Shown one piece after another: positions 1-55,579 of a stretch of DNA of 55,579 bases. This DNA is from Chloroflexota bacterium (GTDB lineage Bacteria; Chloroflexota; Limnocylindria; Limnocylindrales; CSP1-4), in the NCBI GenBank assembly GCA_005889475.1, contig VBGT01000029.1, positions 4,711 to 60,289 on the forward strand, given 5' to 3'. The translations under genes were made by a program, and so were the position numbers. The notes beneath the pieces are model-generated. The model ran no database searches, was not told the origin of the DNA, and was given only the letters and a program-made list of their open reading frames with translations. Numbering within the stretch: the first letter of the stretch is position 1; each line of letters starts with the position of its first letter.

Positions 1-1427
1 ATCCAATCGAGGAGCTCCGACTCATCCGCGTGGGCCGAGAAGCCGCTGATCGACCGGATGCGGCAGCGCACCTCGTGCGCCCGGCCATCGAGGCGAACGG
101 TGCGCGCACCGGCCTGCAGGTGCGCGCCGAGCGTTCCCTGGCCCTGGTAGCCGACGAACAGGATCGTGGCGCCGGGATCGCCGATGAGGTTGCGGAGGTG
201 CGCGACGACGCGGCCGCCGGTCAGCATCCCGTTCGAGGCCACGATCATGTACGGCCGGGGCGCCGTGGCGATCGCCTTCGAGGCCTCGACCGCGCGCGTG
301 ATCGTCTGCTTCGGATAGTCCAGCGGCGACTCGCCCGCCTTGAGCAGCTCGGCGGTCTCGGCGTCGTAGAACTCGGGGTGGCGGCGGTAGACGTCGGACG
401 CGCGGGAGGCCATCGGCGAGTCGAGGTACAGCGGGAGCAGCGGGATCTCGCCCTTGTCGATGAGCCGGTCCAGCTCCCAGACGATCTCCTGGGTGCGCCC
501 GATGGCGAATGACGGGATCAGCAGCACGCCGCCCGCGTCGCTGGTCACGCGAACCGCCTCGGCGAGCATACGCACGCCCTCTGCGGTCGGCTCGTGCTCG
601 CGGCCACCGTAGGTCGACTCCACGAGGACGTAGTCGGCCTCGGTCAGCACGGTCGGGTCGTTGAGGATCGGCGTGTCCGGGCGGCCCAGGTCGCCCGAGA
701 ACACGATGGTCGTCGGCGGGGCGCCTTCGGCCTCGCGGACCTCGACACGGATCATCGCCGAGCCGAGGATGTGGCCCGCGTCGAGGAACGTGGCGAGGAC
801 GCCCGGCGCGACCTCGACCTGGTGCTCGTACTTGACGCTCTGGAACCGGGGCATCACGAGCTGCGCGTCGGCCTCGGTATAGAGCGGGCGATCGAGGTCC
901 GCCTCGACGTTCGGCGGCTGCTGGCGCAGCTCCACCTCGGGATCGAAGACCGCCGGCGGCGGATCGGGCTCGATGGTCGTCGGGACGTGGCCCTCCTCCT
1001 CGGCGTTGCGGGCTTCCGCGACCGCGGCGTCGTATTCCTGCTCCGAGCCCTTGTCCGCGGCGACTGCCTCGACCGGGTGGCGCCGCTCCCAGCGGGTGTG
1101 GCGCTCGGCGAACTCCTCCTGCAGCCGGCCGCTGTCGAGCAGGACGATCTCGACCAGCTCGGCCGTCGCCGTGGTCAGGAAGATGGGCCCCTTGAAGCCC
1201 TCGCGCACGACCACCGGCAGGTACCCGCAGTGGTCGAGGTGCGCATGAGTGACGAGGATGGCATCCACGGTTGTCGGGTCGAAGCCCATCGGCACGCGGT
1301 TCCGGACCACCTCGTTGGGGCTGCCCTGGAACATGCCGCAGTCGATGAGGACGCGGGCGCGGGCCGTCGTGAGGAGGAAGCGCGACCCGGTGACGGTGCT
1401 CGCGGCACCGAGGAACGAGATGTGCAT
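1..1427 (-). CDS. MBL-fold beta-CASP family hydrolase (RNA-metabolising metallo-beta-lactamase type); C-terminus lies beyond the window start
   Basis: Absent from the ORF track because there is no stop inside the window. My reverse translation from the ATG at 1427 reads MHISFLGAASTVTGSRFLLTTARARVLIDCGMFQG...ILVTHAHLDHCGYLP (HxHxDH)...FSGDLGR...VESTYGG...SGFSAHADESELLDW (beta-CASP motif C). The frame stays open to base 1. Confidence 0.8.
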   Translation of the reverse strand, partial: MHISFLGAASTVTGSRFLLTTARARVLIDCGMFQGSPNEVVRNRVPMGFDPTTVDAILVTHAHLDHCGYLPVVVREGFKGPIFLTTATAELVEIVLLDSGRLQEEFAERHTRWERRHPVEAVAADKGSEQEYDAAVAEARNAEEEGHVPTTIEPDPPPAVFDPEVELRQQPPNVEADLDRPLYTEADAQLVMPRFQSVKYEHQVEVAPGVLATFLDAGHILGSAMIRVEVREAEGAPPTTIVFSGDLGRPDTPILNDPTVLTEADYVLVESTYGGREHEPTAEGVRMLAEAVRVTSDAGGVLLIPSFAIGRTQEIVWELDRLIDKGEIPLLPLYLDSPMASRASDVYRRHPEFYDAETAELLKAGESPLDYPKQTITRAVEASKAIATAPRPYMIVASNGMLTGGRVVAHLRNLIGDPGATILFVGYQGQGTLGAHLQAGARTVRLDGRAHEVRCRIRSISGFSAHADESELLDW

Positions 1428-1464
1428 CCGGGTCAGGATGCCGCCAGGAACGCGGGGACGCGGA

Positions 1465-3375
1465 TCATGGGATGTGGATGACCGTGTCGAGCGCGACGGC
1501 GGCGAAGAGGAGCGCGAGGTAGCTGATCGAGTAGCGATAGAGGCGGATCGCCTGGGCGGTCGACGCCTCCGGCGAGGTGCCCTGGCGCCAGAGCACGAAG
1601 GCGCGCCACAGGAACAGCGCGCCGAGGACTGCCGCGGCCACCACGTAGATCGGGCCCATGTTCGCGACGAGGGCGAAGATCACCGTCAGCACGACCAGGA
1701 GGATCGTGTACAACCCGATCTGGCGGCTCGTCTCGGCGATGCCGCGCACGACCGGGAGCATCGGCACGCCGGCCGCCGCGTAGTCGCCGCGGATGCGCAG
1801 CGCGAGCGCCCAGAAGTGGGGCGGCGTCCAGTAGAAAACGACCAGGAACAGCAGCAGGGCCGGCAAGCCGACGTTGCCGGTCACGGCGGCCCAGCCGATC
1901 ACCGGCGGGAGCGCGCCCGCCGCGCCGCCGATCACGATGTTCTGGGGCGTGCTGCGCTTGAGGAACACCGTGTACACGACGACGTAGAAGCCGATCGCAA
2001 GCAGCGTCAGGAACGCCGCGAGCACGTTGACGGTCCACGCCATCAGCGCCACCGAGATCGCCCCGAGGACGATGCCGAACGCGACCGCGCGCTCCGGCGT
2101 CACGGCGTGCGCCGGCAGCGGCCGGCGGCGGGTTCGGGCCATCCGCTCGTCGATGTCGCGCTCGAGGTACTGGTTGATCGCGTTGGCGGATCCAGCAGCG
2201 AGCGTGCCGCAGACGAGGGTCCAGAACGTGAGCCTCGCCCAGTCGATGATGGGCAGGCCCGGCACCTCGCGCGTCGCGAGCACCATGGCCGGGACGGTCG
2301 TGACGAGCAGCAGCTCGATGATCCGCGGCTTGGTCAGGGCGACGTAGGCGCGCACCTGCTCAGAGCGGGAGGAGCGCGGGCCGGACCCGGCCTCCGTCGC
2401 CGCGCCCTCGACGGGAGCGGCGATTCTCGCCTCGTAGTAGGCCGTAACGGCAAGCGCGACGCTCCCACCCCAGACGAGCGCGCCGAGAGCCACGTGCAGC
2501 GTCTGGGTCCACGGAGCGAGCAGCGTCGCGATCTGCAGCGCGCCCACGATGACCTGCACGAGGTACACCGCGAGCACGCCGATCGCGAGCCGGGCCAGGC
2601 GAAGTTGCTCTGATCGGCGCCGCCAGGCGACCGAGGCCACGGCGGCGAGAATGACGAGGACGATCGCGGCCACGTACCGGTGCAGCGCATGCGCCCCGTA
2701 CAGCCCGGCCAGGTCCGCCCGGCCCTCTGGCGCGATCGGGACGAGCGTCCCGTTCATCAGCGGCCAATCGGGGAAGACGAGCCCCGCGTCTCGCGCCGTG
2801 ACATTCGTACCGAAGAGCAGCACGCCGAAGACTGCGGCCGCGGCAAACGAGGCGAGGAGGGTGAACCGCTGGCTGCCACCGCCGGCGAGGCGGGCCGGGT
2901 AGGACGCCCGGACGAGCAGGTACACGAGCAGACCGACGAGGGCCATCGCCGCGGCGAGGTGCGCCGTCACCGACTCGCCGGTGTTGCCGAGCTGGACCGT
3001 CCGCGCACCGAGCCACGCCTGGAAGCCAACCAACAGCACAGCGGCAAGCGACGGCCAGACGATCGACGGGCGGTCGCGGTGGTCGAGGACCGCAAGCGCG
3101 GCCATGGCCACGATGAGCAGGCCGATCAGCGCGGCCACGGCTCGGTGGAGCCACTCGATCCAGACGTGGTAGTCGCTGCCGAGACTCGGCAGGAACTGGC
3201 CCTCGAAGCAACCCGGCCAGTGCGGGCAGGCGAGCCCCGAGTCCGTGGCGCGGACGCCCACGCCGATCACGACGAGCAGGAACGCTGCGGCGACGGTCGC
3301 GGCGGCGAGCCGCTGGAAGCGGGTCAATCGTCCTCCGGGGGTGCGATCGCGGATTCTAGCCGTCGGCGCCGTCAA
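1465..3375 (-). CDS. ctaA-ctaB: Fused heme A synthase (CtaA/COX15, N-terminal half) and protoheme IX farnesyltransferase (CtaB/COX10, C-terminal half)
   Basis: 636-aa ORF. The N-terminal part has RATDSGLACPHWPGCFEG plus multiple TM helices with His pairs (CtaA type). The C-terminal part has YVALTKPRIIELLLVTT, NQYLERDIDERMARTRRRPLP and FYWTPPHFWALAL (UbiA-type CtaB). The start may be a downstream TTG, because the divergent neighbour starts only 26 nt away. Confidence 0.85.
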   Translation of the reverse strand: MTAPTARIRDRTPGGRLTRFQRLAAATVAAAFLLVVIGVGVRATDSGLACPHWPGCFEGQFLPSLGSDYHVWIEWLHRAVAALIGLLIVAMAALAVLDHRDRPSIVWPSLAAVLLVGFQAWLGARTVQLGNTGESVTAHLAAAMALVGLLVYLLVRASYPARLAGGGSQRFTLLASFAAAAVFGVLLFGTNVTARDAGLVFPDWPLMNGTLVPIAPEGRADLAGLYGAHALHRYVAAIVLVILAAVASVAWRRRSEQLRLARLAIGVLAVYLVQVIVGALQIATLLAPWTQTLHVALGALVWGGSVALAVTAYYEARIAAPVEGAATEAGSGPRSSRSEQVRAYVALTKPRIIELLLVTTVPAMVLATREVPGLPIIDWARLTFWTLVCGTLAAGSANAINQYLERDIDERMARTRRRPLPAHAVTPERAVAFGIVLGAISVALMAWTVNVLAAFLTLLAIGFYVVVYTVFLKRSTPQNIVIGGAAGALPPVIGWAAVTGNVGLPALLLFLVVFYWTPPHFWALALRIRGDYAAAGVPMLPVVRGIAETSRQIGLYTILLVVLTVIFALVANMGPIYVVAAAVLGALFLWRAFVLWRQGTSPEASTAQAIRLYRYSISYLALLFAAVALDTVIHIP

Positions 3376-3401
3376 ACACGGACCGGGGCTACCCTGCCGC
3401 C

Positions 3402-4391
3402 ATGCCCCGGAACTCCCTCCCTCGGCCGACCGCGCTCGCCGCGGTCGGCATGGGGCTGGCGCTGGCCCTGGTCGGTTGCGGACCTGGCGGTTCGACCGGT
3501 AGTACCGCTCCCTCGGAATCCACAGCCTGCGCGACCGCGCCGACGCCGCCCGACGACCTCGCTGGCTGGGGTCCGCCGGCCACTGCGCCGACCGTGGTGC
3601 CCCTCCTGATCAACGACCCGGTCGTCTGCGGACCCAACCGAATCCTGTTCTCGGTCCTCGATCCGGCGGGCACGCCGATCGCGGCGCCCGACCGGACGAC
3701 GTCGGTCGCCTTCTACGACCTCGGCCGCGACCCATCGAAACCGATCACGAAGTTCGATGGCACCTTCGTCTGGGCGATCGAGAACGTTCGCGGCATCTAC
3801 GTCGGCTACGCGTCCTTCCCGGAGGCCGGCCGGTTCGGCGCCGAGTTCACGACCGCTGCCGCGGGGGGAGCGCCGGTGACCATCCGCCTCACCTTCGACG
3901 TCCAGCCCAGCTCCCCCGTCGTCAAGGTCGGCGACCACGCACCCGCCTCGAAGACGCCGACCCTCGCCGACGCCGGTGGCGACGCGAGCCATATCTCGAC
4001 GGACGCGAACCCGGATCCGGCCTTCTACAAGACGTCGGTCGACCAGGCGCTCGCGAAGCACGTGCCGTTCGTGGTGATCTTTGCGACGCCCAAGTTCTGC
4101 ACCACGGCGCAGTGCGGCCCGACCCTCGACCGGATCAAGCCCTTCGTCACGAAGTACCCGGGCGTCACCTTCATCAACGTCGAGCCGTACAGGCTGAAGC
4201 TCGTCGACGGCCTCCTGCAGGCCGACACCGACGCCAGCGGACAGCTCCAGCCGACGACCGTCACCGACGAGTGGCACCTCGTGCACGAGCCCAGCGTGTA
4301 CGTCGTCGACCGCGACGGGATCGTCACGGCGAACTTCGAGCTGATCTTCTCTGTTGCCGAGCTGAGCGCGGCGCTCGAGGCGGTCAAGTAG
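3402..4391 (+). CDS. Lipoprotein with a C-terminal thioredoxin-fold, Sco1/SenC-like domain (candidate copper chaperone)
   Basis: Signal peptide plus lipobox LALVGCG. C-terminal FVVIFATPKFCTTAQCGP (Cys pair, CxxxxC) is followed about 70 aa later by WHLVHEPSVYVVDRDG, which resembles the Sco CxxxC...H / YLvDpdG pattern. It is divergent from ctaA-ctaB. Confidence 0.55.
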   Translation: MPRNSLPRPTALAAVGMGLALALVGCGPGGSTGSTAPSESTACATAPTPPDDLAGWGPPATAPTVVPLLINDPVVCGPNRILFSVLDPAGTPIAAPDRTTSVAFYDLGRDPSKPITKFDGTFVWAIENVRGIYVGYASFPEAGRFGAEFTTAAAGGAPVTIRLTFDVQPSSPVVKVGDHAPASKTPTLADAGGDASHISTDANPDPAFYKTSVDQALAKHVPFVVIFATPKFCTTAQCGPTLDRIKPFVTKYPGVTFINVEPYRLKLVDGLLQADTDASGQLQPTTVTDEWHLVHEPSVYVVDRDGIVTANFELIFSVAELSAALEAVK

Positions 4392-4406
4392 CCGAGATCG
4401 CGGCGG

Positions 4407-4841
4407 TCAGGACGGCGCCGGGCTCGGCACGGCGTCCTCGAGGCGGTACACGAAGGGCTTCCCGCCCTGGCGCAGGTAGTAGGCCCGGACCGGCACCCCG
4501 GTGGCCTCGTGCGTCGCCAAATGGCTCGGTGAGAACTGTTGCGCGTTCTCGAGCACGCCCATCTCGAGGGTCACGGTCTGTCCGTTCGGCATGAGCAGGT
4601 CGAAGTCGTTGACGACACCGAGGCTCGGCGAATCGATGCGAACGACGACGCCGACGACGGGCGACGGCGGGATCGGACCCGGTGTCGGGGGCCGAGCGGT
4701 GCAGGCGCATGCGGCGTTGACCAGCACGAGATAGACCACCAGCCCGACCGTAACGACAAGCAGGCCGAGGACCGGCAGCACGATCCGAAGCGGGCGGCGA
4801 CGTCTCGGTGGAACAGAGCCGATCGAGGCCCGCGCGGTCAC
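4407..4841 (-). CDS. Membrane-anchored hypothetical protein
   Basis: One TM helix (LRIVLPVLGLLVVTVGLVVYLVLV) followed by a soluble domain. I prefer the GTG at 4841 because it forms a GTGA overlap with the pyrE stop. The ORF track extends to 4904. Confidence 0.5.
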   Translation of the reverse strand: MTARASIGSVPPRRRRPLRIVLPVLGLLVVTVGLVVYLVLVNAACACTARPPTPGPIPPSPVVGVVVRIDSPSLGVVNDFDLLMPNGQTVTLEMGVLENAQQFSPSHLATHEATGVPVRAYYLRQGGKPFVYRLEDAVPSPAPS

Positions 4842-5518
4842 GACGCGGCGGCGCCCGTGCTCCCCGGCGCGTAGATCGGGGCGCCCTCGGCGCACAGCGG
4901 GCACGAGTCAGGCCCGGGCTCGAAGGTTGGCAGCTCGAGGATCCACAGCGCGCTCAGCGCGTAGCGTCGGCCGGTCGCAGGCGAGGCGAGCGTGCTCATT
5001 CCGCCCGAGCGATCGACCAGGACGGCGCATTCGACGATCTCGCCTCCGGCCGCCTCGACCGCCGGGATCATGGCCAGCAGCGAGCCGCCGGTGGTCAGGA
5101 TGTCGTCGACGAGGAGCACTCGCTCGCCGGGCTCGATCCTGAAGCCGCGCCGGAACTCACGCCGGGGATGGCCGCCGGTGTGGACCTCCTCAGCGAAGAT
5201 CGCACGGGTACCGAGCTGGCGTCCGGTCTCGAAGGCGAGGATCACGCCGCCCGTCGTGGGGCCGGCGACGAGGTCGACGAGCGGCCGATCCCCGGCGCCA
5301 TCGGTGCCGTACCGACCGGCCCAGAACCCACACAGCTCACTCGTCGCGGCCGGATCGGACAGGACCGCGAACTTCTCGAGGTAGGCGCTCGAGTGGCGCC
5401 CGCTCTTGAGCAGGAAGTGGCCGTCGCGCAGCGCGCCGGAGCTGCGGAACAGGGCCTCCGTTCGCGCCGCGATGGCCGCCCGCGCCGTTGCCTCCAGCCC
5501 CGGCTTGATCGTGGTCAT
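4838..5518 (-). CDS. pyrE: Orotate phosphoribosyltransferase
   Basis: C-terminal 226 aa of the 673-aa track ORF, starting MTTIKPGLEATARAAI. PRPP-binding motif RVLLVDDILTTGGS; FLLKSGRHSSAYLEKF is typical of PyrE. The ATG at 5518 was verified in the sequence. Confidence 0.85.
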   Translation of the reverse strand: MTTIKPGLEATARAAIAARTEALFRSSGALRDGHFLLKSGRHSSAYLEKFAVLSDPAATSELCGFWAGRYGTDGAGDRPLVDLVAGPTTGGVILAFETGRQLGTRAIFAEEVHTGGHPRREFRRGFRIEPGERVLLVDDILTTGGSLLAMIPAVEAAGGEIVECAVLVDRSGGMSTLASPATGRRYALSALWILELPTFEPGPDSCPLCAEGAPIYAPGSTGAAAS

Positions 5519-5571
5519 CTGCCCCCGAGTGTAGGCGGGGGCCGACGACCGTTCGATGTTCCGGCCCCTGG

Positions 5572-6546
5572 CTAGGCGCCGCCCTCGGCCGCCGGCTCGA
5601 CCGGGGCGTCGCCGCCCGGACCAGCTCGGCGAAGGCGCCGTGCGACGAGAAGCAGGGTGCCTCCGACGATCGTCGTGGCCAGGAGGATCGGCAGCCAAAC
5701 GATCCCGAACCAGATCCCGGCCGTGGCCACGTCCTGGAGCACATTCACCAGGCTGGCCGACGCGCGTTCCGCCTCGGCGCCGGGGTCGAACCGGGCCTGC
5801 TGCTCGGCGAGCACAGGTTCCGGCTTCATCGAGAACGTCACCGCCAGCGTCGACAACGCCGCCTGCTCTTCGAGGTGCGTTTTCTGCGCGGTCAGCTCCT
5901 CGATCTGGCCGCGGACATTGGTCAGCTCCCCCTGGACGGACAGCACGTCCTTGATCGTGCCGGCGCGATCCATGATCGCCTGGAGCGCTCGTTCCGTCGC
6001 CCCCAGGTTGCGGATGCGCGCACCGAGGTCGACAACCTGACCGGTCACGTCCTGGGTCTCGGAGTGTTCGGCCAGGACCCGGACGGCGAGGCCGCGCAGC
6101 CGGACGAACGCCTCTTCCCACTTCGGGGCCGGGACGCGGAACGTGATCGTCGCCGCGAGGCGGTCCCCGTCGCCGGTACGGTCCGAGCCGCTGGCGTAGC
6201 CACCGAGCGAGGAGACCAGGTTGGTCGCGTCGGCGAGGGCGGGATCGATGGCCGACACCTGCAGCGTCAGCGAGCCGGTCTTGATGATGAGGAGGTCCGA
6301 TCGGTCGACCGAGTAGAGCGGAACGTCGGGCGCCTCGGCGACCGGATCCTCGGGAACCTGGCCGGCCCCGGGCTCCTGCGGAGGCACCTCGTACCCCCCG
6401 TCGGGCGGGCCCACAGCGGCGCCGACGGTCGACAGGATCGGGGCGACCCTGGTGCCAAGGGTCGCGAAAGCGAGCCCGCCCAGCAGCACCAGCGCGACGA
6501 CCACGCCGATCGCGCGCCAGTTGGGACCTTCGTCGTCGAGCGTCAT
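5572..6546 (-). CDS. DUF4349-like membrane protein (paralog 1)
   Basis: N-terminal TM, LIIKTGSLTLQV, a coiled-coil segment (VVDLGARIRNLGATERALQAIMDRAGTIKDVLSVQGELTNVRGQIEEL) and a C-terminal TM (GIWFGIVWLPILL). It matches the architecture I associate with DUF4349. The start is either the MTLDDEG ATG at 6546 (GAGG upstream) or 6612. Confidence 0.65.
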   Translation of the reverse strand: MTLDDEGPNWRAIGVVVALVLLGGLAFATLGTRVAPILSTVGAAVGPPDGGYEVPPQEPGAGQVPEDPVAEAPDVPLYSVDRSDLLIIKTGSLTLQVSAIDPALADATNLVSSLGGYASGSDRTGDGDRLAATITFRVPAPKWEEAFVRLRGLAVRVLAEHSETQDVTGQVVDLGARIRNLGATERALQAIMDRAGTIKDVLSVQGELTNVRGQIEELTAQKTHLEEQAALSTLAVTFSMKPEPVLAEQQARFDPGAEAERASASLVNVLQDVATAGIWFGIVWLPILLATTIVGGTLLLVARRLRRAGPGGDAPVEPAAEGGA

Positions 6547-6695
6547 CGTGGCCAACCTCGAGGTGGAAGTCTCGGCAAGAAAACCATCCACCCCGAACCG
6601 GGCACGCGCCATCGGCGACGTCCCGCAGCGAGGGCTGCGGGGAATCCCGCAAGAATCGCGCCCGATCGCTGTTCAGCGATCGGGCGCGTGAGTTC

Positions 6696-7640
6696 TCAGG
6701 CCGCGCTCCCGGCCTCCGGGGCCACGGGCGGCGTGTCGTCGCCCGGACCAGCGCGGCGGAAACGGCGCGAGACCACGAGCACGACGCCGGCAACGATCCC
6801 GAAGAAGAGGAGGATGGGCAGCCAGACGATCCCGAACCAGATGCCGGCCGTGGCCACACCCTGGAGGACGCTGACCAGGCTCGCGGACGCCTGCTCCGCC
6901 TCGGCGGCCGGGTCGAATCCCTGCTGCTCGGTGCGGACCGGGTTCGGCTTCAGGGAGAACGTCACCGTGAGGGTGGACATCGCGGCCTGTTCCACGAGGT
7001 GGCCCTTCTCCGCAGTCATCTCCTCGATCTGGCCCCGAACCTTGGTCAGCTCGGCCTGCACGGACAGCACGTCCTTGATCTCCGTCGCGCGATCCATGAT
7101 CGCCTGGAGGGCGCGCTCGGTCGCCTCGAGGTTCTTGATCCGAGCGCCGAGGTCGACGACCTGGCCCGTCACGTCCTCGGTGGACGATCGTTCGGTGAGC
7201 ACCTTGTCGGCGAGGCCGCGCAGGGCGGCGAGCGCCTCGTCCCAGCGAGCCGCCGGGATGCGGAAGGTGATGCTCGCCGAGGCGTTCTCGCCGTCCCCGG
7301 ACCGATCCGAGCCGCTGACGTAGCCGCCAAGCCCGTCGACCTTCTGGGTCGCCGCCGTCACGGCTGCATCGAGGCCGGTGACCTGCAGCGAGAGCGCGCC
7401 GGTTTTGATGATCAGCGGGTCCGCCGGCGCGGCGGGGGGCTGGTTGCCCGAGCCGTTCTGGTCGCCTTCGACGGGCCCTCGAGCGGCGTCCCCCGTGGCC
7501 ACTCCAGGTGCGGCGGTCGCCCCTGGCGCACCAACCCCCTGGAGTGCGGCTCCGGAGCAACCGATCGCAAACAATCCGATCAGGAAGATCGCCACGACGG
7601 CCGGCCCTCGCACGCCGAGCCGTCGAACAGTGGACAGCAT
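6696..7640 (-). CDS. DUF4349-like lipoprotein (paralog 2)
   Basis: Lipobox LFAIGCSG, then the same domain order as 5572-6546, with near-identical blocks (VVDLGARIKNLEATERALQAIMDRATEIKDVLSVQAELTKVRGQIEEM; GIWFGIVWLPILL). Confidence 0.7.
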   Translation of the reverse strand: MLSTVRRLGVRGPAVVAIFLIGLFAIGCSGAALQGVGAPGATAAPGVATGDAARGPVEGDQNGSGNQPPAAPADPLIIKTGALSLQVTGLDAAVTAATQKVDGLGGYVSGSDRSGDGENASASITFRIPAARWDEALAALRGLADKVLTERSSTEDVTGQVVDLGARIKNLEATERALQAIMDRATEIKDVLSVQAELTKVRGQIEEMTAEKGHLVEQAAMSTLTVTFSLKPNPVRTEQQGFDPAAEAEQASASLVSVLQGVATAGIWFGIVWLPILLFFGIVAGVVLVVSRRFRRAGPGDDTPPVAPEAGSAA

Positions 7641-7739
7641 CGCGGTGCTCCTCTCTCAGTCGGGCGCGAAGGCGCACCGACGGCGCCCCGACGGCGGCAC
7701 GATAGCAATGGTTCCCAAGCGCTCTGGGCGGAGCCCACG

Positions 7740-8912
7740 TCAGGGCCGGTATTCGACACCCTTCGACGACGGCGGGCCGGCACGCTTCGGGAGGGCGGTG
7801 CCGATCAACGGCGCATGGCGATCGAGCCCTCGGCGCCGGCATTCGGCAGCGAGTTCTTCGACGAGGCGAGCCGGCAGGGTCGGGTCGGCGAAGATGGCCG
7901 TCCCGACCTGGACCGCCACGGCACCGACGGCGAGGTAGTCGAGCACGTCGGCGAGCTCCGTCACGCCCCCGATCGCGATGACCGGGATGTCGACGACCTG
8001 GCTGACCTCGTACACGATCCGCAGCGCGACGGGCTTGATCGCCGGGCCGGACAGGCCGCCGTAGATGTTGCCGAGCAGGGGCCGTTCGCGCCCCGTCGCG
8101 ACCGCGATTCCGGACAGCGTGTTGATGGCGGTGAGGGCGTCCGCGCCCGCGTCCGCGATGGCTCGCGCGATCGGGCGCACGTCAGCGACGTTCGGCGAGA
8201 GCTTGACCAGGAGCGGCAGCTCGGTGGCCCGGCGGACGGCCGCGGTGACGGCGCCCGCGGCCTCGGCATCGATTGCGAACTGGATGCCGCCCTTGCCGAC
8301 GTTCGGGCAGCTGATGTTGAGCTCGATACCCGCGACGCCGGGCACGCCGTCGAGGCGGCGAGCGACCTCGGTGAAGTCGGCGATCGACTCGCCGGCGACG
8401 TTCACGATCACCGGCACGCGCCAGCGCGACCACGTCGAGGCGTACTTGTCGATGACCGCGTCGACGCCCGGGTTCTGGAGCCCGATCGAGTTGAGCATCC
8501 CGCCCGGCGTCTCGGTGACGCGCGGCGTCGGGTTGCCGACGCGCGGCCGGAGCGTCGTGCCCTTGCAGCAGATGGCGCCGAGCCGCTGCACATCGACCAC
8601 GTCGCCGTATTCGACGCCGTAGCCGAACGTGCCCGAGGCGACGAGGATTGGGTTTGCCAGCACCAGGCCACGCCCGAGGTCGACCGACAGGTCGACCGCC
8701 TGATCCGTGGCCGGCCGGTTGCCGTCGCGCCCGGCGGTCGGTGGCGACACCTGCCGCTGCGTGGCTCCATTTCCGCCCTGCGTCGGTGCGACCGGCGCGG
8801 GCGGCAGGACCCGGCGCGTCGCCGGCAGGATCGCGGACTTGATGCGCCGCACCGTCGGGCGGCGCTTCGCGGGCGCGGCTCGCGAGGTCACGACTCGGCG
8901 CCTTGCCTTCAC
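7740..8912 (-). CDS. pyrD: Dihydroorotate dehydrogenase, class 1B catalytic subunit, with an apparent basic N-terminal extension
   Basis: LANPILVASGTFGYG, GMLNSIGLQNPG, IELNISCPNV, LVKLSPNV, GGLSGPAIKP, VIAIGGV. The proposed GTG at 8912 forms a GTGA overlap with the pyrK stop. The true start could lie further downstream. Confidence 0.85.
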   Translation of the reverse strand: MKARRRVVTSRAAPAKRRPTVRRIKSAILPATRRVLPPAPVAPTQGGNGATQRQVSPPTAGRDGNRPATDQAVDLSVDLGRGLVLANPILVASGTFGYGVEYGDVVDVQRLGAICCKGTTLRPRVGNPTPRVTETPGGMLNSIGLQNPGVDAVIDKYASTWSRWRVPVIVNVAGESIADFTEVARRLDGVPGVAGIELNISCPNVGKGGIQFAIDAEAAGAVTAAVRRATELPLLVKLSPNVADVRPIARAIADAGADALTAINTLSGIAVATGRERPLLGNIYGGLSGPAIKPVALRIVYEVSQVVDIPVIAIGGVTELADVLDYLAVGAVAVQVGTAIFADPTLPARLVEELAAECRRRGLDRHAPLIGTALPKRAGPPSSKGVEYRP

Positions 8913-9850
8913 CAGCCGCCCTCCCAGGCGATCTCGTCGGAGGCGAACACCGGGCCCTCGCGGCAGACACGCTGCGGCGTGCCGGCGGTCGACATCACGA
9001 CGCAGCCGAGGCACGCGCCCACGGCGCAGCCCATGTTCTGCTCCATCGATACCTGGAGGAAGGCCCGTCGGCGCGCCTGCGCCGAGCCGGCGGGGATCGG
9101 ACGCCCCCCGCCGCGCTTCCGACCCAGCGACGCCACGCCGAGCCGGCGCCGGCGAGAGGCCGCGAGGCCGGCCAGCGCTCGCAGCATCGGCAGCGGCCCG
9201 CAGGCGAAGGCCTGGTCGGCCCAGGCCTCGTAGTCCGCGACGAGATCCGTGACGAAGCCGCGGTGACCCACGGAGCCATCGTCGGTCGCGACGACGTACT
9301 CGACCTCGTCGGGGAGCAGCGACGAGGGATAAACATCTCTCGCTCCCGCACCGCCGAAGAGCAGCGTCACCTGCCGGCCGTCTCGGATCGCCTCGTCGGC
9401 GAGCGCACGGACGCCGGCCATGCCCAGCCCGCCCGCGATCAGCAGGATGTGCCGCGTCCGCGGGTCCACCTCGAACGGCCGGCCGAGCGGGCCGAGCATG
9501 TCGACCCGATCGCCGGGCCGGAGCCGCGTGAACCACTCGGTCCCGCGGCCCACTGTCCGGAAGTGGATCGTGAGCGTGCCCGCGACCGGGTCGATCGTGT
9601 TGAACGAGAACGGGCGGCGCAGGACGAGCCCCGAGTAGTCACCCGTTCGGACGTGGACGAACTGGCCCGCTCGGGCGCCCGCCACCAGCCCCGGTGCGCG
9701 GTAGGCCTGGAGCCATTGGCCGGGCAGGATCTCGCGACTGTCGAGGAGCTCCGCGCCGGCGAGGCGGATGGACGCCGGCTCGCGGGCCAGCCTCGACGCC
9801 GGCGCGCGTGCGGTCGGTTGGCTCGGGTCTCGCGCGCGGGTCGTCGTCAC
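8909..9850 (-). CDS. pyrK: Dihydroorotate dehydrogenase electron-transfer subunit (FAD / 2Fe-2S)
   Basis: RRPFSF (FAD-binding RxxS type), LLIAGGLGMAG, C-terminal Cys cluster MGCAVGACLGC...VCREGPVF. The GTG at 9850 overlaps the stop of the upstream gene (GTGA). Confidence 0.8.
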   Translation of the reverse strand: MTTTRARDPSQPTARAPASRLAREPASIRLAGAELLDSREILPGQWLQAYRAPGLVAGARAGQFVHVRTGDYSGLVLRRPFSFNTIDPVAGTLTIHFRTVGRGTEWFTRLRPGDRVDMLGPLGRPFEVDPRTRHILLIAGGLGMAGVRALADEAIRDGRQVTLLFGGAGARDVYPSSLLPDEVEYVVATDDGSVGHRGFVTDLVADYEAWADQAFACGPLPMLRALAGLAASRRRRLGVASLGRKRGGGRPIPAGSAQARRRAFLQVSMEQNMGCAVGACLGCVVMSTAGTPQRVCREGPVFASDEIAWEGGW

Positions 9851-10722
9851 CTGCCCGGTTCGGGCGCTTCCCCGGCGCTGGCGGCGCTGCCGTCGCCGGC
9901 GTCGGCGTCGGGCTCCTCCGAGTCCCGGGCGACGGCCGGGTACGCATCGACGATGGCCTCTGCGAGGTCGCCGAACACGTCGGTCGGGTCGTAGAAGCGG
10001 ACGATCTGGTCGGGGCTGGAGATGTCCTGCCAGCCGGTCTCGCCCTCGGGGATCACCCGGCCGCGGAAACCGCCGACCCCGAGCGCCAGGTGCTCGTCGT
10101 CGTCGTCGACGATCACGACCGTGCCGACGAGGCCGAGCAGGGCGCCGGCCGCGTTCTCGAAACCCTCGATCAGCCCGCCCTCGGTTCGCTGGCTGCGATC
10201 CTGGAAGTCGAGGGCGAGCTCGTACAGCGCCTGCGCGGCGGACGACTCGTCGCGCGCTTCGGCGACTGCCGGCTGCCCGGCCGCCCACTGGTCGGCCGCC
10301 TCGGCGTACGCGTCGGCCTCGGTTGCGCCGGCCTCTTCCGTCCCCTCGGCATCGCCCGTCACGGCGGCCTCGTCGAGCCCGACGTCCTCCGCCTGCGCCT
10401 CGGCGAAGGCCTGCAGGATGTCGGCCGGGTTGTAGATCTCGACGAGCTCGGCAGCCGTGTCGATGATCTCGGTCTCGGTGATCCAGTCGCCGCGCGACTC
10501 GTCGTAGACGCGGCTCCGGCTGCGGAACGTCCCGTCCGGCGCGACGGCCAGGTACTCGGGATCGTCGTCGATCAGGACCAGCCCGCCGAGCTGGCGGATC
10601 CGGCCCTGATGGCTACTCATGAACCGATCCAGCTGCTCGCCCGCGCGCGCCAGGAAGTCGGTGCGCTCGATCTCGGCGTCACGGGCCATGTCGGCCAGGA
10701 GGGCGTTGCGTCGACCTTCCAT
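9847..10722 (-). CDS. Acidic hypothetical protein with an internal two-module duplication
   Basis: 291-aa ORF. Module 1 is LVLIDDDPEYLAVAPDG...GDWITETEIIDTAAELVEIYNPADILQAFAEA. Module 2 is VVIVDDDDEHLALGVGG...GWQDISSPDQIVRFYDPTDVFGDLAEAI. The linker and tail are Asp/Glu/Ala-rich. I recognise no family. Confidence 0.6.
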   Translation of the reverse strand: MEGRRNALLADMARDAEIERTDFLARAGEQLDRFMSSHQGRIRQLGGLVLIDDDPEYLAVAPDGTFRSRSRVYDESRGDWITETEIIDTAAELVEIYNPADILQAFAEAQAEDVGLDEAAVTGDAEGTEEAGATEADAYAEAADQWAAGQPAVAEARDESSAAQALYELALDFQDRSQRTEGGLIEGFENAAGALLGLVGTVVIVDDDDEHLALGVGGFRGRVIPEGETGWQDISSPDQIVRFYDPTDVFGDLAEAIVDAYPAVARDSEEPDADAGDGSAASAGEAPEPGR

Positions 10723-10732
10723 GTCCGGCCTC

Positions 10733-11059
10733 CTACAGGTGGACCTTGAGCTCGGGCCCCATCCGCTCGCGGAGGAACATCGAGTGGTGGCGTTCCATGA
10801 TCCATTCGGACCCGCGATGGGCGATCGCCTGGATCCCTTCGTCCTTCTCCATCTGGTCGAGCACGGCGTAGCTCGGCAGGTCGAACAGGATCAGGTTGTC
10901 GAAGTCCCAGCCATGGGCGACGTTGTACCAGCCGATGAACCGGATGCCGTACTTCTCGCTGTACTCGCGAACCTGTCGCGGGAACAGGGTCTTCATGTAG
11001 AACTTGAAGAACGGGTCGCGGCCGCGGCGAACGGTGAAGTAGGTCGCGAGCACGGGCAC
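10733..11059 (-). CDS. Small hypothetical protein (possibly a dimeric alpha/beta-barrel or NIPSNAP-like fold; tentative)
   Basis: The well-formed part of the 203-aa track ORF begins at VPVLATYFTVRRGRDPFFKFYMKTLFPRQVREYSEKYGIRFIGWYNV. A GTG at 11059 has GGAGGA 11 nt upstream. The upstream part of the track ORF is Arg/Pro-rich junk. Confidence 0.5.
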   Translation of the reverse strand: MPVLATYFTVRRGRDPFFKFYMKTLFPRQVREYSEKYGIRFIGWYNVAHGWDFDNLILFDLPSYAVLDQMEKDEGIQAIAHRGSEWIMERHHSMFLRERMGPELKVHL

Positions 11060-11126
11060 TGGGCGCTGGGTCCTCCAAGCGTTCCGGATCGACGGGGCGG
11101 AGCGTATTCTCGCACGCCGCGTTCGA

Positions 11127-11492
11127 TCAGCCGGGCCCGTCTTCGGGCGGCGTCGCATCCTCGTCGGCTGCGTCGCGGGTGGCCGCATCCTCGATCTCGC
11201 CGACGGTCGGGGTCGCCGAGCGCATGGGCCGGCGCCGGCCCGCGGCGCGCCGATCGGCGGCCACGAGCCGCAGCAGGAAGATGACGGTCTGGCCGACGAA
11301 GAGCAGCAGGACGAGCGTGGTCGCCATGAGCACGATCGTGACAAGGACGGGCCAATCCCATGCGGCGCTCAGGGGCGTGAGCACCACGACGACCGCGAGG
11401 ACCGCGATCTGGAGCCAGAAGCAGCCGAGGCCCGGCCCCTTCTCGGCATCGAGCGGGGCGCCCTTGTACTCGACATTCCGTCGTTCGCTCAC
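11127..11492 (-). CDS. Small integral membrane protein
   Basis: 121 aa. Two to three hydrophobic helices (FWLQIAVLAVVVVLTPL; VLVTIVLMATTLVLLLFVGQTVIFLL), a basic segment, then an acidic tail. Confidence 0.55.
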   Translation of the reverse strand: MSERRNVEYKGAPLDAEKGPGLGCFWLQIAVLAVVVVLTPLSAAWDWPVLVTIVLMATTLVLLLFVGQTVIFLLRLVAADRRAAGRRRPMRSATPTVGEIEDAATRDAADEDATPPEDGPG

Positions 11493-11519
11493 GAAGGAGG
11501 ACTGTAGCCGCCGAGGCGA

Positions 11520-12836
11520 TCAGCGGTAGATCGGCTGTCCGGTTCGGGCGACCTGCTCGATCAGGTCGGCCGCCTGGACCGTGCCCGGGTTCGCACGGAG
11601 CCGTTCCGCGTCGACGGCTATCCGATACTGGAGGTTCACATCCGCGAGCAGGCGGTCGACCGCACTCGTGAGCTCGTCGTCCTCGAAGCCGTAGGTGGAG
11701 AGGCGGATCCCGAAGCCGGTCTCGTCGACGCGCTGGGCGTTGTCGACCTGGTCCCAGAAGAGGGGCAGCACGACCATCGGCTTGCCGTAGTGGAAGCATT
11801 CCGTGACCGTGTTGTTGCCGCCGTGGGTCACGACGACATCGACCTGGGGCAGGATCGCCGGCTGCGGCAGGATGCTCTCGCCGACCATGTTGTCCGCGAG
11901 CCGGATCTGGTCCGCGAGCGGGCCCTTGCTGACGATCACGCCGTGCCGCGTGCCGCCCATGACGTCGACCAATCGCTGCATCAGCTCGACGTCGGCCGAG
12001 CCGAGGCTGCCGAGCGACAGGTAGACGAGCCCGCCGCCGCCCGATCGAAGGCCGCCTGGGACCGGCCAGGCATCGTCGGTCGCCCGGACGCAGGTCTCGA
12101 GGCGGTGCCACGTGGGCGGGAGCGGCCGCTCCCGGGCGTAATCGACCGCGGCCGGGTACACGTACAGGTTCAGCCACGGTGATTCCGGGATGAAGTCGGG
12201 GCCGACGTCGCGCCAGGTGAGCGGCGGCGAGCCGTGGTCGCGCCCGAATGCGTCGAAATCAACCCACATGTCGCGATGCGTCCGCCCAACCTCCGCGAGG
12301 AAGTCCGCGTAGCCCGATCGATCCGCCACCGGGTAACCGGACGAGAACGGCGGGACCGCCGGATCCTTCAGCTCCGCCGGGTTGCACGACACGATCCGTA
12401 CCCACGGCCGCCCCGAGGCGGAAAGGGCCGGGAATCCGACCACGTTGTCTTCGACGATCACGTCCGGCTCGACCTCGTCGATGATCTCGCGGAGTCGATC
12501 GTGGACGAACTTCGCGCCGTCGATGAGCGCCTGCCAGGTCGGCGCGATGAACTCGCCCAGCTGCTCGATCGTGGGCTTGCGGAAGATGGGCGCGGTGTCG
12601 CGGATGAAGTCGATCCAGAACTGACCCGGCGCTTCCTCGGTCTCGGGCGCCGGCCCGAGCCGCATCAGTCGCTCTTCGAAGCCGTGGGCCTCCAGCCGGC
12701 CGGCGAACGATTCCTCGACGATGAACAGGACGCGATGCCCGCGCCCCTGCAGGACCTTGCCGATCCCGATGCAGTTGTTGGTCGGGCCGAACGCGCCCTC
12801 GGGAAAGAACACGATCGTCTGTCGAGCGTCAGCCAC
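11520..12836 (-). CDS. GT1-family UDP-glycosyltransferase (MGT/UGT-like)
   Basis: 438 aa. N-terminal FFPEGAFGPTNNCIGIG. C-terminal nucleotide-sugar signature VVTHGGNNTVTECFHYGKPMVVLPLFWDQVDNA. Confidence 0.8.
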   Translation of the reverse strand: MADARQTIVFFPEGAFGPTNNCIGIGKVLQGRGHRVLFIVEESFAGRLEAHGFEERLMRLGPAPETEEAPGQFWIDFIRDTAPIFRKPTIEQLGEFIAPTWQALIDGAKFVHDRLREIIDEVEPDVIVEDNVVGFPALSASGRPWVRIVSCNPAELKDPAVPPFSSGYPVADRSGYADFLAEVGRTHRDMWVDFDAFGRDHGSPPLTWRDVGPDFIPESPWLNLYVYPAAVDYARERPLPPTWHRLETCVRATDDAWPVPGGLRSGGGGLVYLSLGSLGSADVELMQRLVDVMGGTRHGVIVSKGPLADQIRLADNMVGESILPQPAILPQVDVVVTHGGNNTVTECFHYGKPMVVLPLFWDQVDNAQRVDETGFGIRLSTYGFEDDELTSAVDRLLADVNLQYRIAVDAERLRANPGTVQAADLIEQVARTGQPIYR

Positions 12837-12914
12837 GTCTGACCAGGGTCTCCTCCACCAGCCGGGTTCTCGCGCAGGGCCGGCCGATTATGGAGCGTCG
12901 GTACCATCACGGCG

Positions 12915-14498
12915 ATGACCGCCGAACCCGTCACCGGGTGGCACCCGGAGCCCGACCTCCTGGTGATTCGCGACCCCTCGTCACGCGACGCCATGCGCGA
13001 GGCCGGCGACGCGATCTGGGCGGCGGCGCTGGACTATCTCTACGACCACGCCCTCGTCCGTGCCATGGGCACGCCGAGCGGCTACGACGCGCTCCGGGCC
13101 GAGTTCTTCGGCGCGACGCGCGCTCCGGCGCCGGCGCCGCGGGAGCCGGCGACGCTGCAGGCGGTGCTCGACGAGTTTTCGAGCCGGGTCGCCCCGCACA
13201 CCGTCAGCGCCTACCACCCGCGCTCGTTCGGCTACTTCACCCCGCCGCCCCTGCTCGCGTCCGTGGCCGGCGAGGTCCTCGCCCAGATCGCCCAGCAGGG
13301 CATCGACATCTGGCACGCCGGCCCGATCGGCGCGTTCGTCGAGGAGGAGGTGCTGCGCTGGCTGTGCGACTTGGTGGGCTATGGCGAGGGCAGCTTCGGG
13401 ATCCTCACCTCGGGCGGCGTGATGGCCAACTTCATCGCGATGGTCCTCGTCCGGGACGTGCACCTGGCACGCCTGCGTGGCGCCATCGAGCCGCCGCGGG
13501 GGCGCGCGCTCGAGGGCGTCCGCGTGTACGCCTCCGACCAGACCCACTTCTCGATCGGTCGGGCGCTCGATGAGCTCGGCTTCCCGGCGGACACCCTGGC
13601 GGTCGTGCCGGCGGATTCCGACTTCCGGCTTGGCGCCGCGCCGGTTGCGCAGGCGATCGCGAGGGATCGTGCGGCGGGGCTGACGCCGCTCGCCATCGCG
13701 GCCGTTGCCGGGTCGACGAACACTGGCTCGGTCGACGCGACCGGGGAGCTCGCCGACCTCGCAGCGCGCGAGGACCTGTGGCTGCACGTCGATGCCGCCT
13801 ACGCCGCGGCGGCCCGGCTCTCAGCCCGCGATGCCGGGCGCGTGGCGGACCTCGAGCGCGCCGACTCCGTGACCGTCGACCCGCACAAGTGGCTGTTCCA
13901 GTCGTACGACATCGGCGGGCTCGTCGTCCGGGACGGTGGCGTGCTGGCGCAGGCGTTCGGTGGCCGCCGGCCGGAGTACTACCGCGCCGGGCACGAACTG
14001 GATGGCTCGAACGGGCACGCGCCGACCGACGATGGCCACGGCGCCGCGGACCAGCTCAACTTCTGGCGCCTCGGGTTCGAGGGCACCCGTCGCTGGAGGG
14101 CGCTGAAGCTATGGCTCTCCTGGAAGCACATCGGGAGTGAGGGGTTCGGGCGGCTCGTCGAGGCGAACATCGACCTGGCGGCGCACCTCGCAGCGCGGAT
14201 CGCCGCGTCCGACGACTTCGAGGCGCTCCCCGTAGAGCCCGAGCTGTCCGTCGTGTGCTTCCGGCACCTGCCCGCGGGCCGGCCAGGGCCAGAGCCGGGC
14301 ACACCGGCAGCGACAGCGCTCGACGCGCATCAGGACCGCCTGCAGCGGGCCCTCGAGGCCTCCGGCGAGGGCTGGCTGTCGACGACCCGGCTTCGAGGCG
14401 CGACCTACCTGCGCGCCGGGATCCTCAACACCCAATCGACCGCCGCCGACGTCGACGAGCTCCTCGCGATCCTGCGCCGGCTCGCCCGCGGTGCGTAG
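12915..14498 (+). CDS. Group II pyridoxal-phosphate-dependent (amino acid) decarboxylase
   Basis: 527 aa. LTSGGVMANF, HVDAAYAAAA, and the PLP-lysine motif SVTVDPHKWLFQSYDIG. Substrate cannot be inferred. Confidence 0.8.
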   Translation: MTAEPVTGWHPEPDLLVIRDPSSRDAMREAGDAIWAAALDYLYDHALVRAMGTPSGYDALRAEFFGATRAPAPAPREPATLQAVLDEFSSRVAPHTVSAYHPRSFGYFTPPPLLASVAGEVLAQIAQQGIDIWHAGPIGAFVEEEVLRWLCDLVGYGEGSFGILTSGGVMANFIAMVLVRDVHLARLRGAIEPPRGRALEGVRVYASDQTHFSIGRALDELGFPADTLAVVPADSDFRLGAAPVAQAIARDRAAGLTPLAIAAVAGSTNTGSVDATGELADLAAREDLWLHVDAAYAAAARLSARDAGRVADLERADSVTVDPHKWLFQSYDIGGLVVRDGGVLAQAFGGRRPEYYRAGHELDGSNGHAPTDDGHGAADQLNFWRLGFEGTRRWRALKLWLSWKHIGSEGFGRLVEANIDLAAHLAARIAASDDFEALPVEPELSVVCFRHLPAGRPGPEPGTPAATALDAHQDRLQRALEASGEGWLSTTRLRGATYLRAGILNTQSTAADVDELLAILRRLARGA

Positions 14499-14907
14499 CC
14501 CGGGCGCCCGCCCGGGCGCGATTCGTTCCGCTGCCGCGTTCGCGCTGCTCACGCTGCTCGCGACCGCCCTGTTGGCCCCCGGTTCAGCGCTGGCCGTGCC
14601 CCGGCCCGGCGAGAGCTGCCCCGACACGACCCCCACGCCGGGCTCGTCCGCGGCCGTGTGCGATGAGGGCACGACGCCCGGCGCCGGTGGCGGAACGCTC
14701 GACCTCGCCGCCCTCTTGCCGATCCTTGCCGCGGCGGTCGCCGGCGGCGCGATCGCGCTCGTCGCTGCCTTCCTCGTGCTGCGCCGCCGGGCGGGGGCGC
14801 CGGTCGCGCCGGCGGATCCCGGGGAGTGGTGGACCTGCCCCTCGTGCGGCAAGACGAACGTGATCGACAGCCCGCGCTGCTATGCATGCGGCTCGTGGCA
14901 ATCCTGA
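14491..14907 (+). CDS. Exported/membrane protein with a C-terminal RanBP2-type zinc finger
   Basis: The GTG start overlaps the decarboxylase stop by 8 nt. It has a signal-like N-terminus (AAAFALLTLLATALLAPGSALA), a TM helix (LAALLPILAAAVAGGAIALVAAFLVL) followed by RRR, then WTCPSCGKTNVIDSPRCYAC. That matches W-x-C-x2-C-x3-N-x6-C-x2-C exactly. Confidence 0.6.
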   Translation: MRSPGARPGAIRSAAAFALLTLLATALLAPGSALAVPRPGESCPDTTPTPGSSAAVCDEGTTPGAGGGTLDLAALLPILAAAVAGGAIALVAAFLVLRRRAGAPVAPADPGEWWTCPSCGKTNVIDSPRCYACGSWQS

Positions 14908-14933
14908 GCGAGGACCCGTAGGGCCCGTCCCGG

Positions 14934-16268
14934 TCAGGCCGCGGGTGGCGTCACCTTGTCCCGCGCGGCGAGCCGGTCGCGCGCCCGGAAGAACTCACCG
15001 ACGACCGGCAGGAACCAGGGCCGGCCTTCGTAGGGTGCGGGCACCAGCGGGAAGCGCAGCTCGGCCAGGGCCGGCGGCGCGGCGCCGCCCATCCATTGCG
15101 CCGCGCGCGTCCCGAGCCAGTGCAGGAGAACGACACCACTCCCGCAGCAGCCCATCGCGTACATCACGCCGCCGGACCGGCCGATGTGCGGCATCCGGTC
15201 GAACGTCATGCCGATCTTGCCACCCCACGAATATTCGACGCGGTAGCCCGCGACCTGCGGATGCACCTCGAGCATCCGCCGGTGGAGCAGCTTTGCGGTC
15301 TTGTCGACGGTCGTCGGGAAGAAGCTGACCCGGCCGCCCCAGATCAAGCGGCGGTCCGCGCTCACGTGCCAGTACGACAGGAAGTTGCGGGTGTCGAAAT
15401 ACGCCCGGCCGGTGGGTGAGAGCTCGCGGGCGAGATCGGCGGGCAGCGGCTCGGTGGCGATCATGTACGAGCCGATCGGGATGATCCGGCGGCGCAGCGA
15501 CGGGGCCGCGCCGTCCGTGTAGCCGTTCGTCGCGACGAGGACGTCGCGGGCGACGATGGCGCCGCGCTCCGTCTGGACGGCGAACCAACCGTCACTCTCG
15601 CGCCGCACCGACGTGACGTGCGTCCCCTCGTGCAGGTCGGCGCCCGCCTTCTCGGCGAGACCGACGAGCCCGGCGAACCACTTGCCCGGGTGGACGACCC
15701 CTCCGGTGTCGATGGCCAGGCCGCCGTGGTAGGCCCGGGTACCCACCTCGTCGGTGATGCGCTCGAGCGGGACAACACGCGCCGGGGTTCCCCACTCGGT
15801 CCGCGGCCGAACCTCGGCCGCGAAGTCGTCGGCATCCCGCCGCGACCACGCGAGCTCCATGTAGCCATTGAACCGGAGCTCGGCGTCGATGCCGCCGTCC
15901 CGGATCGTCCGCCCAAGGAGCTCCGTCGCCTCGACCGAGTCGACGTACAGCTGCGTCGCAAGATCTCGGCCGTAGCGTTTGATCAGCGACGCCGGGCCCC
16001 ACTTGTAACCGGGATGCGCGATGCCGCCGTTCCGCGTCGACGCGCCCCAGCCGAGCGTCCGCGCCTCGACGACCACCACGCTCGCGCCCTGGGTTGCGAG
16101 CTGTCGCGCGGCGGCGAGCCCGGTGTACCCGCCACCGATCACGACGGCGTCGGCCGATTCCGGCAAGGGCTTGCCGCTCCGATCCGGGAGGGCGGGCATC
16201 GTCGCGTGCCAGTACGGCCGGCGCTCGTAGTCGCGGTTCAGGTCCGGAATGGCGGGCATCGCCGACAT
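14934..16268 (-). CDS. FAD-dependent oxidoreductase (DAO / amine-oxidase-like family)
   Basis: 444 aa. Dinucleotide fold VVIGGGYTGLAAARQLATQGASVVVVE. Overall layout resembles PuuB/DadA-type flavoenzymes. Confidence 0.75.
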   Translation of the reverse strand: MSAMPAIPDLNRDYERRPYWHATMPALPDRSGKPLPESADAVVIGGGYTGLAAARQLATQGASVVVVEARTLGWGASTRNGGIAHPGYKWGPASLIKRYGRDLATQLYVDSVEATELLGRTIRDGGIDAELRFNGYMELAWSRRDADDFAAEVRPRTEWGTPARVVPLERITDEVGTRAYHGGLAIDTGGVVHPGKWFAGLVGLAEKAGADLHEGTHVTSVRRESDGWFAVQTERGAIVARDVLVATNGYTDGAAPSLRRRIIPIGSYMIATEPLPADLARELSPTGRAYFDTRNFLSYWHVSADRRLIWGGRVSFFPTTVDKTAKLLHRRMLEVHPQVAGYRVEYSWGGKIGMTFDRMPHIGRSGGVMYAMGCCGSGVVLLHWLGTRAAQWMGGAAPPALAELRFPLVPAPYEGRPWFLPVVGEFFRARDRLAARDKVTPPAA

Positions 16269-16286
16269 CCTATCGGGCGGCGGCCC

Positions 16287-17731
16287 TCAGGCGGGCTCGG
16301 CGTCCTCGTAGGCGAGCCGCCCGCCCGCGACCGTGAGCAACACGAGGCCCGACAACGACCGACCGAGCAGCGGCCCGCCCCAGCCGCGCGTCAACAGCTG
16401 CTCCGCCTCGACCGTCCAGCGCGCGGACCGATCGAAGATCACGAGGTCCGCGGGGGCGCCCTCCGCGAAGCCCGGCGCAGCGCCAGCGGCATCGCCGACG
16501 ACACGGCTCGGGCCGACGGTCAGCGCCTCGATGGCCCGGAGCAGCGACGGCTGCCCGGCATCGACCGCCTCCAGGAGCAGCCCCAACACGGTCTCGATGC
16601 CGGCGATCCCCCGCCTGGCAAGGCCGAACTCGACCGCCTTGTCGACCTGGGTGTGCGGCGCGTGGTCCGAGGCGACGGCGTCGACCGTCCCGTCGGCGAG
16701 CCCCACGACGCAGGCGTGGGCGTCCGCGGCGCCGCGCAGCGGTGGGTTGACCCGGAGCGCGGAGTCGTAGGGCTCTGACTCGAGGGCGCCGTCCCGCCAC
16801 GGGTCGCGCGGAATGCCGTGATCGTCGAGCGCCTGCCACGCCCAGCGCCGCGCACCCGCGAGCCATTCGTCGGTAAGAGCGAGGTGGTGGGGCGTCACGT
16901 CGCAGGTCACCGGCATGCCGGCGGCCTTCGCACGCCGGACGAGGTCGATCGACTCGGCCGTCGAGAGGTGGGTCAGGTGCAGCCGCGCGCTCGGAACGTC
17001 ACGAGCGACCTCCGCCAGGATCGCGAGGTCACGCGCGACCGCGGTTGCCTCCGCCGCGGCCGGCCAGCCGCGCAGCCCCAGCACCGTCGCCACGAGGCCG
17101 TCGTTGGCCTCGGCGCCGCTCGTCTGAGTGAGGTCCTCGGGATGGTCGATGACCGGCAGCCCGAGCATGCCCCCGTAGGCGAGGGCGTGGCGGAGCAGGT
17201 CGGCGCGCTGGATCGGCGACCCGTCGTCGCTGAATCCGACGACACCCGCGTCCGCGAGCTCGCCCAGCGGCGCCAGCTGCTCCCCTGCCCTGCCCGCGGT
17301 CGCCGCGCCGACCTGCAGGAGCCGGACCGGCGAGCCGGACGCGTCAGCCGCGGCGCGCCCTGCCTCGACCATCGCGGCGCGGTCGATCGGTGGCGTCGTG
17401 TTCGGCATCGCGCAGACGGTCGTGAAGCCGCCGTGGGCCGCCGCGGCCAGACCGGTGGCGATCGTCTCGGCCGCCTCGCCGCCGGGCTCACGGAAGTGGG
17501 CGTGGAGATCGGTGAACCCGGGCGCCACGACGACACCGCGCTCGTTGGCGTCCCCGCTTGCGCCCTCAAGCCACGCGAGCGAATCGATGCGCCCGCCCCG
17601 CACGACGAGCTCAGCTGGCCCCTCCCGCCCGGTCGACGGATCGACGAGCCACGCGCCCGTGAGGTCGAGGTCGACCGGCCGGCCGATCTCGGCACCGGCG
17701 CCGGTACGGGCGGGACGGCTCGCGATCGCGC

Positions 17732-17735
<4 letters not shown>
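16287..17735 (-). CDS. pyrC: Dihydroorotase
   Basis: APGFTDLHAHFREPG (HxH metal site), FTTVCAMPNT, HLTHLST, DVTPHH, VASDHAPH. The GTG at 17735 forms a GTGA overlap with the pyrB stop. The 912-aa track ORF is an out-of-frame read-through artefact. Confidence 0.85.
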
Positions 17736-19479
<1,744 letters not shown>

Positions 19480-21264
19480 CTAGCGGAGGATGAGCAGGTC
19501 CTGCGCCGGCTCGGTGTGGATCTCGCCGAACGAGTCACCGTCCCAGCCGAGCACCTGCATCGAGCTCTCCTGGCCATTCTGGCCGGGCGGGCTGATCCAC
19601 GCCAGGCGGTTGACGTCGATCGAGAAGCGGCGTAGCGCCGGCGTGCCCGGCAGCGGCTCCGCCGACGTGATCGCGCCCGTCGCCGGGTCGATCACGACGA
19701 GGTGCAGCCGGCCGACGGGTTCCTGGAGGTCCTCGCCGATCCACAGGGCGAGGCGGATGCCCTCCGGGTCGAACTTGGCCCGGAAGTCCGCCACCTTGCC
19801 GGTCACGAGCGGCCGCAGCTCCCCGACCGGCCCCACCGCAGGCACGGTCGAAGCTTCGGGCGCGGTGGACGCTGCCGCGGCCTCGCTCGCGCCGGGCTCA
19901 GGCGCCGCCGCGCCGGTCGACCACTTGTCCAGCACCAGCTGGCCGGCGCCGAGCTCCCAGGTCACGCCGTCCTTCGACGTGAGCGTGCCCGACCAGTACG
20001 CGACGAACCTGGCCGATGCGTCGACGACGGGGAGCCAAACATCCGGCTGCGACAGCTCGGTGCGGGTCAGCGTCGCCGGATCGAACAGGAACGAGGACGA
20101 ATGCGCTTCGATCAGCTGCCCGTTGCCTTGACCGTTGCCCTGGCCGTTGCCCCCGCTGGCGCCGGGCTGATCGGAGGCCTTCGGGTTGCCGGGCTGCTCC
20201 GGCTCCGCCGGGACCGTGAGACGGCTGGCGAGGATCTGGTTGCCGAGCCAGGCCGAGAAGTAGGTGGCGTGATCGCTGGTGACTGCCACCGCCGCGCCGC
20301 TCCCGGCCGACCAGAGGTAGAGGTCCGGACCCGTCGAGCGATCGAGCGGCGCGGCGGAGAACGCCAGGTAGTGGCCGTCCGGCGAGTAGGCGACCTCACC
20401 CACCACGGTCACCCCGCTCGCGATCTCGACCTGGCCGACCGGGGTCGCAGCCGGCGTCGGCTCAGGATTGCTCGGCTCGGGGGTTACCGGCTGCGAGCCG
20501 GTGCCGGCCGTTGGCGTGGGTGGCGGGGTCTGCTCGGTGCCCTTCGCCGGAACGGGAACGACGTAGATCTTGCCTGCGCCCGCCGTGCCACCGGTCGCCT
20601 CGAACACCAGCAGGTGGTCGTCCGGCGAGATCGTCATCGTCGACGCCTTGGCGCCGAGCTGGCCGAGGGTCTGCTCCGGGCCGTCGCCGGGCGGCGGCAC
20701 GCACTCGGGGCGGGCTCGCGGGCAGACCGCATCGATGTCGATGAACATCAGCGCCAGGGAGCCATCGGCGGCGGTGCTGACGCGCACGATCGGCTCCGCG
20801 GCGACCGCGATCGGCGTCGGTCCCGGGGCCCCGGAGACGCCTGCGACCTGCGTTCCGTTCGGTGTGCGCGGCAGAATTCCGGGCAGGAGCGCCGTGCCGA
20901 CCACGACCAGGAGGATCAAGACGCCGGCAGCGGCCCCAACCGGCAGGCCGAGCCACGGTGAGCGGGTGCCGCGCCGCGCGGGCGACCGGCGGTCGGCGCG
21001 TGCGTCATCGAGGGCGGTCGCCGTTCGGGCCCAGAGATCGCGCGGCGGCTCGATCGGCTTGTCGCGCAGCGACCGCAGCAGCTCGCGGTCGGCGATGAAC
21101 GCCTCGCGCTCACGCCGGCAGTCGGTGCACGTCTCGAGGTGATGGTCGAGCCACGCCGCCTCATCGGGATCGAGCGCCTCGACCAGCTCGCTCGAGCTCA
21201 GCGCCCGGGCACGGTCATGGGAGCCCTCGTCATCGTGATGGCGGCGGCGGAACGGCAGGGTCAT
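19480..21264 (-). CDS. Anti-sigma factor (zf-HC2) with a large extracytoplasmic, TolB/PD40-like domain
   Basis: The ATG at 21264 overlaps the sigma stop (ATGA). N-terminal HHLETCTDCRRE (H-x3-C-x2-C), one TM helix (LGLPVGAAAGVLILLVVVGTALL), then a roughly 480-aa external domain with YSPDGHYLAFSA-type segments and a GNGQGNGQGNGQ repeat. Confidence 0.75.
   Translation of the reverse strand: MTLPFRRRHHDDEGSHDRARALSSSELVEALDPDEAAWLDHHLETCTDCRREREAFIADRELLRSLRDKPIEPPRDLWARTATALDDARADRRSPARRGTRSPWLGLPVGAAAGVLILLVVVGTALLPGILPRTPNGTQVAGVSGAPGPTPIAVAAEPIVRVSTAADGSLALMFIDIDAVCPRARPECVPPPGDGPEQTLGQLGAKASTMTISPDDHLLVFEATGGTAGAGKIYVVPVPAKGTEQTPPPTPTAGTGSQPVTPEPSNPEPTPAATPVGQVEIASGVTVVGEVAYSPDGHYLAFSAAPLDRSTGPDLYLWSAGSGAAVAVTSDHATYFSAWLGNQILASRLTVPAEPEQPGNPKASDQPGASGGNGQGNGQGNGQLIEAHSSSFLFDPATLTRTELSQPDVWLPVVDASARFVAYWSGTLTSKDGVTWELGAGQLVLDKWSTGAAAPEPGASEAAAASTAPEASTVPAVGPVGELRPLVTGKVADFRAKFDPEGIRLALWIGEDLQEPVGRLHLVVIDPATGAITSAEPLPGTPALRRFSIDVNRLAWISPPGQNGQESSMQVLGWDGDSFGEIHTEPAQDLLILR
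20117..20152. repeat. 12-nt x3 in-frame tandem repeat (encodes GNGQGNGQGNGQ) inside the anti-sigma gene
   Basis: The core ccgttgcc recurs at 20120, 20132 and 20144 with period 12. Confidence 0.7.
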
Positions 21265-21845
21265 CGACCGCCCCTCGCCTCGCGAGCGAACATCGCGTCG
21301 CGCTCCGCCTCGGCGGCCCGCTCGGACTCCTTCTCGGCGGCGAGCGCGCGCCGGAGGCTCTCCCTGCCGCGGGTGAGGATCGCCCGCGCGGCCACATGAC
21401 TCACGCCCATCGCGGCTGCGAGCTCGAGCCCGGTGAGGTCGTGCAGCTCGGCGAGGAGCAGCGCGGCCCGCTGGCGTTCGGGGATCTGGGCGAGGGCACG
21501 CTCGAGCGGCCCGGACAGCCGAAGGTTCATCGCGAGGTGCTCCGCGGATGGCGACGCGCCCCGCGACTCGCCGGTCCACGGGATCATCCGCACGATCTTC
21601 CGGCGACGCAGCTCGTCGAGGGCCACACGGTGGGCGATCTGGTACAGCCACGCCCGCGCGTTCTCGTCCTTCTCCAGCGTGTCGTAGTTCTTGTACGCCT
21701 TGACGAACGCGTCCTGGGTCAGGTCCGCGGCGAGCTCGCCGTCCCGGAGCATGCGCACGAGGTACGCGTAGATCTCGCCGTGATGCTTCGCGAACAGCCC
21801 TTCGACGAAGACGCGCGCCTGGTCCTGGTCCCAGGTCCGGTTCAT
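21261..21845 (-). CDS. ECF (sigma-70 group 4) RNA polymerase sigma factor
   Basis: From the ATG at 21845: MNRTWDQDQARVFVEGLFAKHHGEIYAYLVRML. Region 2 is DLTQDAFVKAY...AWLYQIAHRVALDELRRR. Region 4 HTH is LELAAAMGVSHVAARAILTRGRESLR. Confidence 0.85.
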   Translation of the reverse strand: MNRTWDQDQARVFVEGLFAKHHGEIYAYLVRMLRDGELAADLTQDAFVKAYKNYDTLEKDENARAWLYQIAHRVALDELRRRKIVRMIPWTGESRGASPSAEHLAMNLRLSGPLERALAQIPERQRAALLLAELHDLTGLELAAAMGVSHVAARAILTRGRESLRRALAAEKESERAAEAERDAMFAREARGGR

Positions 21846-22071
21846 GGGGCGGCCGAGCACGCTCGAGGCGCCCCGGAGCCCGTTCGCCGGCCAGGGTGTT
21901 GCTGCGGTCGTCGTTCGTTGGAGCAAGGAGGGCTGTCGTCCGTTCGGGCCGCCGGTCCGATCTGGGGGAATCGGCAAAGGTTGGCGGCGTCGAGGCCAGT
22001 GACGAGGCGTTTCAGCCGTGTGTGACGGTGCACGAAGCGCGATCGCGGCTCGTCGCGCTGCCCGAGGCCCA

Positions 22072-23064
22072 TCATCGGACCGCGTCCACCCGCCCGCCGG
22101 CTCGTTCGAGGAGCTCCTCGACCGCTGCCTCGGGCGAGACCGGGTTCACCGGCAGGCCGGTCCCGAGCTCGAGCCCGGCGACCTCGCGCAGGCGCGGGTG
22201 GACCTCCCAGTGCCAGTGGAACGTGGCGTCCACGCGCTCCCGGAGCGGGGCCGTGTGCAGGACCAGGTTGTACGGCGGCCCGTCCAGGCTCACGGCAAGG
22301 CCGCCAAGCACCTGGCGCAACGCCTGCGCGGTGGCGCGGACCGCGGCGTCATCGGCCTGCCCGAAGTCGGCCTGGTGCTCCCGAGGCACGATCCAGACCT
22401 CGAACGGCGACCGAGAGCCCCAGGGCGCGAATGCGACGGTCGCCGCGTCCTCCCAGACGAGCCGGTCCCGCGCTCGGCTCTCCTCGCGGACGAGGCGGCA
22501 CCACGGGCACTCGCCCTCGCGGATCACGAATCGCGCCGCGCCGCCGAGCTCCTCGCCCACCCGGTGCGGGATCAGCGGCAGGTCGTACAGGTCGAGACAC
22601 AGGTGGTTCGTCCGGGCGCCGGCCTGGGCGCCCCAGTTCTGGACCACCTGCAGGTAGTCGGTCTGGGCAGCCGCGGTCGCATCGGCGATCGCGGCACGCG
22701 CGACGAGGAGGAGCTGCTCGGTCATCTCGCCGACCTGGGCGAGCGGCCGGTGCTCGCCCGGCGGCGCGGCGATCGTTCGCCAGCTGCCGGCGGCTCGCGC
22801 CCCGGCGACCGTGACCTGGGCGAAGCTGCGATCGAGCTCGCCGCGCTCCGCCTCGGTGCCGATGACGTGGAATGCGTAGTCCTTGAGGATCCGGACGCGG
22901 ACGCCGTCGCCGGGGGGCATGCGGCAGTTCTGGCAGTCGCCGCCATCGTCGACCGGCTCCGCGGCGCGCGCGAACCGGCTCCGATCGAAGTCGCGATCGA
23001 CGATCGTCGCGACCCACCAGCCGGTGATGGGGTCCTTGCGCAGCTCGAACAGTCCGGCGCTCAT
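22072..23064 (-). CDS. Galactose-1-phosphate uridylyltransferase-family (HIT superfamily) protein with a divergent active-site motif
   Basis: From MSAGLFELRKDPITGWWV (ATG at 23064, 10 nt after the lipB stop): CQNC zinc-type pair, VVQNWGAQAGARTNHLCLDLY in the position of the GalT ...NPHPHGQIW motif, and C-terminal FHWHWEVHPRL. Confidence 0.65.
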   Translation of the reverse strand: MSAGLFELRKDPITGWWVATIVDRDFDRSRFARAAEPVDDGGDCQNCRMPPGDGVRVRILKDYAFHVIGTEAERGELDRSFAQVTVAGARAAGSWRTIAAPPGEHRPLAQVGEMTEQLLLVARAAIADATAAAQTDYLQVVQNWGAQAGARTNHLCLDLYDLPLIPHRVGEELGGAARFVIREGECPWCRLVREESRARDRLVWEDAATVAFAPWGSRSPFEVWIVPREHQADFGQADDAAVRATAQALRQVLGGLAVSLDGPPYNLVLHTAPLRERVDATFHWHWEVHPRLREVAGLELGTGLPVNPVSPEAAVEELLERAGGRVDAVR

Positions 23065-23074
23065 GTCCGCCCGG

Positions 23075-23803
23075 TCAGGCCCCGACTGCCAGGGCAAGGG
23101 TCGGTGCGGGCGGCCAGTCAAGCGGCGCGCCGATGGCCGATGCGAATGACTCGGCGAAGATCGACGCGGCCCGTTCGACGGCCGCCGTCGACGGGGGCTC
23201 AGCGGTCCGCCCGAGCTCCTCCGCGATCGATGTCGAGATGAGGCCCGGCTCGCCGCACGGGTCGATCAGGTCGAAATCACGCAGGTCGACGTCGACGTTC
23301 AAGGCAATGCCGTGATAGCTGACGCCGCGTTCGATGCGCAGGCCGAGCGCGCCGATCTTGCGGAAGGGCCGGCCGAGCCCGCCGTCGATCCAGCAGCCGG
23401 GGTGGCCGTCGCGCCGGACGGCCTCGACCCCGAGCCGGGCGCAGGTCTCGATCATCGCCGCCTCGAGCGCCCCAACGAGCGGCCGCACGAGCAGGCCCCG
23501 GTCGCCAAGGCGAAGGATCGGGTAGGCGACCAGCTGGCCGGGGCCGTGGTACGTGACCTCGCCGCCGCGCTCGACGCGGAGGACCTCGACGTCCCGCCGG
23601 CGGAGCTCCCGCGGCGAGGCGAGAACGTGGCGCTCGTCGGCCTGGCGGCCGAGGGTCAGGACGGGATCATGCTCGAGGAGCAGGAGACGGTCGCCGATCG
23701 GGCCGTCGGCGCGTTGTGCAACCAGCTCACGCTGGAGCTGCCAGGCGTCGCGGTAGGCGATTCGCCCGAGCCATTGAACGGCGATCGAGGCCGGCTCGCG
23801 CAT
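23075..23803 (-). CDS. lipB: Lipoyl(octanoyl) transferase
   Basis: 242 aa. LLLLEHDPVLTLGR, VERGGEVTYHGPGQLVAYPIL, RKIGALGLRIERGVSYHGIALNV. Confidence 0.85.
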   Translation of the reverse strand: MREPASIAVQWLGRIAYRDAWQLQRELVAQRADGPIGDRLLLLEHDPVLTLGRQADERHVLASPRELRRRDVEVLRVERGGEVTYHGPGQLVAYPILRLGDRGLLVRPLVGALEAAMIETCARLGVEAVRRDGHPGCWIDGGLGRPFRKIGALGLRIERGVSYHGIALNVDVDLRDFDLIDPCGEPGLISTSIAEELGRTAEPPSTAAVERAASIFAESFASAIGAPLDWPPAPTLALAVGA

Positions 23804-23854
23804 CGCGCGACGATAGCAGGGGCGCCTTTCCCGACCCTTTCGCGCCCGAGCCGG

Positions 23855-24748
23855 CTAGGACGCCCCGGAGATCGCGTCGGCCATGGCGCGGAGGTGCGGC
23901 GGCGTGCTCCCGCAACACGCACCGATGATGTTCGCGCCGGCGTCACGGAACCGGACCGCGAACTCGGCCATGGTCTCGGGTGTCGTCTCGTACTGCGCAC
24001 TGAGCCCGACGAGCTGGGGCTGGCCGACGTTGCCCTTCGCGACGAGGATCGCGTCCGGATACGCCGCGCGCATCCGCTCGATCACCGGAACGAGCTCCTC
24101 GGGGCCGTTGCCGCAGTTGCCACCGACCGCGACCGCGCCGGCCTCGAGCAGGGCCGCCGCCGCCTGCTCGGGCGTCACGCCCATCATCGTGTGGCCGCGC
24201 GTGTCAAAGCTCATGGTCGCGATGACCGGGATGTCGGGGGCGGCATCCTTCGCGCCCTGGATGGCGGCCACCGCCTCGCTGAGGTCGCTCATCGTCTCGA
24301 CCCAGAACACGTCGACGCCGCCGGCAGCGAGGGCTCGCGCCTGCTCGGCGAACACGTCTCGCGCGATCTCAGGGGTGAGCGTGCCGCCGATGGCGGCCAT
24401 GATCTGGCCCGTCGGGCCGATGTCACCGGCAACGATGACCGGGTGATCGGCGGCCTTGGCCTCGACGCGGCTCAGGACAGCCGCGGTCCGGTTCAGCTGG
24501 TCGACGCGATCTTCGCGGCCGTGCAGCTCGAGACGGAGTCGGTTGCCCCCGAACGTGTTGGTGAGCAGGATCTGCGCGCCGGCACCAGCGTAGGCGCGCT
24601 GGACCCGCCGGATGATCTCCGGGTGCTCGAGGTTCCAGACCTCCGGCGGATCGCCGAACTCGAGGCCGTTGGACATGAGCATCGTGCCCATCGCGCCGTC
24701 GGCGACGACCGGCGCTCCGTTCTGGACCAGCTCCTGCCAGCTCGTCAT
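23855..24748 (-). CDS. Homocysteine S-methyltransferase-family protein
   Basis: 297 aa from MTSWQELVQNGAPVVADGAMGTML. TNTFGGN, and the Zn-cysteines in GGNCGNGP and GACCGSTP. The ATG at 24748 was verified. The 780-aa track ORF is a read-through artefact. Confidence 0.8.
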   Translation of the reverse strand: MTSWQELVQNGAPVVADGAMGTMLMSNGLEFGDPPEVWNLEHPEIIRRVQRAYAGAGAQILLTNTFGGNRLRLELHGREDRVDQLNRTAAVLSRVEAKAADHPVIVAGDIGPTGQIMAAIGGTLTPEIARDVFAEQARALAAGGVDVFWVETMSDLSEAVAAIQGAKDAAPDIPVIATMSFDTRGHTMMGVTPEQAAAALLEAGAVAVGGNCGNGPEELVPVIERMRAAYPDAILVAKGNVGQPQLVGLSAQYETTPETMAEFAVRFRDAGANIIGACCGSTPPHLRAMADAISGAS

Positions 24749-24792
24749 TCTCGGCGCATTGTGCCCTGAATCCCCGGCGGCCTGCCCCTGGC

Positions 24793-25920
24793 TCAGGTGC
24801 CGATCGGCGGGCCCCACCACACCGCCGCGGCGATGATCGCGTAGAGACCGAGCAGCATCGCACCCTCGAGCGCGTTCGCCTCGCCATCGGCCACGATCAC
24901 GAACACGAGCAGGACGGTGACGACCAGTGAGCCGAGGAGGAGCGGACTCACGATCAGGGTCAGCGGCACGGGGGCGACGAAGAAGCTGAGCAGCACGATG
25001 ACCGGGGTCAGGAACAGGACGACCTGCAGCGCCGAGTTCAGGATCAGGCCCATCGACAGGTCGGCCCGGTTCTTCGCGGCGGCGGTGACGCCCGCGAGGT
25101 GCTCGACCGCGTTGCCGGCGAGGGCCACGACGATGAGGCCGGCGAACGCCTCGCTCATGCCGAACGAGGCCATCGACGGCTCCAGCGCGTCGACGAACCA
25201 GTCGGCCACGAACGCGGCGGACGCGGCGGAGACACCGAGGAGGATCAGCGTCGTGCGCAGCGGCGGCGGCTCCACATGCGGGTCGCCGGGCTCGGCCTCG
25301 ATCGCGCCGCTCTCCGGCGTGGCACCGGGGCCTGCCTCCGCCAGCCGCAGCGAGATCGGCACCGACGCGGCAAAGATCAGGAGCAGCACGATGGCGACGA
25401 TCGCCGAGAGCTCCCGGGCGTGGCCGAAATCGGGCGCGCCGGGCTGGGTCGCGAGGAACGGGATGATCAGCGCCGACGCGCCGAGCAGGAGCTCGGTGGC
25501 GTAGAGACGGTTGGCCGCCGCCGAGAAGCGCAGGTGGCCGTGCCGCAGGCCACCGACGAGGATCGCGAGGCCGAGCACGAACAGGGCATTGCCCAGCACC
25601 GACCCGATCAGCGCCGCGGCCACGAGGGGGACGAGGCCGGCCTGGAGCGCGAATACGGCGAGGAACAGCTCGGGCAGGTTGCCCAGGACCGACTGGACGA
25701 CACCGGTCGCGGCGGGCGTCAGGCGATGTGCGAGGCGCTCGGTCGCCTCGCCGACCGCGACGGCCCCGCCGGCGAGGGCGATCACCGAAGCTCCGAACCG
25801 GACCAGCGGCGGCAGGTCGAGCAGGACCGTAATCGCGACGAGCACGAACGCCACGGCGTAGCCGCCGAAGATGTAGCGCGTCCGCCGGTCGATTCGATCG
25901 AGCATGCCGGGCGCCATCAT
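24793..25920 (-). CDS. Ca2+/H+ (cation/proton) exchanger, CaCA family
   Basis: 375 aa, about 10-11 TM helices, two alpha-repeat motifs (LGNLPELF and AGNAVEHL). Confidence 0.75.
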   Translation of the reverse strand: MMAPGMLDRIDRRTRYIFGGYAVAFVLVAITVLLDLPPLVRFGASVIALAGGAVAVGEATERLAHRLTPAATGVVQSVLGNLPELFLAVFALQAGLVPLVAAALIGSVLGNALFVLGLAILVGGLRHGHLRFSAAANRLYATELLLGASALIIPFLATQPGAPDFGHARELSAIVAIVLLLIFAASVPISLRLAEAGPGATPESGAIEAEPGDPHVEPPPLRTTLILLGVSAASAAFVADWFVDALEPSMASFGMSEAFAGLIVVALAGNAVEHLAGVTAAAKNRADLSMGLILNSALQVVLFLTPVIVLLSFFVAPVPLTLIVSPLLLGSLVVTVLLVFVIVADGEANALEGAMLLGLYAIIAAAVWWGPPIGT

Positions 25921-25967
25921 CGGGGATCGGGCAACCGCCGGGCGGGCTGCGCGGTAGCGTTGCGGCC

Positions 25968-27254
25968 ATGGCGCCGGCCCAGCCCAGCACCTCGACGCGA
26001 GCCCACAACTGGACCCTGGTCCAGGTCGACTCGGTATTCGTCGGCATCGTCACGGCGTCGGGCACGTACCTGCCGGTGTTCCTGCTCCGGCTCGGCGCGT
26101 CCGCCAACGACGTCGGCCTGCTGACCGCGCTGCCCGCGCTGACGGCGTTCGCGCTGGCGATCCCGCTCGGGCGCTGGCTCCAGGGCCGGCGCAACATCGT
26201 GCCGTGGTACAGCCGGATGCGGCTGCTCGCGTGGCTCAGCTATGCCCTGATCGCGGGCGTCGCCGCCGTGCTCCCGCGCGAGCAGGCCATCCCGTTGATC
26301 CTCGCCATCTGGGGCCTTGCCTCCCTGCCCTCGACGGCGGGCCTCGTCGCATTCCCGATCGTGATGGGCGGTGCCGCCGGGCGCGACGGGCGGTTCGACC
26401 TCCTGGGCCGGCGCTGGGCGATCGCGGGCACCTCGACGGCGATCGCGGTCGCGCTCGCCGGGCAGTTCCTGAACGCCGTGCCGTTCCCGGCGAACTTCGA
26501 GATCCTGTTCGTGCTGGTCTCGATCGCCGGGCTCGGGAGCTACCTGCAGTCGAGCCGGATCATCATCCCGGACCGCATCCCGGTCGCGGGCCGGCCCGAG
26601 CCGCGGCTCGGGCTCCGGGTTCGATCGTTGTGGTCCCTCGTACTGGCCGATCGACCGTTCATCCGGTTCGAGCTGCGCTCGCTGGTCTACACCGCGAGCA
26701 TCGGACTGGCGTTGCCCGTGCTGCCGCTCTTCTACGTCCACGAGGTGGGGGCGCCCGACGCCTGGATCGGGGTGATCGGTGCAGCGCAGTCCGCGGGAGC
26801 GGTCCTCGGCTACGTCGTCGCACGGCAGCTCGCGCGCCGCCGCGGCGGCGCGATGACGCTCCTGCCGTCGATGCTGGCGGCGGCGCTCGCTCCGGCGATC
26901 CTCTCGGTGATCGGCTGGCTCCCGGCGGTCGCCGCGGTCTCGTTCGTGTTCGGCCTGGCCGGTGCCGGCGTGCAGCTGGCGATGTTCGACCAGTTCATGC
27001 GCCGCCTACCGACCGAGCACGGCGTGACGTTCAGCTCGGTCGACCAGAGCGTGCAGAACCTCGCCCTTGTCATTGCCCCGAACGTCGGCAGCGTGCTCGC
27101 GGTTGCGCTCGGCGTGCGCACGGCGCTGCTCGTGGTCGCGCTGGTCGGGGCGGTAGCGTTCGCCCTGTTCGCGTGGAACGCCCGCCCAGTCACCCGTCCT
27201 CCGGAGCACACCTCGCCGGAGTCGGAAGCAGCGCGCGCGGAGGCGGCGACGTGA
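25968..27254 (+). CDS. MFS transporter
   Basis: 428 aa, about 12 hydrophobic helices. The loop motif PLGRWLQGRR sits between TM2 and TM3. Confidence 0.7.
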   Translation: MAPAQPSTSTRAHNWTLVQVDSVFVGIVTASGTYLPVFLLRLGASANDVGLLTALPALTAFALAIPLGRWLQGRRNIVPWYSRMRLLAWLSYALIAGVAAVLPREQAIPLILAIWGLASLPSTAGLVAFPIVMGGAAGRDGRFDLLGRRWAIAGTSTAIAVALAGQFLNAVPFPANFEILFVLVSIAGLGSYLQSSRIIIPDRIPVAGRPEPRLGLRVRSLWSLVLADRPFIRFELRSLVYTASIGLALPVLPLFYVHEVGAPDAWIGVIGAAQSAGAVLGYVVARQLARRRGGAMTLLPSMLAAALAPAILSVIGWLPAVAAVSFVFGLAGAGVQLAMFDQFMRRLPTEHGVTFSSVDQSVQNLALVIAPNVGSVLAVALGVRTALLVVALVGAVAFALFAWNARPVTRPPEHTSPESEAARAEAAT

Positions 27255-27264
27255 CGGACCGGCC

Positions 27265-28326
27265 TCAGGCGGGCCGGCGCACGTCCGGGTTGGGCAGCAG
27301 GATCTCGTCGACTGCCCGAACGAGATCCCAGTACGAGGCGATGAAGGTGCGCAGGGTGCGCACCGTCGCCCCGTAGGTATCGAACTCCTCGACGGCGAGC
27401 CCATCCGGCTCATACGCGCGCCGGAAGTCGGGGATGCGCTCGAGGAGGGCTTCGAGATGCCGCTCCGGCACGGGCTCGTCGAAGCGCGGCAGGACCTCGA
27501 CGTTCGACGAGTTGAATCGGCGCTGCCACTGGTAGGGCATGGTCAGGGTGACGTTGCCGCCGATCAGCTCCGTCCAGTGCAGCACGTGGCGATAGGCGGC
27601 CGCGAGCGGCCGCGTCCGCCAGCCGCGCTCGGAAAAGATGGCGGCGGCACGCTTGAAGACCGCGATTCCGGCCCAGTTCGGCGCAGCTGGATCGAGTGCG
27701 AGGTCGTCGCGCTCGACGATTGCTTTCATCCAGTCGTCGAGCCTGCCCATCATCACCGTACACACGGGGCTCATCTCGGACGTGTCGAGGCCGGCCGCCT
27801 GGCGCCGTGACAGGCCCTGCTCGACGGCCTGACCGACGGCGAGCGCCTGGGGCACGGTGAACGACACGGTCGCGTTGATCGAGATGCCGAGGAACGTCGC
27901 CACCTCGATCGCCGCGATCCCGGCCGCGGTTGCAGGGAACTTGACCTGCATGTTCGGGGCGAGCTCGGCGAATCGGCGGCCCTGTTCGAGCATCCGGGCG
28001 GCATCGCGAAAGAACGTCGGGTTCGTCTGGATGGACAGACGACCTCTGCGCCCGGCCGCGCCTCGGTGGATGGACGCCAGCTGGGCCGCGCCGCGCGCGG
28101 CCATCTCCTCGATCAGCTGCCAGGTGGTGTCCACGTCGGACGCGAGCGGACGCTCCCGCGCGATCGCCTGGATCCGCGGGAGCCAGACGTCATGCTCCTT
28201 CTTCAGGACCTCGCCGACGATCGTCGGGTTCGACGTCGCCCCGACGGCGCCCCGGGCGATCGCGTAGTCGAGCTCGGCGACGGCGCACGAGTCGTTCCAG
28301 TACTCCGTCGGGGTCGTTCGCGCCAT
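27265..28326 (-). CDS. Transaldolase-family (class I aldolase) protein
   Basis: GAVGATSNPTIV, a Schiff-base lysine context NMQVKFPATAAG, and SINATVSFTVPQA. The start is either the ATG at 28326 (MARTTPTEYWNDS) or 28398. It is the last gene of the iolD-iolB operon. Confidence 0.75.
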   Translation of the reverse strand: MARTTPTEYWNDSCAVAELDYAIARGAVGATSNPTIVGEVLKKEHDVWLPRIQAIARERPLASDVDTTWQLIEEMAARGAAQLASIHRGAAGRRGRLSIQTNPTFFRDAARMLEQGRRFAELAPNMQVKFPATAAGIAAIEVATFLGISINATVSFTVPQALAVGQAVEQGLSRRQAAGLDTSEMSPVCTVMMGRLDDWMKAIVERDDLALDPAAPNWAGIAVFKRAAAIFSERGWRTRPLAAAYRHVLHWTELIGGNVTLTMPYQWQRRFNSSNVEVLPRFDEPVPERHLEALLERIPDFRRAYEPDGLAVEEFDTYGATVRTLRTFIASYWDLVRAVDEILLPNPDVRRPA

Positions 28327-28381
28327 GACCGCGAGCGGGCTCTCGTCGGCTCGCTCGTCCGCATCGATCCGGCGTTCGAGC

Positions 28382-29260
28382 TCAACCGCGGGGCACATCA
28401 GGGCTCCAATCCATGAGCCAGGCGTGGTCCGGATCGAGAGTGAACCGCCACTCCCGGACCGGCCCGGCCATCACGTTGAGGTAGTAGCAGTCATAGCCGG
28501 CGGCCGCAGCAACCGGATGGTAGCCCCGCGGCACCAGGACGACGTCCCCGTCCATCGGGGTGAGTGCCTCGTCGAGCGTCCTGTCCGACGTGTACACACG
28601 CTGGAAGGCAAAGCCCTGCGGGAGCGCGAACCGGTAGTAGTAGAGCTCCTCCAGCAGGCATTCCCGCGGCGGGTCGTCGGTGTCGTGCTTGTGCGGTGGA
28701 TAGCTGGACCAGTTCCCACCCGGGGTGATGACCTCGACGATGAGGAGCCGGCCGGCCGGCTCCTCGGCCGGCAGCAGGTGGCGAACGGTCCGCGCCATCC
28801 TGCCGGAGCCGCGGGCCTCGATTCGCGTCGTTTCGGGGTCGATCAGCCGGGTCTCGCGCACGTCGCCGCCGGGCGCCGCGGCGAGGGCGATCGAGGCGGC
28901 GCCGAGGGCCGTGATCTCAACCCCTTGGCCGGGCTCGACCAGGACGACCGGAGCCGGGACCTCATCGAAGACCGAAGCGCGGCTGCCGACCTGACCGAGG
29001 TGTCGACCGCCAACCGAGACCCGGGCCTCCCCCTCCAGCACCACGACGCCGACCTCGCGCCCGTCGCCGGCTCGGGTGATCGACGACCCGTCGGTCAGGG
29101 TGTGGGCCGAGAACGATACCCATCGCCAGCCGGCCGGCGCGTCACCGCCGGGCGCGCCGTCACCGTCGATCCTGATCGTGGCGCCGTCGTCGGCCGGCGG
29201 GCCGGGCCGGCGATGCAGGTCGAGCACGGCGTCAGACGAAACGCCGCTCGGTCGCGACAT
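28382..29260 (-). CDS. iolB: 5-deoxy-glucuronate isomerase
   Basis: Cupin-type PGGNWSSYPPHKHDTDD, EELYYYRF, VVLVPRGYHPV, YYLNVMAGP. The start is uncertain: the ATG at 29260 overlaps iolD by 29 nt, and a GTG at 29227 lies 4 nt after the iolD stop. Confidence 0.8.
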   Translation of the reverse strand: MSRPSGVSSDAVLDLHRRPGPPADDGATIRIDGDGAPGGDAPAGWRWVSFSAHTLTDGSSITRAGDGREVGVVVLEGEARVSVGGRHLGQVGSRASVFDEVPAPVVLVEPGQGVEITALGAASIALAAAPGGDVRETRLIDPETTRIEARGSGRMARTVRHLLPAEEPAGRLLIVEVITPGGNWSSYPPHKHDTDDPPRECLLEELYYYRFALPQGFAFQRVYTSDRTLDEALTPMDGDVVLVPRGYHPVAAAAGYDCYYLNVMAGPVREWRFTLDPDHAWLMDWSPDVPRG

Positions 29261-31109
29261 GCTCGACGTAGTCGTCGCGGGCCGCGCGGACGGACGGCGA
29301 GGCGGTGACCTCGGCGATCGGGACGTCCCACCAGCTGGCATAGGCGGGAACCTCGATGCTCGGATCGATCTGCGTGACGATCACCGTCGTGCGCCGGCTG
29401 GCACGGGCCGTGGCCAGGGCCTGTGCGAGGCTCGCCGGGTCGTCCGCGACCAGCGCATCGGCGCCGAGGCTGCGGGCGTTGGCCGCGAAGTCGAAGCGCA
29501 GGGGCTCGCCGCTGAGGCGGCCGGTCGACGGGTCTCGGCGGCCGAACCTGTTGAAGTCGTTTCGACCGCCGCCCGCGCGCGACAGGTTGTCGATCGACTG
29601 GAACGCGTGGTTCTCGAGGAGGACGATGATCAGCTTGCGGTCCTCCTGCACGGCCGTCGCGATCTCGGCCGAGAGCATCAGGTAGGACCCGTCGCCGACC
29701 ATCACGAACACCTCCGCCTCGGGCGCGGCAAGCTTCACGCCGAGACCTCCGGCGATCTCGTAGCCCATGGTCGAGTAGCCGTATTCGAGGTGATACGTCG
29801 TCGGCCGGGTGGTCCGCCACAGCTTGTGCAAGTCGCCGGGCAGGCTGCCCGCGGCGCAGACCACGCTGTCATCGGGGCCCGCCGCCTCCCCGACGAGCCG
29901 GATCGCCTCCGGCTGCGAGACGTGCACCGGGCTGGCCAGGTGGCGAACTCGATCGACCTCTGCGTTCCACTCCTCGCTCAACCGCGCGCCGAGCGCGCGC
30001 CGGTCAGGCTCGACACCGGCCCAGCCGCGCGCGCCGAGGGCCGCCGCCAGCTCCTCGATCCCGGCCCGGGCATCGGCGACGATCGGCAGGGCGGCTGCCT
30101 TCGCCGCGTCGAACTCGGCGACGTTCAGCGCCACGAACCGGACCTCCGGGTCCTGCCAGGCGGTCCAGCTCGCCGTCGTGAAGTCGCTGAGCCGCGTCCC
30201 GATCGCGAGGACCAGGTCCGCATCATGAGCGAGGACGTTCGCCGCCGAGCCGCCGGTCACACCGATCGGACCCACCTGCAAGGGGTGATCCCAGGGCAAC
30301 GCGCCCTTGCCCGCCTGGGTCTCCGCGACCGGGAGCCCGAACTGCCGGACGAACCGGTCGAGGATCTCGCTCGCATCGCTGTAGATGACACCGCCACCGA
30401 CGACCACGAGCGGCCGCCGGCTGGCGGCGATCGCGTCGGCGGCCCGCTCGAGCGCGGCCCGGTCCGGGCGGGGACGGGGCACATGGCGGACGTTCGGCTC
30501 GAGGAATCCGCCGGGAACGTCGAATGCCTCGGCCTGCACGTCCTGTGGCAGGGCCAGGGTGACCGCTCCGGTCTCCGCGGGTGAGGTGAGGATGCGCATC
30601 GCGGCCGGCAACGCGGTGATCAGCTGCTCCGGCCGGTTGATCCGGTCCCAGTACCGGGAGACGGGGCGCAGCGTGTCGTTGACCGACACGTCCTGGCTGT
30701 CCGCCCGCTCGAGCTGCTGGAGCACGGGCGCGACCCGGCGGCTCGCGAAGAGATCGCCCGGGAGCAGGAGGACCGGCAGCCGATTGACCGTCGCCGCGGC
30801 GGCACCGGTGACGAGGTTCGTCGCTCCGGGCCCGATCGAGGTCGTGCAGGCGAATGCCCGGAGGCGCCGGGACTTCTTGGCGAACCCCGCGGCGGTGTGG
30901 ACCATCGACTGCTCGTTCCGGGCCTGGTAGTACCGGAAGCTGTCGCCGGCCGCCTCGAGCGCCTCGCCCAGGCCGGCCACGTTGCCGTGGCCGAAGATGC
31001 CGAACATGCCGGCGAAGAACGGCTGCTCCACGCCGTCGCGCTCGACCGATTGGGCGGCGAGGAAGCGGACGATGGCCTGGGCCGCGGTCAGTCGCTCCGT
31101 CTCGGCCAC
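29232..31109 (-). CDS. iolD: 3D-(3,5/4)-trihydroxycyclohexane-1,2-dione acylhydrolase (TPP enzyme)
   Basis: 625 aa. MAETERLTAAQAIVRFLAAQ, FGIFGHGNVAGLGEAL, and the TPP motif GDGSYLM...N. Confidence 0.85.
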   Translation of the reverse strand: MAETERLTAAQAIVRFLAAQSVERDGVEQPFFAGMFGIFGHGNVAGLGEALEAAGDSFRYYQARNEQSMVHTAAGFAKKSRRLRAFACTTSIGPGATNLVTGAAAATVNRLPVLLLPGDLFASRRVAPVLQQLERADSQDVSVNDTLRPVSRYWDRINRPEQLITALPAAMRILTSPAETGAVTLALPQDVQAEAFDVPGGFLEPNVRHVPRPRPDRAALERAADAIAASRRPLVVVGGGVIYSDASEILDRFVRQFGLPVAETQAGKGALPWDHPLQVGPIGVTGGSAANVLAHDADLVLAIGTRLSDFTTASWTAWQDPEVRFVALNVAEFDAAKAAALPIVADARAGIEELAAALGARGWAGVEPDRRALGARLSEEWNAEVDRVRHLASPVHVSQPEAIRLVGEAAGPDDSVVCAAGSLPGDLHKLWRTTRPTTYHLEYGYSTMGYEIAGGLGVKLAAPEAEVFVMVGDGSYLMLSAEIATAVQEDRKLIIVLLENHAFQSIDNLSRAGGGRNDFNRFGRRDPSTGRLSGEPLRFDFAANARSLGADALVADDPASLAQALATARASRRTTVIVTQIDPSIEVPAYASWWDVPIAEVTASPSVRAARDDYVEHVATERRFV

Positions 31110-31134
31110 TGGACCTCCGTGACGCCTCGGCCGG

Positions 31135-31899
31135 TCAGCGACCGACCGTGCCAGCCGTCAGCTCGCGGACCGCGGCGAGCATCGCAGCTGGGCCATCAGT
31201 GTCGATCATGTCAGCTCCGAGGGCGAGGAGCCGCTCGGCCGCCTCGCCGCCGTCGGCCGATCCACCGCCCATGAGCAGGCCACGCTCCCGCATCGTCGCC
31301 AGCAGCGAGGTGGCATTCCATTGCCATGGGACGTCCGCCCCGTCGGCGCCACAGGCATCGATCGTGGCGAGCACCGCGTCGCGATCGGCGTCGAGATAGA
31401 GCAGCAGGACGCAGGGCAGCTCCGGCACGGCAGCCTTGGCCGCCCTGATCTCGGCCGGGTCGAAGGCGTAGATCGCGAGGCGGTCCCGAGCCGGTGATGC
31501 CCAGGCGAGCCGAGCGACCGCGGCCCCGACACCCGAGGCCTTGACCTCGAGAGCTGCCCCAAAGCCCGATCGCGCCTCGATCCAGCGCAGGAACGGCGAG
31601 AGCTCGGGGATCTGCTCGCCCCGGAACGCCTCGCCGTACCAGGCGCCGGCGTCGATGCGCCGGACTTCGGCGAGGGTCATCGACGAGATCGGGCCGCTGC
31701 CGTCCGACGTCCTGTCGAGCGTGGCGTCGTGCAGGAGCACGAGCTGGCCGTCGGCGGTCCTGCGAATGTCCGTCTCGGCATACTCCGCGCCCTGGGCGAC
31801 GGCCTGCTCGAACGCGGCGTAGGTGTTTTCCGGCGCAACTGCCGAGGCGCCACGGTGCCCACCGACGCGAAGTCCGATCCCCCTAGCTCGCCAGTCCAC
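31135..31899 (-). CDS. Glycerophosphodiester phosphodiesterase-family protein
   Basis: VGGHRGASAVAPENTYAAFEQAV, ETDIRRTADGQLVLLHDATLDRT. I propose the GTG at 31899. The track ORF extends to 31974 and would overlap the ATPase gene by 92 nt. Confidence 0.75.
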   Translation of the reverse strand: MDWRARGIGLRVGGHRGASAVAPENTYAAFEQAVAQGAEYAETDIRRTADGQLVLLHDATLDRTSDGSGPISSMTLAEVRRIDAGAWYGEAFRGEQIPELSPFLRWIEARSGFGAALEVKASGVGAAVARLAWASPARDRLAIYAFDPAEIRAAKAAVPELPCVLLLYLDADRDAVLATIDACGADGADVPWQWNATSLLATMRERGLLMGGGSADGGEAAERLLALGADMIDTDGPAAMLAAVRELTAGTVGR

Positions 31900-32986
31900 C
31901 GTCGCCCTGTGCGCTCTCGTCCAGCCGGCGGGCGCCGGCCGCGTCGATCTCGACCCGGCGCCCCGTCGCGGCATCGAAGAGGTGCAGCCGGGACGGCTCG
32001 ATCCGCATGCGGACGTTGTCGTCCAACTTGAGGTGCTGCCCTTCCTCGGCGGGAACGAGCACCCGGATCGAGCTTGGTCCGACCGTGAGGTGCACCAGGA
32101 AGTCTCGCCCGAGCGGCTCGGTCAGCGTGACGACGGCCTCGAGCTCACCGGTGCCGATCTCGACGTCTTCCGGCCGAACGCCGACCAGCAGTCCGGCGCC
32201 GCCGTCGCGCACGAGCGGCTGGATCACGCGGCGAGCCAGGGCCTCGTCTGGCCCATCGGTCGCCCAGATGTTGATCTGCGGGGAGCCGATGAAACGCGCC
32301 GAGAACAGCGACGGCGGTCGGGTGTAGAGCGTCGCCGGAGCCGTCAGCGCGACGATGTTGCCATCCGACATGACCGCGACGCGATCGGCGATCGCCATCG
32401 CTTCCGATTGATCGTGGGTCACGAAGACGGTCGTCATCTTCAGGTCGAGCTGGAGGCGCCGGATCTCCGCCCGGACCTCCACCCGGAGGTGGGCGTCGAG
32501 GTTCGACAGGGGCTCGTCGAGCAGCAGGATGACCGGCTTCTTCACCAGCGCACGCGCGAGCGCGACCCGCTGGCGTTGGCCGCCAGAGAGCTGGTGCGGC
32601 CGCCGGGCCAGGAGGTTGCCGACACCCATGAGGCCGGCGATCTCGTCGACGTCGCGCTCGGCCTGCTTGCGTTCCTTCTTCGCCGCGTCGAGCGGGAAGC
32701 GGATGTTCTCGCGCACCGTCATGTGCGGGTAGATCGCGTAGTCCTGGAACACGTAGCCGATACCGCGGCGCTGCGGGGCCAGAGCGGTTACATCGACCCC
32801 GTCGAAGAGGACCCTGCCGGCCTTCGGCCGGATGAAGCCCGTGATGAACCCGAGCGTCGTGGTCTTGCCGCAGCCCGAGGGCCCGACGAGCGCCACGAGC
32901 TCGCCGTGGCCGACCGTCAGGTTGAGACCGTGAACCGCTGCGACCTGGCCGTACTCGACGGTCAGACCCTCGATGTCCAGCTTCAT
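31883..32986 (-). CDS. Sugar ABC transporter ATP-binding protein (MalK/UgpC type)
   Basis: From MKLDIEGLTVEYG: Walker A GPSGCGKTT, signature LSGGQRQRVALARAL, Walker B ILLLDEPLSNLD, C-terminal regulatory (TOBE-like) domain. Confidence 0.85.
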   Translation of the reverse strand: MKLDIEGLTVEYGQVAAVHGLNLTVGHGELVALVGPSGCGKTTTLGFITGFIRPKAGRVLFDGVDVTALAPQRRGIGYVFQDYAIYPHMTVRENIRFPLDAAKKERKQAERDVDEIAGLMGVGNLLARRPHQLSGGQRQRVALARALVKKPVILLLDEPLSNLDAHLRVEVRAEIRRLQLDLKMTTVFVTHDQSEAMAIADRVAVMSDGNIVALTAPATLYTRPPSLFSARFIGSPQINIWATDGPDEALARRVIQPLVRDGGAGLLVGVRPEDVEIGTGELEAVVTLTEPLGRDFLVHLTVGPSSIRVLVPAEEGQHLKLDDNVRMRIEPSRLHLFDAATGRRVEIDAAGARRLDESAQGDGGLAS

Positions 32987-32993
32987 GGCGAGC

Positions 32994-33845
32994 TCAACCT
33001 CGTATGGCTCCGCCGAGCCCGCCGACACGGACGAGGCGACGTTGCAGGATCGCGAAGACCGACAGCACTGGCAGCAGGGCCACGAGGCTGCCGGCCGAGA
33101 GGAGCGGCCAGTTGATGCCGTAGCCGATCTCCTGGATGTACCGCTGCAGCGCCACCGTGTACGGCTGGGCGGCTGCCTTCGGGATGAGGATCAGCGGCAG
33201 CGAGAACGAGTTCCAGCCATCGATGAATGCCAGCGTGGCGACGACGAGGATCCCCGGGATCGCGAGCGGCAGGACCACTCGGCGCATCGTCAGCACGGTG
33301 CCGGCGCCATCGATCCGGGCCGCCTGCTCCAATCGAACGGGGATCTGCCGGAAGGTCCCGGCCATGAGCCAGATCCCGAGGGGGATCGACCCTGCCGCGT
33401 ACGCGAGGATCACGGCCTGGGCGGTGCCATAGAGGCCCGTGGCCGATGTGAGGATGAACAGAGGGACGATGCGCGACGCCGACGGCAGGAAGCTCAGGGC
33501 GAGGATCACGATCAGGAGCGCCTCACCCGAGCGCATGCTGTAGCGCGCGAGGGCATAGCCGCCGAGCGTCGAGGCGACCGCCGTGATCACGGCCGAGGAC
33601 AGCCCATAGAACGCCGCGTTGCGGTATGGGCCGAGCCCGATGCCGTTTGACGCGAAGAGGACCCCGGTGATGTTGTCGAGGGTGAGGCTGGTCGGCAGGA
33701 TCGAGATCGGATAGACCGCCTGGGTGCCCGGACGAACGGCAATCGAGACGACCCAAAGGAGCGGCAGCACGGCGAAGGCGAGCGCGAGCCCGACGGCCGC
33801 GGCCCGCGCGAGGCGCTGGAGCCCCGACAGGCGAACTAGCTCCAT
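32994..33845 (-). CDS. Carbohydrate ABC transporter permease
   Basis: From MELVRLSGLQRLA (ATG at 33845, 10-nt overlap with the upstream permease). EAA-type loop LEQAARIDGAGTVLTMRRVVLPLAIPG. Confidence 0.8.
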   Translation of the reverse strand: MELVRLSGLQRLARAAAVGLALAFAVLPLLWVVSIAVRPGTQAVYPISILPTSLTLDNITGVLFASNGIGLGPYRNAAFYGLSSAVITAVASTLGGYALARYSMRSGEALLIVILALSFLPSASRIVPLFILTSATGLYGTAQAVILAYAAGSIPLGIWLMAGTFRQIPVRLEQAARIDGAGTVLTMRRVVLPLAIPGILVVATLAFIDGWNSFSLPLILIPKAAAQPYTVALQRYIQEIGYGINWPLLSAGSLVALLPVLSVFAILQRRLVRVGGLGGAIRG

Positions 33846-34729
33846 TTTCGGGTCTCGCGCCGCCAGATGATGACGTACGCCACGGCGAGGGCCAGGCTGA
33901 TCGTGAACAGGATCACCGTGACCGCCGCGCCCTGGCCGACATTGCCCTTCAGCGCCGTGAGGCGATACATCTCGAGGGCCATCGTCTCCGTGTGGTACAG
34001 CGGACCGCCACGCGTCATGGCGTAGATGAGGTCGAAGGTGTTGAGCCCGCTCACGAGGGCGACGAGGGCGGCGAGCAGGAATGTCGGCCGAATGGCCGGC
34101 AGGATTACCCGGCGGACGATCCTCGCGTACGACGCGCCGTCGACCTGGCCGGCGAGGATGATGTTCGGGGGCACGTTCGCCAGCGCTCCGCTGACGACCA
34201 GCAGCACGATGCCATAGCCCGCCCAGACGTTCGCCACCACGAGGGCAGCGAGCGCGATGCCCTGCTCGGTGAGCCAATCGAGGGGACCGATCCCCACCAT
34301 CCCGAGGACGCTGTTGGCGAGGCCGATCGCCGGGTCATAGATCAGGCGCCAGGTGTAGCCGATGATCACCGCGGCGATCACCCATGGGATGAGGTAGATG
34401 GCGAGCAACGCGGAACGGACGCCCGCGCTGACCGTGTGCAGCGCGAGCGCGAGGCCCGTTCCCAGGGCCAGCGATCCGAAGAGGGTCCCTGCCGTAAAGA
34501 TCGCCGTGACCGCGACCACGCTGATGAAGGACGGGGCGTCCTCCGAGAAGACGGCCTGGAAGTTCTTGAGTCCGACCTCCTTCACGTTGAAGAGCCGGCC
34601 GATCGTGGCGCCCGTGGTCGAGTAGAAGAAGGTCAGCAGGTACGGCAGGAGCAGGAACAGGAACAGAAGCAGGAGGGGCAGGGCGAGCAGCAGCCAGGGA
34701 GTCGCCCGACCAAAGGCTCCACGAACCAT
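33836..34729 (-). CDS. Carbohydrate ABC transporter permease
   Basis: 297 aa, 6 TM helices, EAA-type loop AGQVDGASYARIVRRVILPAIRP. Confidence 0.8.
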   Translation of the reverse strand: MVRGAFGRATPWLLLALPLLLLFLFLLLPYLLTFFYSTTGATIGRLFNVKEVGLKNFQAVFSEDAPSFISVVAVTAIFTAGTLFGSLALGTGLALALHTVSAGVRSALLAIYLIPWVIAAVIIGYTWRLIYDPAIGLANSVLGMVGIGPLDWLTEQGIALAALVVANVWAGYGIVLLVVSGALANVPPNIILAGQVDGASYARIVRRVILPAIRPTFLLAALVALVSGLNTFDLIYAMTRGGPLYHTETMALEMYRLTALKGNVGQGAAVTVILFTISLALAVAYVIIWRRETRKWS

Positions 34730-34770
34730 GGCGGTCGGCGACTCCCTGACGGCGTTTGTACCGGCTCTGC

Positions 34771-36114
34771 CTATGGCGCGAGCAGGGTGTTGACCTTGTC
34801 GGCTGCCTGGTCAAGGGCGTCCTTCGTCGACAGGTCGCCGGTGATGGCCTTCTGCATGCCGGTCCACAGGATCTCGATCATGTCCGTGTACTTCGCGATA
34901 AATGGCGGGAAGTGCGCGACCTTCGCCGCGTCCGCTTCCTGAGCGAAATACGGGTCGGCCTTGAAGGCGTCGGCCTCCGCGAGTCCGGAGGTACGGACCG
35001 GGATGCGGGTGCGATCCACCTCGAACGGGACCATATTCTTGCCGTCGGTCACCATCGTGAGGTAGTCCCAGGCCAGGTCCTTGTTGGGGCTGTCCGCGTT
35101 GATGGCCAGCATCCAGCCGCCCGCCGTGGACGCCGCCTGGCAGCCCGCGCAGAGGGGCGGCAGCGCGGCCCCGATGGTGCTCTGGAACTTGGCCACGTCG
35201 AACCCGTCGGGCAGCGACCCGAGGCCGTCGCCGACCGTCGCCAGCATGATCCCGGCCTTGCCGGAGAACACATGCGCGATGTTGTCGTCCGCAGTCTCTC
35301 CGAGCACGGCCTTGGGGGTGTAGCCCTGTTTGACCAGGTCGACGTAGAGCTGCAGGGCCTTCTGGCCGCCTGCATCGTTGAACGCGGCCTTCGTGTTGTC
35401 GGCGTTCAGGATGTTCGAGCCGGTCATGTACAGGTAGGAGTAGAAGCGGTCGACCGTGCTCTCTTCCGAGGAGGCCGGGAATTCGACCGGGCTCACGCCG
35501 GGCACCTTGGCCTTGATGGCCGCTGCATCCGCGAAGAGCTCGTCCCAGGTCGTCGGGCCCTTCTCGGGGTCCAGGCCGGCCTTCTTGAAGACGTCCTTGT
35601 TCCAGACCATGAGCCGGATGTCGCTGTAGAACCAGACCGCGTACTGGCTGCCTTTGACGATGGTCGAGTTGGCGTATGCGGGCACGATGTCGCTCTTGTC
35701 GGCCCAGTTCGCGTAGTACGAATCGAGGTTGGCGGTGATGCCCTCGTCAACGAACTGGCCGAGCCAGATGTTGTCGAGCTGGAAGATGTCGGGCTTGTCC
35801 TCGACCGCGCCGGCCTGGCTGAGCTCGATGCGGTTGAACTGATCGGTGGAGCCGACGCCCTCGGCGAGATTGACCGTGACGCCGGGGTGGGCGGCTTCGA
35901 ACGCCGTCTTTGGACCGGGTGCCCAGGGCTGGATCCGCCCCTCCTCGACCGTGTAGTTCCGGGCCCAGACCGTGATCGTGGCAGGCGCCGCGGCCGTGGT
36001 GGCTGCCGGCTGCGACGCCGTACCGGATGCGGCCGGCGCCTGCGAAGCCGCCGGGGTACACGCGCTGCCGACGATCGCGACGACCGAGAGCAGCGCCGGG
36101 AGACGCTTGTTCAT
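34771..36114 (-). CDS. ABC transporter extracellular solute-binding lipoprotein (family 1)
   Basis: 447 aa. Signal peptide plus lipobox AIVGSAC. Typical SBP_bac_1 layout. Confidence 0.8.
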   Translation of the reverse strand: MNKRLPALLSVVAIVGSACTPAASQAPAASGTASQPAATTAAAPATITVWARNYTVEEGRIQPWAPGPKTAFEAAHPGVTVNLAEGVGSTDQFNRIELSQAGAVEDKPDIFQLDNIWLGQFVDEGITANLDSYYANWADKSDIVPAYANSTIVKGSQYAVWFYSDIRLMVWNKDVFKKAGLDPEKGPTTWDELFADAAAIKAKVPGVSPVEFPASSEESTVDRFYSYLYMTGSNILNADNTKAAFNDAGGQKALQLYVDLVKQGYTPKAVLGETADDNIAHVFSGKAGIMLATVGDGLGSLPDGFDVAKFQSTIGAALPPLCAGCQAASTAGGWMLAINADSPNKDLAWDYLTMVTDGKNMVPFEVDRTRIPVRTSGLAEADAFKADPYFAQEADAAKVAHFPPFIAKYTDMIEILWTGMQKAITGDLSTKDALDQAADKVNTLLAP

Positions 36115-36144
36115 GACTCCTCCTCCTCGTGCACGGGCGCGCCG

Positions 36145-37005
36145 TCAGGCAACAGCGGGCGCGACCCGGCGTGAACCAAAACGCTCAACGATGGGCGCAA
36201 GTTCGGTGAGATCCTCGGCGCTGCCCACGACGAGGTGGACCAGCGTGCCTTCCTCCCAGAGTCGTACCGCGCGACCGGCCTCGCGGGCGAGGACGACGCC
36301 GGCGGCAACATCCCAGATTCGAAGCCCGATCCCGAGCATGCAGCCTCCGTGGAGGGCTACGTTGAGCAGTGCATACGCGGCTCCTCCGACCATCCGGATG
36401 ACTCGCGGCCGAGTCCGGGCGAGCTCCCCGATCGTGCCCACCATGACGGGATCCAGGTCCTCCCAGCCGAATTCCAGGAACACCCGTGCGGCGCCGGCAG
36501 GTGAGGTGGTGGGCTCGCACCCTGACTCTTCGCCGGCACTGCTGGCGAGGACGGTGCCGGTCCCGGCCCTCGCCCGGTAGACGACGCCGGCGGACAGGTC
36601 GGCGATCGCGCCCACGACCGGCTGGCCGTGCCTGAGGCACGCGATCGAGCAGGTCGCCCCCGCGAGACCGGTCGAGTAGTTGAGCGTGCCGTCGATCGGA
36701 TCGACGATCCACTGCCAGCCGTCGGAACCACTGGTGCCGCCTTCCTCTTCACCGAGGAACCCGTGCCCGGGGAATCGGTCCCGGACCTGGGTCCGCAGGA
36801 AGCGTTCGATCAGCCCGTCGGCCGGCGTGACGATGTCGAACGGGTCGCCCTTCCGGGCGCCCTCCGAGCCGGTGGCGGGATCCGTCGCCAGCTGCATCGC
36901 CGCCGTCGCCCATTCGAGGACCGCTTCGAACGCCAGTTCCTCCGTCGCCGATGGACTCGTCAGCGATCCATCCTCCCGATGCGGGGCGTCGGCCAGGAGA
37001 GCCAC
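36145..37005 (-). CDS. Inositol monophosphatase-family protein
   Basis: GFLGEEEG, WIVDPIDGTLNY, WDVAAGVVLAREAG. The start is uncertain: the GTG at 37005 is preferred, because the track start at 37116 would overlap the LacI gene by 68 nt. Confidence 0.75.
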   Translation of the reverse strand: MALLADAPHREDGSLTSPSATEELAFEAVLEWATAAMQLATDPATGSEGARKGDPFDIVTPADGLIERFLRTQVRDRFPGHGFLGEEEGGTSGSDGWQWIVDPIDGTLNYSTGLAGATCSIACLRHGQPVVGAIADLSAGVVYRARAGTGTVLASSAGEESGCEPTTSPAGAARVFLEFGWEDLDPVMVGTIGELARTRPRVIRMVGGAAYALLNVALHGGCMLGIGLRIWDVAAGVVLAREAGRAVRLWEEGTLVHLVVGSAEDLTELAPIVERFGSRRVAPAVA

Positions 37006-37048
37006 TATAGGTGCGCCATCTGGCCCTTGCAAGGTTCCAAGAAACAGG

Positions 37049-38074
37049 TCAAGGAGGCGGCCCGGTCGATCCTCGCACCTTGAGCGCCACGCTCGCGAGG
37101 GTGACGTGCGGACCACCCGCGATCCGCCCTTCGATGCGCCCGAGGAGGGCTTCCACCCCGAGGCGCACGAGTGCCTCCCGGGGCTGGCTCACGGTGGTCA
37201 GGTTGATGCGGCGCAGGCGGCCAACCTCCACGTCATCGAAGCCGACGATCGAGAGCGCCCGGGGCACGCGGACGCGAAGGGCGTCGGCGACGTCCAGCAG
37301 GTCGATCGCGGTGTAGTCATTCACGGCGAAGATTCCGGTGGCCGGCTGGTCGCCCGTCAGGATCGTCCGCCACTCGGTCCTGGTGCCGCCGACGGTCACG
37401 TCGCCACTCGGTGGGTCCCACGAGATGACCAGTGGTTGGAGGTCGGCATCGGCGGCGGCGCGCAGGAAGCCCTCGAGACGCCGGGCGTCCGCCCGATCGT
37501 GTCGCTGGGGCCCGACGAAGGCGAGCCTACGGTGCCCGAGCTCGATGAGATGCCGCGCGACGAGCTCACCGCCGCGATGCTCGTCGACGGTCACGGAGTC
37601 GGCCCACGGTTCCTCGGCGGCGATGAACACGGCCGGGATCTGGCGGTTGATCCTCGCGCCGATGTCGGATGGGCGTCCCAGGAATGACAGGAACACGAGG
37701 CCGCTGACCCGGTTCTCGAGCATCAGGCCGATCGCCTGCGCCTCCCGGTCGTGGTCGCCTTCGGTCGCACAGAACATGGCGGCAAAGCCGGACCTCGCGA
37801 TCTCACGCTCGACGAGGGCCGCCATCTCCGCGATGAACGGATTGGTCAGGTCACGGGCGATGATGCCAACCGTTCTCGCCCGACCGTTGAGCAGGTGGCG
37901 CGCGAGGGCGTTCGGCCGATAGCCGAGCTGATCGATCGCGGTCTGGACCCGGCGTCGCGTCCGGGTGGCAACCACGTCCGAGCCGCGGACGACGTTCGAC
38001 ACGGTCGACGCGGAGACTCCGGCGAGCCGCGCCACGTCGCCGAGCGTGGCCGGCCTGGTCCCCGGCTCCGTCAT
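37049..38074 (-). CDS. LacI-family transcriptional regulator
   Basis: From the ATG at 38074 (ATGA overlap with the upstream gene): HTH ATLGDVARLAGVSASTVSNVVRG and YRPNALARHL, followed by a periplasmic-binding-protein-like effector domain. Confidence 0.85.
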   Translation of the reverse strand: MTEPGTRPATLGDVARLAGVSASTVSNVVRGSDVVATRTRRRVQTAIDQLGYRPNALARHLLNGRARTVGIIARDLTNPFIAEMAALVEREIARSGFAAMFCATEGDHDREAQAIGLMLENRVSGLVFLSFLGRPSDIGARINRQIPAVFIAAEEPWADSVTVDEHRGGELVARHLIELGHRRLAFVGPQRHDRADARRLEGFLRAAADADLQPLVISWDPPSGDVTVGGTRTEWRTILTGDQPATGIFAVNDYTAIDLLDVADALRVRVPRALSIVGFDDVEVGRLRRINLTTVSQPREALVRLGVEALLGRIEGRIAGGPHVTLASVALKVRGSTGPPP

Positions 38075-39015
38075 GGCGCCGCGCCTGCCCGTGCGAGGAG
38101 CACCGCGGAGGTGGCGATCCCCGCCTCCGGAGCGACCAGCCGATCCTCGTGCTCGACGCTCATGAACGGCGCGCTCGTGTCTCGTTCGAGGGCCGCACGG
38201 AAAGCCTGCCACCAGGCGAGCTCGTGGGCGCCATGCCCGACTGCGGCGAAGTCCCAGGGGATGTTGGCCGGGTCACCCGGCCACCGGCTGTCCAGGAGAC
38301 CGTGCAACGCAAGCTCACCTTCGTTGTAGCGGACGTCCTTGGCGTGGGCGTAGCCGACCAGCGGCCCGAGTCGCCCGACCACCGCGAGCGGGTCCATCTG
38401 CTGCCAGAACAGGTGACTGGGATCCAGGTTGACCGCGATCGCGGGCGCCACGGCATGGAGCCGAAGGAAGGTCTCGACGTTGTACACGTGCGCGCCGGGG
38501 TGAAGCTCGAGGCAGATCGTCAGCCCGGGGCTGACCCTGGTGACGAGCTCATTGATCTCCTCCCAATACGGGCGGACCCGGTTCTCCCACTGCCAGGCCG
38601 CGACGCCGGCGTAGTCCGGAAGCCAGGCATTTGCCGCGAAATGCGGTGCCGAGCTCGGCTCGGGCCCCGCGGCAGGGCAGCCCGACATCGCGACGATGCG
38701 CTCGACGCCCAGCTCCCCGGCCAGCTCGATCGTTCGGCGCAGGTCGGCGTCATGGCGCCGGGCGATCGCGTCGTTCGGGTGCAGCGGATTGCCGGAGACG
38801 TTGAACGCCGCAACCCGGTAGCCACGTCCCGCCAGACGGGCGTGCCACGCCTGGCGCTCTTGCGCGCTCAGGTCCAGCGGTGAGTGGCCGAGGGGCGAGT
38901 ACCCGCCCGTCCCGATCTCGAGGTCGCGGATCTCGGCAACGTTCTCGTCCAGCCAGCCCATGAGGTCGTCAAGGGACCGATGGATCATCCCCTCTGTGAC
39001 CAGGGCGAGCCTCAC
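38071..39015 (-). CDS. Sugar phosphate isomerase/epimerase (xylose-isomerase-like TIM barrel)
   Basis: 314 aa. LELHPGAHVYN, VNLDPSHLFWQ, HAKD, SVEHED. Paralog of 50567-51508. Confidence 0.75.
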   Translation of the reverse strand: MRLALVTEGMIHRSLDDLMGWLDENVAEIRDLEIGTGGYSPLGHSPLDLSAQERQAWHARLAGRGYRVAAFNVSGNPLHPNDAIARRHDADLRRTIELAGELGVERIVAMSGCPAAGPEPSSAPHFAANAWLPDYAGVAAWQWENRVRPYWEEINELVTRVSPGLTICLELHPGAHVYNVETFLRLHAVAPAIAVNLDPSHLFWQQMDPLAVVGRLGPLVGYAHAKDVRYNEGELALHGLLDSRWPGDPANIPWDFAAVGHGAHELAWWQAFRAALERDTSAPFMSVEHEDRLVAPEAGIATSAVLLARAGAAP

Positions 39016-39039
39016 GCCGTCCCTCCGCGACCGATCGGC

Positions 39040-39053
39040 TTGTAGCGTTGCAA
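39040..39053. promoter_or_regulatory. Candidate LacI-family operator (imperfect palindrome centred on CG)
   Basis: TTGTAG-CG-TTGCAA. 10 of 14 positions are self-complementary. It lies 25 nt upstream of the first gene of the minus-strand operon, in the 147-nt divergent intergenic region. I did not find a second copy. Confidence 0.25.
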
Positions 39054-39162
39054 TGCCATGCTACCGTAGGCAGGCACCTCAGCCCACCTCTGTGTCCGAT
39101 CGAGCCCTCCTCCGACCGGAGGTACACCCATCGAAACTTCGACCCTGGCGTCGAGCTCCGCC

Positions 39163-40281
39163 GTGACGTCGAGCCCGGCTCCGACGCGGGTGAGGGTGGG
39201 CGTGATCGGAGCGGGTCTCATCGCGCAGGTCATGCACCTCCACTACCTGCGCGAGCTGGCGGACCGCTTCGAGATCTCCGCGATCTGCGACATCGCCCCG
39301 GAGAACGCGGCCGCGAGCGCCGAGCGGTACGGCGTCGCGAAGGTCTGCACGGATTGGCGAGACCTGTTGCGCGAGCCGATCGACGCCATCCTGGTGCTCA
39401 CGGCCGGCAGCCACGCTCCGATGGCGATCGAGGCTGCCCGGGCCGGGGTTCACGTCCTCGTCGAGAAGCCGATGTGCTTCTCCACCAGGGAGGGTGCGGC
39501 GATGGTCGACGCCGCCGAACGGGCGAACGTCACGCTCATGGTCGCGTACAACAAGCGCCACGACCCCGCATACGTCCGGTTCCAGGACGAGGCGGCAGCC
39601 ATGAGCGACGCTCGTTTCCTGCGGGTGACCACCCTCGAGTCTCCGATCCAGCCGTACGTCTCGCACTATCCCCTCGCACCGATCGGACGGCCGCCGCCAG
39701 CCGAGCTCGAGCGACTTCGGGCGGAGACTGCGGCCAGCATCACGGCGGCCATCGGCGCTGCCGACGAGTTCCACCGGAAGGCGTATCACGCGGTCCTCCT
39801 CGACACCCTCGTGCACGAGATCAATGCCGTGCGAGGACTGCTCGGCGAGCCGGACCGACTCGACTATGTCGACCTCCGGGAGGGCAGCCTGACCGCGATG
39901 CTGCGCTTCGGGGACCTGCCGGTCGCCATCCACTGGATCGATCTGCCCGGCATCGCCCGGTACAAGATGGAGTTCGCGCTGTATTCCCCCGATCGGCGCG
40001 TGACGCTCTCCTTCCCATCGCCGTTCCTGCGCAGCGAGCCAACCATCCTCGAGATCGAGACCGGCGTGGCCGGCTCCGCCGAATCCGGGGTGTCGCACCA
40101 GATCACGTCCTACGAGAGCGGCTTCAAGCGCGAGCTGATCGCGTTCCACGATTGCGTGGTCAACGGCACCCCACCGCTGACCTCCGGCGCCGACGCGCTA
40201 CGCGACATCGCGCTGTGCCAGGCCATCATCGAGTCCCACCGGACCGGCCGCCCGATCGACCATCCGACCGAGAGCGCATGA
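39163..40281 (+). CDS. Gfo/Idh/MocA-family oxidoreductase (inositol 2-dehydrogenase-like)
   Basis: 372 aa. Rossmann motif VGVIGAGLIAQ, and the consensus HVLVEKPM. Confidence 0.7.
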   Translation: MTSSPAPTRVRVGVIGAGLIAQVMHLHYLRELADRFEISAICDIAPENAAASAERYGVAKVCTDWRDLLREPIDAILVLTAGSHAPMAIEAARAGVHVLVEKPMCFSTREGAAMVDAAERANVTLMVAYNKRHDPAYVRFQDEAAAMSDARFLRVTTLESPIQPYVSHYPLAPIGRPPPAELERLRAETAASITAAIGAADEFHRKAYHAVLLDTLVHEINAVRGLLGEPDRLDYVDLREGSLTAMLRFGDLPVAIHWIDLPGIARYKMEFALYSPDRRVTLSFPSPFLRSEPTILEIETGVAGSAESGVSHQITSYESGFKRELIAFHDCVVNGTPPLTSGADALRDIALCQAIIESHRTGRPIDHPTESA

Positions 40282-41222
40282 CCGCGGTCGGGTCCGGGGG
40301 CGCGTCCGGCATCGTCGTCGCCAATGCGCCGGTCAGCTATGGCGCCTTCGAGCTGACCGTCGGCATCGATCCCAATGTTCCGGACGGGCTCCAGGTCCTC
40401 GACGAGGTGGCCGGGGCCGGCTATGCGGGCATCGACCTCGGGCCCGTCGGCTATCTCGGCCGCGGCGCCGAGCTAGGAGAGCGTCTCGCCGGCCGCAATC
40501 TCGGCCTTGCCGGGGGGTACCTGGAGCTGCCGTACGCCGATTCGGAGGCGCTCCATCAGGCCATGCCGGCGCTCGATGAGCTGCTCTACGCGTTCGACGC
40601 CGCCGGGCCTAACCGGGACGCCCCGCCACCCCGGCCGACGCTTGCCGATGCCGGCAGCGAGTCCCGCCGGGCGCGCCCCGGCCGGTCCGGCGCCGACCAC
40701 GGCCTGGGCCTGGATGCGGATGGCTGGCAGCGATTCGGCGTGGGTCTGGCCGAGGTGGTCGGACGCTGCCGCGACCGAGGCTATGAGCCCACGTTCCACC
40801 ACGAGACCGGGACGTACGTCGAGGCACCCTGGGAGGTCGAGCGGGTCCTGGAGGTTTCGGACATCGGGCTCTGCCTCGACGCCGGCCACTTCCTGCTCGC
40901 CGGCGGCGACCCCGTGGCGGCGATCGGAACGTGGGCCCCGCGCATCAACCATTTCCACCTGAAGGACGCCCGCCGATCGGTGATGGCCGGGATCGTCGCC
41001 GACGGAGTGCCTGCCACCGGGATCTGGGAGCGCGAGGCTTTCCCCCCGCTGGGCCAGGGCGACCAGGACGTCGACGGCATCATTGCCGCGCTGCGACGGA
41101 TCAGCTATCAGGGCTGGCTCGTCGTGGAGCAGGACACGCTGCCCCGCACGAAGGCGCGTTTCGACCAGGCGGCTGCGGACCAGCGGGCCAACCGCAGCTA
41201 CCTCGCGGAGCGCGGATTGTGA
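40278..41222 (+). CDS. Inosose dehydratase-like sugar phosphate isomerase/epimerase (IolE-like TIM barrel)
   Basis: The ATG at 40278 overlaps the upstream stop (ATGA). FHHETGTYVE, GLCLDAGHFLLAGGDP, INHFHLKDAR, GWLVVEQD. Pattern as in IolE. It contains a Pro/Arg-rich insert of roughly 40 aa. Confidence 0.6.
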   Translation: MTAVGSGGASGIVVANAPVSYGAFELTVGIDPNVPDGLQVLDEVAGAGYAGIDLGPVGYLGRGAELGERLAGRNLGLAGGYLELPYADSEALHQAMPALDELLYAFDAAGPNRDAPPPRPTLADAGSESRRARPGRSGADHGLGLDADGWQRFGVGLAEVVGRCRDRGYEPTFHHETGTYVEAPWEVERVLEVSDIGLCLDAGHFLLAGGDPVAAIGTWAPRINHFHLKDARRSVMAGIVADGVPATGIWEREAFPPLGQGDQDVDGIIAALRRISYQGWLVVEQDTLPRTKARFDQAAADQRANRSYLAERGL

Positions 41223-42136
41223 GCGACGCACTGTTTCGCCTCGGGCTGATCGGCGCCGGTCGCATGGGCAGGACCCATCTCCGCGCCCTCGAGGGCTCGA
41301 CGTCGGTCGCGGTGACCGCGGTCGTCGAGCCCGTCGCCACGACCCGCGACGCGATCGCGGGAATGGGCATGGCCGTCTTCGAGGACGTATCCATCACCGC
41401 CCCGAGCGATCGCCACGTCGAGATCGTCACGCAGGTCGCGGCCGCGGGCCTGCCGATCCTGTGCGAGAAGCCCTGCGGGCGCTCGACCGCCGAGATCGTC
41501 GTCGCCGAGCACGCGGTGGAGCGCGACGGGATTCCCTTCCAGGTGGCGTACTGGCGCCGCTACGTGCCGGCCCTGCAGGAGCTCCGCCAGCGCATCGAGG
41601 CGGGCGAGCTGGGCGAGGTCCACCTGCTCGCCAGCTTCCAGTGGGATGAGCATCCGCCCAGCCCGGCGTTCCGTGCCCACAGCGGCGGGATCTTCATCGA
41701 CATGGGCGTGCACGAGTTCGACCAGATCCGGTGGCTCAGCGGGCAGGAGTTCGGTGATCTCGATGCAGTCTCGTCACCGGTCGGCGAAGCCGGCGACATC
41801 GGGGATGACGTGGACAGCGCACAGGCGCTCGGGACCCTTTCGGGCGGGACGAGCGCGTTCGTCTCGCTGGGACGCTTCTTTCCGGGCGGCGACATGGCGC
41901 GGATCGAGGTCTTCGGGACCGCGGATGCGGTCCGCTGCGACTTCCTCGACCCGAAGGACGGCGATCGAGCCCAGCTCGAGGCGCTGGTTCGGCAAGCCGA
42001 GGGCTTCGCGGCCTTCGCTCGCGGCGGCGCCCGCACGGGTGCCTCGATCCGGGATGCGGCTGCCGCCCTCGCGGCCGCCGAGCGAGCCGCGTCGGCGATC
42101 GCGCTCGTCCCCGCTGCCGCTGGCCCGCGCTCGTGA
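41219..42136 (+). CDS. Gfo/Idh/MocA-family oxidoreductase (short N-terminal domain)
   Basis: The GTG at 41219 overlaps the upstream stop (GTGA). LGLIGAGRMGRTH, PILCEKP, FIDMGVHEFD. The segment between the second strand and the EKP motif is shorter than in its two neighbours. Confidence 0.65.
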   Translation: MSDALFRLGLIGAGRMGRTHLRALEGSTSVAVTAVVEPVATTRDAIAGMGMAVFEDVSITAPSDRHVEIVTQVAAAGLPILCEKPCGRSTAEIVVAEHAVERDGIPFQVAYWRRYVPALQELRQRIEAGELGEVHLLASFQWDEHPPSPAFRAHSGGIFIDMGVHEFDQIRWLSGQEFGDLDAVSSPVGEAGDIGDDVDSAQALGTLSGGTSAFVSLGRFFPGGDMARIEVFGTADAVRCDFLDPKDGDRAQLEALVRQAEGFAAFARGGARTGASIRDAAAALAAAERAASAIALVPAAAGPRS

Positions 42137-43284
42137 CGGCGACTCCTGAGCTGCGCATCGGGATCGTCGGCTACGGGACGATGGGCCGCGCGCACAGCTA
42201 CGGCTATCGGGTCGCTCCGAACGTGGCTCCGCTGCCGATGCGACCCATCGTCAAGCTCCTCTCCGGCCGCGACGAGGCGGCCGTTGCCGCGGCGGCTGCG
42301 AGCTATGGCGCGGAGGCCTGGACCACTAACTGGCGCGATCTCGTCGAGCGCGACGACATCGACGTGGTCGACATCTGCACACCGCCGGGCACCCACGCGG
42401 AGATCGCCGAGGCGGCGGCCGGCGCGGGCAAGGCAGTCCTGTCCGAGAAACCGCTGGGAACGTCCTACGCCCAGGCGCACGCCGCGTGGGCCGCGGTCTC
42501 AGGAGCCGGCGTGCGCAACGCGATCGGGTTCAACTACCGGCGCCTGCCCGCCGTCGCGTTGATGCGCCGGATGATCGCCGACGGCGTCGTGGGCGATGTC
42601 AGGCTGTGGCGCGGGACCTGGCTCTCCGACGAGTTCACCGACCCCGCGACGCCATTCGACTGGCGCTTCGACCGCGCGATGGGCGGAACCACCATCGCCG
42701 ACCTCGGGAGCCACATGATCGACATGGCGCTCTGGATGGTCGGCCCGGTCGCCGAGGTGTCAGCCCAGTCGGAGACGTTCATCCGGGCGCGGCCGAGCCC
42801 GACCGGCGACCGGCGGGTCACCATCGACGATGCATCGTCGGCGCTGCTTCGTTTCGAAGGTGGCGCACGCGGGACGATCGAGATGGCTCGGCTCGCGGTC
42901 CGCCGGCCGTGCGACTTCACCATCGAGGTCAACGGGGCCAAGGGCACGCTCGTCTTCGACTATCCGCGCCTGAACGAGCTGCTGTACGGCGACGCCGGCG
43001 ACGATCCCGGTTTGTACGGCATGCGCCGGATCCGGGCCGAGCACCCGGGTCACCCCTATGCGGAGCTCGGCTGGCCGATCGGCCAGGGCATCGGCTACGG
43101 CGAGACGTTCGTGAACCAGGCAGTGGATCTCGTGCGTGCCTGGCCGAGCGGAGCCTGGACGCCGAGCTTCGCCGACGGCCTCGCCGTCCAGGCGGTGTGC
43201 GATGCCATGGAGCTGTCCGCGGCGCAGCGGCGCTGGGTCGGCATCCCGGAGATTACCGAGACCGTTAGCAGGAGGCGCCCCTGA
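42133..43284 (+). CDS. Gfo/Idh/MocA-family oxidoreductase
   Basis: 383 aa. The GTG start overlaps the upstream stop. IGIVGYGTMGRAH, AVLSEKPLG, IADLGSHMIDMA. Confidence 0.7.
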   Translation: MTATPELRIGIVGYGTMGRAHSYGYRVAPNVAPLPMRPIVKLLSGRDEAAVAAAAASYGAEAWTTNWRDLVERDDIDVVDICTPPGTHAEIAEAAAGAGKAVLSEKPLGTSYAQAHAAWAAVSGAGVRNAIGFNYRRLPAVALMRRMIADGVVGDVRLWRGTWLSDEFTDPATPFDWRFDRAMGGTTIADLGSHMIDMALWMVGPVAEVSAQSETFIRARPSPTGDRRVTIDDASSALLRFEGGARGTIEMARLAVRRPCDFTIEVNGAKGTLVFDYPRLNELLYGDAGDDPGLYGMRRIRAEHPGHPYAELGWPIGQGIGYGETFVNQAVDLVRAWPSGAWTPSFADGLAVQAVCDAMELSAAQRRWVGIPEITETVSRRRP

Positions 43285-43424
43285 CCCACCGCTCTCGCTC
43301 CACCGAGACCAGCCCGTTGAGGAGTGATTGATAGAACTTGCGATATTGATCCTGGTCCGAGACCACAAAGAAAATGGGTCAGGACGAAGCCCTCGGTGGG
43401 GGCGGGAAATTCGCCGGGGTTCAT
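43265..43424 (-). pseudogene. 5' fragment of a VOC/glyoxalase-like gene, frameshifted and truncated
   Basis: GGAGG lies 6 nt before the ATG at 43424. Frame 1 gives MNPGEFPAPTEGFVLTHF. After the T-run cattttcttt, the +1 frame reads FFVVSDQDQYRKFYQSLLNGLVSVERE...*. Joined, this matches the h-h-H-h-x-h-x-V-x-D-x-D-x-x-x-x-FY N-terminal module of VOC proteins. The reading runs into the 3' end of the convergent oxidoreductase gene. Confidence 0.35.
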
Positions 43425-43450
43425 CTTGGCCTCCGAGGAATCGAACCAAT

Positions 43451-43807
43451 CTAATGGCGCAGCACGCTACGGGTCCGGCAGGCGCCGATGAAGTCGAGCC
43501 ACAAGCCGCCATCCGAGAGTTCGACGCGAGGTCGTCGGAACCATCCCCAGCCACGCATGACGATCCGCGCTCCGGCGGCCTCGAGAACGCTGACAAGGTC
43601 TCGTTGAACATAGGCCTCGATGCCGGCGGGGGCACGCAGCGGCTGGAACTCCTCGGCGATCGGCACTTCCGATCCGGTCCAACGGAGGTGGAGGTCGCCC
43701 ACGGAAACGTTGCGTCCACAGCACCGCGACGCGAAATAGTCAAGCAGAAGCCGGCGACCCTTTGACCGGGCGAATAGCTCGTCGCGCGCCTCGTTGGACC
43801 AGATCAT
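43451..43807 (-). CDS. Small hypothetical protein with an SRCCG motif (possibly the CC/Se-motif family)
   Basis: From the internal ATG at 43807: MIWSNEARDELFARSKGRRLLLDYFASRCCGRNVSVGDLHL...GIEAYVQRDL...IVMRGWGWFRRPRVEL. The track ORF extends to 44002. Lower-GC region. Confidence 0.45.
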   Translation of the reverse strand: MIWSNEARDELFARSKGRRLLLDYFASRCCGRNVSVGDLHLRWTGSEVPIAEEFQPLRAPAGIEAYVQRDLVSVLEAAGARIVMRGWGWFRRPRVELSDGGLWLDFIGACRTRSVLRH

Positions 43808-44021
43808 CGCGGCGTCTGCCCGGCTCCACCCTGTTGCCACCTCGGTGCTGGAGAGAACTGGAGCCGTCGTCATGGCACGGATCGTACGTGCGTCGCTCAT
43901 AAACAGCCACGTAAGACGCGATCCCCGTGTTCGAGCAACCGGCGACCTCCAGCACGGGCCTGATACCGACCGCGTGAGTGCGCCGCTGGCTCCCGCCCGC
44001 ACCAGGTGCGAAACTGGGACG

Positions 44022-44370
44022 GTAAGGGCAGAGCTTGTCGCGTTCGGCGAGATTCAGATCGAGGGCGAGCGTTATGCCCGCGACGTGGTCATCGAGCGGG
44101 CGTGTGAGGCCCCGCCGAAAGGGCCCTTCAAAGGCGCTCCGTGACCGGTTCGGGCACACGCCGCTGTAGGCCGCGGAGGCCATCCCGTGGGGCGGCCATC
44201 GGCTCATCGTCGGGACGGGCGCCGATGGCAGGCTGCCGATCGCCGCAGACGTCCACACCGAGGCCGAACGACGCGGAGTTGGGATGGTCGCCCTGCCAAC
44301 AGCGGAGGCTTGCCGTCTGCTCGCCGAAATGAAGGCTGAGGACGTCTACGCGGTCATCCACACCTGTTAG
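44022..44370 (+). pseudogene. Mth938-like (DUF498) gene disrupted by a frameshift, an in-frame TAG and loss of its start codon
   Basis: Frame A reads ...AFGEIQIEGERYARDVVIER up to about 44099. Frame A+1 then reads GRVRPRRKGPSKALRDRFGHTPL-TAG(44167)-AAEAIPWGGHRLIVGTGADGRLPIAADVHTEAERRGVGMVALPTAEACRLLAEMKAEDVYAVIHTC-TAG(44368). The joined reading follows the Mth938 pattern FG.i.i.G..Y..DvvI...G.v..R.K..S....G.sH.l.......liiGTG..G......PT.eA...hvTC. Confidence 0.7.
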
Positions 44371-44702
44371 CTCCGCGTCGGCATCACACCCCTCATCGAA
44401 TATCGGCCCAGCAACTTTCTGCCATTCCGACGGGCATGTTGCGTGCGAAAGCTGGGACAGACGGCGACGGGCTGGCATAGACAGCAGGTGTACCGTGACA
44501 ACGCAGGGCCCCCGCTCCGCACGTCGACGGCGATCCCTTATGGGGATTGGCTAGATCGCGCCACCGGGGGCCTCTGCGGTGCCGGTCGTAGCCTTCGTCG
44601 ACGGGGTGTGCGGCCGACATGACGATGGCGGAGCTGGGGAGCTGGCGTCGATCCGGCTGATAAACTCGGCGGCGCGCCGAGGTCGTCTCTAGCGACTCCC
44701 GA

Positions 44703-44778
44703 GCGGGAGTAACTCAGCTGGCAGAGTGTCTGCTTCCCAAGCAGAATGTCGCGGGTTCGAATCCCGTCTCCCGCTCCA
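44703..44778 (+). tRNA. tRNA-Gly (anticodon CCC), CCA encoded
   Basis: Folded by hand. Acceptor GCGGGAG/CTCCCGC; D stem ACTC/GAGT; anticodon stem TCTGC/GCAGA with loop TT-CCC-AA; variable loop ATGTC; T arm GCGGG-TTCGAAT-CCCGT; discriminator T; then CCA. Confidence 0.9.
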
Positions 44779-45140
44779 ATTCCACGCAATTGATCGTGGC
44801 CACAGCGTCTGCTTCGGCAAGTTAGTTGCTGTGAGGCCCCGCATGGTCGTCTCCACAGCAAGTGCTTCACATGCCAGGGCAGGTCGCCGCGTTCGTCTCA
44901 GTGTCTGCCTCTTGCGTGTCGCCCGTTCGCACCGGGCCGTGATCGAAAGAATCAGGTCAAGGGGGACGAGCCTGAAGGCCCGGGTGGTTCGCAAGTCGCA
45001 AGCCGCGCGCGAGACTAGAGCACCGCTCCGCCTCGCAGAGACGCCAGCGCCTCGTCTTGCACCCTGCGCCTGGAGCGGGAGATAAGGGTTATCGCTCGCG
45101 CCTATGATCAGCGCCCCAGGAGTCCGCCAGGAGAGAGACC

Positions 45141-45512
45141 ATGTTGGACGACGACACGCTCAAGGACATGTACTCGAGACGCGGTGTCCCAACCGACTGG
45201 CAGGAGCTGACGCCGGACACCATGGCGCCCGCCTTCAAACTCTGGTACCGCGCGCTTCCCAGTCCGAAATCGGACTTCGTCGACGGATCTGAGTACGCCG
45301 AGTGGCTGATCCACGACCCGGTCGCCGCTCTTCGAGATTCTGGAATCATCTCCAGCGCGGAAGAGGATGCGGAGGAACCGCATATCTCGACGATGGTCGT
45401 CAACCACGAGAAGACGCTGAATCGACTCATCATGTTTGCGATGGTCGTGGTCTCGACGAATCCGAAGACCGTCGGGATCACGATCGTCAAGGAAGGGGCC
45501 CCCGAAGATTGA
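45141..45512 (+). CDS. Hypothetical acidic protein (islet orphan)
   Basis: 123 aa. GGAGAGAG Shine-Dalgarno 4 nt upstream of the ATG. A/T-ending codons are more frequent than in the flanking genes. I recognise no family. Confidence 0.5.
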   Translation: MLDDDTLKDMYSRRGVPTDWQELTPDTMAPAFKLWYRALPSPKSDFVDGSEYAEWLIHDPVAALRDSGIISSAEEDAEEPHISTMVVNHEKTLNRLIMFAMVVVSTNPKTVGITIVKEGAPED

Positions 45513-45593
45513 CGGTGCGGCCGTCGCCGATCCGCGAATCGGTCAGGACTGCTGCCTGCTGACCTGATTCCTGACCTCACGACCGCTCAGGCC

Positions 45594-48500
45594 ATGATCT
45601 GCCCCAGCTGCGGCTCCGAGAACCCATCGGACTTCCGATTCTGCCCGTCATGCGGGCTTGCCCTGGCTCCATCGGCGACCAACCGCCCCGAAGCGCCGCT
45701 CGAGGCCCAATCGTCCGCACTCTCGTCTGAGCCGGTCGGCGCCATCGCAGAACGCGCCCGGCCGCTTGCCGAGCGGCGGCTCGTATCGGTCCTCTTCCTC
45801 GACCTCGAAGGCTTCACCACCCTCTCCGAATCGCTCGACCCGGAGGACGTCCGCGAGATCCAGTCCCGCTATTTCGAGTCTGCGCGAGCGACCGTTGCGC
45901 ACTACGGCGGTTCGCTCGAGAAGTTCATCGGCGACGCCGTCATGGCGGTCTGGGGAACCCCGATCGCCCACGAGGACGATGGCGAGCGCGCGGTGCGTAC
46001 CGCACTCGAGGTCGTATCGGATGTCGAGACCATGTTTACCTCGCCCAGCAGCGGTCACCTCATGGCCCGCGGCGCCGTCACCACCGGAGAGGCCGCCGTC
46101 ACGCTCGACGCGGAGGGCCAGGGCATGGTGACGGGCGACCTCGTGAACACCGCCTCGCGGCTGCAGGGTGAGGCGACACCAGGCACGGTGCTGGTCGACG
46201 ATGCCACTCGTCGCGTGGTGGGGGAGGAGGTCGTTTTCGAGCCCGCCGGGGAGCTGATCCTGAAGGGCAAAGCCGCCCCCGTCTCCTCGTGGCGCGCGGT
46301 CGCCTTGGCTCCGCACGTAAGCAGCGAGTCGCGAACTGGCCATCGCGGACCGTTCGTGGGGCGCGATGCGGAGCTGCGCGCACTGAAGGAGCTGGGGGAA
46401 TCGGTCGCCAGCGAGCGCCGGATGAAGGTGGTCTCGCTGATCGGCATCGCCGGAATTGGCAAGAGCCGGCTCGCATGGGAGCTCGAGCATGCCCCGAGCG
46501 AACAGACGCCGCGAGCGGCGTGGTACGCAGGGCGCGCGCCCGGGTACGGCGAGGGAATCGCGTTCGCGCCCTTGGCCGAGATGGTGCGTCGCAGCGCTGG
46601 GATCGCGGAGGGCGATCCGGCCGAGGTCCAGCGTCGCGCTCTTGCCGAGACGCTTGGTCGCCTCATTCCCGATGATGCCGAGCGCGAGTGGATGCAGCCC
46701 CGCCTGCTTGCGCTTTTTCAGCCGGGAGGGGCCGTCGAGAGTCAGCGCGAGGAGCTTTTTGCCGCCTGGCGGCGGTTCTTCGAGGCCGATGCAGAGGCGG
46801 CCCCGATCAGCCTCGTCTTTGAGGACCTCCAATGGGCTGACCCGGGCCTCCTCGACTTCATCGACTACCTCGCTGATTGGTCCCGTCATCATCCGATCCT
46901 GGTCATGACTCTCGGCCGGCCGGAGCTGCTTGATGCGCGCCCGACCTGGGGCGCGCGCCTGCCGCATTTCACGGCCATGCATCTCGATCGGCTTGGGGAC
47001 GATGCGATCGACGCGCTGCTCGCAAGCCTGGCTCCCGGGCTCACCCCGAAGATCGCCATCCTAATTCGACAGCGAGCCGACGGCGTTCCGCTCTACGCGG
47101 TCGAGATGGCACGCATGCTCACCGAGCGGGGCAGTGGCTCGGTCGTAGGCGACTCTGCGACGAAAGCCCCCGGCACAGCCGCGGGGAGAGCCATCGAGAT
47201 TCCGGAATCGCTGCACGCCCTCCTGGCCGCACGGATCGACGCCCTCCCCGCCCCGGAACGGTCCCTGCTGTTCACGGCCGCCGTCCTCGGCCGCCGATTC
47301 CGACCTGATGCGCTCGCGGCGCTCGCTGGATTGGATCGGGTGACCCTCAGCTCGGCCATACGGGCGCTCGTGCGTCGCGAATTCCTGGCGGTCGACGACG
47401 AACCGCGCTCCCCTGGGCGAGGACAGCTGAGCTTCGTCCAGGAGCTGGTCCGCGAGGTCGCCTATCACACCCTCTCGCGACGAGAGCGGCGCACGCTCCA
47501 CCTGGCGGTGATCGAGTACCTCGAGTCGATTGGTGAGACGGACCTCGTTGAGCCGATTGCCGAGCACTTGCTCGCGGCGCATGCCGCTGCCGGCCCCGAT
47601 CAGGGGCAGGACCAGGCGATCGCCGATCGCGCGCGCGACGCGCTTCGTCAGGCCGCGACACGGGCGCAGGCGCTGCATGCCCCGCAACGTGCCCTCGCGC
47701 ACCTCGAGCAGGCCCTGGGCCTCACCCAGGATCCTCCGGAGCGGGCAATTTTGGCCGAGGCAGCCGGCCTCGCGGCGCGCGCCGCAGCGCGATTTCCGAC
47801 CGCCGAGCGGTACCTCCGAATGGCGACCGAGCTGCGAGAGGCCCAGGGCGATGCCACCGCGGCGGGGGCCCGAAATCGAGCGCAGTTGGCGAGCGTCCTG
47901 CTGCAGGCGCAGCGCAGCACGACGGCGCTAGCCGAGCTGGAGTCAGCGTGGAACGCGGCCGCAGCCGGCTCCGATCGGAACGCCATAGCGCTGGAACTGC
48001 CGGCTGAGCTCGCCAGGGCTCACCTGCTTCGGGGCGATACAGAGCGCGCGATCGAATGGGCGGAGCGGGCAATCGCTGCCGCGGGCTCGGATGCCGCCGA
48101 TGGGCCGGGCGCCGCGCAGGCGGTGGCGATCGACGCGCGGGTCACCCTGGGAACGGCGCACGCAAGTCAAGGCGATCTCGAGGAAGGTCTCGCGCAGCTG
48201 CGCCAGGCGATAAGCGATGCCGAGTCCGGCGGCCACGGCTCGGTCGAGCTCCGTGCCCTCAACAACCTGGCATGGACCATGGTCAGCGACGATCCGCGCG
48301 CCACAAGCGAAACGGCGCGGCGCGGGCTCGAGCTGGCAGAGCGCCTAGGAATTCGCGAGATGGCACTCCAGCTGCTCGACATTGCCACCATCGTGGCGAT
48401 TGACACCGGGGATTGGGACTGGGCTGTATTGGCCCTCGAGGAGGGATCTGAAGGCGAGCTGCCGACCACCCACCGCCTGGACTTCGCAGCGACGCGCACG

Positions 48501-49070
48501 ATCCTGAACGCGTTGCGCGGCGTCCCTGATCCGACAGGTCCCATCGACAGCCAGGGTGCGCTCGAGCCCGACCTGGATCCGGAGGCACTCGGCTGGGTCG
48601 ATTATGCGCGCGCGCTGGTGGCGATGGTTGCCGGCGACCTGCCTCGCGCTCTCGAATTGGCCCGCGTCGCGGCTGGCAAGACGCGGGGGTTCGAGCGATC
48701 GGCAGTCCTCGCCGTGGCGGGACGCGTCGCGGCATGGAGCGGCAGGGTCGACGCCGCGTCGGAGGTACTCGCCGAGCTTGAGGCAGAGCAGACCTGGGGC
48801 CGCGCCGCGGAGGCCTCGCGTCACACGCTCCGTGCCGCCGTCGCAGCTGCCAAGACGTTGGGCAAAGGCCCGGGCCTCAAGGACGCCGACCGCGAATGGA
48901 CCGATGCGCTCACTGGCTGGCTCCAGCTCGACCTTCCACTGCGCCTGGGTCTGTGCCACCTAGATCGCTGGGTGCTCGCCGGCAGCGAGCAGGACCACGC
49001 GGCCGCCGTCGAGATCTTCGAGAGGCTGGGGGCCACGCCCCTGACGACGCTCGACCCCAGACCGCGCTAA
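45594..49070 (+). CDS. Zinc-ribbon / class III adenylate-guanylate cyclase / AAA (STAND-type) ATPase / TPR-like repeat protein
   Basis: 1158 aa. N-terminal CPSCGSENPSDFRFCPSCG. The cyclase domain has SVLFLDLEGFT, GGSLEKFIGDAVMAVWG and TGDLVNTASRLQ. FVGRDAELRAL is followed by Walker A IGIAGIGKSRL and Walker B LVFEDLQWAD. The C-terminal ~550 aa are Ala/Leu-rich helical repeats. No terminal HTH is seen. Confidence 0.85.
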   Translation: MICPSCGSENPSDFRFCPSCGLALAPSATNRPEAPLEAQSSALSSEPVGAIAERARPLAERRLVSVLFLDLEGFTTLSESLDPEDVREIQSRYFESARATVAHYGGSLEKFIGDAVMAVWGTPIAHEDDGERAVRTALEVVSDVETMFTSPSSGHLMARGAVTTGEAAVTLDAEGQGMVTGDLVNTASRLQGEATPGTVLVDDATRRVVGEEVVFEPAGELILKGKAAPVSSWRAVALAPHVSSESRTGHRGPFVGRDAELRALKELGESVASERRMKVVSLIGIAGIGKSRLAWELEHAPSEQTPRAAWYAGRAPGYGEGIAFAPLAEMVRRSAGIAEGDPAEVQRRALAETLGRLIPDDAEREWMQPRLLALFQPGGAVESQREELFAAWRRFFEADAEAAPISLVFEDLQWADPGLLDFIDYLADWSRHHPILVMTLGRPELLDARPTWGARLPHFTAMHLDRLGDDAIDALLASLAPGLTPKIAILIRQRADGVPLYAVEMARMLTERGSGSVVGDSATKAPGTAAGRAIEIPESLHALLAARIDALPAPERSLLFTAAVLGRRFRPDALAALAGLDRVTLSSAIRALVRREFLAVDDEPRSPGRGQLSFVQELVREVAYHTLSRRERRTLHLAVIEYLESIGETDLVEPIAEHLLAAHAAAGPDQGQDQAIADRARDALRQAATRAQALHAPQRALAHLEQALGLTQDPPERAILAEAAGLAARAAARFPTAERYLRMATELREAQGDATAAGARNRAQLASVLLQAQRSTTALAELESAWNAAAAGSDRNAIALELPAELARAHLLRGDTERAIEWAERAIAAAGSDAADGPGAAQAVAIDARVTLGTAHASQGDLEEGLAQLRQAISDAESGGHGSVELRALNNLAWTMVSDDPRATSETARRGLELAERLGIREMALQLLDIATIVAIDTGDWDWAVLALEEGSEGELPTTHRLDFAATRTILNALRGVPDPTGPIDSQGALEPDLDPEALGWVDYARALVAMVAGDLPRALELARVAAGKTRGFERSAVLAVAGRVAAWSGRVDAASEVLAELEAEQTWGRAAEASRHTLRAAVAAAKTLGKGPGLKDADREWTDALTGWLQLDLPLRLGLCHLDRWVLAGSEQDHAAAVEIFERLGATPLTTLDPRPR

Positions 49071-49127
49071 GGGCCCCGGTCGCCCGCAGCCCTGAGGGCC
49101 CGCCTGGAGCTTCGCGAGCGTTGTAGG

Positions 49128-49610
49128 TCACTTAAAATCACGACCGAAGTCGTTCGTGACGATGGGGGACTGGTAGTCGATGTTGACGTGCGAGACCCCG
49201 ATCGCCCGGACAGTGCCGTCACCTAACTCGAAGACGACGACCCTGTAGCCAAGCCCCCCGGCGCTCACCACGCTGGACGCGATGCTGTGAAGCGTTGCTC
49301 GCACGACCGGCGCATGCGACGGATCACGGCGGTCGAAGCCGTCACGGGCCGCGCTGAGCCAAACTGCGAAGCTCGCGTCGCAGTCCCACGGCCGCCCGAC
49401 CGCGTAGGCGTCAGGATCGGAAGTGAGTATCGGGCCGGGCGGGCAGGTTTCGAGTTCGCCCACCTTCCAGCCGTCATAGATCGCCGGTCCAAAGAGGTTC
49501 GCCGGGAATCCGAGGCGCACGGCGGCGAACGCCACGAAGACGAGGATCGCGACGATGAGCGCGGACTTGAGCGGGCTCGGACCGCGCTCAAGGCGCCGAT
49601 ATCTCGTCAT
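49128..49610 (-). CDS. Membrane-anchored hypothetical protein (islet orphan)
   Basis: 160 aa. N-terminal anchor ALIVAILVFVAFAAV, then a soluble domain with two Cys residues (ETCPPGP...WDCDAS). Confidence 0.5.
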   Translation of the reverse strand: MTRYRRLERGPSPLKSALIVAILVFVAFAAVRLGFPANLFGPAIYDGWKVGELETCPPGPILTSDPDAYAVGRPWDCDASFAVWLSAARDGFDRRDPSHAPVVRATLHSIASSVVSAGGLGYRVVVFELGDGTVRAIGVSHVNIDYQSPIVTNDFGRDFK

Positions 49611-49831
49611 CGCGTAGGGGTCATGCTGGTCGCCACCGCCCCGGGGTTCAGTGTGCGGAGGGTATCGGTGAATCGTGGATCGGCAATCCGTGATTTCGCC
49701 TAATGCTGGAAGCGCGCACTCGGCAGCGCCTCGCTTGCGACGCGCGAAGCAGCGGAGCGAAAGGAGCTATCGACCCGCCGGATTCTCGGTGCTAGCGTCC
49801 ATTAGCAGGTTGCTACTGGGGGGTCGCTGCC

Positions 49832-50287
49832 GTGCGTCGGGTCATCACCACTCTTGCGCTGGCGCTGTCTCTGCTCGGATGCGGCTCGTCAGCGCCATCG
49901 GGCTCCGCAGCGCCATCAGTCTCCGCAGCGCCAGCGGGCGAACCGATTGAGTTGCGTACGGGTGTCGATCCGGATTTAGGTCCGGAGCGATCCGATGGCC
50001 TAAACGCGTGCCGCACGTTCTGGAACGTGGGTCTGCTCATTGTCGATGCGGACTTCGGGACAGCCGCTGAGGGCAACTACGGCATCAAGCCGCTGATCTG
50101 GCCCCTCGGCTATACAGCTCGTCGACTGGCCGGGGGCGAGGTCGTGGTGCTGAACCGGACCGGCGATGTCGTGGCGACCACGGGGCACAAATACCAGTTT
50201 TGGACGGTCGCTTGGGGCGGTGGCGGTCCGGCCCACACCGGCTTCTGCGTGAACGAGTGGAGCCCCGACGCCACACCCGCTCTCTAG
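49832..50287 (+). CDS. Hypothetical lipoprotein (islet orphan)
   Basis: 151 aa. GTG start, lipobox LSLLGCGSS. An 18-nt tandem duplication (49903-49938) encodes SAAPSVSAAPAG. Confidence 0.55.
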   Translation: MRRVITTLALALSLLGCGSSAPSGSAAPSVSAAPAGEPIELRTGVDPDLGPERSDGLNACRTFWNVGLLIVDADFGTAAEGNYGIKPLIWPLGYTARRLAGGEVVVLNRTGDVVATTGHKYQFWTVAWGGGGPAHTGFCVNEWSPDATPAL

Positions 50288-50408
50288 CGCTGGAGACCCG
50301 CACTGACGCCGCGCAGCTCCGCGCCTGGCACCGCGACTAACGACTGCATTTCAATTAGTCGCTGCGCCACGCTCGTTCCAATAGAGCGAGCGTCCATTCC
50401 GACACATC

Positions 50409-50453
50409 GCTTCCCGCGCAGAATGTCGCGGGTGCGAATCCCGTCTCCCGCTC
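50409..50453 (+). repeat. Direct repeat of the 3' half of tRNA-Gly(CCC) (att-like relic, not a tRNA)
   Basis: gcttcccGCgcagaatgtcgcgggtGcgaatcccgtctcccgctc matches 44732-44776 at 42 of 45 positions in the same orientation. The upstream sequence has no acceptor or D-arm counterpart. Confidence 0.8.
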
Positions 50454-50566
50454 GACCCCACCGGCTCAGCTTGTGGCGGCGCTAGATCGCCGCCGGCCAT
50501 TCTCGATCCGCAAGATCTGCGCCTCCTCATCCCGACTCGGCTCAACAAACAGCGCAAGATTGAGGC

Positions 50567-51508
50567 GTGCGGATCGGACTCTTCACGGACGGTCTGAAAG
50601 ACCTCTCGAGGCGGGAAGCATTGGCCTGGGCAGCCGACCACGACATCACGGACGTCGAGATGAGCGTCGGGACCTGGGGAGCTCGGACCCACCTCAATCT
50701 CGAGGCGCTGCTGAGTGAGCCGCGGGCGATGGACGACCTGCGGCGCGATCTCGACGAGACCAGCATTCGCTTCAGCGCGGTCAACGCGGCCGGGAATCCG
50801 CTTCACCCCGACCCGTCGGCGCGGGTCAGGGCGCAGGCGGCCGTACGGGGTGCGATCGAGCTCGCAGCGCGACTCGGGATCGAACGGGTGGTCACGATGG
50901 CGGGCAGCCCCGGCGGGCGGACCGGCGGGCCAATCGGCGTATTCGGCCTGTGGTCTGTCGCCAATGATGACGAACCGATCTGGGCCTGGCAGATGGAGAA
51001 CGAAGTCGGGCCGTACTGGCGCGGCATGTCCGACTGGATGGCGATGGCCGCGGCGGACGTGCGAGTCTGCCTCGAGCTGCATCCGGGTGTCTCGGTCTGG
51101 ACGCTCGAGACGTATCGCGCATTGCGCGCCTATTGCGGTGACAACATCGGGGTCAACCTGGATCCCAGCCATTTCTGGTGGCAGGGCGCGGACCCCGTCC
51201 GCGTCATCGAAGCACTGGGCCCGGTCGTGGGCTGGTGCCATGGCAAGGACACCACCCTATATCCGGACCGGATCTCGCTGCACGGCGTGCTCGACCATCG
51301 ATATCCCGTCGACGCCGCCATCGCGCCATGGCACTTCTCGGCCATTGGTGACGGCCATGACGCCGCCACCTGGGCGCGCCTCATCAAGGCGCTTCAGGCC
51401 GCCGGACACGACTCGGTGATCTCGATCGAGCACGAGGACCCGTCGCTGACCCCCGACGAATGCATCAGCCGTTCTGTCGCCACCCTCAAGCAGGCGCTCG
51501 AGATGTGA
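50567..51508 (+). CDS. Sugar phosphate isomerase/epimerase (xylose-isomerase-like TIM barrel), paralog of 38071-39015
   Basis: 313 aa. SAVNAAGNPLHPDP, LELHPGVSVWT, VNLDPSHFWWQ, HGKD, SIEHED. Confidence 0.75.
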   Translation: MRIGLFTDGLKDLSRREALAWAADHDITDVEMSVGTWGARTHLNLEALLSEPRAMDDLRRDLDETSIRFSAVNAAGNPLHPDPSARVRAQAAVRGAIELAARLGIERVVTMAGSPGGRTGGPIGVFGLWSVANDDEPIWAWQMENEVGPYWRGMSDWMAMAAADVRVCLELHPGVSVWTLETYRALRAYCGDNIGVNLDPSHFWWQGADPVRVIEALGPVVGWCHGKDTTLYPDRISLHGVLDHRYPVDAAIAPWHFSAIGDGHDAATWARLIKALQAAGHDSVISIEHEDPSLTPDECISRSVATLKQALEM

Positions 51509-51514
51509 GCCACT

Positions 51515-52624
51515 GTGGCTGAGATCCAGCTCCGCGGGATCGAGAAGCTCTTCGACGGCGTCCGGGTGCTGGAATCTCTCGACCTGACTGTCCACGACGG
51601 GGAGTTCGTCGTCCTCCTGGGACCGTCCGGCTGCGGCAAGACGACCGCGCTCCGGATCGTCGCCGGCCTCGAGACGCCGACGGCAGGGGAAGTGCACATC
51701 GGCGGCAGGGACGTGACCAGGCTGTCGCCGCGCGAGCGGGACGTCGCCATGGTCTTCCAGAGCTACGCGTTGTACCCGCACATGTCCGTGGCCGACAACA
51801 TCGGCTACCCGCTGCGGATCCGGGGCGTCCCCGCGCCGGAGCGCGCACGCGCGGTCGCCCGGGTGGCCCACTCGCTCGAGGTCGGGCACCTGCTCAACCG
51901 GAAGCCGCGACAGCTGTCGGGTGGGCAGCGGCAGCGCATCGCGCTCGCGCGAGCGATCATCCGCGAACCTGCGGCGTTCCTGATGGACGAGCCGCTGTCG
52001 AACCTCGATGCCAAGCTGCGTGTCAGCATGCGCGGCGAGATCCGGCGATTGCAGCAGCGGCTCGATGCGACGACGGTGTACGTGACCCATGACCAGGCCG
52101 AGGCCATGACAATGGCCGATCGGGTGTGCCTCATCAGCAACGGCGTCATCCAGCAGTTCGCGCCGCCCCAGGAGCTCTTCGACTTCCCCGCCAACCGCTT
52201 CGTCGCGGGCTTCGTTGGAAACCCGCCCATGAACGTCCTCGACATTCGCCTCGACCCTGATCGGCAGGCCGTGGTAGTCGCCGGTGCCGCAATTCCTCTC
52301 GGGGACCGGTACGCTGCGTGTGCGGCGGCCGCCGTGGAGCAGCTGGGGATCCGGGCTCGGGAGCTAACCCTCACGGCGCCCGACGAACCGACGACGCTGC
52401 CGGGGTCGGTCTACGTCGTTGAGCCGCTCGGCGACGAGACGTATGTGGAGGTGCTTATCGGCGAGACACGTGTCACGGTCCGGGCCGACCGAGGCTGGAC
52501 GGCACCGCTGGGCGCGCCCGTCGGGGTGCGCATCGATCCGGCGAATGCGTGCTTTTTCGACCCAAGCGGCAGGACCGTGGTCCATCGAGTCGGTGAAGGC
52601 CGACCACCGCCAAAGGAGGAGTGA
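51515..52624 (+). CDS. Sugar ABC transporter ATP-binding protein (MalK/UgpC type)
   Basis: 369 aa. GPSGCGKTT, LSGGQRQRIALARAI, FLMDEPLSNLD. Confidence 0.85.
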   Translation: MAEIQLRGIEKLFDGVRVLESLDLTVHDGEFVVLLGPSGCGKTTALRIVAGLETPTAGEVHIGGRDVTRLSPRERDVAMVFQSYALYPHMSVADNIGYPLRIRGVPAPERARAVARVAHSLEVGHLLNRKPRQLSGGQRQRIALARAIIREPAAFLMDEPLSNLDAKLRVSMRGEIRRLQQRLDATTVYVTHDQAEAMTMADRVCLISNGVIQQFAPPQELFDFPANRFVAGFVGNPPMNVLDIRLDPDRQAVVVAGAAIPLGDRYAACAAAAVEQLGIRARELTLTAPDEPTTLPGSVYVVEPLGDETYVEVLIGETRVTVRADRGWTAPLGAPVGVRIDPANACFFDPSGRTVVHRVGEGRPPPKEE

Positions 52625-52628
52625 TCCA

Positions 52629-54017
52629 GTGAGCGAGGACGACGTCCTGTCCCGCCATTTCACGCGACGCGACGTGCTGCGCCTCGGCGTGGCCATCGGT
52701 GGGGTCGCCGCAACCAGCGCGGTGCTGGCCGCCTGCGGAGCCGGCGGATCCTCAGCCGCGCCGACCCTGGGGCCAACGGCCGCCGGCGCAACCGCCGGTG
52801 CCACGAAGGCGGGGGGCAAGCTCGTGATCGGGGCCTTCGAGGACGGCGCCCTCGCTCCGTTCAAGTCGACGATTCTGCCGATGTTCCAGGACGCGACCGG
52901 AACGACTGTCGAGTTCCTGACCGAGCCGTATGACTCGTTCTTCGCCAAGGCGTTCCAGGACGGGCAGTCGAAGGCCGGCCAGTACGACATCTACATCATG
53001 GACGACCCATGGATCCCGCAGTACGCGGCGGCGGGCATCCTCGAGGACCTGGGCCAGCACGGCATCACCATGGATGCGGACTACCCCGGCCCGTTCGCCG
53101 ACCTCGGCTTCTGGCCGCCACGGCAGGGCCCGCGGGTGAAGGGCTTCGAATCCGGCGACCCGAAGCTGATCGCCCTGCCGACGATCGGTGACCTCCAGAC
53201 GCTGACGTATCGCAACGATGTGTTCACCTCTGGCGCGCCGGCGACCTGGGACGACCTCGTCAGTCAGGGCAAGGCAGGCGTCACGGCCGGCAAGGTCAAG
53301 TACGGATTCGTCTTCCGAGGCGTCAAGGGCAACCCGATCGTCACGTCCTTCTACCCGGTCTTCCGGTCCTTCGGGGCCGACTTCTTCGACGACCAGTGGA
53401 ACGTGACCTTCAACTCCGACAAGGGCAAGGCCGCGGCCGACTTCTTCGTCGGTCCCCTCAAGGCGATCGCGCCGCCCGGCGTGGCGGAGTTCGACTCGGA
53501 CCAGGAAGGGGCGGCCATCCTGGGCGGCGATGCGGCCGCGATCATCCAGTACTCGGGCAATGCCATCAAGTCGGACGATCCGGCGCAGTCAAAGGTGATC
53601 GGCAAGCTCGACTTCGGAGTCGTCCCGAAGCGAGAAGCGGCCATCGCCCAGATCGGCATCTTCATCCACGGCGTGAGCGCATCGGCACCCAACAAAGACA
53701 ACGCCATCGCGTTCATGAACTGGTTCGCGACCAACGAGGTCCAGACTGCCCTGGCACGCGCGGGTGACCTGCCGGTCAAGACGCCCGCGTTCACCGACTC
53801 CCAGGCGGTCACCGATCACCGGCTGCTGCCGGTTGCGCTCGCCCAGCTCAACGCAGGCGCGCAGGCGCGACCCCGGACGCCGGACTGGTCCAAGGTCGAG
53901 TCAATCATCGGAACCGAGCTGAACGTCGCGCTGGCCGCGGGGAGCGGCGGCGCAGCTGCGATGGACAGGGCAGCCACGCAGGTCAAGGACTACCTCACTC
54001 AGCAGGGCTACTTCTGA
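52629..54017 (+). CDS. ABC transporter solute-binding lipoprotein with a twin-arginine signal
   Basis: A GTG at 52629 sits 8 nt after AAAGGAGGAG. SRHFTRRDVLRLGVAIGG (Tat motif) is followed by the lipobox VLAACG. The track ORF start at 52419 lies inside the ATPase gene. Confidence 0.75.
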   Translation: MSEDDVLSRHFTRRDVLRLGVAIGGVAATSAVLAACGAGGSSAAPTLGPTAAGATAGATKAGGKLVIGAFEDGALAPFKSTILPMFQDATGTTVEFLTEPYDSFFAKAFQDGQSKAGQYDIYIMDDPWIPQYAAAGILEDLGQHGITMDADYPGPFADLGFWPPRQGPRVKGFESGDPKLIALPTIGDLQTLTYRNDVFTSGAPATWDDLVSQGKAGVTAGKVKYGFVFRGVKGNPIVTSFYPVFRSFGADFFDDQWNVTFNSDKGKAAADFFVGPLKAIAPPGVAEFDSDQEGAAILGGDAAAIIQYSGNAIKSDDPAQSKVIGKLDFGVVPKREAAIAQIGIFIHGVSASAPNKDNAIAFMNWFATNEVQTALARAGDLPVKTPAFTDSQAVTDHRLLPVALAQLNAGAQARPRTPDWSKVESIIGTELNVALAAGSGGAAAMDRAATQVKDYLTQQGYF

Positions 54018-54045
54018 GCCTGCGGCCGCCAGCGCGTCGCCGCTG

Positions 54046-54954
54046 ATGGCCGCCGCGACCACGCCAGGCACCCTGGGGCGGACGCTCCGGGGTGCCGGGC
54101 TCGACCGGGTCCTCCCGTACCTGATGCTGGGGCCGGCGATTTTCCTCGTGCTCGGCGTGGTCGTCTATCCGCTCATCGAGGGCCTGCGCTCAAGCACCGG
54201 CTTCTTCCGGTTCGGCCGAATGGTCCGCTCGGTCGGACTCGACAACTACCGCCAGGCTTTCGCGGACCCGGCCTTCGGCGAGGCGCTCCTGACGACGGCG
54301 CGATTCGTCTTCCTCGCCGTGACGATCGAAACAGTGCTCGGGCTGGGCCTTGCGCTGCTCCTGGCCCGCGAGGGCCGGTTCGTGCGGCGGATCCGGGCGA
54401 CCCTGATCCTGCCGATGATCGTCACGCCCGTGGTGGTCGGGATCGTGTTCCGGCTCATCTATGCATCCGACGTCGGCATGCTCGCGTCGGTCGCGCACCT
54501 TTTTGGACTCAACAGCCCGCAGATCCTCAGTAACGGAGACAGTGCGTTCTGGGGCCTCGTGATCCTCGACGTCTGGGAGTGGACGCCGCTGCTGTTCCTG
54601 ATCCTGCTGGCCGGAATCCAGTCGCTGCCCGTCGAGCCGTTCGAAGCCGCAAGGGTCGACGGCGCCGGCGCGTGGCGAACCTTCGTCGACCACACGCTTC
54701 CGCTCCTGCGTCCGACGATTCTCGTTGCCGTCACGCTGCGGGCGATCGAGGCGTTGACGACGTTCGACCAGGTCTACGTCCTGACACGTGGCGGTCCGGG
54801 GACGTCGACGCAGCTCATCTCGATCTACGGATACCAGACGTTCTTCCAGTTCCAGCAGGTTGGCTACGCGGCGGCGATGCTGTTCATCGTCGCCCTGGTC
54901 GTCATCCTCGCCTCGGGTTTCGCCGTCGGCCTCATGCGGAGCCGCGGGCGATGA
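54046..54954 (+). CDS. Carbohydrate ABC transporter permease
   Basis: 302 aa, 6 TM helices, EAA loop FEAARVDGAGAWRTFVDHTLPLLRP. Confidence 0.8.
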   Translation: MAAATTPGTLGRTLRGAGLDRVLPYLMLGPAIFLVLGVVVYPLIEGLRSSTGFFRFGRMVRSVGLDNYRQAFADPAFGEALLTTARFVFLAVTIETVLGLGLALLLAREGRFVRRIRATLILPMIVTPVVVGIVFRLIYASDVGMLASVAHLFGLNSPQILSNGDSAFWGLVILDVWEWTPLLFLILLAGIQSLPVEPFEAARVDGAGAWRTFVDHTLPLLRPTILVAVTLRAIEALTTFDQVYVLTRGGPGTSTQLISIYGYQTFFQFQQVGYAAAMLFIVALVVILASGFAVGLMRSRGR

Positions 54955-55579
54955 CGCGGGATCGGCTGAATCGCTTCGCCTGGGGCGTCGGGGCTCTGAC
55001 CGCTCTCCTGTTCGCAGTAACTCCGCTCGTCTGGATGCTCCTGACGTCAGTAAAGAGCAACCGCGAGATCACGCAGGAAACGTCGCTGATCCCGCAATCG
55101 CTGACGACCGCGAACTACGTGAGCCTGTTCAGCGGCCGGGAGTTCAGTGCCTATCTGACGAACTCGGTCATCGTGACGGCGCTGAGCGTGGCGATCGCCC
55201 TCGCGCTGGGAACGATGGCCGCGTACGTCCTCGCCAGGTTCCGGCTGCCGTTCGGGGTGCATCGGTACGTGGGCTTTGCGCTGTTGATGGTCCGTCTGCT
55301 GCCGCCGGTCGTGATCATCATCCCGATCTTCCTGATCGCGCAGCAGCTCGGGCTGCTGAACACCCAGCTGAGCCTCATCGTCGTCTACGCGACGTTCAAC
55401 GTGACGATCGTGGTCTGGATGATGGAAAGCTTCTTCCGTGAGATCCCCGTCGATCTCGAGGAGGCGGCGATGGTCGACGGTGACACGCGGTTCACTGCGT
55501 TTCGCCGGATCGTGCTGCCCCTCGCCGCGCCAGGTCTCGTGGCCACCGGCATCTTCACGGCAATCGCGACCTACAACGA
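54951..55579 (+). CDS. Carbohydrate ABC transporter permease (3' end beyond the window)
   Basis: Not in the ORF track because there is no stop in the window. The ATG at 54951 overlaps the upstream stop (ATGA). My translation reads MTRDRLNRFAWGVGALTALLFAVTPLVWMLLTSVK...LEEAAMVDGDTRFTAFRRIVLPLAAPG. Confidence 0.8.
   Translation, partial: MTRDRLNRFAWGVGALTALLFAVTPLVWMLLTSVKSNREITQETSLIPQSLTTANYVSLFSGREFSAYLTNSVIVTALSVAIALALGTMAAYVLARFRLPFGVHRYVGFALLMVRLLPPVVIIIPIFLIAQQLGLLNTQLSLIVVYATFNVTIVVWMMESFFREIPVDLEEAAMVDGDTRFTAFRRIVLPLAAPGLVATGIFTAIATYN

Follow-up and report, generated by a model that had tools for sequence, protein, structure and literature searches.

The window, which denotes the whole 55,579-nucleotide stretch of Chloroflexota DNA analyzed here, carries a minus-strand operon with the gene order LacI, IMPase, ABC importer, GDPD, IolD, IolB and a transaldolase-like (TAL-like) gene. 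A divergent operon encodes three IolG-like oxidoreductases and one IolE-like protein. The features are as follows.

27265..28398, minus strand: TAL/FSA-fold enzyme of a divergent subfamily (P0001, ORF of 377 aa; Pfam TAL_FSA, PF00923, 120 bits versus a cut-off of 27)
28382..29341, minus strand: IolB, 5-deoxy-glucuronate isomerase (TIGR04378, 302 bits versus a cut-off of 205, residues 69–310)
29232..31109, minus strand: IolD, TPP-dependent ring-opening hydrolase (TIGR04377, 879 bits versus a cut-off of 715)
31135..31974, minus strand: glycerophosphodiester phosphodiesterase, GDPD (PF03009, 114 bits)
31883..33028, minus strand: ABC importer ATPase (ABC_tran and TOBE_2)
32994..34729, minus strand: two ABC permease genes (BPD_transp_1)
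34771..36114, minus strand: extracellular solute-binding protein (SBP_bac_1)
36145..37116, minus strand: inositol-monophosphatase-family protein (PF00459, 124 bits)
37049..38212, minus strand: LacI-family regulator (domain match)
39163..40281, plus strand: Gfo/Idh/MocA oxidoreductase (IolG-like), which opens the divergent operon (domain match)
40317..41222, plus strand: AP_endonuc_2 TIM-barrel protein (IolE-like; TIGR04379, 109 bits, under the cut-off of 290)
41219..43284, plus strand: two more Gfo/Idh/MocA oxidoreductases (41219–42136 and 42133–43284; domain match)

The true start of iolB probably lies further downstream than the start of the ORF as listed. The preliminary description of this DNA had placed a transaldolase-family gene at the end of the iolD–iolB operon, and this position is confirmed by the Pfam match, the IolB, IolD and GDPD genes on the same strand, and a convergent MFS gene. 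The ATG of the TAL-like gene at 28398 gives a 17-nt overlap with the iolB stop codon (TGA, 28384–28382), and a GGAG is located 5 nt to its 5′ side. The gene is predicted to be translationally coupled to iolB. Within the operon, the minus strand shows no terminator-like site. The TAL-like gene represents the operon end, since its stop codon is followed after 10 nt by the end of the convergent MFS gene.

P0001 belongs to the transaldolase superfamily, matching PF00923 at 120.3 bits over residues 34–299, and its C-terminal part (about residues 300–377) lies outside the profile match. The AlphaFold2 model has a pLDDT of 92.5, and a Foldseek comparison with solved transaldolases gave TM-scores of 0.76/0.81 for 7bbx and 0.77/0.80 for 3r5e. 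As modeled, P0001 adopts the (β/α)8 barrel of the solved transaldolases. The protein misses the NCBIfam cut-offs for transaldolases (NF002881, 99 versus 367 bits; TIGR00876, 65 versus 234 bits; TIGR00874, 25 versus 396 bits) and that for fructose-6-phosphate aldolase (FSA; TIGR00875, 52.5 versus 245.95 bits). In public sources, P0001 is annotated as 'transaldolase'.

The key residues of P0001 are D36, N57, R120, Q124, K153 (the Schiff-base residue), N175, T177, M216, R219 and R270. K153 lies in VKFPAT, D36 in WNDS, and N175 and T177 in NAT; the motifs earlier reported as intact (NMQVKFPAT, GATSNPT and INATVSF) are all present in the translation. A 15-sequence alignment shows no variation at K153, N175 or T177 and hardly any at D36, and the family keeps K153, D36, N57, N175/T177 and both anion-binding Arg residues, R219 and R270. 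Q124 (SIQTNP) aligns with the catalytic Glu of transaldolases (TalB E96 / NgTAL E93; SLEVSP / SIEVNP), and Gln occupies this position in every family member examined, distant ones included. The Phe of transaldolases, or Tyr of FSA, is replaced by Met (M216 in P0001) in all aligned members of the core clades, and R120 is an extra invariant Arg specific to the family. In FSA, Gln59, Thr109 and Tyr131 form a water-binding triad (PMC13259622, as for the roles of the other FSA residues). This triad is incomplete in P0001, where Q124 and T177 are present and the Tyr position is M216. The catalytic core appears to be kept although the active site is remodeled; neither the Glu nor the Tyr that usually serves as the acid-base residue is present, and the competence of the predicted enzyme is putative. 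The active-site changes would fit an altered anionic substrate. Judging from its sequence, P0001 is not an ordinary transaldolase.

The preliminary description had also stated that the window lacks iolC, iolJ and iolA, and the search for IolC, class II aldolase and MMSDH indeed found none of them on C119, the contig of the window. Across the whole genome, this statement stands for iolC and iolJ and fails for iolA: IolA, the CoA-acylating malonate-semialdehyde dehydrogenase, is encoded outside the window on contig C102 (8587–10020; TIGR01722, 725 bits versus 448.5). In the profile search of the genome, the best match to IolC scored only 73 bits (cut-off, 300), the DUF2090 aldolase (PF09863) gave no match, and class II aldolase (PF01116) gave a single, unconvincing 31-bit match on C116. 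A Dak1 dihydroxyacetone kinase was not found in the genome either. The genome is 90.7% complete, and the relatives described below supply part of the case for a lack of IolC. PfkB genes at C66 and C95 were considered as a hidden kinase and rejected, with IolC scores no higher than 73 bits; the former is a neighbor of CTP synthase, not of iol genes. Among three generic DeoC-family genes, none has a kinase nearby where checked; the one on C58, a neighbor of AP_endonuc_2 and sugar ABC importer genes, was rejected as a hidden IolJ, as it has neither an adjacent kinase nor a DUF2090 signal. A canonical short transaldolase with its Glu and Phe intact is encoded on C66, so the pentose-phosphate pathway does not depend on the TAL-like gene. 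From the gene content, nothing else in the genome appears able to carry 5-dehydro-2-deoxy-D-gluconate (DKG), the expected IolB product, onward.

A survey of 301 Chloroflexota genomes identified 29 with both IolD and IolB. The TAL-like gene without IolC is present in eight of them (seven genera), IolC without the TAL-like gene in 17 (11 genera), neither in four, and both in none. The TAL-like gene and IolC are mutually exclusive alternatives among the surveyed IolD- and IolB-containing Chloroflexota genomes. This 8 versus 17 split, together with the recurrent adjacency to IolB and MMSDH, is the outcome of the phylogenomic survey that had been suggested from the single locus, and agrees with the association proposed there. 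DUF2090 (PF09863) was not found in five TAL-like relatives. In the four genomes with neither gene, TAL-family genes sit far from iolD and iolB; one of these genomes (G074) has a 354-aa ORF after iolB with no Pfam match.

The neighborhoods were compared in one locus set from 80 other species genomes. The TAL-like gene is flanked by IolB or IolD in 27, by MMSDH/IolA in 30 and by IolC in two. On the same strand, it most often directly adjoins MMSDH on its downstream side (19) and IolB on its upstream side (17), and IolB, TAL and MMSDH are consecutive in four loci. Each of the four core clades in the family tree includes members linked to IolB, and one metagenomic protein consists of an IolE-like AP_endonuc_2 domain fused to a TAL-like domain. 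Two further fusions, P0138 (TAL and partial KduI) and P0217 (TAL and ADH), were rejected as evidence, as they contain partial domains only and may be frameshift artefacts. Unbiased clustering of 1112 neighboring ORFs from 101 loci revealed no recurrent kinase beside the TAL-like gene; besides the iol and MMSDH genes, the recurrent neighbors are Mo-hydroxylase-cluster, ABC-transporter and split-transketolase genes. No pentose-phosphate operon surrounds the family members in the neighborhoods examined. In this locus set, the IolC and TAL-like systems are not strictly exclusive, because two of the 80 loci carry both: L144 has a complete canonical set (IolC and a DeoC/DUF2090-type aldolase) plus the TAL-like gene, and L162 has IolC and the TAL-like gene with no aldolase within the cluster.

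About a third of the loci (26 of 80) place the TAL-like gene in Mo-hydroxylase/PEP-swivel clusters without iol genes, and the closest GTDB relatives (62–65% identity) are found in Mo-hydroxylase/PEP-swivel/MMSDH clusters. Other loci have the order ZnADH–AP_endonuc_2–TAL with no IolD within reach. Since the family occurs in such clusters, it may accept more substrates than DKG or use another one altogether. Even in the non-iol clusters, MMSDH is the most frequent gene on the downstream side, and this adjacency suggests that malonate or methylmalonate semialdehyde is the product throughout the family. The contexts of distant members (31–40% identity) are varied or too short to inform. The TAL-like carriers found are all metagenome-assembled genomes.

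On balance, these findings favor a specialized Schiff-base (class I) TAL-fold enzyme that would do the predicted work of both IolC and IolJ. The cleavage of unphosphorylated DKG, originally suggested from gene context and chemistry, gains support from the genome search, the survey, the synteny and the active site, and kinase-free conversion of DKG to malonate semialdehyde is the probable reaction. The substrate, products and acceptor that we infer are the following. Viewed from C6, DKG is a 1-hydroxy-2-keto sugar with the D-threo (3S,4R) configuration of fructose, and its carboxylate takes the position of the fructose-6-P phosphate. K153 would form an imine with the C5 keto group, and the C4–C3 bond would be cleaved to let malonate semialdehyde leave, which IolA from contig C102 would convert to acetyl-CoA. 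The enzyme-bound dihydroxyacetone unit would most likely be passed to glyceraldehyde-3-P as the acceptor, forming fructose-6-P. This transfer (transaldolase) mode specifically falls just short of an even chance. To our knowledge, a Glu or Tyr acid-base residue occurs in all characterized TAL/FSA enzymes; here, the new Arg or the carboxylate of the substrate itself might make up for its loss. The 'ATP-independent' label originally given to this route would apply to the local step only. If fructose-6-P is consumed in glycolysis, as much ATP is spent on balance as in the canonical route; the proposed route would bring no overall ATP saving and would deliver hexose phosphate directly, which is relevant to gluconeogenic growth. 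In its widest form, the proposal comes close to being probable: the subfamily would comprise DKG:glyceraldehyde-3-P dihydroxyacetone transferases lacking the Glu/Tyr residue and completing a kinase-free lower inositol pathway in at least 570 species-level genomes, nearly all of them from uncultured organisms, and related copies would make malonate semialdehyde in other catabolic routes (Mo-hydroxylase and ZnADH clusters).

Transfer is favored over the release of free dihydroxyacetone because no Dak1 was found and the FSA-type Tyr is missing. In an FSA-like reaction, unphosphorylated DKG would yield malonate semialdehyde and free dihydroxyacetone, to be phosphorylated by another enzyme. The pathway logic and neighborhood evidence apply to it as they do to transfer, and FSA likewise has Gln where TalB has Glu96 (PMC13259622), but we consider it unlikely: the proton-shuttle Tyr is replaced by Met in the aligned core-clade members, the genome search detected no Dak1-type kinase, and no kinase recurs in the TAL-like clusters. 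The clusters without iol genes bear on another reading, in which the substrate is some other ketose or keto acid of cyclitol or sugar-acid catabolism, such as the product of IolB-like isomerases on other uronates, and the adjacency to iolB reflects a side branch. ZnADH–AP_endonuc_2–(IolB)–TAL operons without IolD within reach, family members beside divergent IolD-like TPP enzymes, and those in the Mo-hydroxylase clusters would all suit such a substrate. This reading is rather improbable for the window, where the gene directly follows those for a bona fide IolD and IolB, and no other DKG outlet was found in the genome; the prevalence of MMSDH downstream, even in non-iol clusters, also speaks against it.

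Less probable still is a role as a substitute for IolJ only, in which 6-phospho-DKG, made by IolC or an unrecognized kinase, would be split into DHAP and malonate semialdehyde. L162, with IolC and no aldolase in its cluster, is consistent with this role, and the invariant R120 could bind a second anionic group. However, IolC is present in none of the eight surveyed genomes with the TAL-like gene, IolD and IolB, no kinase family recurs beside the gene, and L144 already owns a DeoC/DUF2090 aldolase. The TAL/FSA donors known to us carry a free C1 hydroxyl and are not of the DHAP type, which also counts against this role. Finally, a housekeeping transaldolase acting on sedoheptulose-7-P and glyceraldehyde-3-P and co-transcribed with the iol genes by chance, as the public annotation, the fold and the Schiff-base Lys might suggest, can be rejected with little doubt in view of the low NF002881 and TIGR00876 scores, the Glu-to-Gln change in every member examined, the separate canonical transaldolase, the conserved IolB/IolA synteny with its mutual exclusion of IolC, the lack of a pentose-phosphate operon in the neighborhoods examined, and the clusters in which the closest relatives reside.

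Genome-based predictions of carbon use draw on myo-inositol catabolism as a textbook pathway, and GapMind-type tools reportedly treat iolC as a core gene. An iol survey (PMC9430895) ranks iolB, iolC, iolD and iolE as core genes, and no mention of the TAL-like variant was found in its passages on iolJ, aldolase and Chloroflexi. The searched literature, outside subscription journals, yielded no description of the enzyme or the variant. The pattern observed here points to a putative, undescribed kinase-free ending of the inositol pathway in uncultured soil Chloroflexota. If this is true, hundreds of soil Chloroflexota, Actinomycetota and other 'incomplete' genomes would belong to competent inositol users. 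The transaldolase family would gain a 5-deoxy-uronate substrate class together with a new active-site solution, and a second natural transaldolase short-circuit of a kinase/aldolase pair would be added after sulfo-TAL. A carboxylate-accepting dihydroxyacetone transferase would also be of biocatalytic interest.

Compared with the canonical IolG-E-D-B-C-J-A pathway of Bacillus subtilis and Salmonella, IolG-like and IolE-like proteins, IolD, IolB and IolA are also present here, and the expected end products are the same (triose or hexose phosphate and acetyl-CoA), whereas IolC and IolJ (class II or DUF2090/DeoC) are missing and one TAL-fold gene is found instead. The long-form transaldolases (N. 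gonorrhoeae 3CLM/7BBX, C. glutamicum 3R5E and E. coli TalB 1ONR) resemble P0001 in fold (TM-scores of 0.76–0.81) and length, and share the Schiff-base Lys, the Asp, the Asn, the Asn-x-Thr and both phosphate-binding Arg residues. P0001 differs from them in its low identity (20–22%), in the replacement of Glu (TalB E96, NgTAL E93) by Gln and of Phe178 by Met, in the extra R120, and in its context of catabolic rather than pentose-phosphate operons in the neighborhoods examined. With FSA (E. coli, 1L6W), a class I enzyme that uses a dihydroxyacetone donor as proposed for P0001, it shares the Gln at the Glu96/Gln59 position and equivalents of Asp6, Asn28, Thr109 and Lys85 (PMC13259622), but it lacks the Tyr131 proton shuttle (Met) and is a long form in contrast to the 220-aa decameric form of FSA. 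In its working mode, the closest analogue of the TAL-like enzyme would be the 6-deoxy-6-sulfofructose transaldolase (SF-TAL; SftT / BmSF-TAL, PDB 8bc3) of the sulfo-TAL sulfoglycolysis pathway, which transfers the C1–C3 dihydroxyacetone unit of 6-sulfonated fructose to glyceraldehyde-3-P (PMC7491151). SF-TAL is a short form (about 220 aa) of another subfamily, its match to P0001 reaches 28.9 bits over query residues 120–189 only, which indicates no close relationship, and its substrate is a sulfonate, whereas that predicted for P0001 is a 5-deoxy-uronate with a carboxylate. In both cases, however, a TAL-fold enzyme in a catabolic operon directly follows an aldose-ketose isomerase, and would act, as predicted for P0001, on a fructose-like ketose with a non-phosphate anion at C6, needing no sugar kinase or separate aldolase and leaving a C3 aldehyde for a dehydrogenase.

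The minus-strand operon is closely packed, running from LacI through the IMPase-family gene, the ABC importer, GDPD, IolD and IolB to the gene for a transaldolase-fold protein (the TAL-like gene; its product is denoted as P0001), and a second set of genes diverges from LacI:

27265–28398, minus: TAL-like gene, 377 aa, TAL_FSA domain at 120 bits; last gene of the operon
28382–29341, minus: IolB (TIGR04378, 302 bits against a cut-off of 205)
29232–31109, minus: IolD (TIGR04377, 879 bits against a cut-off of 715)
31135–31974, minus: GDPD, same operon
31883–36114, minus: ABC importer (solute-binding protein, two permeases and ATPase)
36145–37116, minus: IMPase-family protein
37049–38212, minus: LacI, first gene of the operon
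39163–43284, plus: Gfo/Idh/MocA oxidoreductase, AP_endonuc_2 (IolE-like) and two further Gfo/Idh/MocA oxidoreductases

The ATG of the TAL-like gene, with GGAG 5 nt upstream, and the iolB stop codon overlap by 17 nt, no terminator-like sites were found on the minus strand inside the operon, and 10 nt past the TAL-like stop codon lies the end of a convergent MFS gene. The preliminary description had placed a transaldolase-family gene at the end of an iolD–iolB operon, and this arrangement is borne out, as are the three motifs reported there (NMQVKFPAT, GATSNPT and INATVSF), all of which occur in the translation. The content of both operons indicates that all steps from inositol to the IolB product, 5-dehydro-2-deoxy-D-gluconate (DKG), are represented at the locus, followed by the TAL-like gene. 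A close relative, L087 (79% identity), repeats the layout without the set of GDPD, IMPase-family and ABC importer genes that lies between the regulator and iolD (window 31135–37116); this insert suggests glycerophosphoinositol uptake.

The window lies on contig C119 of a metagenome-assembled genome (2.64 Mb, 123 contigs). Across this genome, which is 90.7% complete, the top match to the DKG kinase IolC reaches only 73 bits against a cut-off of 300, no DUF2090-type aldolase was detected, and the class II aldolases are represented by a single 31-bit match. In what is assembled of the genome, the absence of iolC and iolJ claimed for the window holds, but that of iolA does not: malonate-semialdehyde dehydrogenase (IolA/MMSDH; 725 bits against 448.5) is encoded on contig C102, adjoining PEPCK and malate dehydrogenase. 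Three generic DeoC-family aldolases are present, and the sole one close to sugar genes, on contig C58, has no adjoining kinase; it belongs to a second small sugar cluster (G000:C58:14170-17445; L172:6171-9446) with a 414-aa AP_endonuc_2 protein and a Peripla_BP_4 ABC importer. A second transaldolase, on contig C66, is of the canonical short type with Glu and Phe intact.

Near relatives of P0001 number in the thousands in metagenomes (305 clusters at E ≤ 1e-30 after 50% clustering) and occur in at least 570 GTDB species genomes. All carriers listed are metagenome-assembled genomes; most belong to Chloroflexota (Limnocylindria, Anaerolineae), and some Solirubrobacterales, Gaiellaceae, Thermoleophilia and Terriglobia occur among them. 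In a set of 301 genomes drawn evenly from Chloroflexota, the family is present in 22, and IolD, IolB and IolC exceed their cut-offs in 56, 58 and 16, respectively, with one more IolC at 295 bits adjoining iolB. Within the 29 genomes carrying both IolD and IolB, eight (7 genera) have the TAL-like gene without IolC, 17 (11 genera) have IolC without the TAL-like gene, four have neither and none has both, a split to be read as a pattern rather than a statistic because related genomes are not independent. The survey of transaldolase-family genes against iolB and iolD proposed earlier thus presents the TAL-like gene and IolC as alternatives. DUF2090 was not found in five TAL-like genomes. IolB, IolC and the TAL-like gene are all absent from 28 of 57 IolD-positive Chloroflexota genomes, e.g. 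G116, G161, G206 and G246 (genus g62) and G010, G047, G059 and G107 (g26).

Among the best 80 GTDB loci, IolB or IolD lies within 8 kb of the TAL-like gene in 27, MMSDH in 30 and IolC in two. On the same strand, the gene found most often directly downstream is MMSDH (19) and directly upstream IolB (17), and four loci show the order IolB–TAL–MMSDH. The adjoining MMSDH qualifies as a genuine TIGR01722 protein (627 bits), IolB linkage is present in all four core clades of the family tree, and unbiased clustering of 1112 neighbouring ORFs revealed no recurrent kinase. On a 5.5-kb metagenomic contig, one protein is naturally composed of an AP_endonuc_2 (IolE-like) domain fused at full length to a TAL-like domain (L075:686-2653; P0128, 655 aa). 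A split transketolase, with the N-terminal TPP domain and the pyrimidine/C-terminal domain in separate genes, is found near the TAL-like gene at L106:13611-14534, L107:10368-11315 and about 14 other loci, reminiscent of sulfo-TK/TAL pairs.

Other contexts exist. At L144 (an Ardenticatenaceae metagenome-assembled genome), a full canonical set (IolE–IolA–DeoC/DUF2090 aldolase–IolB–IolC–IolD) is followed by the TAL-like gene. Right after it (L144:9143-14441; JACKCC010000015.1) lie a pterin-binding methyltransferase, a URO-D-like (MtaA-type) protein, DUF1638 and a RACo corrinoid activase, a set resembling a corrinoid-dependent O-demethylase whose substrates may be methyl-inositols such as pinitol. 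L162 has the order TAL–IolA–IolB–IolC–IolD; its iolD is apparently split into two reading frames (L162:12704-14558; 312-aa and 339-aa ORFs), which may reflect a frameshift or a pseudogene. About a third of the 80 loci (L055:7887-15393 and 25 others, e.g. L097, L099, L105, L111 and L119) are clusters of a Mo hydroxylase (FAD, MoCoBD), a PEP-utiliser swivel protein and GntR without iol genes, often with a bona fide MMSDH directly after. G221, from the same genus as the window, has such a cluster and lacks IolD and IolB. The window's nearest clade includes ZnADH–AP_endonuc_2–(IolB)–TAL operons without an IolD in reach, and in some genomes the TAL-like gene is accompanied by a divergent TPP enzyme resembling IolD. 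In the paralogous iol-like module at L065:4737-11384, L070:5804-10376 and L074:5847-10395, this enzyme, accompanied by AP_endonuc_2, IolB-like and TAL-like proteins, is 32–35% identical to IolD and below the TIGR04377 cut-off; true IolD is absent from these genomes, and the module may serve a different cyclitol. At L076:5500-10359, a remote member of the family, 40% identical, stands in tandem with a 456-aa TAL_FSA paralogue between Zn-ADH and LarA_N (lactate-racemase-like) genes. Taken together, the IolC-bearing, Mo-hydroxylase, ZnADH and IolD-like contexts identify the family as a catabolic module that is not tied to a single context, and its most general feature is the MMSDH link.

P0001 scores well under all NCBIfam transaldolase and fructose-6-phosphate aldolase (FSA) cut-offs (99 against 367, 65 against 234 and 52 against 246), and among solved structures the N. 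gonorrhoeae transaldolase is closest to it in sequence (65 bits). An alignment set it beside 34 family members and canonical transaldolases of the same phylum, and invariance was checked in a 15-sequence alignment. The Schiff-base Lys153, the conserved catalytic core (Asp36, Asn57 and Asn175/Thr177) and two Arg at the phosphate-site positions of E. coli TalB (Arg219 and Arg270) are kept. The catalytic Glu of canonical enzymes is replaced by Gln124, a Gln in every family member examined, and Met216 occupies the position of Phe in transaldolases and of the proton-shuttle Tyr in FSA (FSA residue roles from PMC13259622). Arg120, Tyr in canonical enzymes, is new and invariant in the 15-sequence core alignment. 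Assignment as FSA fails on Met216 and the model score, and assignment as a transaldolase proper fails on Gln124 and the model scores; P0001 is therefore assigned to a subfamily of its own within the TAL/FSA superfamily, outside both groups. In the family tree, these proteins form a well-supported clade separate from canonical transaldolases (97/94).

The stereochemistry of DKG was derived here by rotating its Fischer projection to place C6 on top. It then reads CH2OH–CO–, OH left, OH right, CH2–COO−, the same D-threo (3S,4R) arrangement as in D-fructose, and the carboxylate lies roughly at the phosphate position of fructose-6-phosphate. Read from C6, DKG has exactly the transaldolase/FSA donor geometry, as had been claimed. 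A Schiff base would form at C5, and C4–C3 cleavage would then release malonate semialdehyde, the IolA substrate. The retained Asp and both Arg would fit the cleavage chemistry and an anionic tail, and Arg120 may be a carboxylate-specific addition. Transfer of the C3 unit to glyceraldehyde-3-phosphate, forming fructose-6-phosphate, is favoured over release because an enamine-protonating Tyr is lacking and no Dak1 dihydroxyacetone kinase was found in the genome. The GDPD of the operon could provide triose phosphate from glycerophosphoinositol via glycerol-3-phosphate and in this way supply the acceptor for the transfer. Kinase-free cleavage of DKG by the TAL-like enzyme appears reasonably probable, and transfer of a dihydroxyacetone unit to glyceraldehyde-3-phosphate is proposed tentatively, at somewhat below an even chance. 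The canonical route converts DKG and ATP to DHAP and malonate semialdehyde, and the TAL route gives the same net result once PFK and aldolase have acted. Thus, the suggested ATP independence would apply to the step itself but not to the pathway, which saves no ATP unless fructose-6-phosphate is used as such. With these caveats, all the computational tests available favour the earlier interpretation.

In the literature accessible without subscription, searches for a transaldolase tied to the iol genes, to DKG under its various names or to malonate semialdehyde found no description of such an enzyme or variant, and none appeared in the parts of the large iol survey (PMC9430895) retrieved under iolJ, aldolase and Chloroflexi. 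Both the pathway and the enzyme fold are thus known, and the activity proposed for P0001 is undescribed. In fold, P0001 is like the long-form transaldolases: its confident AlphaFold2 model (pLDDT 92.5) matches them at TM 0.76–0.81 with 20–22% identity. For its proposed mode of action, the closest analogue is found in the sulfo-TAL pathway (PMC7491151), whose sulfofructose transaldolase is a short-form enzyme related to P0001 at only 29 bits.

Follow-up and report, generated by a model that had tools for sequence, protein, structure and literature searches.

Islander/TIGER tDNA islands, as outlined in PMC4383910, are marked by a tyrosine integrase, a regenerated tRNA and a displaced tRNA fragment, and the Islander outline requires the integrase to lie inside the island. 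The anticodon loop is a published class of att sublocation for tyrosine integrases (10.1101/2020.11.02.365908). CIMEs of Streptococcus thermophilus and its relatives arise by decay of ICEs or IMEs and are joined by accretion (PMC5704250). The Dehalococcoides ssrA islands reported by McMurdie et al. [quoted passage not shown]

We analysed a tRNA-Gly(CCC) locus within a 55.6-kb stretch of DNA (the whole stretch is called the window) from an uncultured soil Chloroflexota, Limnocylindrales-like. Compared with the Islander/TIGER outline (PMC4383910), the window likewise has an intact tRNA and a direct fragment of it, and related integrases adjoin the identical tRNA in other genomes, but its 5.63-kb islet between the two sites lacks the integrase and is mostly a native gene pair. 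The islet is a known kind of element, a CIME-like decayed island, with integration and transfer genes lost, the cores of attL and attR kept, and tandems at one tRNA gene (PMC5704250); it is a CIME candidate of possible conjugative descent, the overlap of the window attR is altered so that mobilisation is doubtful, and the host is a different one. Dehalococcoides belongs to the same phylum and also carries integrase-less islands 3' of a small stable RNA gene, whereas the case here involves the anticodon loop of a tRNA-Gly, a 45-nt repeat, tyrosine integrases at the same tRNA in other contigs, and islets on both sides. Integron cassettes are alike in outline only, being recombinase-less units of one to a few genes with a conserved end site, stacked at a fixed site, from which an integrase gene diverges in L104 and L194; here neither an attC-type imperfect palindrome nor an IntI-type integrase was present, the units have their own upstream regions, and a functional tRNA is the site. 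Membership among integron cassettes was rejected, as the site is a tRNA half plus an arm and the integrases are XerC/D-like.

We consider it likely that the locus records a tyrosine-integrase-type integration, which left a displaced attR, a hybrid attL tRNA and a recombinase-less mosaic islet that probably does not excise. The features are listed in Table 1. The preliminary description had reported a 45-nt direct repeat of half the tRNA-Gly with 42 of 45 identities, and the repeat search confirmed it. ARAGORN and Rfam gave a single intact tRNA-Gly(CCC) call. The 36-nt core of the repeat, with up to 3 mismatches allowed, was found at these two sites only (0 matches in 100 shuffles), and nhmmer detected no third copy of the tRNA half in the window. 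The block starts with GCTTCCC (stem end plus loop) and ends with ...CCCGCTC, and these boundaries fit the anticodon-loop class of att sites. The copies differ at two adjacent anticodon-loop bases (TTCCCAA in the tRNA, TTCCCGC in the copy) and at one T-loop base (T to G, GGTTCGAAT to GGTGCGAAT). As also described before, the T-loop is changed and the copy lacks a 5' half; no tRNA was called there, and Rfam searches of the half copy, its arm and the group-1 units gave no family except true tRNAs. The mismatches are genuine rather than errors of assembly, because the copy is base-for-base the same in two further assemblies (L082 and L212), with one further substitution in a fourth (L214).

Table 1 Features of the tRNA-Gly(CCC) locus, with positions counted from the first letter of the window.
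Feature	Position	Strand	Basis
5'-side islet remnant upstream of tRNA	43259-44702	.	absent from L164, present in L190; GC 0.654
183-aa ORF of the 5'-side remnant	43451-44002	-	
DUF498/Mth938-like pseudogene	~44030-44370		DUF498 match on reconstructed frame, E 7.6e-7
tRNA-Gly(CCC), intact, putative attL	44703-44778	+	ARAGORN; Rfam RF00005, 68.2 bits
Copy 1 of the direct repeat	44732-44776	+	repeat search
Leader next to tRNA (P' side), non-coding	44779-45072	.	no integrase remnant; no homology to module relatives left of ~45073
Inverted 12-nt copy of tRNA 3' end	45071-45082		
Two-gene module, lineage-native, relocated	45073-49072	+	Pfam, orthology, junction alignments
123-aa gene	45141-45512	+	
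1158-aa gene	45594-49070	+	
160-aa membrane-anchored protein, function unassigned	49128-49610	-	ORF, called in three assemblies
Lipoprotein cassette body	49766-50408	+	homology with contig L174
Conserved cassette upstream region, 69 nt	49766-49834		
151-aa lipoprotein gene	49832-50287	+	
Two hairpins of the cassette P arm	50333-50362, 50369-50393		folding z = -4.05
tRNA-Gly(CCC) displaced 3' half, putative attR core, decaying	50409-50453	+	repeat, loop and T-loop changes
Presumed original tRNA downstream flank	50454-50566	+	layout common to other contigs
Hairpin of the right flank	50475-50494		
TIM-barrel gene, start of sugar operon	50567		

The identical 76-nt tRNA-Gly(CCC) sequence was present in at least 119 metagenome contigs, and 3'-half copies lay downstream of it in 12 of the 64 informative ones. 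Fifteen other copies were found 0.76-8.2 kb downstream, all bounded in the same way, by the anticodon loop on one side and the tRNA 3' end on the other, together with two more that were decayed or truncated, the farther one at 12.4 kb. The loop TTCCCAA was kept in all 15 comparable copies (L200 minus one T), and the window alone had TTCCCGC. The recombination site in these contigs is the tRNA half plus an arm of 40-75 nt. Integrases use the same tRNA: four contigs (L098, L117, L159 and L162) had XerC/D-like Phage_integrase genes (Pfam) with SAM-like N-domains 43-263 nt after it, and tblastn added integrases in six more (L145, L111, L161, L139, L167 and L170). In L121 the integrase was reduced to its first ~66 codons, and the sister contig L164, whose GFO gene is 91% identical to that of the window in nucleotides, retained an integrase remnant (codons ~11-53, E 7e-5) at the equivalent position. 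The copies with the same limits and the integrases at the same tRNA support the attL/attR-type footprint that had been proposed. Integrase-less islets of 0.76-5 kb with conserved arms occurred in 12 contigs, some in tandem (three islets in L089, two in L177), and such small units were about as common as integrase-bearing insertions among the contigs with the identical tRNA. Viral contigs matched the tRNA 3' half only in a phage tRNA array, which is irrelevant, and searches of them with the group-1 arm plus core, the CCC-specific half and the L098 integrase returned nothing; these scans thus gave no evidence for a phage as vector.

According to the preferred reading, the 45-nt repeat would be the original 3' half of tRNA-Gly(CCC), displaced as attR by a site-specific, tyrosine-integrase-type integration with crossover in the anticodon loop. 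The intact tRNA would be the hybrid attL, with copy 1 of the repeat presumably supplied by the incoming DNA. We infer both that an integrase made the scar in the window and in which order the events took place. The mosaic would consist, in order, of the leader, the native gene pair, a small membrane-protein gene and a lipoprotein cassette that carries a recombination arm of its own and abuts attR. The gene pair would have moved in from another chromosomal neighbourhood, and the islet would be fixed in the population. Against this reading stand the missing empty site, the lack of any integrase remnant in the window, the chance-level similarity of its two arms, the mostly native cargo with its uninformative composition, and the passage of the native pair to a place between att sites, for which the reading offers no account.

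Four ORFs were found between the copies, in agreement with the four genes first counted. All frames of the islet and of the whole window were free of integrase domains and remnants. The islet ORFs had no Phage_integrase match in Pfam, four integrases from the same tRNA locus gave nothing at E<=0.01 in tblastn against the whole window, and at a lax E<=50 only noise, with nothing credible, was seen across 43285-50566. The recombinase remnants sought near the tRNA and at the right end were not recovered. Excisionase and transposase were absent from the islet as well, which bears out the earlier statement that it has none of these enzymes. Integration and transfer genes were absent by Pfam, tblastn, NCBIfam and PADLOC, and no conjugation or mobilisation genes were seen at the locus or in the related loci examined. 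The region 44779-45140 is non-coding as had been stated, although its last ~68 nt proved to be the conserved upstream region of the 123-aa gene. The first ~90 nt of the leader showed a weak likeness to the tRNA-proximal flank of L164 (score 26 versus 19.7 +/- 2.4 shuffled, p~0.03), with a common hairpin (GTTGCTGTG...CACAGCAAG), and the inverted copy of the tRNA 3' end overlaps the right edge of the leader. Similarity between both arms of the window islet was not above chance, and terminator and promoter scans were uninformative in such high-GC DNA. Among arm-type repeats, the motif TTAGT(T/C)GC is a lead only.

About 70% of the islet is the two-gene module, composed of the conserved upstream region, the 123-aa gene and the 1158-aa gene, whose product has Zn-ribbon, class III cyclase, AAA_16 (STAND) and TPR domains (Pfam). 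Orthologues with 83-93% amino acid identity were found in five relatives (L204, L207, L209, L210 and L211), where the module is 80-93.6% identical in nucleotides and sits in a conserved neighbourhood of DUF6855 / 123 aa / cyclase / HD / CAP / WYL. No tRNA-Gly, repeat or att-like sequence lay beside it in these relatives, and no remnants of the native neighbours DUF6855, HD, CAP and WYL were found in the window. The nucleotide homology covers exactly 45085/45094-49062/49072. The cargo had been taken for retained foreign DNA; the module is instead a relocated native pair, and only the right end of the islet matches a stand-alone cassette (L174). The scar itself is textbook, and the unusual part is its content, mostly a native gene pair moved from elsewhere. 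A pair that is syntenic in five relatives lies here between att sites, so att-bounded islets can hold relocated native genes, and the equation of an island with foreign DNA, as well as composition-based calls, can mislead. NCBIfam and PADLOC gave only partial, sub-threshold matches for the pair. A defence-system reading of the cargo was unsupported, as PycC-cyclase matches were weak and TOMM kinase/cyclase was far below cutoff.

The deviating composition noted at first was borne out only weakly: GC3 was 0.73-0.80 in the islet versus 0.83-0.89 in flanking genes, and overall GC was 0.676 in the islet, 0.703 in the window and 0.671 in the right flank. Tetranucleotide correlation had its minimum of 0.945 at 45-49 kb (mean 0.98, sd 0.011). 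The GC3 of the module is equally low at the native locus in the relatives, so that composition is mute on foreign origin, and low GC3 was rejected as a sign of foreign DNA.

The right end (49766-50453) is a lipoprotein cassette whose counterpart in contig L174 occurs by itself at this tRNA: a homologous lipoprotein gene is the only gene there between the identical tRNA gene and a copy of its 3' half. The two lipoproteins are 37% identical (E 1e-8), the upstream region is common to both (score 40 versus 16.8 +/- 2.2 shuffled; 0/500 reached 40), and so is a 41-nt arm. The lipoprotein family has 16 homologues, and the mature part of the lipoprotein is hypervariable between strains. A confident AlphaFold model was all-beta with pLDDT 79 and had no match in PDB at E<=0.001. 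The neighbouring 160-aa protein is one of a small family, with 48 representatives at E<=1e-3 and a best identity of 71%, and had no Pfam, NCBIfam or PADLOC match.

It is very improbable that the repeat arose without site-specific integration, through a chromosomal rearrangement or a segmental duplication that copied a piece of the tRNA gene as the pair moved next to it. The native main cargo, the absent mobility genes, the composition that is not alien and the inverted 12-nt tRNA 3' end, which coincides with the left junction of the relocated module, would suit it. Yet the copy begins at the anticodon loop and stops at the 3' end of the tRNA, exactly as 15 independent copies do; the arm beside it is common to L174, L177 and L180; integrases use the same tRNA, and a remnant of one persists in the sister lineage L164. 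Tandem accretion is a possible but doubtful alternative, by which the lipoprotein cassette came first, then an element with the pair and the 160-aa gene, and the internal att was deleted later; it contrasts with the illegitimate insertion of a piece of chromosome into a single old islet. In favour of accretion, L089, L143, L154 and L177 contain tandem arrays whose distal copies are increasingly decayed, the L174-type homology beginning at 49766 makes the left part separable, and tandems of this sort have been described as the outcome of accretion and subsequent decay (PMC5704250). Accretion is weakened by the lack of any internal half-tRNA trace in 49073-49765 and by the chromosomal position of the pair in five relatives, beside no att-like sequence.

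Under the preferred integration reading, excision has probably been lost, because attL and attR no longer agree at two positions of the presumed 7-nt overlap. The immobilised state put forward earlier is thus plausible. It is improbable that the islet is a live, CIME-like cassette with working attL and attR, mobilisable in cis or trans by an integrase of the L098 family from elsewhere in the genome or from an incoming element. Integrase-less islets with conserved arms do recur at this tRNA in the 12 contigs, some as arrays, and L104 and L194 pair an integrase gene immediately upstream of the tRNA, diverging from it, with an integrase-less islet downstream; moreover, the CIME concept is established (PMC5704250) and was proposed for the Dehalococcoides ssrA islands (PMC3146451). 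However, the window attR carries one T-loop substitution besides the two in the overlap while other copies keep the loop, the 55.6 kb hold no integrase, and the extra substitution in L214 suggests neutral decay of the copy. The arrangement was the same in two contigs spanning the whole islet and in six partial contigs, and no empty site or alternative junction was seen in these eight assemblies of the same population.

The 1.4 kb upstream of the tRNA are a second islet remnant, on the 5' side, which the preliminary description had missed. Besides the 183-aa ORF and the pseudogene, it contains the truncated end of a VOC-like gene; no displaced tRNA 5' half is left in it. L164 lacks the block: its GFO stop codon and tRNA are 75 nt apart, and its homology with the window breaks off at 43258. 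L190 carries it (window 43293-44783, 89-92% nucleotide identity) between a copy of the tRNA 5' half (L190 702-735) and the full tRNA, and its homology to the window stops 5 nt past the tRNA end. The locus is useful mainly as a well-documented case, from a poorly known soil lineage, of a single tRNA gene acting as a hot spot for gene turnover on both of its sides. We tentatively suggest, as a rather unlikely generalization, that tRNA-Gly(CCC) in uncultured soil Chloroflexota and Actinomycetota may serve as a fixed site of two-sided, integron-like capture, where XerC/D-like integrases, which in some genomes adjoin the tRNA, would act in trans to insert, stack and exchange integrase-less units of one to a few genes, each ending in a conserved 40-75-nt arm plus tRNA half; genes of the ordinary chromosome, here the 123-aa/cyclase pair, could be captured in this way. 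If units did move in trans, they would form the type of cassette system known until now mainly from Streptococcus CIMEs and Dehalococcoides ssrA islands.

An empty site, with the tRNA followed directly by the sequence from 50454 onward, had been expected in close relatives; it was not found in the genome collection, by protein search or in gene contexts. L190 and L164 resemble the window on the left and part from it at, or close to, the end of the tRNA, and neither continues into the sequence from 50454 onward. Synteny with L001-L009 and L083 holds only from 50565/50566 rightwards, the closest right-flank relatives (83-88% amino acid identity) have no tRNA upstream, and an exact look-up of the TIM-barrel protein gave no record. 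The right flank contains the hairpin GGCGGCG-CTAGAT-CGCCGCC, not flagged as a canonical terminator in the pattern scan, and then a T-containing tail. In other contigs, ~12 nt, GCTCAG, a hairpin and a TTCTCG-like tail come right after the tRNA or the distal 3'-half copy. The sequence after the distal copies in L104, L089, L158 and L136 equals the hairpin flank directly after the tRNA in L112, L133, L103 and L087, and an analogous hairpin follows the half copy in the window.

As listed in the table below, the window contained one intact tRNA-Gly(CCC) gene, called by both ARAGORN and Rfam, and its final 45 nt before the CCA were found again in direct orientation with 42 of 45 positions identical, enclosing the islet. 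The 36-nt core of the repeat, with up to three mismatches allowed, occurred at these two sites only in the window, where shuffles gave an expectation of none and nhmmer detected no third copy. The copy was not called as a tRNA by ARAGORN or Rfam, and the sequence to its left had no relation to the tRNA 5' half; the searches thus confirmed the direct repeat and the missing 5' half that had been reported in the preliminary description. The T-loop mismatch reported there was one of three differences, the other two being neighbouring anticodon-loop bases (TTCCCAA to TTCCCGC). A second assembly (L082; L handles denote metagenome or assembly contigs used for comparison) contained the entire arrangement, both junctions included, at 99.8% identity, and the left junction was found again in L081 and L157 and the right one in L212 and L214. 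Since the half copy was unchanged in L082 and L212 and carried one additional substitution in L214, it is real and appears to be drifting. No islet-free variant of this population was seen among eight assemblies. Compared with L081 and L082, the window lacked 36 nt within a GFO-family gene. A sugar-operon protein showed its best identity, 83%, to Candidatus Limnocylindrales and Chloroflexota MAG proteins, and the window therefore belongs to an uncultured soil member of this group.

When the full 76-nt tRNA was scanned against the JGI metagenomes, an identical gene was present in at least 119 contigs. Tyrosine integrases with SAM-like N-domains (Pfam) began 43-263 nt past the tRNA in L098, L117, L159 and L162, integrase homologues also lay downstream of it in L145, L111, L161, L139, L167 and L170, and in L121 such an integrase was reduced to about 66 N-terminal codons. 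The informative set comprised 64 contigs that extended 900 nt or more past the tRNA, and 12 of them carried 15 further 3'-half copies at distances of 0.76-8.2 kb; two additional copies were decayed, one of them truncated, and the farther one lay 12.4 kb downstream. In every case the copies started at the anticodon loop and ended at the tRNA end, limits that fit a published class of att sites sublocated at the anticodon loop (10.1101/2020.11.02.365908). Past the outermost copy, L104, L089, L158 and L136 had the same hairpin flank as L112, L133, L103 and L087 had right after the tRNA; the latter four serve as empty-site equivalents for the loci of the former. An analogous hairpin followed the window copy. 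In the sister lineage L164, the tRNA followed a GFO gene 91% identical at nucleotide level to the window's, and about 113 nt past the tRNA came a stretch with 44% identity to the L098 integrase (its codons 11-53; E 7e-5) and then unrelated sequence, indicating that a truncated integrase survives at the same locus. L190 was 89-92% identical to the window up to a point 5 nt past the tRNA, where homology stopped. Given these integrases, half-copy limits, shared flanks, the L164 remnant and the L190 divergence, site-specific integration into the tRNA is the best explanation of the repeat, and the attL/attR reading proposed earlier was borne out, although the suggested empty site, with the tRNA followed directly by the window's right flank from 50454, was not found in protein and contig-context searches of that flank's relatives. 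Of the 119 loci (L085-L203), 28 ended less than 150 nt past the tRNA and 22 began less than 150 nt before it, a pattern in keeping with assemblies often breaking where a locus is polymorphic on both sides.

Coordinates of features in the window and in comparison contigs
Contig	Position	Strand	Feature
Window	41183-42136		GFO-family gene; 36 nt missing at 41392
Window	42794-43258		GFO gene matched by L164
Window	43259-44702		5'-side islet, 1.4 kb
Window	43293-44783		Homology to L190
Window	~44030-44370		DUF498/Mth938-like pseudogene
Window	44481-44604		Conserved stretch of ~75-120 nt, upstream of tRNA
Window	44703-44778	+	Intact tRNA-Gly(CCC)
Window	44732-44776		tRNA copy of direct repeat
Window	45071-45082		Inverted 12-mer
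Window	~45073-45094 to 49062-49072		Homology to native locus
Window	45141-45512		123-aa protein, no family match
Window	45594-49070		1158-aa protein: zinc ribbon, class III nucleotide cyclase, AAA_16 (STAND-type) ATPase, TPR repeats
Window			160-aa protein, membrane-anchored
Window	49766-50453		Lipoprotein cassette
Window	49832-50287		151-aa lipoprotein, islet right end
Window	49880-49901		L081 and L157 assemblies break or diverge
Window	50409-50453		Displaced 3'-half copy
Window	50475-50494		Hairpin after copy
Window	50567-51508		Sugar-operon protein
L157	11700-11908		Divergent lipoprotein allele
L190	702-2083		Block of 5'-side islet
L190	1801-1919		Conserved stretch
L158	182-256 (reoriented)		Conserved stretch, inverted
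L164	1-642		Block of 5'-side islet absent
L089	4911-9582		Tandem integrase-less array
L177	5140-13429		Tandem integrase-less array
L143	2183-3450		Tandem integrase-less array
L143	~3395-3450		Half copy cut after ~25 nt
L154	13-12562		Tandem integrase-less array
L154	12516-12562		Half copy with internal deletion
L104	3256-4191	-	Integrase gene
L194	2009-2968	-	Integrase gene
L085	246-3713		Cyclase gene
L089	~6574-7965		Cyclase gene
L143	3250-3350		Cyclase gene
L194	5040-5993		Cyclase gene

Four ORFs lay between the repeat copies. The earlier remark that no integrase is present held, since no recombinase domain was found among the islet proteins and tblastn of the whole 55.6 kb with four integrases from the same tRNA locus elsewhere was empty. 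NCBIfam and PADLOC gave partial or weak matches only (TOMM kinase/cyclase far under cutoff; PycC cyclase domain). The 123-aa gene stood immediately 5' of the cyclase/STAND/TPR gene in all six lineages compared (window, L204, L207, L209, L210 and L211), and from this constant adjacency they probably function as a pair. The 123-aa protein may resemble NHLP-type leader peptides, a likeness that NCBIfam did not confirm. Nucleotide-cyclase genes, several with STAND/TPR parts, stood beside this tRNA or within islets in about 10 contigs against roughly 3 expected (the window, L085, L092, L100/L086, L089, L121, L143, L194 and L175), an excess that may simply reflect a large gene family.

Orthologues of the 1158-aa protein were graded in identity (93, 92, 89, 89, 86, 85 and 83%). 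In all five contexts fetched (L204, L207, L209, L210 and L211) the native order was DUF6855, the 123-aa gene, the cyclase/STAND gene and then an opposite-strand gene, which in the four contigs that were long enough was HD, with CAP and WYL next; in L210 the same position held only a truncated, uncharacterised 161-aa ORF. None of the five contexts contained a tRNA-Gly or half copy. Nucleotide homology to the native locus took in the pair together with its upstream region and ended at the large gene's stop codon, and no remnants of DUF6855, HD, CAP or WYL were found in the window. Because homology was limited exactly to the pair and no neighbour remnants were left, the pair moved as a unit. The enclosed DNA had been described as less G+C-rich with more A/T-ending codons, and GC3 was indeed lower in the gene pair (0.78-0.80) than in the window flanks (0.83-0.89), but the same gap existed at the native locus, as in L204 (0.80-0.81 versus 0.89-0.93). 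Low GC3 was therefore ruled out as a mark of foreign origin and is intrinsic to these genes. Samples with the 93% orthologue and samples with window-type contigs showed zero overlap, which speaks for orthologues rather than for two copies within one genome, though without proving it. Exactly at the start of the native-locus homology, TGGAGCGGGAGA matched the tRNA 3' end TCTCCCGCTCCA perfectly over 12 nt in inverted orientation; it could be junction microhomology or chance, and 8 of its 12 nt belong natively to the module in L210.

The right end of the islet had another affinity. In L174, only 0.76 kb separated an identical tRNA from a perfect 3'-half copy, and the single gene between them encoded a lipoprotein 37% identical to the 151-aa protein of the window (E 1e-8). 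The 69 nt before the start codon were conserved between the two (score 40 versus 16.8 +/- 2.2 in shuffles), as were the 41 nt between gene and half copy, and L177 and L180 carried part of the same arm. These likenesses indicate that the right end belongs to a small lipoprotein-cassette family ending in arm plus tRNA half. The arm region contained two hairpins (folding z = -4.05). Sixteen homologues of the lipoprotein, which is predicted to adopt an all-beta fold, were detectable, and its model had no match in the PDB. The mature part differed sharply between strains 99% identical elsewhere; in L157 a divergent allele followed 11.8 kb of 99.2% identity.

Tyrosine recombinases such as lambda Int, XerCD and Cre require identity of the overlap for strand exchange. 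The loop TTCCCAA was kept in all 15 other half copies (L200 minus one T), and TTCCCGC occurred solely in the window copy, so attL x attR recombination would be impaired in the window if the overlap coincides with the anticodon loop, as it does for this class of att sites. The 55.6 kb contained no integrase, the eight assemblies showed no alternative junction and drift continues in L214, so the islet is probably fixed. The repeat is genuine, and reading it as an att scar is right. Of the earlier picture of a decayed, immobilised element with retained cargo, the lack of an integrase and the probable fixation stand, but the enclosed DNA is a mosaic in which a native gene pair from another locus predominates, and not foreign cargo that was kept. 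The islet is of a known kind, a decayed or CIME-like tDNA islet.

A second islet occupied the 1.4 kb before the tRNA. In L190 the same block was bounded on one side by the full tRNA and on the other by a 5'-half copy, which matched tRNA nt 1-32 before diverging at the anticodon loop. L164 lacked the block and had 75 nt between the GFO stop codon and the tRNA. The window no longer had the displaced 5' half, and its junction lay inside the last ~8 GFO codons. Mirror-image islets, with 5' halves (nt 1 to ~40) 0.5-7 kb upstream in direct orientation, were found in L141, L142, L149, L093, L095, L196, L185 and L190, indicating that the tRNA is used from both sides; L141 and L142 also carried, beside the tRNA, an integrase gene that was transcribed away from it and shared 48-57% identity with the downstream type. 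A stretch shortly before the window tRNA was 93-94% conserved in L190 and, inverted, in the otherwise unrelated L158, and had no Rfam match. The 5'-side islet also held a DUF498/Mth938-like pseudogene, interrupted by a frameshift and an in-frame stop; its reconstructed frame gave a Pfam E of 7.6e-7.

Across soil metagenomes, an arm of ~75 nt preceding the loop boundary was common to L089 (three times), L136, L154, L158 (six copies), L173, L200 and one L177 copy, and its motif GCGACAC(T/C)CTAAC recurred in flanks just past the tRNA. No recombinase was found in the arm-sharing islets. Cargo was unrelated from islet to islet and included VapBC and PIN toxins, TetR and SRPBCC proteins, methyltransferases, an FAD oxidoreductase, a LysM protein, an SCO4226-cyclase fusion, a Fic-like protein and an RHS-like protein. 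This is a known kind of pattern, like published CIMEs and accretion (PMC5704250) and the ssrA islands of Dehalococcoides, 15 of which are without integration modules (PMC3146451). Tandem integrase-less arrays occurred in L089, L177, L143 and L154, and distal half copies in such arrays were increasingly decayed or truncated. We regard these recurring cassette arrays at tRNA-Gly as a side lead more interesting than the scar. In L104 and L194 an integrase gene diverged from the tRNA, and the opposite side held an integrase-less islet with a half copy (PIN toxin and Fic-like protein, respectively), a layout resembling an integron platform.

Follow-up and report, generated by a model that had tools for sequence, protein, structure and literature searches.

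A class III nucleotide cyclase joined to a STAND-type NTPase and a long repeat region could belong either to phage defence or to ordinary signalling. The open reading frame at positions 45594–49070 of a 55,579 nt stretch of DNA (the window) raises this question, and in addition the question of whether its product acts alone. The initial annotation had pictured a stand-alone sensor, possibly of phage, and had looked to an actinobacterial host; the source is in fact a Chloroflexota (Limnocylindria) bacterium. The locus probably encodes a ligand-gated STAND-type class III nucleotide cyclase of soil Limnocylindria, as a two-gene module with a small dedicated partner. The most likely role is ordinary second-messenger signalling over immunity.

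Domain organization of the large protein

The large open reading frame and its segments are as follows.

45594–49070, + strand: zinc ribbon, class III cyclase, STAND NTPase and TPR-like protein, 1158 aa (ORF call, Pfam, AF2, Foldseek)
45600–45653, + strand: zinc ribbon, residues 3–20, with C3, C6, C17 and C20 (Pfam Zn_Ribbon_1)
45768–46307, + strand: class III cyclase domain, residues 59–238 (Pfam, PDB alignments, invariance, fold)
46350–47393, + strand: STAND NTPase module with NBD, helical and winged-helix parts, residues about 253–600 (Pfam AAA_16, motifs, fold)
47418–49046, + strand: TPR-like helical-repeat sensor, residues 609–1151, with no HTH (AF2 secondary structure, weak Pfam TPR)

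The open reading frame begins with ATG, is the longest of the region and is real, as first annotated. Pfam places Zn_Ribbon_1 at residues 3–21 (E-value = 9.5e-7), Guanylate_cyc at residues 63–227 (E-value = 1.1e-14) and AAA_16 at residues 253–437 (E-value = 2.1e-18), with weak TPR matches at residues 805–915. The cyclase match to PF00211 scores 54.9 bits, the cut-off being 21.9. The zinc ribbon pattern, CPxC...CxSCG, is kept in those relatives that possess the N-terminus.

The AF2 model of the 1158 aa protein has an overall pLDDT of 80.6. The sensor consists of ~540 residues of TPR-like repeats, where the pLDDT is mostly >90 and the helical hairpins run unbroken from residue 609 to 1151. Foldseek comparisons of the cyclase domain give TM scores of 0.8–0.9 to CyaB, CyaC, Cya2 and Rv1900c, and the NTPase module matches the folds of 6mfv and Avs3. 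By sequence, the NTPase module alone matches no chain in the PDB. The AAA_16 match, the invariant GIAGIGKS and FEDL motifs, the folds of 6mfv and 8dgc and the repeats at 609–1151 place the protein among the STAND NTPases.

No HTH is found by Pfam at E-values up to 1, and the AF2 model closes with an unbroken run of helical repeats and no terminal DNA-binding domain. The protein therefore has no DNA-binding output and lacks the C-terminal LuxR-type HTH of the MalT/LAL regulators. The domain order is zinc ribbon, cyclase, STAND NTPase and TPR-like repeats. The three-part STAND organization, in which a class III cyclase provides the output, is upheld as proposed initially from the sequence, and so are the N-terminal zinc ribbon and the absence of a LuxR HTH.

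Catalytic residues and the nucleotide product

Residue conservation was read from an alignment of 23 sequences that share 49–93% identity. The cyclase hexad is D70-K110-D114-M178-N185-R189. The metal Asp pair D70 (FLDLEGFT) and D114, the Lys K110 (K110 and D114 both lie in EKFIGDAVMAVWG) and the transition-state pair N185 and R189 (VNTASR) are present and invariant in all 23 sequences, as are Walker A (G284–S291) and Walker B (D411). The earlier reading of an intact catalytic set and P-loop is thus upheld for these residues. The spacing of D70, D114, N185 and R189 is 44, 71 and 4 residues, the same as in Spirulina CyaC.

The second specificity residue is Asp in canonical adenylate cyclases and Thr in class IIIb. 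The Asp of TGDLVN had been given this role, but this residue, D182, is off-position. When the protein is aligned without gaps to the cyclase of Catenaria (the wild type, 6sir, and a K/D mutant, 5oyh), the true residue is Met178, 7 residues ahead of Asn185. Position 178 is Met in 21 of the 23 sequences and Ile in the other 2. The specificity pair is Lys/Met, neither the Lys/Asp of canonical adenylate cyclases nor the Lys/Thr of class IIIb, and with M178 at this position the product is not assignable from sequence. By default expectation it would be cAMP, and the Lys/Met pocket may allow other nucleotides. Across 49–93% identity the catalytic and Walker residues do not vary and conservation of M178 is at least 90%; both enzymatic modules are therefore under purifying selection.

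A tblastn search of the 55-kb window showed no Crp-type or other cNMP-binding homologue and no second cyclase, which agrees with the initial statement that no cNMP-binding effector is encoded nearby.

A small gene linked to the cyclase-STAND gene

45141–45512, + strand: small partner gene, 123 aa, acidic, alpha/beta (conservation, AF2, adjacency)

The large protein does not appear to be a stand-alone sensor. A previously unannotated gene of 123 aa lies upstream of the cyclase-STAND gene and is strictly linked to it; at all 21 loci that could be assessed, a homologue adjoins a cyclase-STAND orthologue. In most of these the small gene is co-directional with a gap of 28–177 nt. At one locus (L008) the stop and start overlap and at another (L025) the two genes are convergent. 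No terminator was found between the small gene and the cyclase-STAND gene, and the sequence occurs in no RNA run.

The 123 aa protein is conserved from end to end, lacks a hypervariable core and displays the invariant motifs VVNHE-TL-R and S-NP--G-T--KE. The AF2 model (pLDDT 75) is a compact alpha/beta fold. There is no match in Pfam, NCBIfam, PHROGs or PADLOC, and Foldseek gives none in the PDB or in BFVD, a viral fold library. Among 1.84 billion (1.84e9) representatives the family forms 30 clusters only, and none shows the 123 aa domain fused to another protein. The 123 aa protein is probably a dedicated partner and may bind the STAND protein.

The islet and its flanks

44703–44778, + strand: tRNA-Gly(CCC), the left boundary of the islet (ARAGORN)
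44732–44776, + strand: left copy of a 45 nt direct repeat, which is the 3′ part of the tRNA-Gly (repeat search, family D1)
45085–49072, + strand: conserved two-gene module (blastn of the window against the loci of relatives)
49128–50287, both strands: two divergent open reading frames, 160 aa (− strand) and 151 aa (+ strand) (ORF list)
50409–50453, + strand: right copy of the 45 nt repeat, an att-like tRNA fragment at which the 5.7 kb islet ends (repeat search, family D1; the sequence itself)

The 3′ part of the tRNA-Gly is found again 5.7 kb downstream, and the two 45 nt copies are identical at 42 of 45 positions. ARAGORN calls no tRNA at the right copy, which is crossed by contigs of four soil metagenomes. 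With the closest relative (L003), blastn shows homology at 45085–49072 only, with 93.6% nt identity; the flanks of the module are unrelated to those of that relative, and close relatives carry the cyclase-STAND gene in unrelated genomic contexts. The context of the module is thus mobile, and the proposed location on an acquired, tRNA-bounded islet is supported by both the repeat and the flanks.

The 160 aa and 151 aa open reading frames are situated within the islet but beyond the conserved module. They show no match in Pfam, PHROGs or PADLOC and no blastn homology to the flanks of the relatives. A search for an empty site with the exact 41 nt right-flank pattern gave 0 matches in the metagenome contigs, and no joint that skips the islet was found; the islet is present in contigs of all four soil runs. 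A look-up of the flanking TIM-barrel protein returned no record. At two other loci (L024 and L011) there are no tRNA-fragment repeats around the module, so the att-like repeat is specific to the 45594–49070 locus.

Relatives and related systems

There are >8000 homologues of the 1158 aa protein, mostly in soil Chloroflexota (Candidatus Limnocylindria). Many share the zinc ribbon-cyclase-AAA_16 layout and have already been named class 3 adenylate cyclase/TPR, and the rarity of the architecture that had been implied is not borne out. Among the signalling enzymes of soil bacteria the protein belongs to a very large family, of which it is a rather typical representative; the new point is the small partner gene.

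The sensor region is 35–55% identical to the query in relatives that are 49–93% identical overall, and is thus conserved, not hypervariable. Second paralogues are found in tandem at three loci (L018, L019 and L022). The orthologue at L007 is neighboured by genes for a Crp-type regulator, a cNMP-binding protein, GAF and GGDEF proteins and another cyclase. In about 20 contexts the neighbours are metabolic or housekeeping genes.

Rv0386, Rv1358 and Rv2488c of Mycobacterium tuberculosis consist of a class III cyclase, a STAND/MalT-type ATPase, TPR repeats and a LuxR HTH. The window's protein resembles them in its N-terminal class III cyclase, AAA_16/MalT-type P-loop NTPase and TPR repeats. However, it has no LuxR HTH and carries an extra N-terminal zinc ribbon; its source is a member of the Chloroflexota, and a small gene strictly accompanies its own. 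The substrate pair is Lys/Met, compared with the Gln/Asn reported for the mycobacterial enzyme. Rv0386 is an active adenylyl cyclase with a non-canonical substrate pair (PMC3466318; bioRxiv 10.1101/2024.03.06.583649). The best structural match to the NTPase and sensor together is PH0952 of Pyrococcus horikoshii (6mfv), an autoinhibited MalT-like STAND protein with a TPR sensor (E-value = 1.5e-11, 763 columns), but the two proteins share 14% sequence identity and have different output domains.

Alternative explanations

An anti-phage sensor of the Avs or Pycsar type, in which a phage protein or a phage-modified small guardee would be sensed and the cyclase switched on to trigger a killing effector encoded elsewhere, is unlikely. 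The effector-NTPase-TPR-like sensor logic is shared with Avs3-like Avs proteins, with a general fold similarity (8dgc, E-value = 5.9e-9, Foldseek), and residues 46–718 align with a PHROG family that has no assigned function. The tRNA-bounded islet and variable genomic context also fit, as such islets and moves between contexts are typical of defence genes as well. But no Avs or other STAND defence model of PADLOC matches the protein, the output is of a non-lethal type and the sensor is conserved. Neighbourhoods, suggested earlier as a place to look for defence islands, give no such context; the sole match to a defence library in the about 20 contexts is a generic WYL regulator in one of them. 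PycC enzymes are small or tandem-domain cyclases located beside a PycTM or PycTIR effector. The window's protein shares with PycC the class III cyclase fold and the metal and transition-state residues, and PADLOC PycC models match residues 57–190 (E-value = 1.6e-11), but the similarity is at the domain level only. No PycTM or PycTIR effector and no other adjacent effector that joins a cNMP-binding domain to TIR or to transmembrane helices is present, and the conserved neighbour has none of the three. The pocket residues of Pycsar cyclases are varied (PMC11224242), and the Lys/Met pocket would permit a non-canonical product. On the other hand, the tandem paralogues and sheer number of homologues fit signalling better than defence, and cyclase effectors go unmentioned in the main text of a survey, from 2026, on STAND proteins associated with defence.

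Other explanations turn on the small protein. It might be a receptor or effector of the cyclic nucleotide, of a new cNMP-binding kind, so that the two genes form a self-contained signal-response pair. Its strict linkage, the lack of a known cNMP receptor nearby and its folded, highly conserved character with invariant polar motifs point in this direction. However, it has no similarity to CNB, GAF or other known nucleotide-binding folds, its 123 aa display no enzymatic or membrane features and no obvious output, and a stoichiometric complex would account for translational coupling no less well, which makes the receptor role quite improbable. Far less probable, and close to refuted, is that the small gene encodes the precursor of a nitrile-hydratase-leader-type (NHLP) peptide and that the large protein is related to the TOMM kinase/cyclase fusion that acts in the maturation of peptide natural products or in its regulation. 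The cyclase-AAA_16 core aligns with TIGR03903 (TOMM_kin_cyc) over residues 87–693 (E-value = 3.4e-57), but with 194.1 bits against a cut-off of 705.75, and the match, which begins only at position 312 of the profile, does not include the kinase domain, which the protein lacks. Two homologues of the small protein weakly match NF038399 (NHLP clan) and Frankia_peptide in the stretch LIHDPVAALRE-G, but these matches are not significant (E-value = 0.03–0.17) and there is none for the window's own protein. A PDB profile search and Foldseek do not support an NHLP/RiPP precursor either; conservation throughout, with no hypervariable core, and a compact alpha/beta model with no nitrile hydratase match are at odds with it. 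No TOMM biosynthetic genes are found near the window's protein, and no cyclodehydratase or maturation gene is near any locus.

Proposed function

Class III cyclases need dimerisation, with head-to-tail dimers required for catalysis, and STAND proteins oligomerise upon ligand binding. For the ligand-gated cyclase favoured here, activation would be by induced proximity. At rest the TPR-like sensor and an ADP-bound NTPase module would hold the protein monomeric. When the sensor recognises a signal, perhaps via the small partner or in opposition to it, nucleotide exchange and oligomerisation would follow, by which the N-terminal cyclase domains would be paired as head-to-tail dimers. The dimers would then form a 3′,5′-cyclic nucleotide, which would act on receptors whose genes lie elsewhere in the genome.

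If the protein is an ordinary cAMP generator, the value of the finding is limited to improving how Limnocylindria genomes and one small protein family are annotated. There is also a slim chance that the 123 aa protein, as a new fold, is a dedicated trigger, anti-activator or guardee and that the Lys/Met pocket makes a cyclic nucleotide other than cAMP, giving soil Chloroflexota a self-contained, horizontally mobile alarm module for defence or stress. If true, the pair would represent a STAND system of a new class, whose output is a second messenger.

Few multidomain signalling proteins of soil bacteria are as numerous as those of the cyclase-STAND-TPR type, and to our knowledge none has been studied outside mycobacteria. 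The conserved Lys/Met pocket poses the simple question of which nucleotide is made, and the constant partner of one clade offers a concrete handle on the ligand of such sensors.

The cyclase-STAND protein

The open reading frame proposed in the initial annotation is genuine, and its domain layout is seen in Pfam as well as in an AlphaFold2 model.

Features of the locus (nt positions in the window; residues are those of the 1158 aa protein)
44703–44778, + strand: tRNA-Gly(CCC)
44732–44776: direct repeat, left copy, the 3′ 45 nt of the tRNA-Gly
45141–45512, + strand: small partner open reading frame, 123 aa, directly upstream of the cyclase-STAND gene
45594–49070, + strand: cyclase-STAND open reading frame, ATG start, 1158 aa
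residues 3–21: zinc ribbon (Pfam)
residues 63–227: class III cyclase domain (Pfam, E-value = 1.1e-14; 59–238 in the AlphaFold2 model)
residues 253–437: AAA_16 P-loop NTPase (Pfam, E-value = 2.1e-18)
residues 805–915: TPR (weak Pfam matches)
50409–50453: direct repeat, right copy, 42/45 identical to the left copy

The model (23 homologues as input, mean pLDDT 80.6) displays a predicted disordered linker at residues 26–60, between zinc ribbon and cyclase, an NTPase that with its helical and winged-helix parts reaches approximately residue 600, and a continuous stack of helical hairpins at residues 609–1151, mostly with pLDDT >90. Pfam shows no helix-turn-helix (HTH) in the protein. There is no separate terminal domain in Pfam or the model that could hide a DNA-binding domain, and thus the initial view that the C-terminal end carries none holds. 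A Foldseek search of PDB gives the STAND-TPR protein PH0952 (6mfv) as the top match (E-value = 1.5e-11, 763 columns), with Avs3 (8dgc) lower in the list (E-value = 5.9e-9); in PDB the cyclase domain also fits CyaB, CyaC, Cya2, and Rv1900c with TM of 0.8–0.9.

Homologues are numerous, with at least 8000 significant matches. The best are full length; soil metagenomes are among their sources, as are MAGs with the label Chloroflexota or Candidatus Limnocylindria. Many share the order zinc ribbon (single or double), cyclase, AAA_16, and existing names include "AAA family ATPase" and "adenylate/guanylate cyclase domain-containing protein". The mycobacterial Rv0386, Rv1358, and Rv2488c combine a cyclase, a STAND/MalT-type ATPase, TPR, and a LuxR HTH, and a non-canonical Gln/Asn pair is reported for this group (PMC3466318; bioRxiv 10.1101/2024.03.06.583649). 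Thus the architecture is of an already known kind. The window clade differs from the mycobacterial proteins in lacking the HTH and carrying a zinc ribbon; what is distinctive for the window protein is the HTH-less layout, the zinc ribbon, a Lys/Met pocket, and a strictly linked partner.

In contigs of four soil metagenomes, summed depth rises from ~5–18 to 1000–2800 over 45776–46022, which encodes EKFIGDAVMAVWG, and dozens of loose contig ends read ...AHEDD.... The motif is common to very many soil organisms at the nt level, with an enormous number of related soil cyclase genes carrying it. A PHROG of uncharacterised function, phrog_25255 (profile length 1125), matches residues 46–718 with an E-value = 2.3e-51; some proteins with this core thus stem from phage or prophage records.

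Catalytic residues

In an alignment of 23 family members (49–93% identity), D70, K110, D114, N185, and R189 are invariant, as are Walker A (G284–S291) and the Walker B D411. The metal Asp residues, Lys, and Asn/Arg that had been judged intact by eye are therefore conserved throughout. The Asp of TGDLVN, initially taken as the second substrate-specificity residue, was misassigned. To locate the specificity positions, the protein was aligned with HMMER, without gaps, to the rhodopsin-cyclase domain of Catenaria; these two positions are precisely where the wild type of that domain (6sir, Glu/Cys) and an engineered version (5oyh, Lys/Asp) disagree. The second aligns with Met178, 7 residues before Asn185; the family has Met here in 21 of the 23 members and Ile in two. 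The offsets D70 to D114 (44), K110 to D114 (4), M178 to N185 (7), and N185 to R189 (4) are the same in Spirulina CyaC, with its residues D1017, K1057, D1061, T1139, N1146, and R1150. The hexad is therefore D-K-D-M-N-R. From this hexad the cyclase looks active, but it belongs neither to the canonical adenylate cyclases (Lys/Asp) nor to those of class IIIb (Lys/Thr). As product, cAMP would be the default expectation. Lys by itself does not set the product, because in structural work pocket residues at and around the specificity positions vary between Pycsar uridylate and cytidylate cyclases (PMC11224242).

A strictly linked small gene

The protein had been described as stand-alone. This does not agree with its gene contexts, as a homologous small gene adjoins the cyclase-STAND orthologue in 21 of 21 assessable loci (duplicate contigs removed). 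Starting from the cyclase, the small gene is immediately upstream in every orthologue context fetched (identities L001 83%, L003 93%, L006 and L007 both 68%, L008 66%), while all remaining neighbours differ among these five; in L008 its stop overlaps the cyclase start. Of 14 loci reached from the small gene in species-representative genomes, 13 have the start of a full-length cyclase-STAND orthologue 33–154 nt downstream; the fourteenth stops at a contig edge. In L023 and L024 (~50% identity), the upstream genes of 144 and 146 aa are homologous to the small partner by hhalign (probability 95–97%, E-values = 2e-8 and 1.5e-10). Among the most divergent small-family members, that of L027 precedes a cyclase domain with 54% identity to the query, and that of L025 lies tail-to-tail with a 1119 aa cyclase-STAND protein (44% identity). 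Thus the two genes stay adjacent even where their relative orientation has changed. Against its closest relative, the window shows blastn homology over 45085–49072 only, i.e. the two genes plus 56 nt upstream.

Pfam, NCBIfam, PHROGs, and PADLOC give no match for the 123 aa protein. Its family is strongly conserved over the entire length, with invariant VVNHE-TL-R and S-NP--G-T--KE. The model is a compact alpha/beta fold (pLDDT 75, pTM 0.70) with no significant Foldseek match in PDB or a viral library. Searched with a profile of the family, 1.84 billion cluster representatives yield 30 clusters in all, each short, and none shows a fusion to another protein. A nitrile-hydratase-type leader peptide was considered and rejected, as it rested on sub-threshold matches in two relatives.

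In L021:6409–9838 the cyclase-STAND orthologue aligns as two pieces (6409–7299 and 7313–9838), which may reflect a frameshift or local rearrangement. A second cyclase-STAND paralogue (44–47% identity to the query) without its own small partner gene lies directly downstream in tandem in L018:9837–12332, L019:6825–8984, and L022:9876–12017.

Genomic context

At the window locus the proposed islet is supported by the tRNA-Gly fragment repeat and by the change of module neighbours between genomes. Between the repeats lie 5.7 kb with the two-gene module and a divergent pair of open reading frames of uncharacterised function; an integrase is absent. An 18 nt tandem duplication (49883–49918) lies within the 151 aa open reading frame at 49832–50287. 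G+C is somewhat lower at 43–47 kb (0.65–0.69 vs 0.70–0.72 upstream), and sugar-catabolism operons are found on both sides. The islet is present in all four soil populations examined, with contigs spanning the right repeat, and the metagenome contigs revealed no empty site.

In five of ~19 loci (window 44703–44778, L001:8980–9056, L007:7399–7474, L011:4707–4782, L024:5227–5312), the small gene is preceded by a tRNA gene at a distance of at most 1.3 kb, the types being Gly-CCC, Arg-TCG, Gly-TCC, Lys-TTT, or Ser-TGA. This is far above a chance expectation of roughly 1%. Two of the five point the wrong way for the module as their cargo, and L024 and L011 show no tRNA-fragment repeats around the module, such a repeat being seen in the window only.

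The module clearly switches neighbours between genomes. In the two closest relatives (L001:13476–16643, L003:5188–8288) it is followed by opposite-strand HD/HD_assoc_2 (dGTPase-like), CAP-domain, and WYL-WCX regulator genes and preceded by a DUF6855 gene; the window has none of these. In L007:687–6910 a cyclic-nucleotide signalling cluster precedes the orthologue, including a 670 aa cyclase/NB-ARC-like/HTH_77 protein that seems to carry substitutions at both its specificity and its transition-state positions (VDTQGD, VHRAAR).

Possible function

The initial interpretation is supported as to STAND layout, cyclase output, and islet, but not as to the Lys/Asp pair, the stand-alone protein, or phage sensing. 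A defence role for the module would fit its mobile context, the unusual Lys/Met pocket, and the phrog_25255 match, but we consider it improbable. PADLOC gives only PycC cyclase models (residues 57–190) and no STAND defence family, and apart from a generic WYL regulator there is no defence match for the small partner, the islet open reading frames, or the genes that recur beside the module in the closest relatives. Other loci have genes such as those for hydrogenase, MerB, ABC transporters, tRNA synthetases, and tryptophan biosynthesis around the module, and its neighbours in L007 (Crp-type regulator, cNMP-binding protein, GAF and GGDEF proteins, the further cyclase) point to signalling. The tandem paralogues in three loci also argue against defence. 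Mean identity to the query declines from 0.71 (cyclase) through 0.64 (NTPase) to 0.44–0.55 (sensor), too shallow for sensor hypervariability of the arms-race type. A 2026 survey of STAND proteins associated with defence makes no mention of cyclase effectors in its main text.

Signalling by induced proximity is the most economical model for cyclase activation. Active sites of class III cyclases are built across a dimer interface, and in STAND proteins a ligand at the sensor together with ADP-to-ATP exchange leads to oligomerisation. In this model, engagement of the sensor would cause the NTPase to oligomerise, the cyclase domains would then pair, and cyclic nucleotide would be produced.

The 123 aa protein would most simply be a stoichiometric binding partner of the cyclase-STAND protein. 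MalT has protein inhibitors, and the small protein could likewise be an anti-activator, or else a co-sensor; alternatively, it might be a new type of nucleotide receptor. The small partner gene is the aspect of this module most deserving pursuit.
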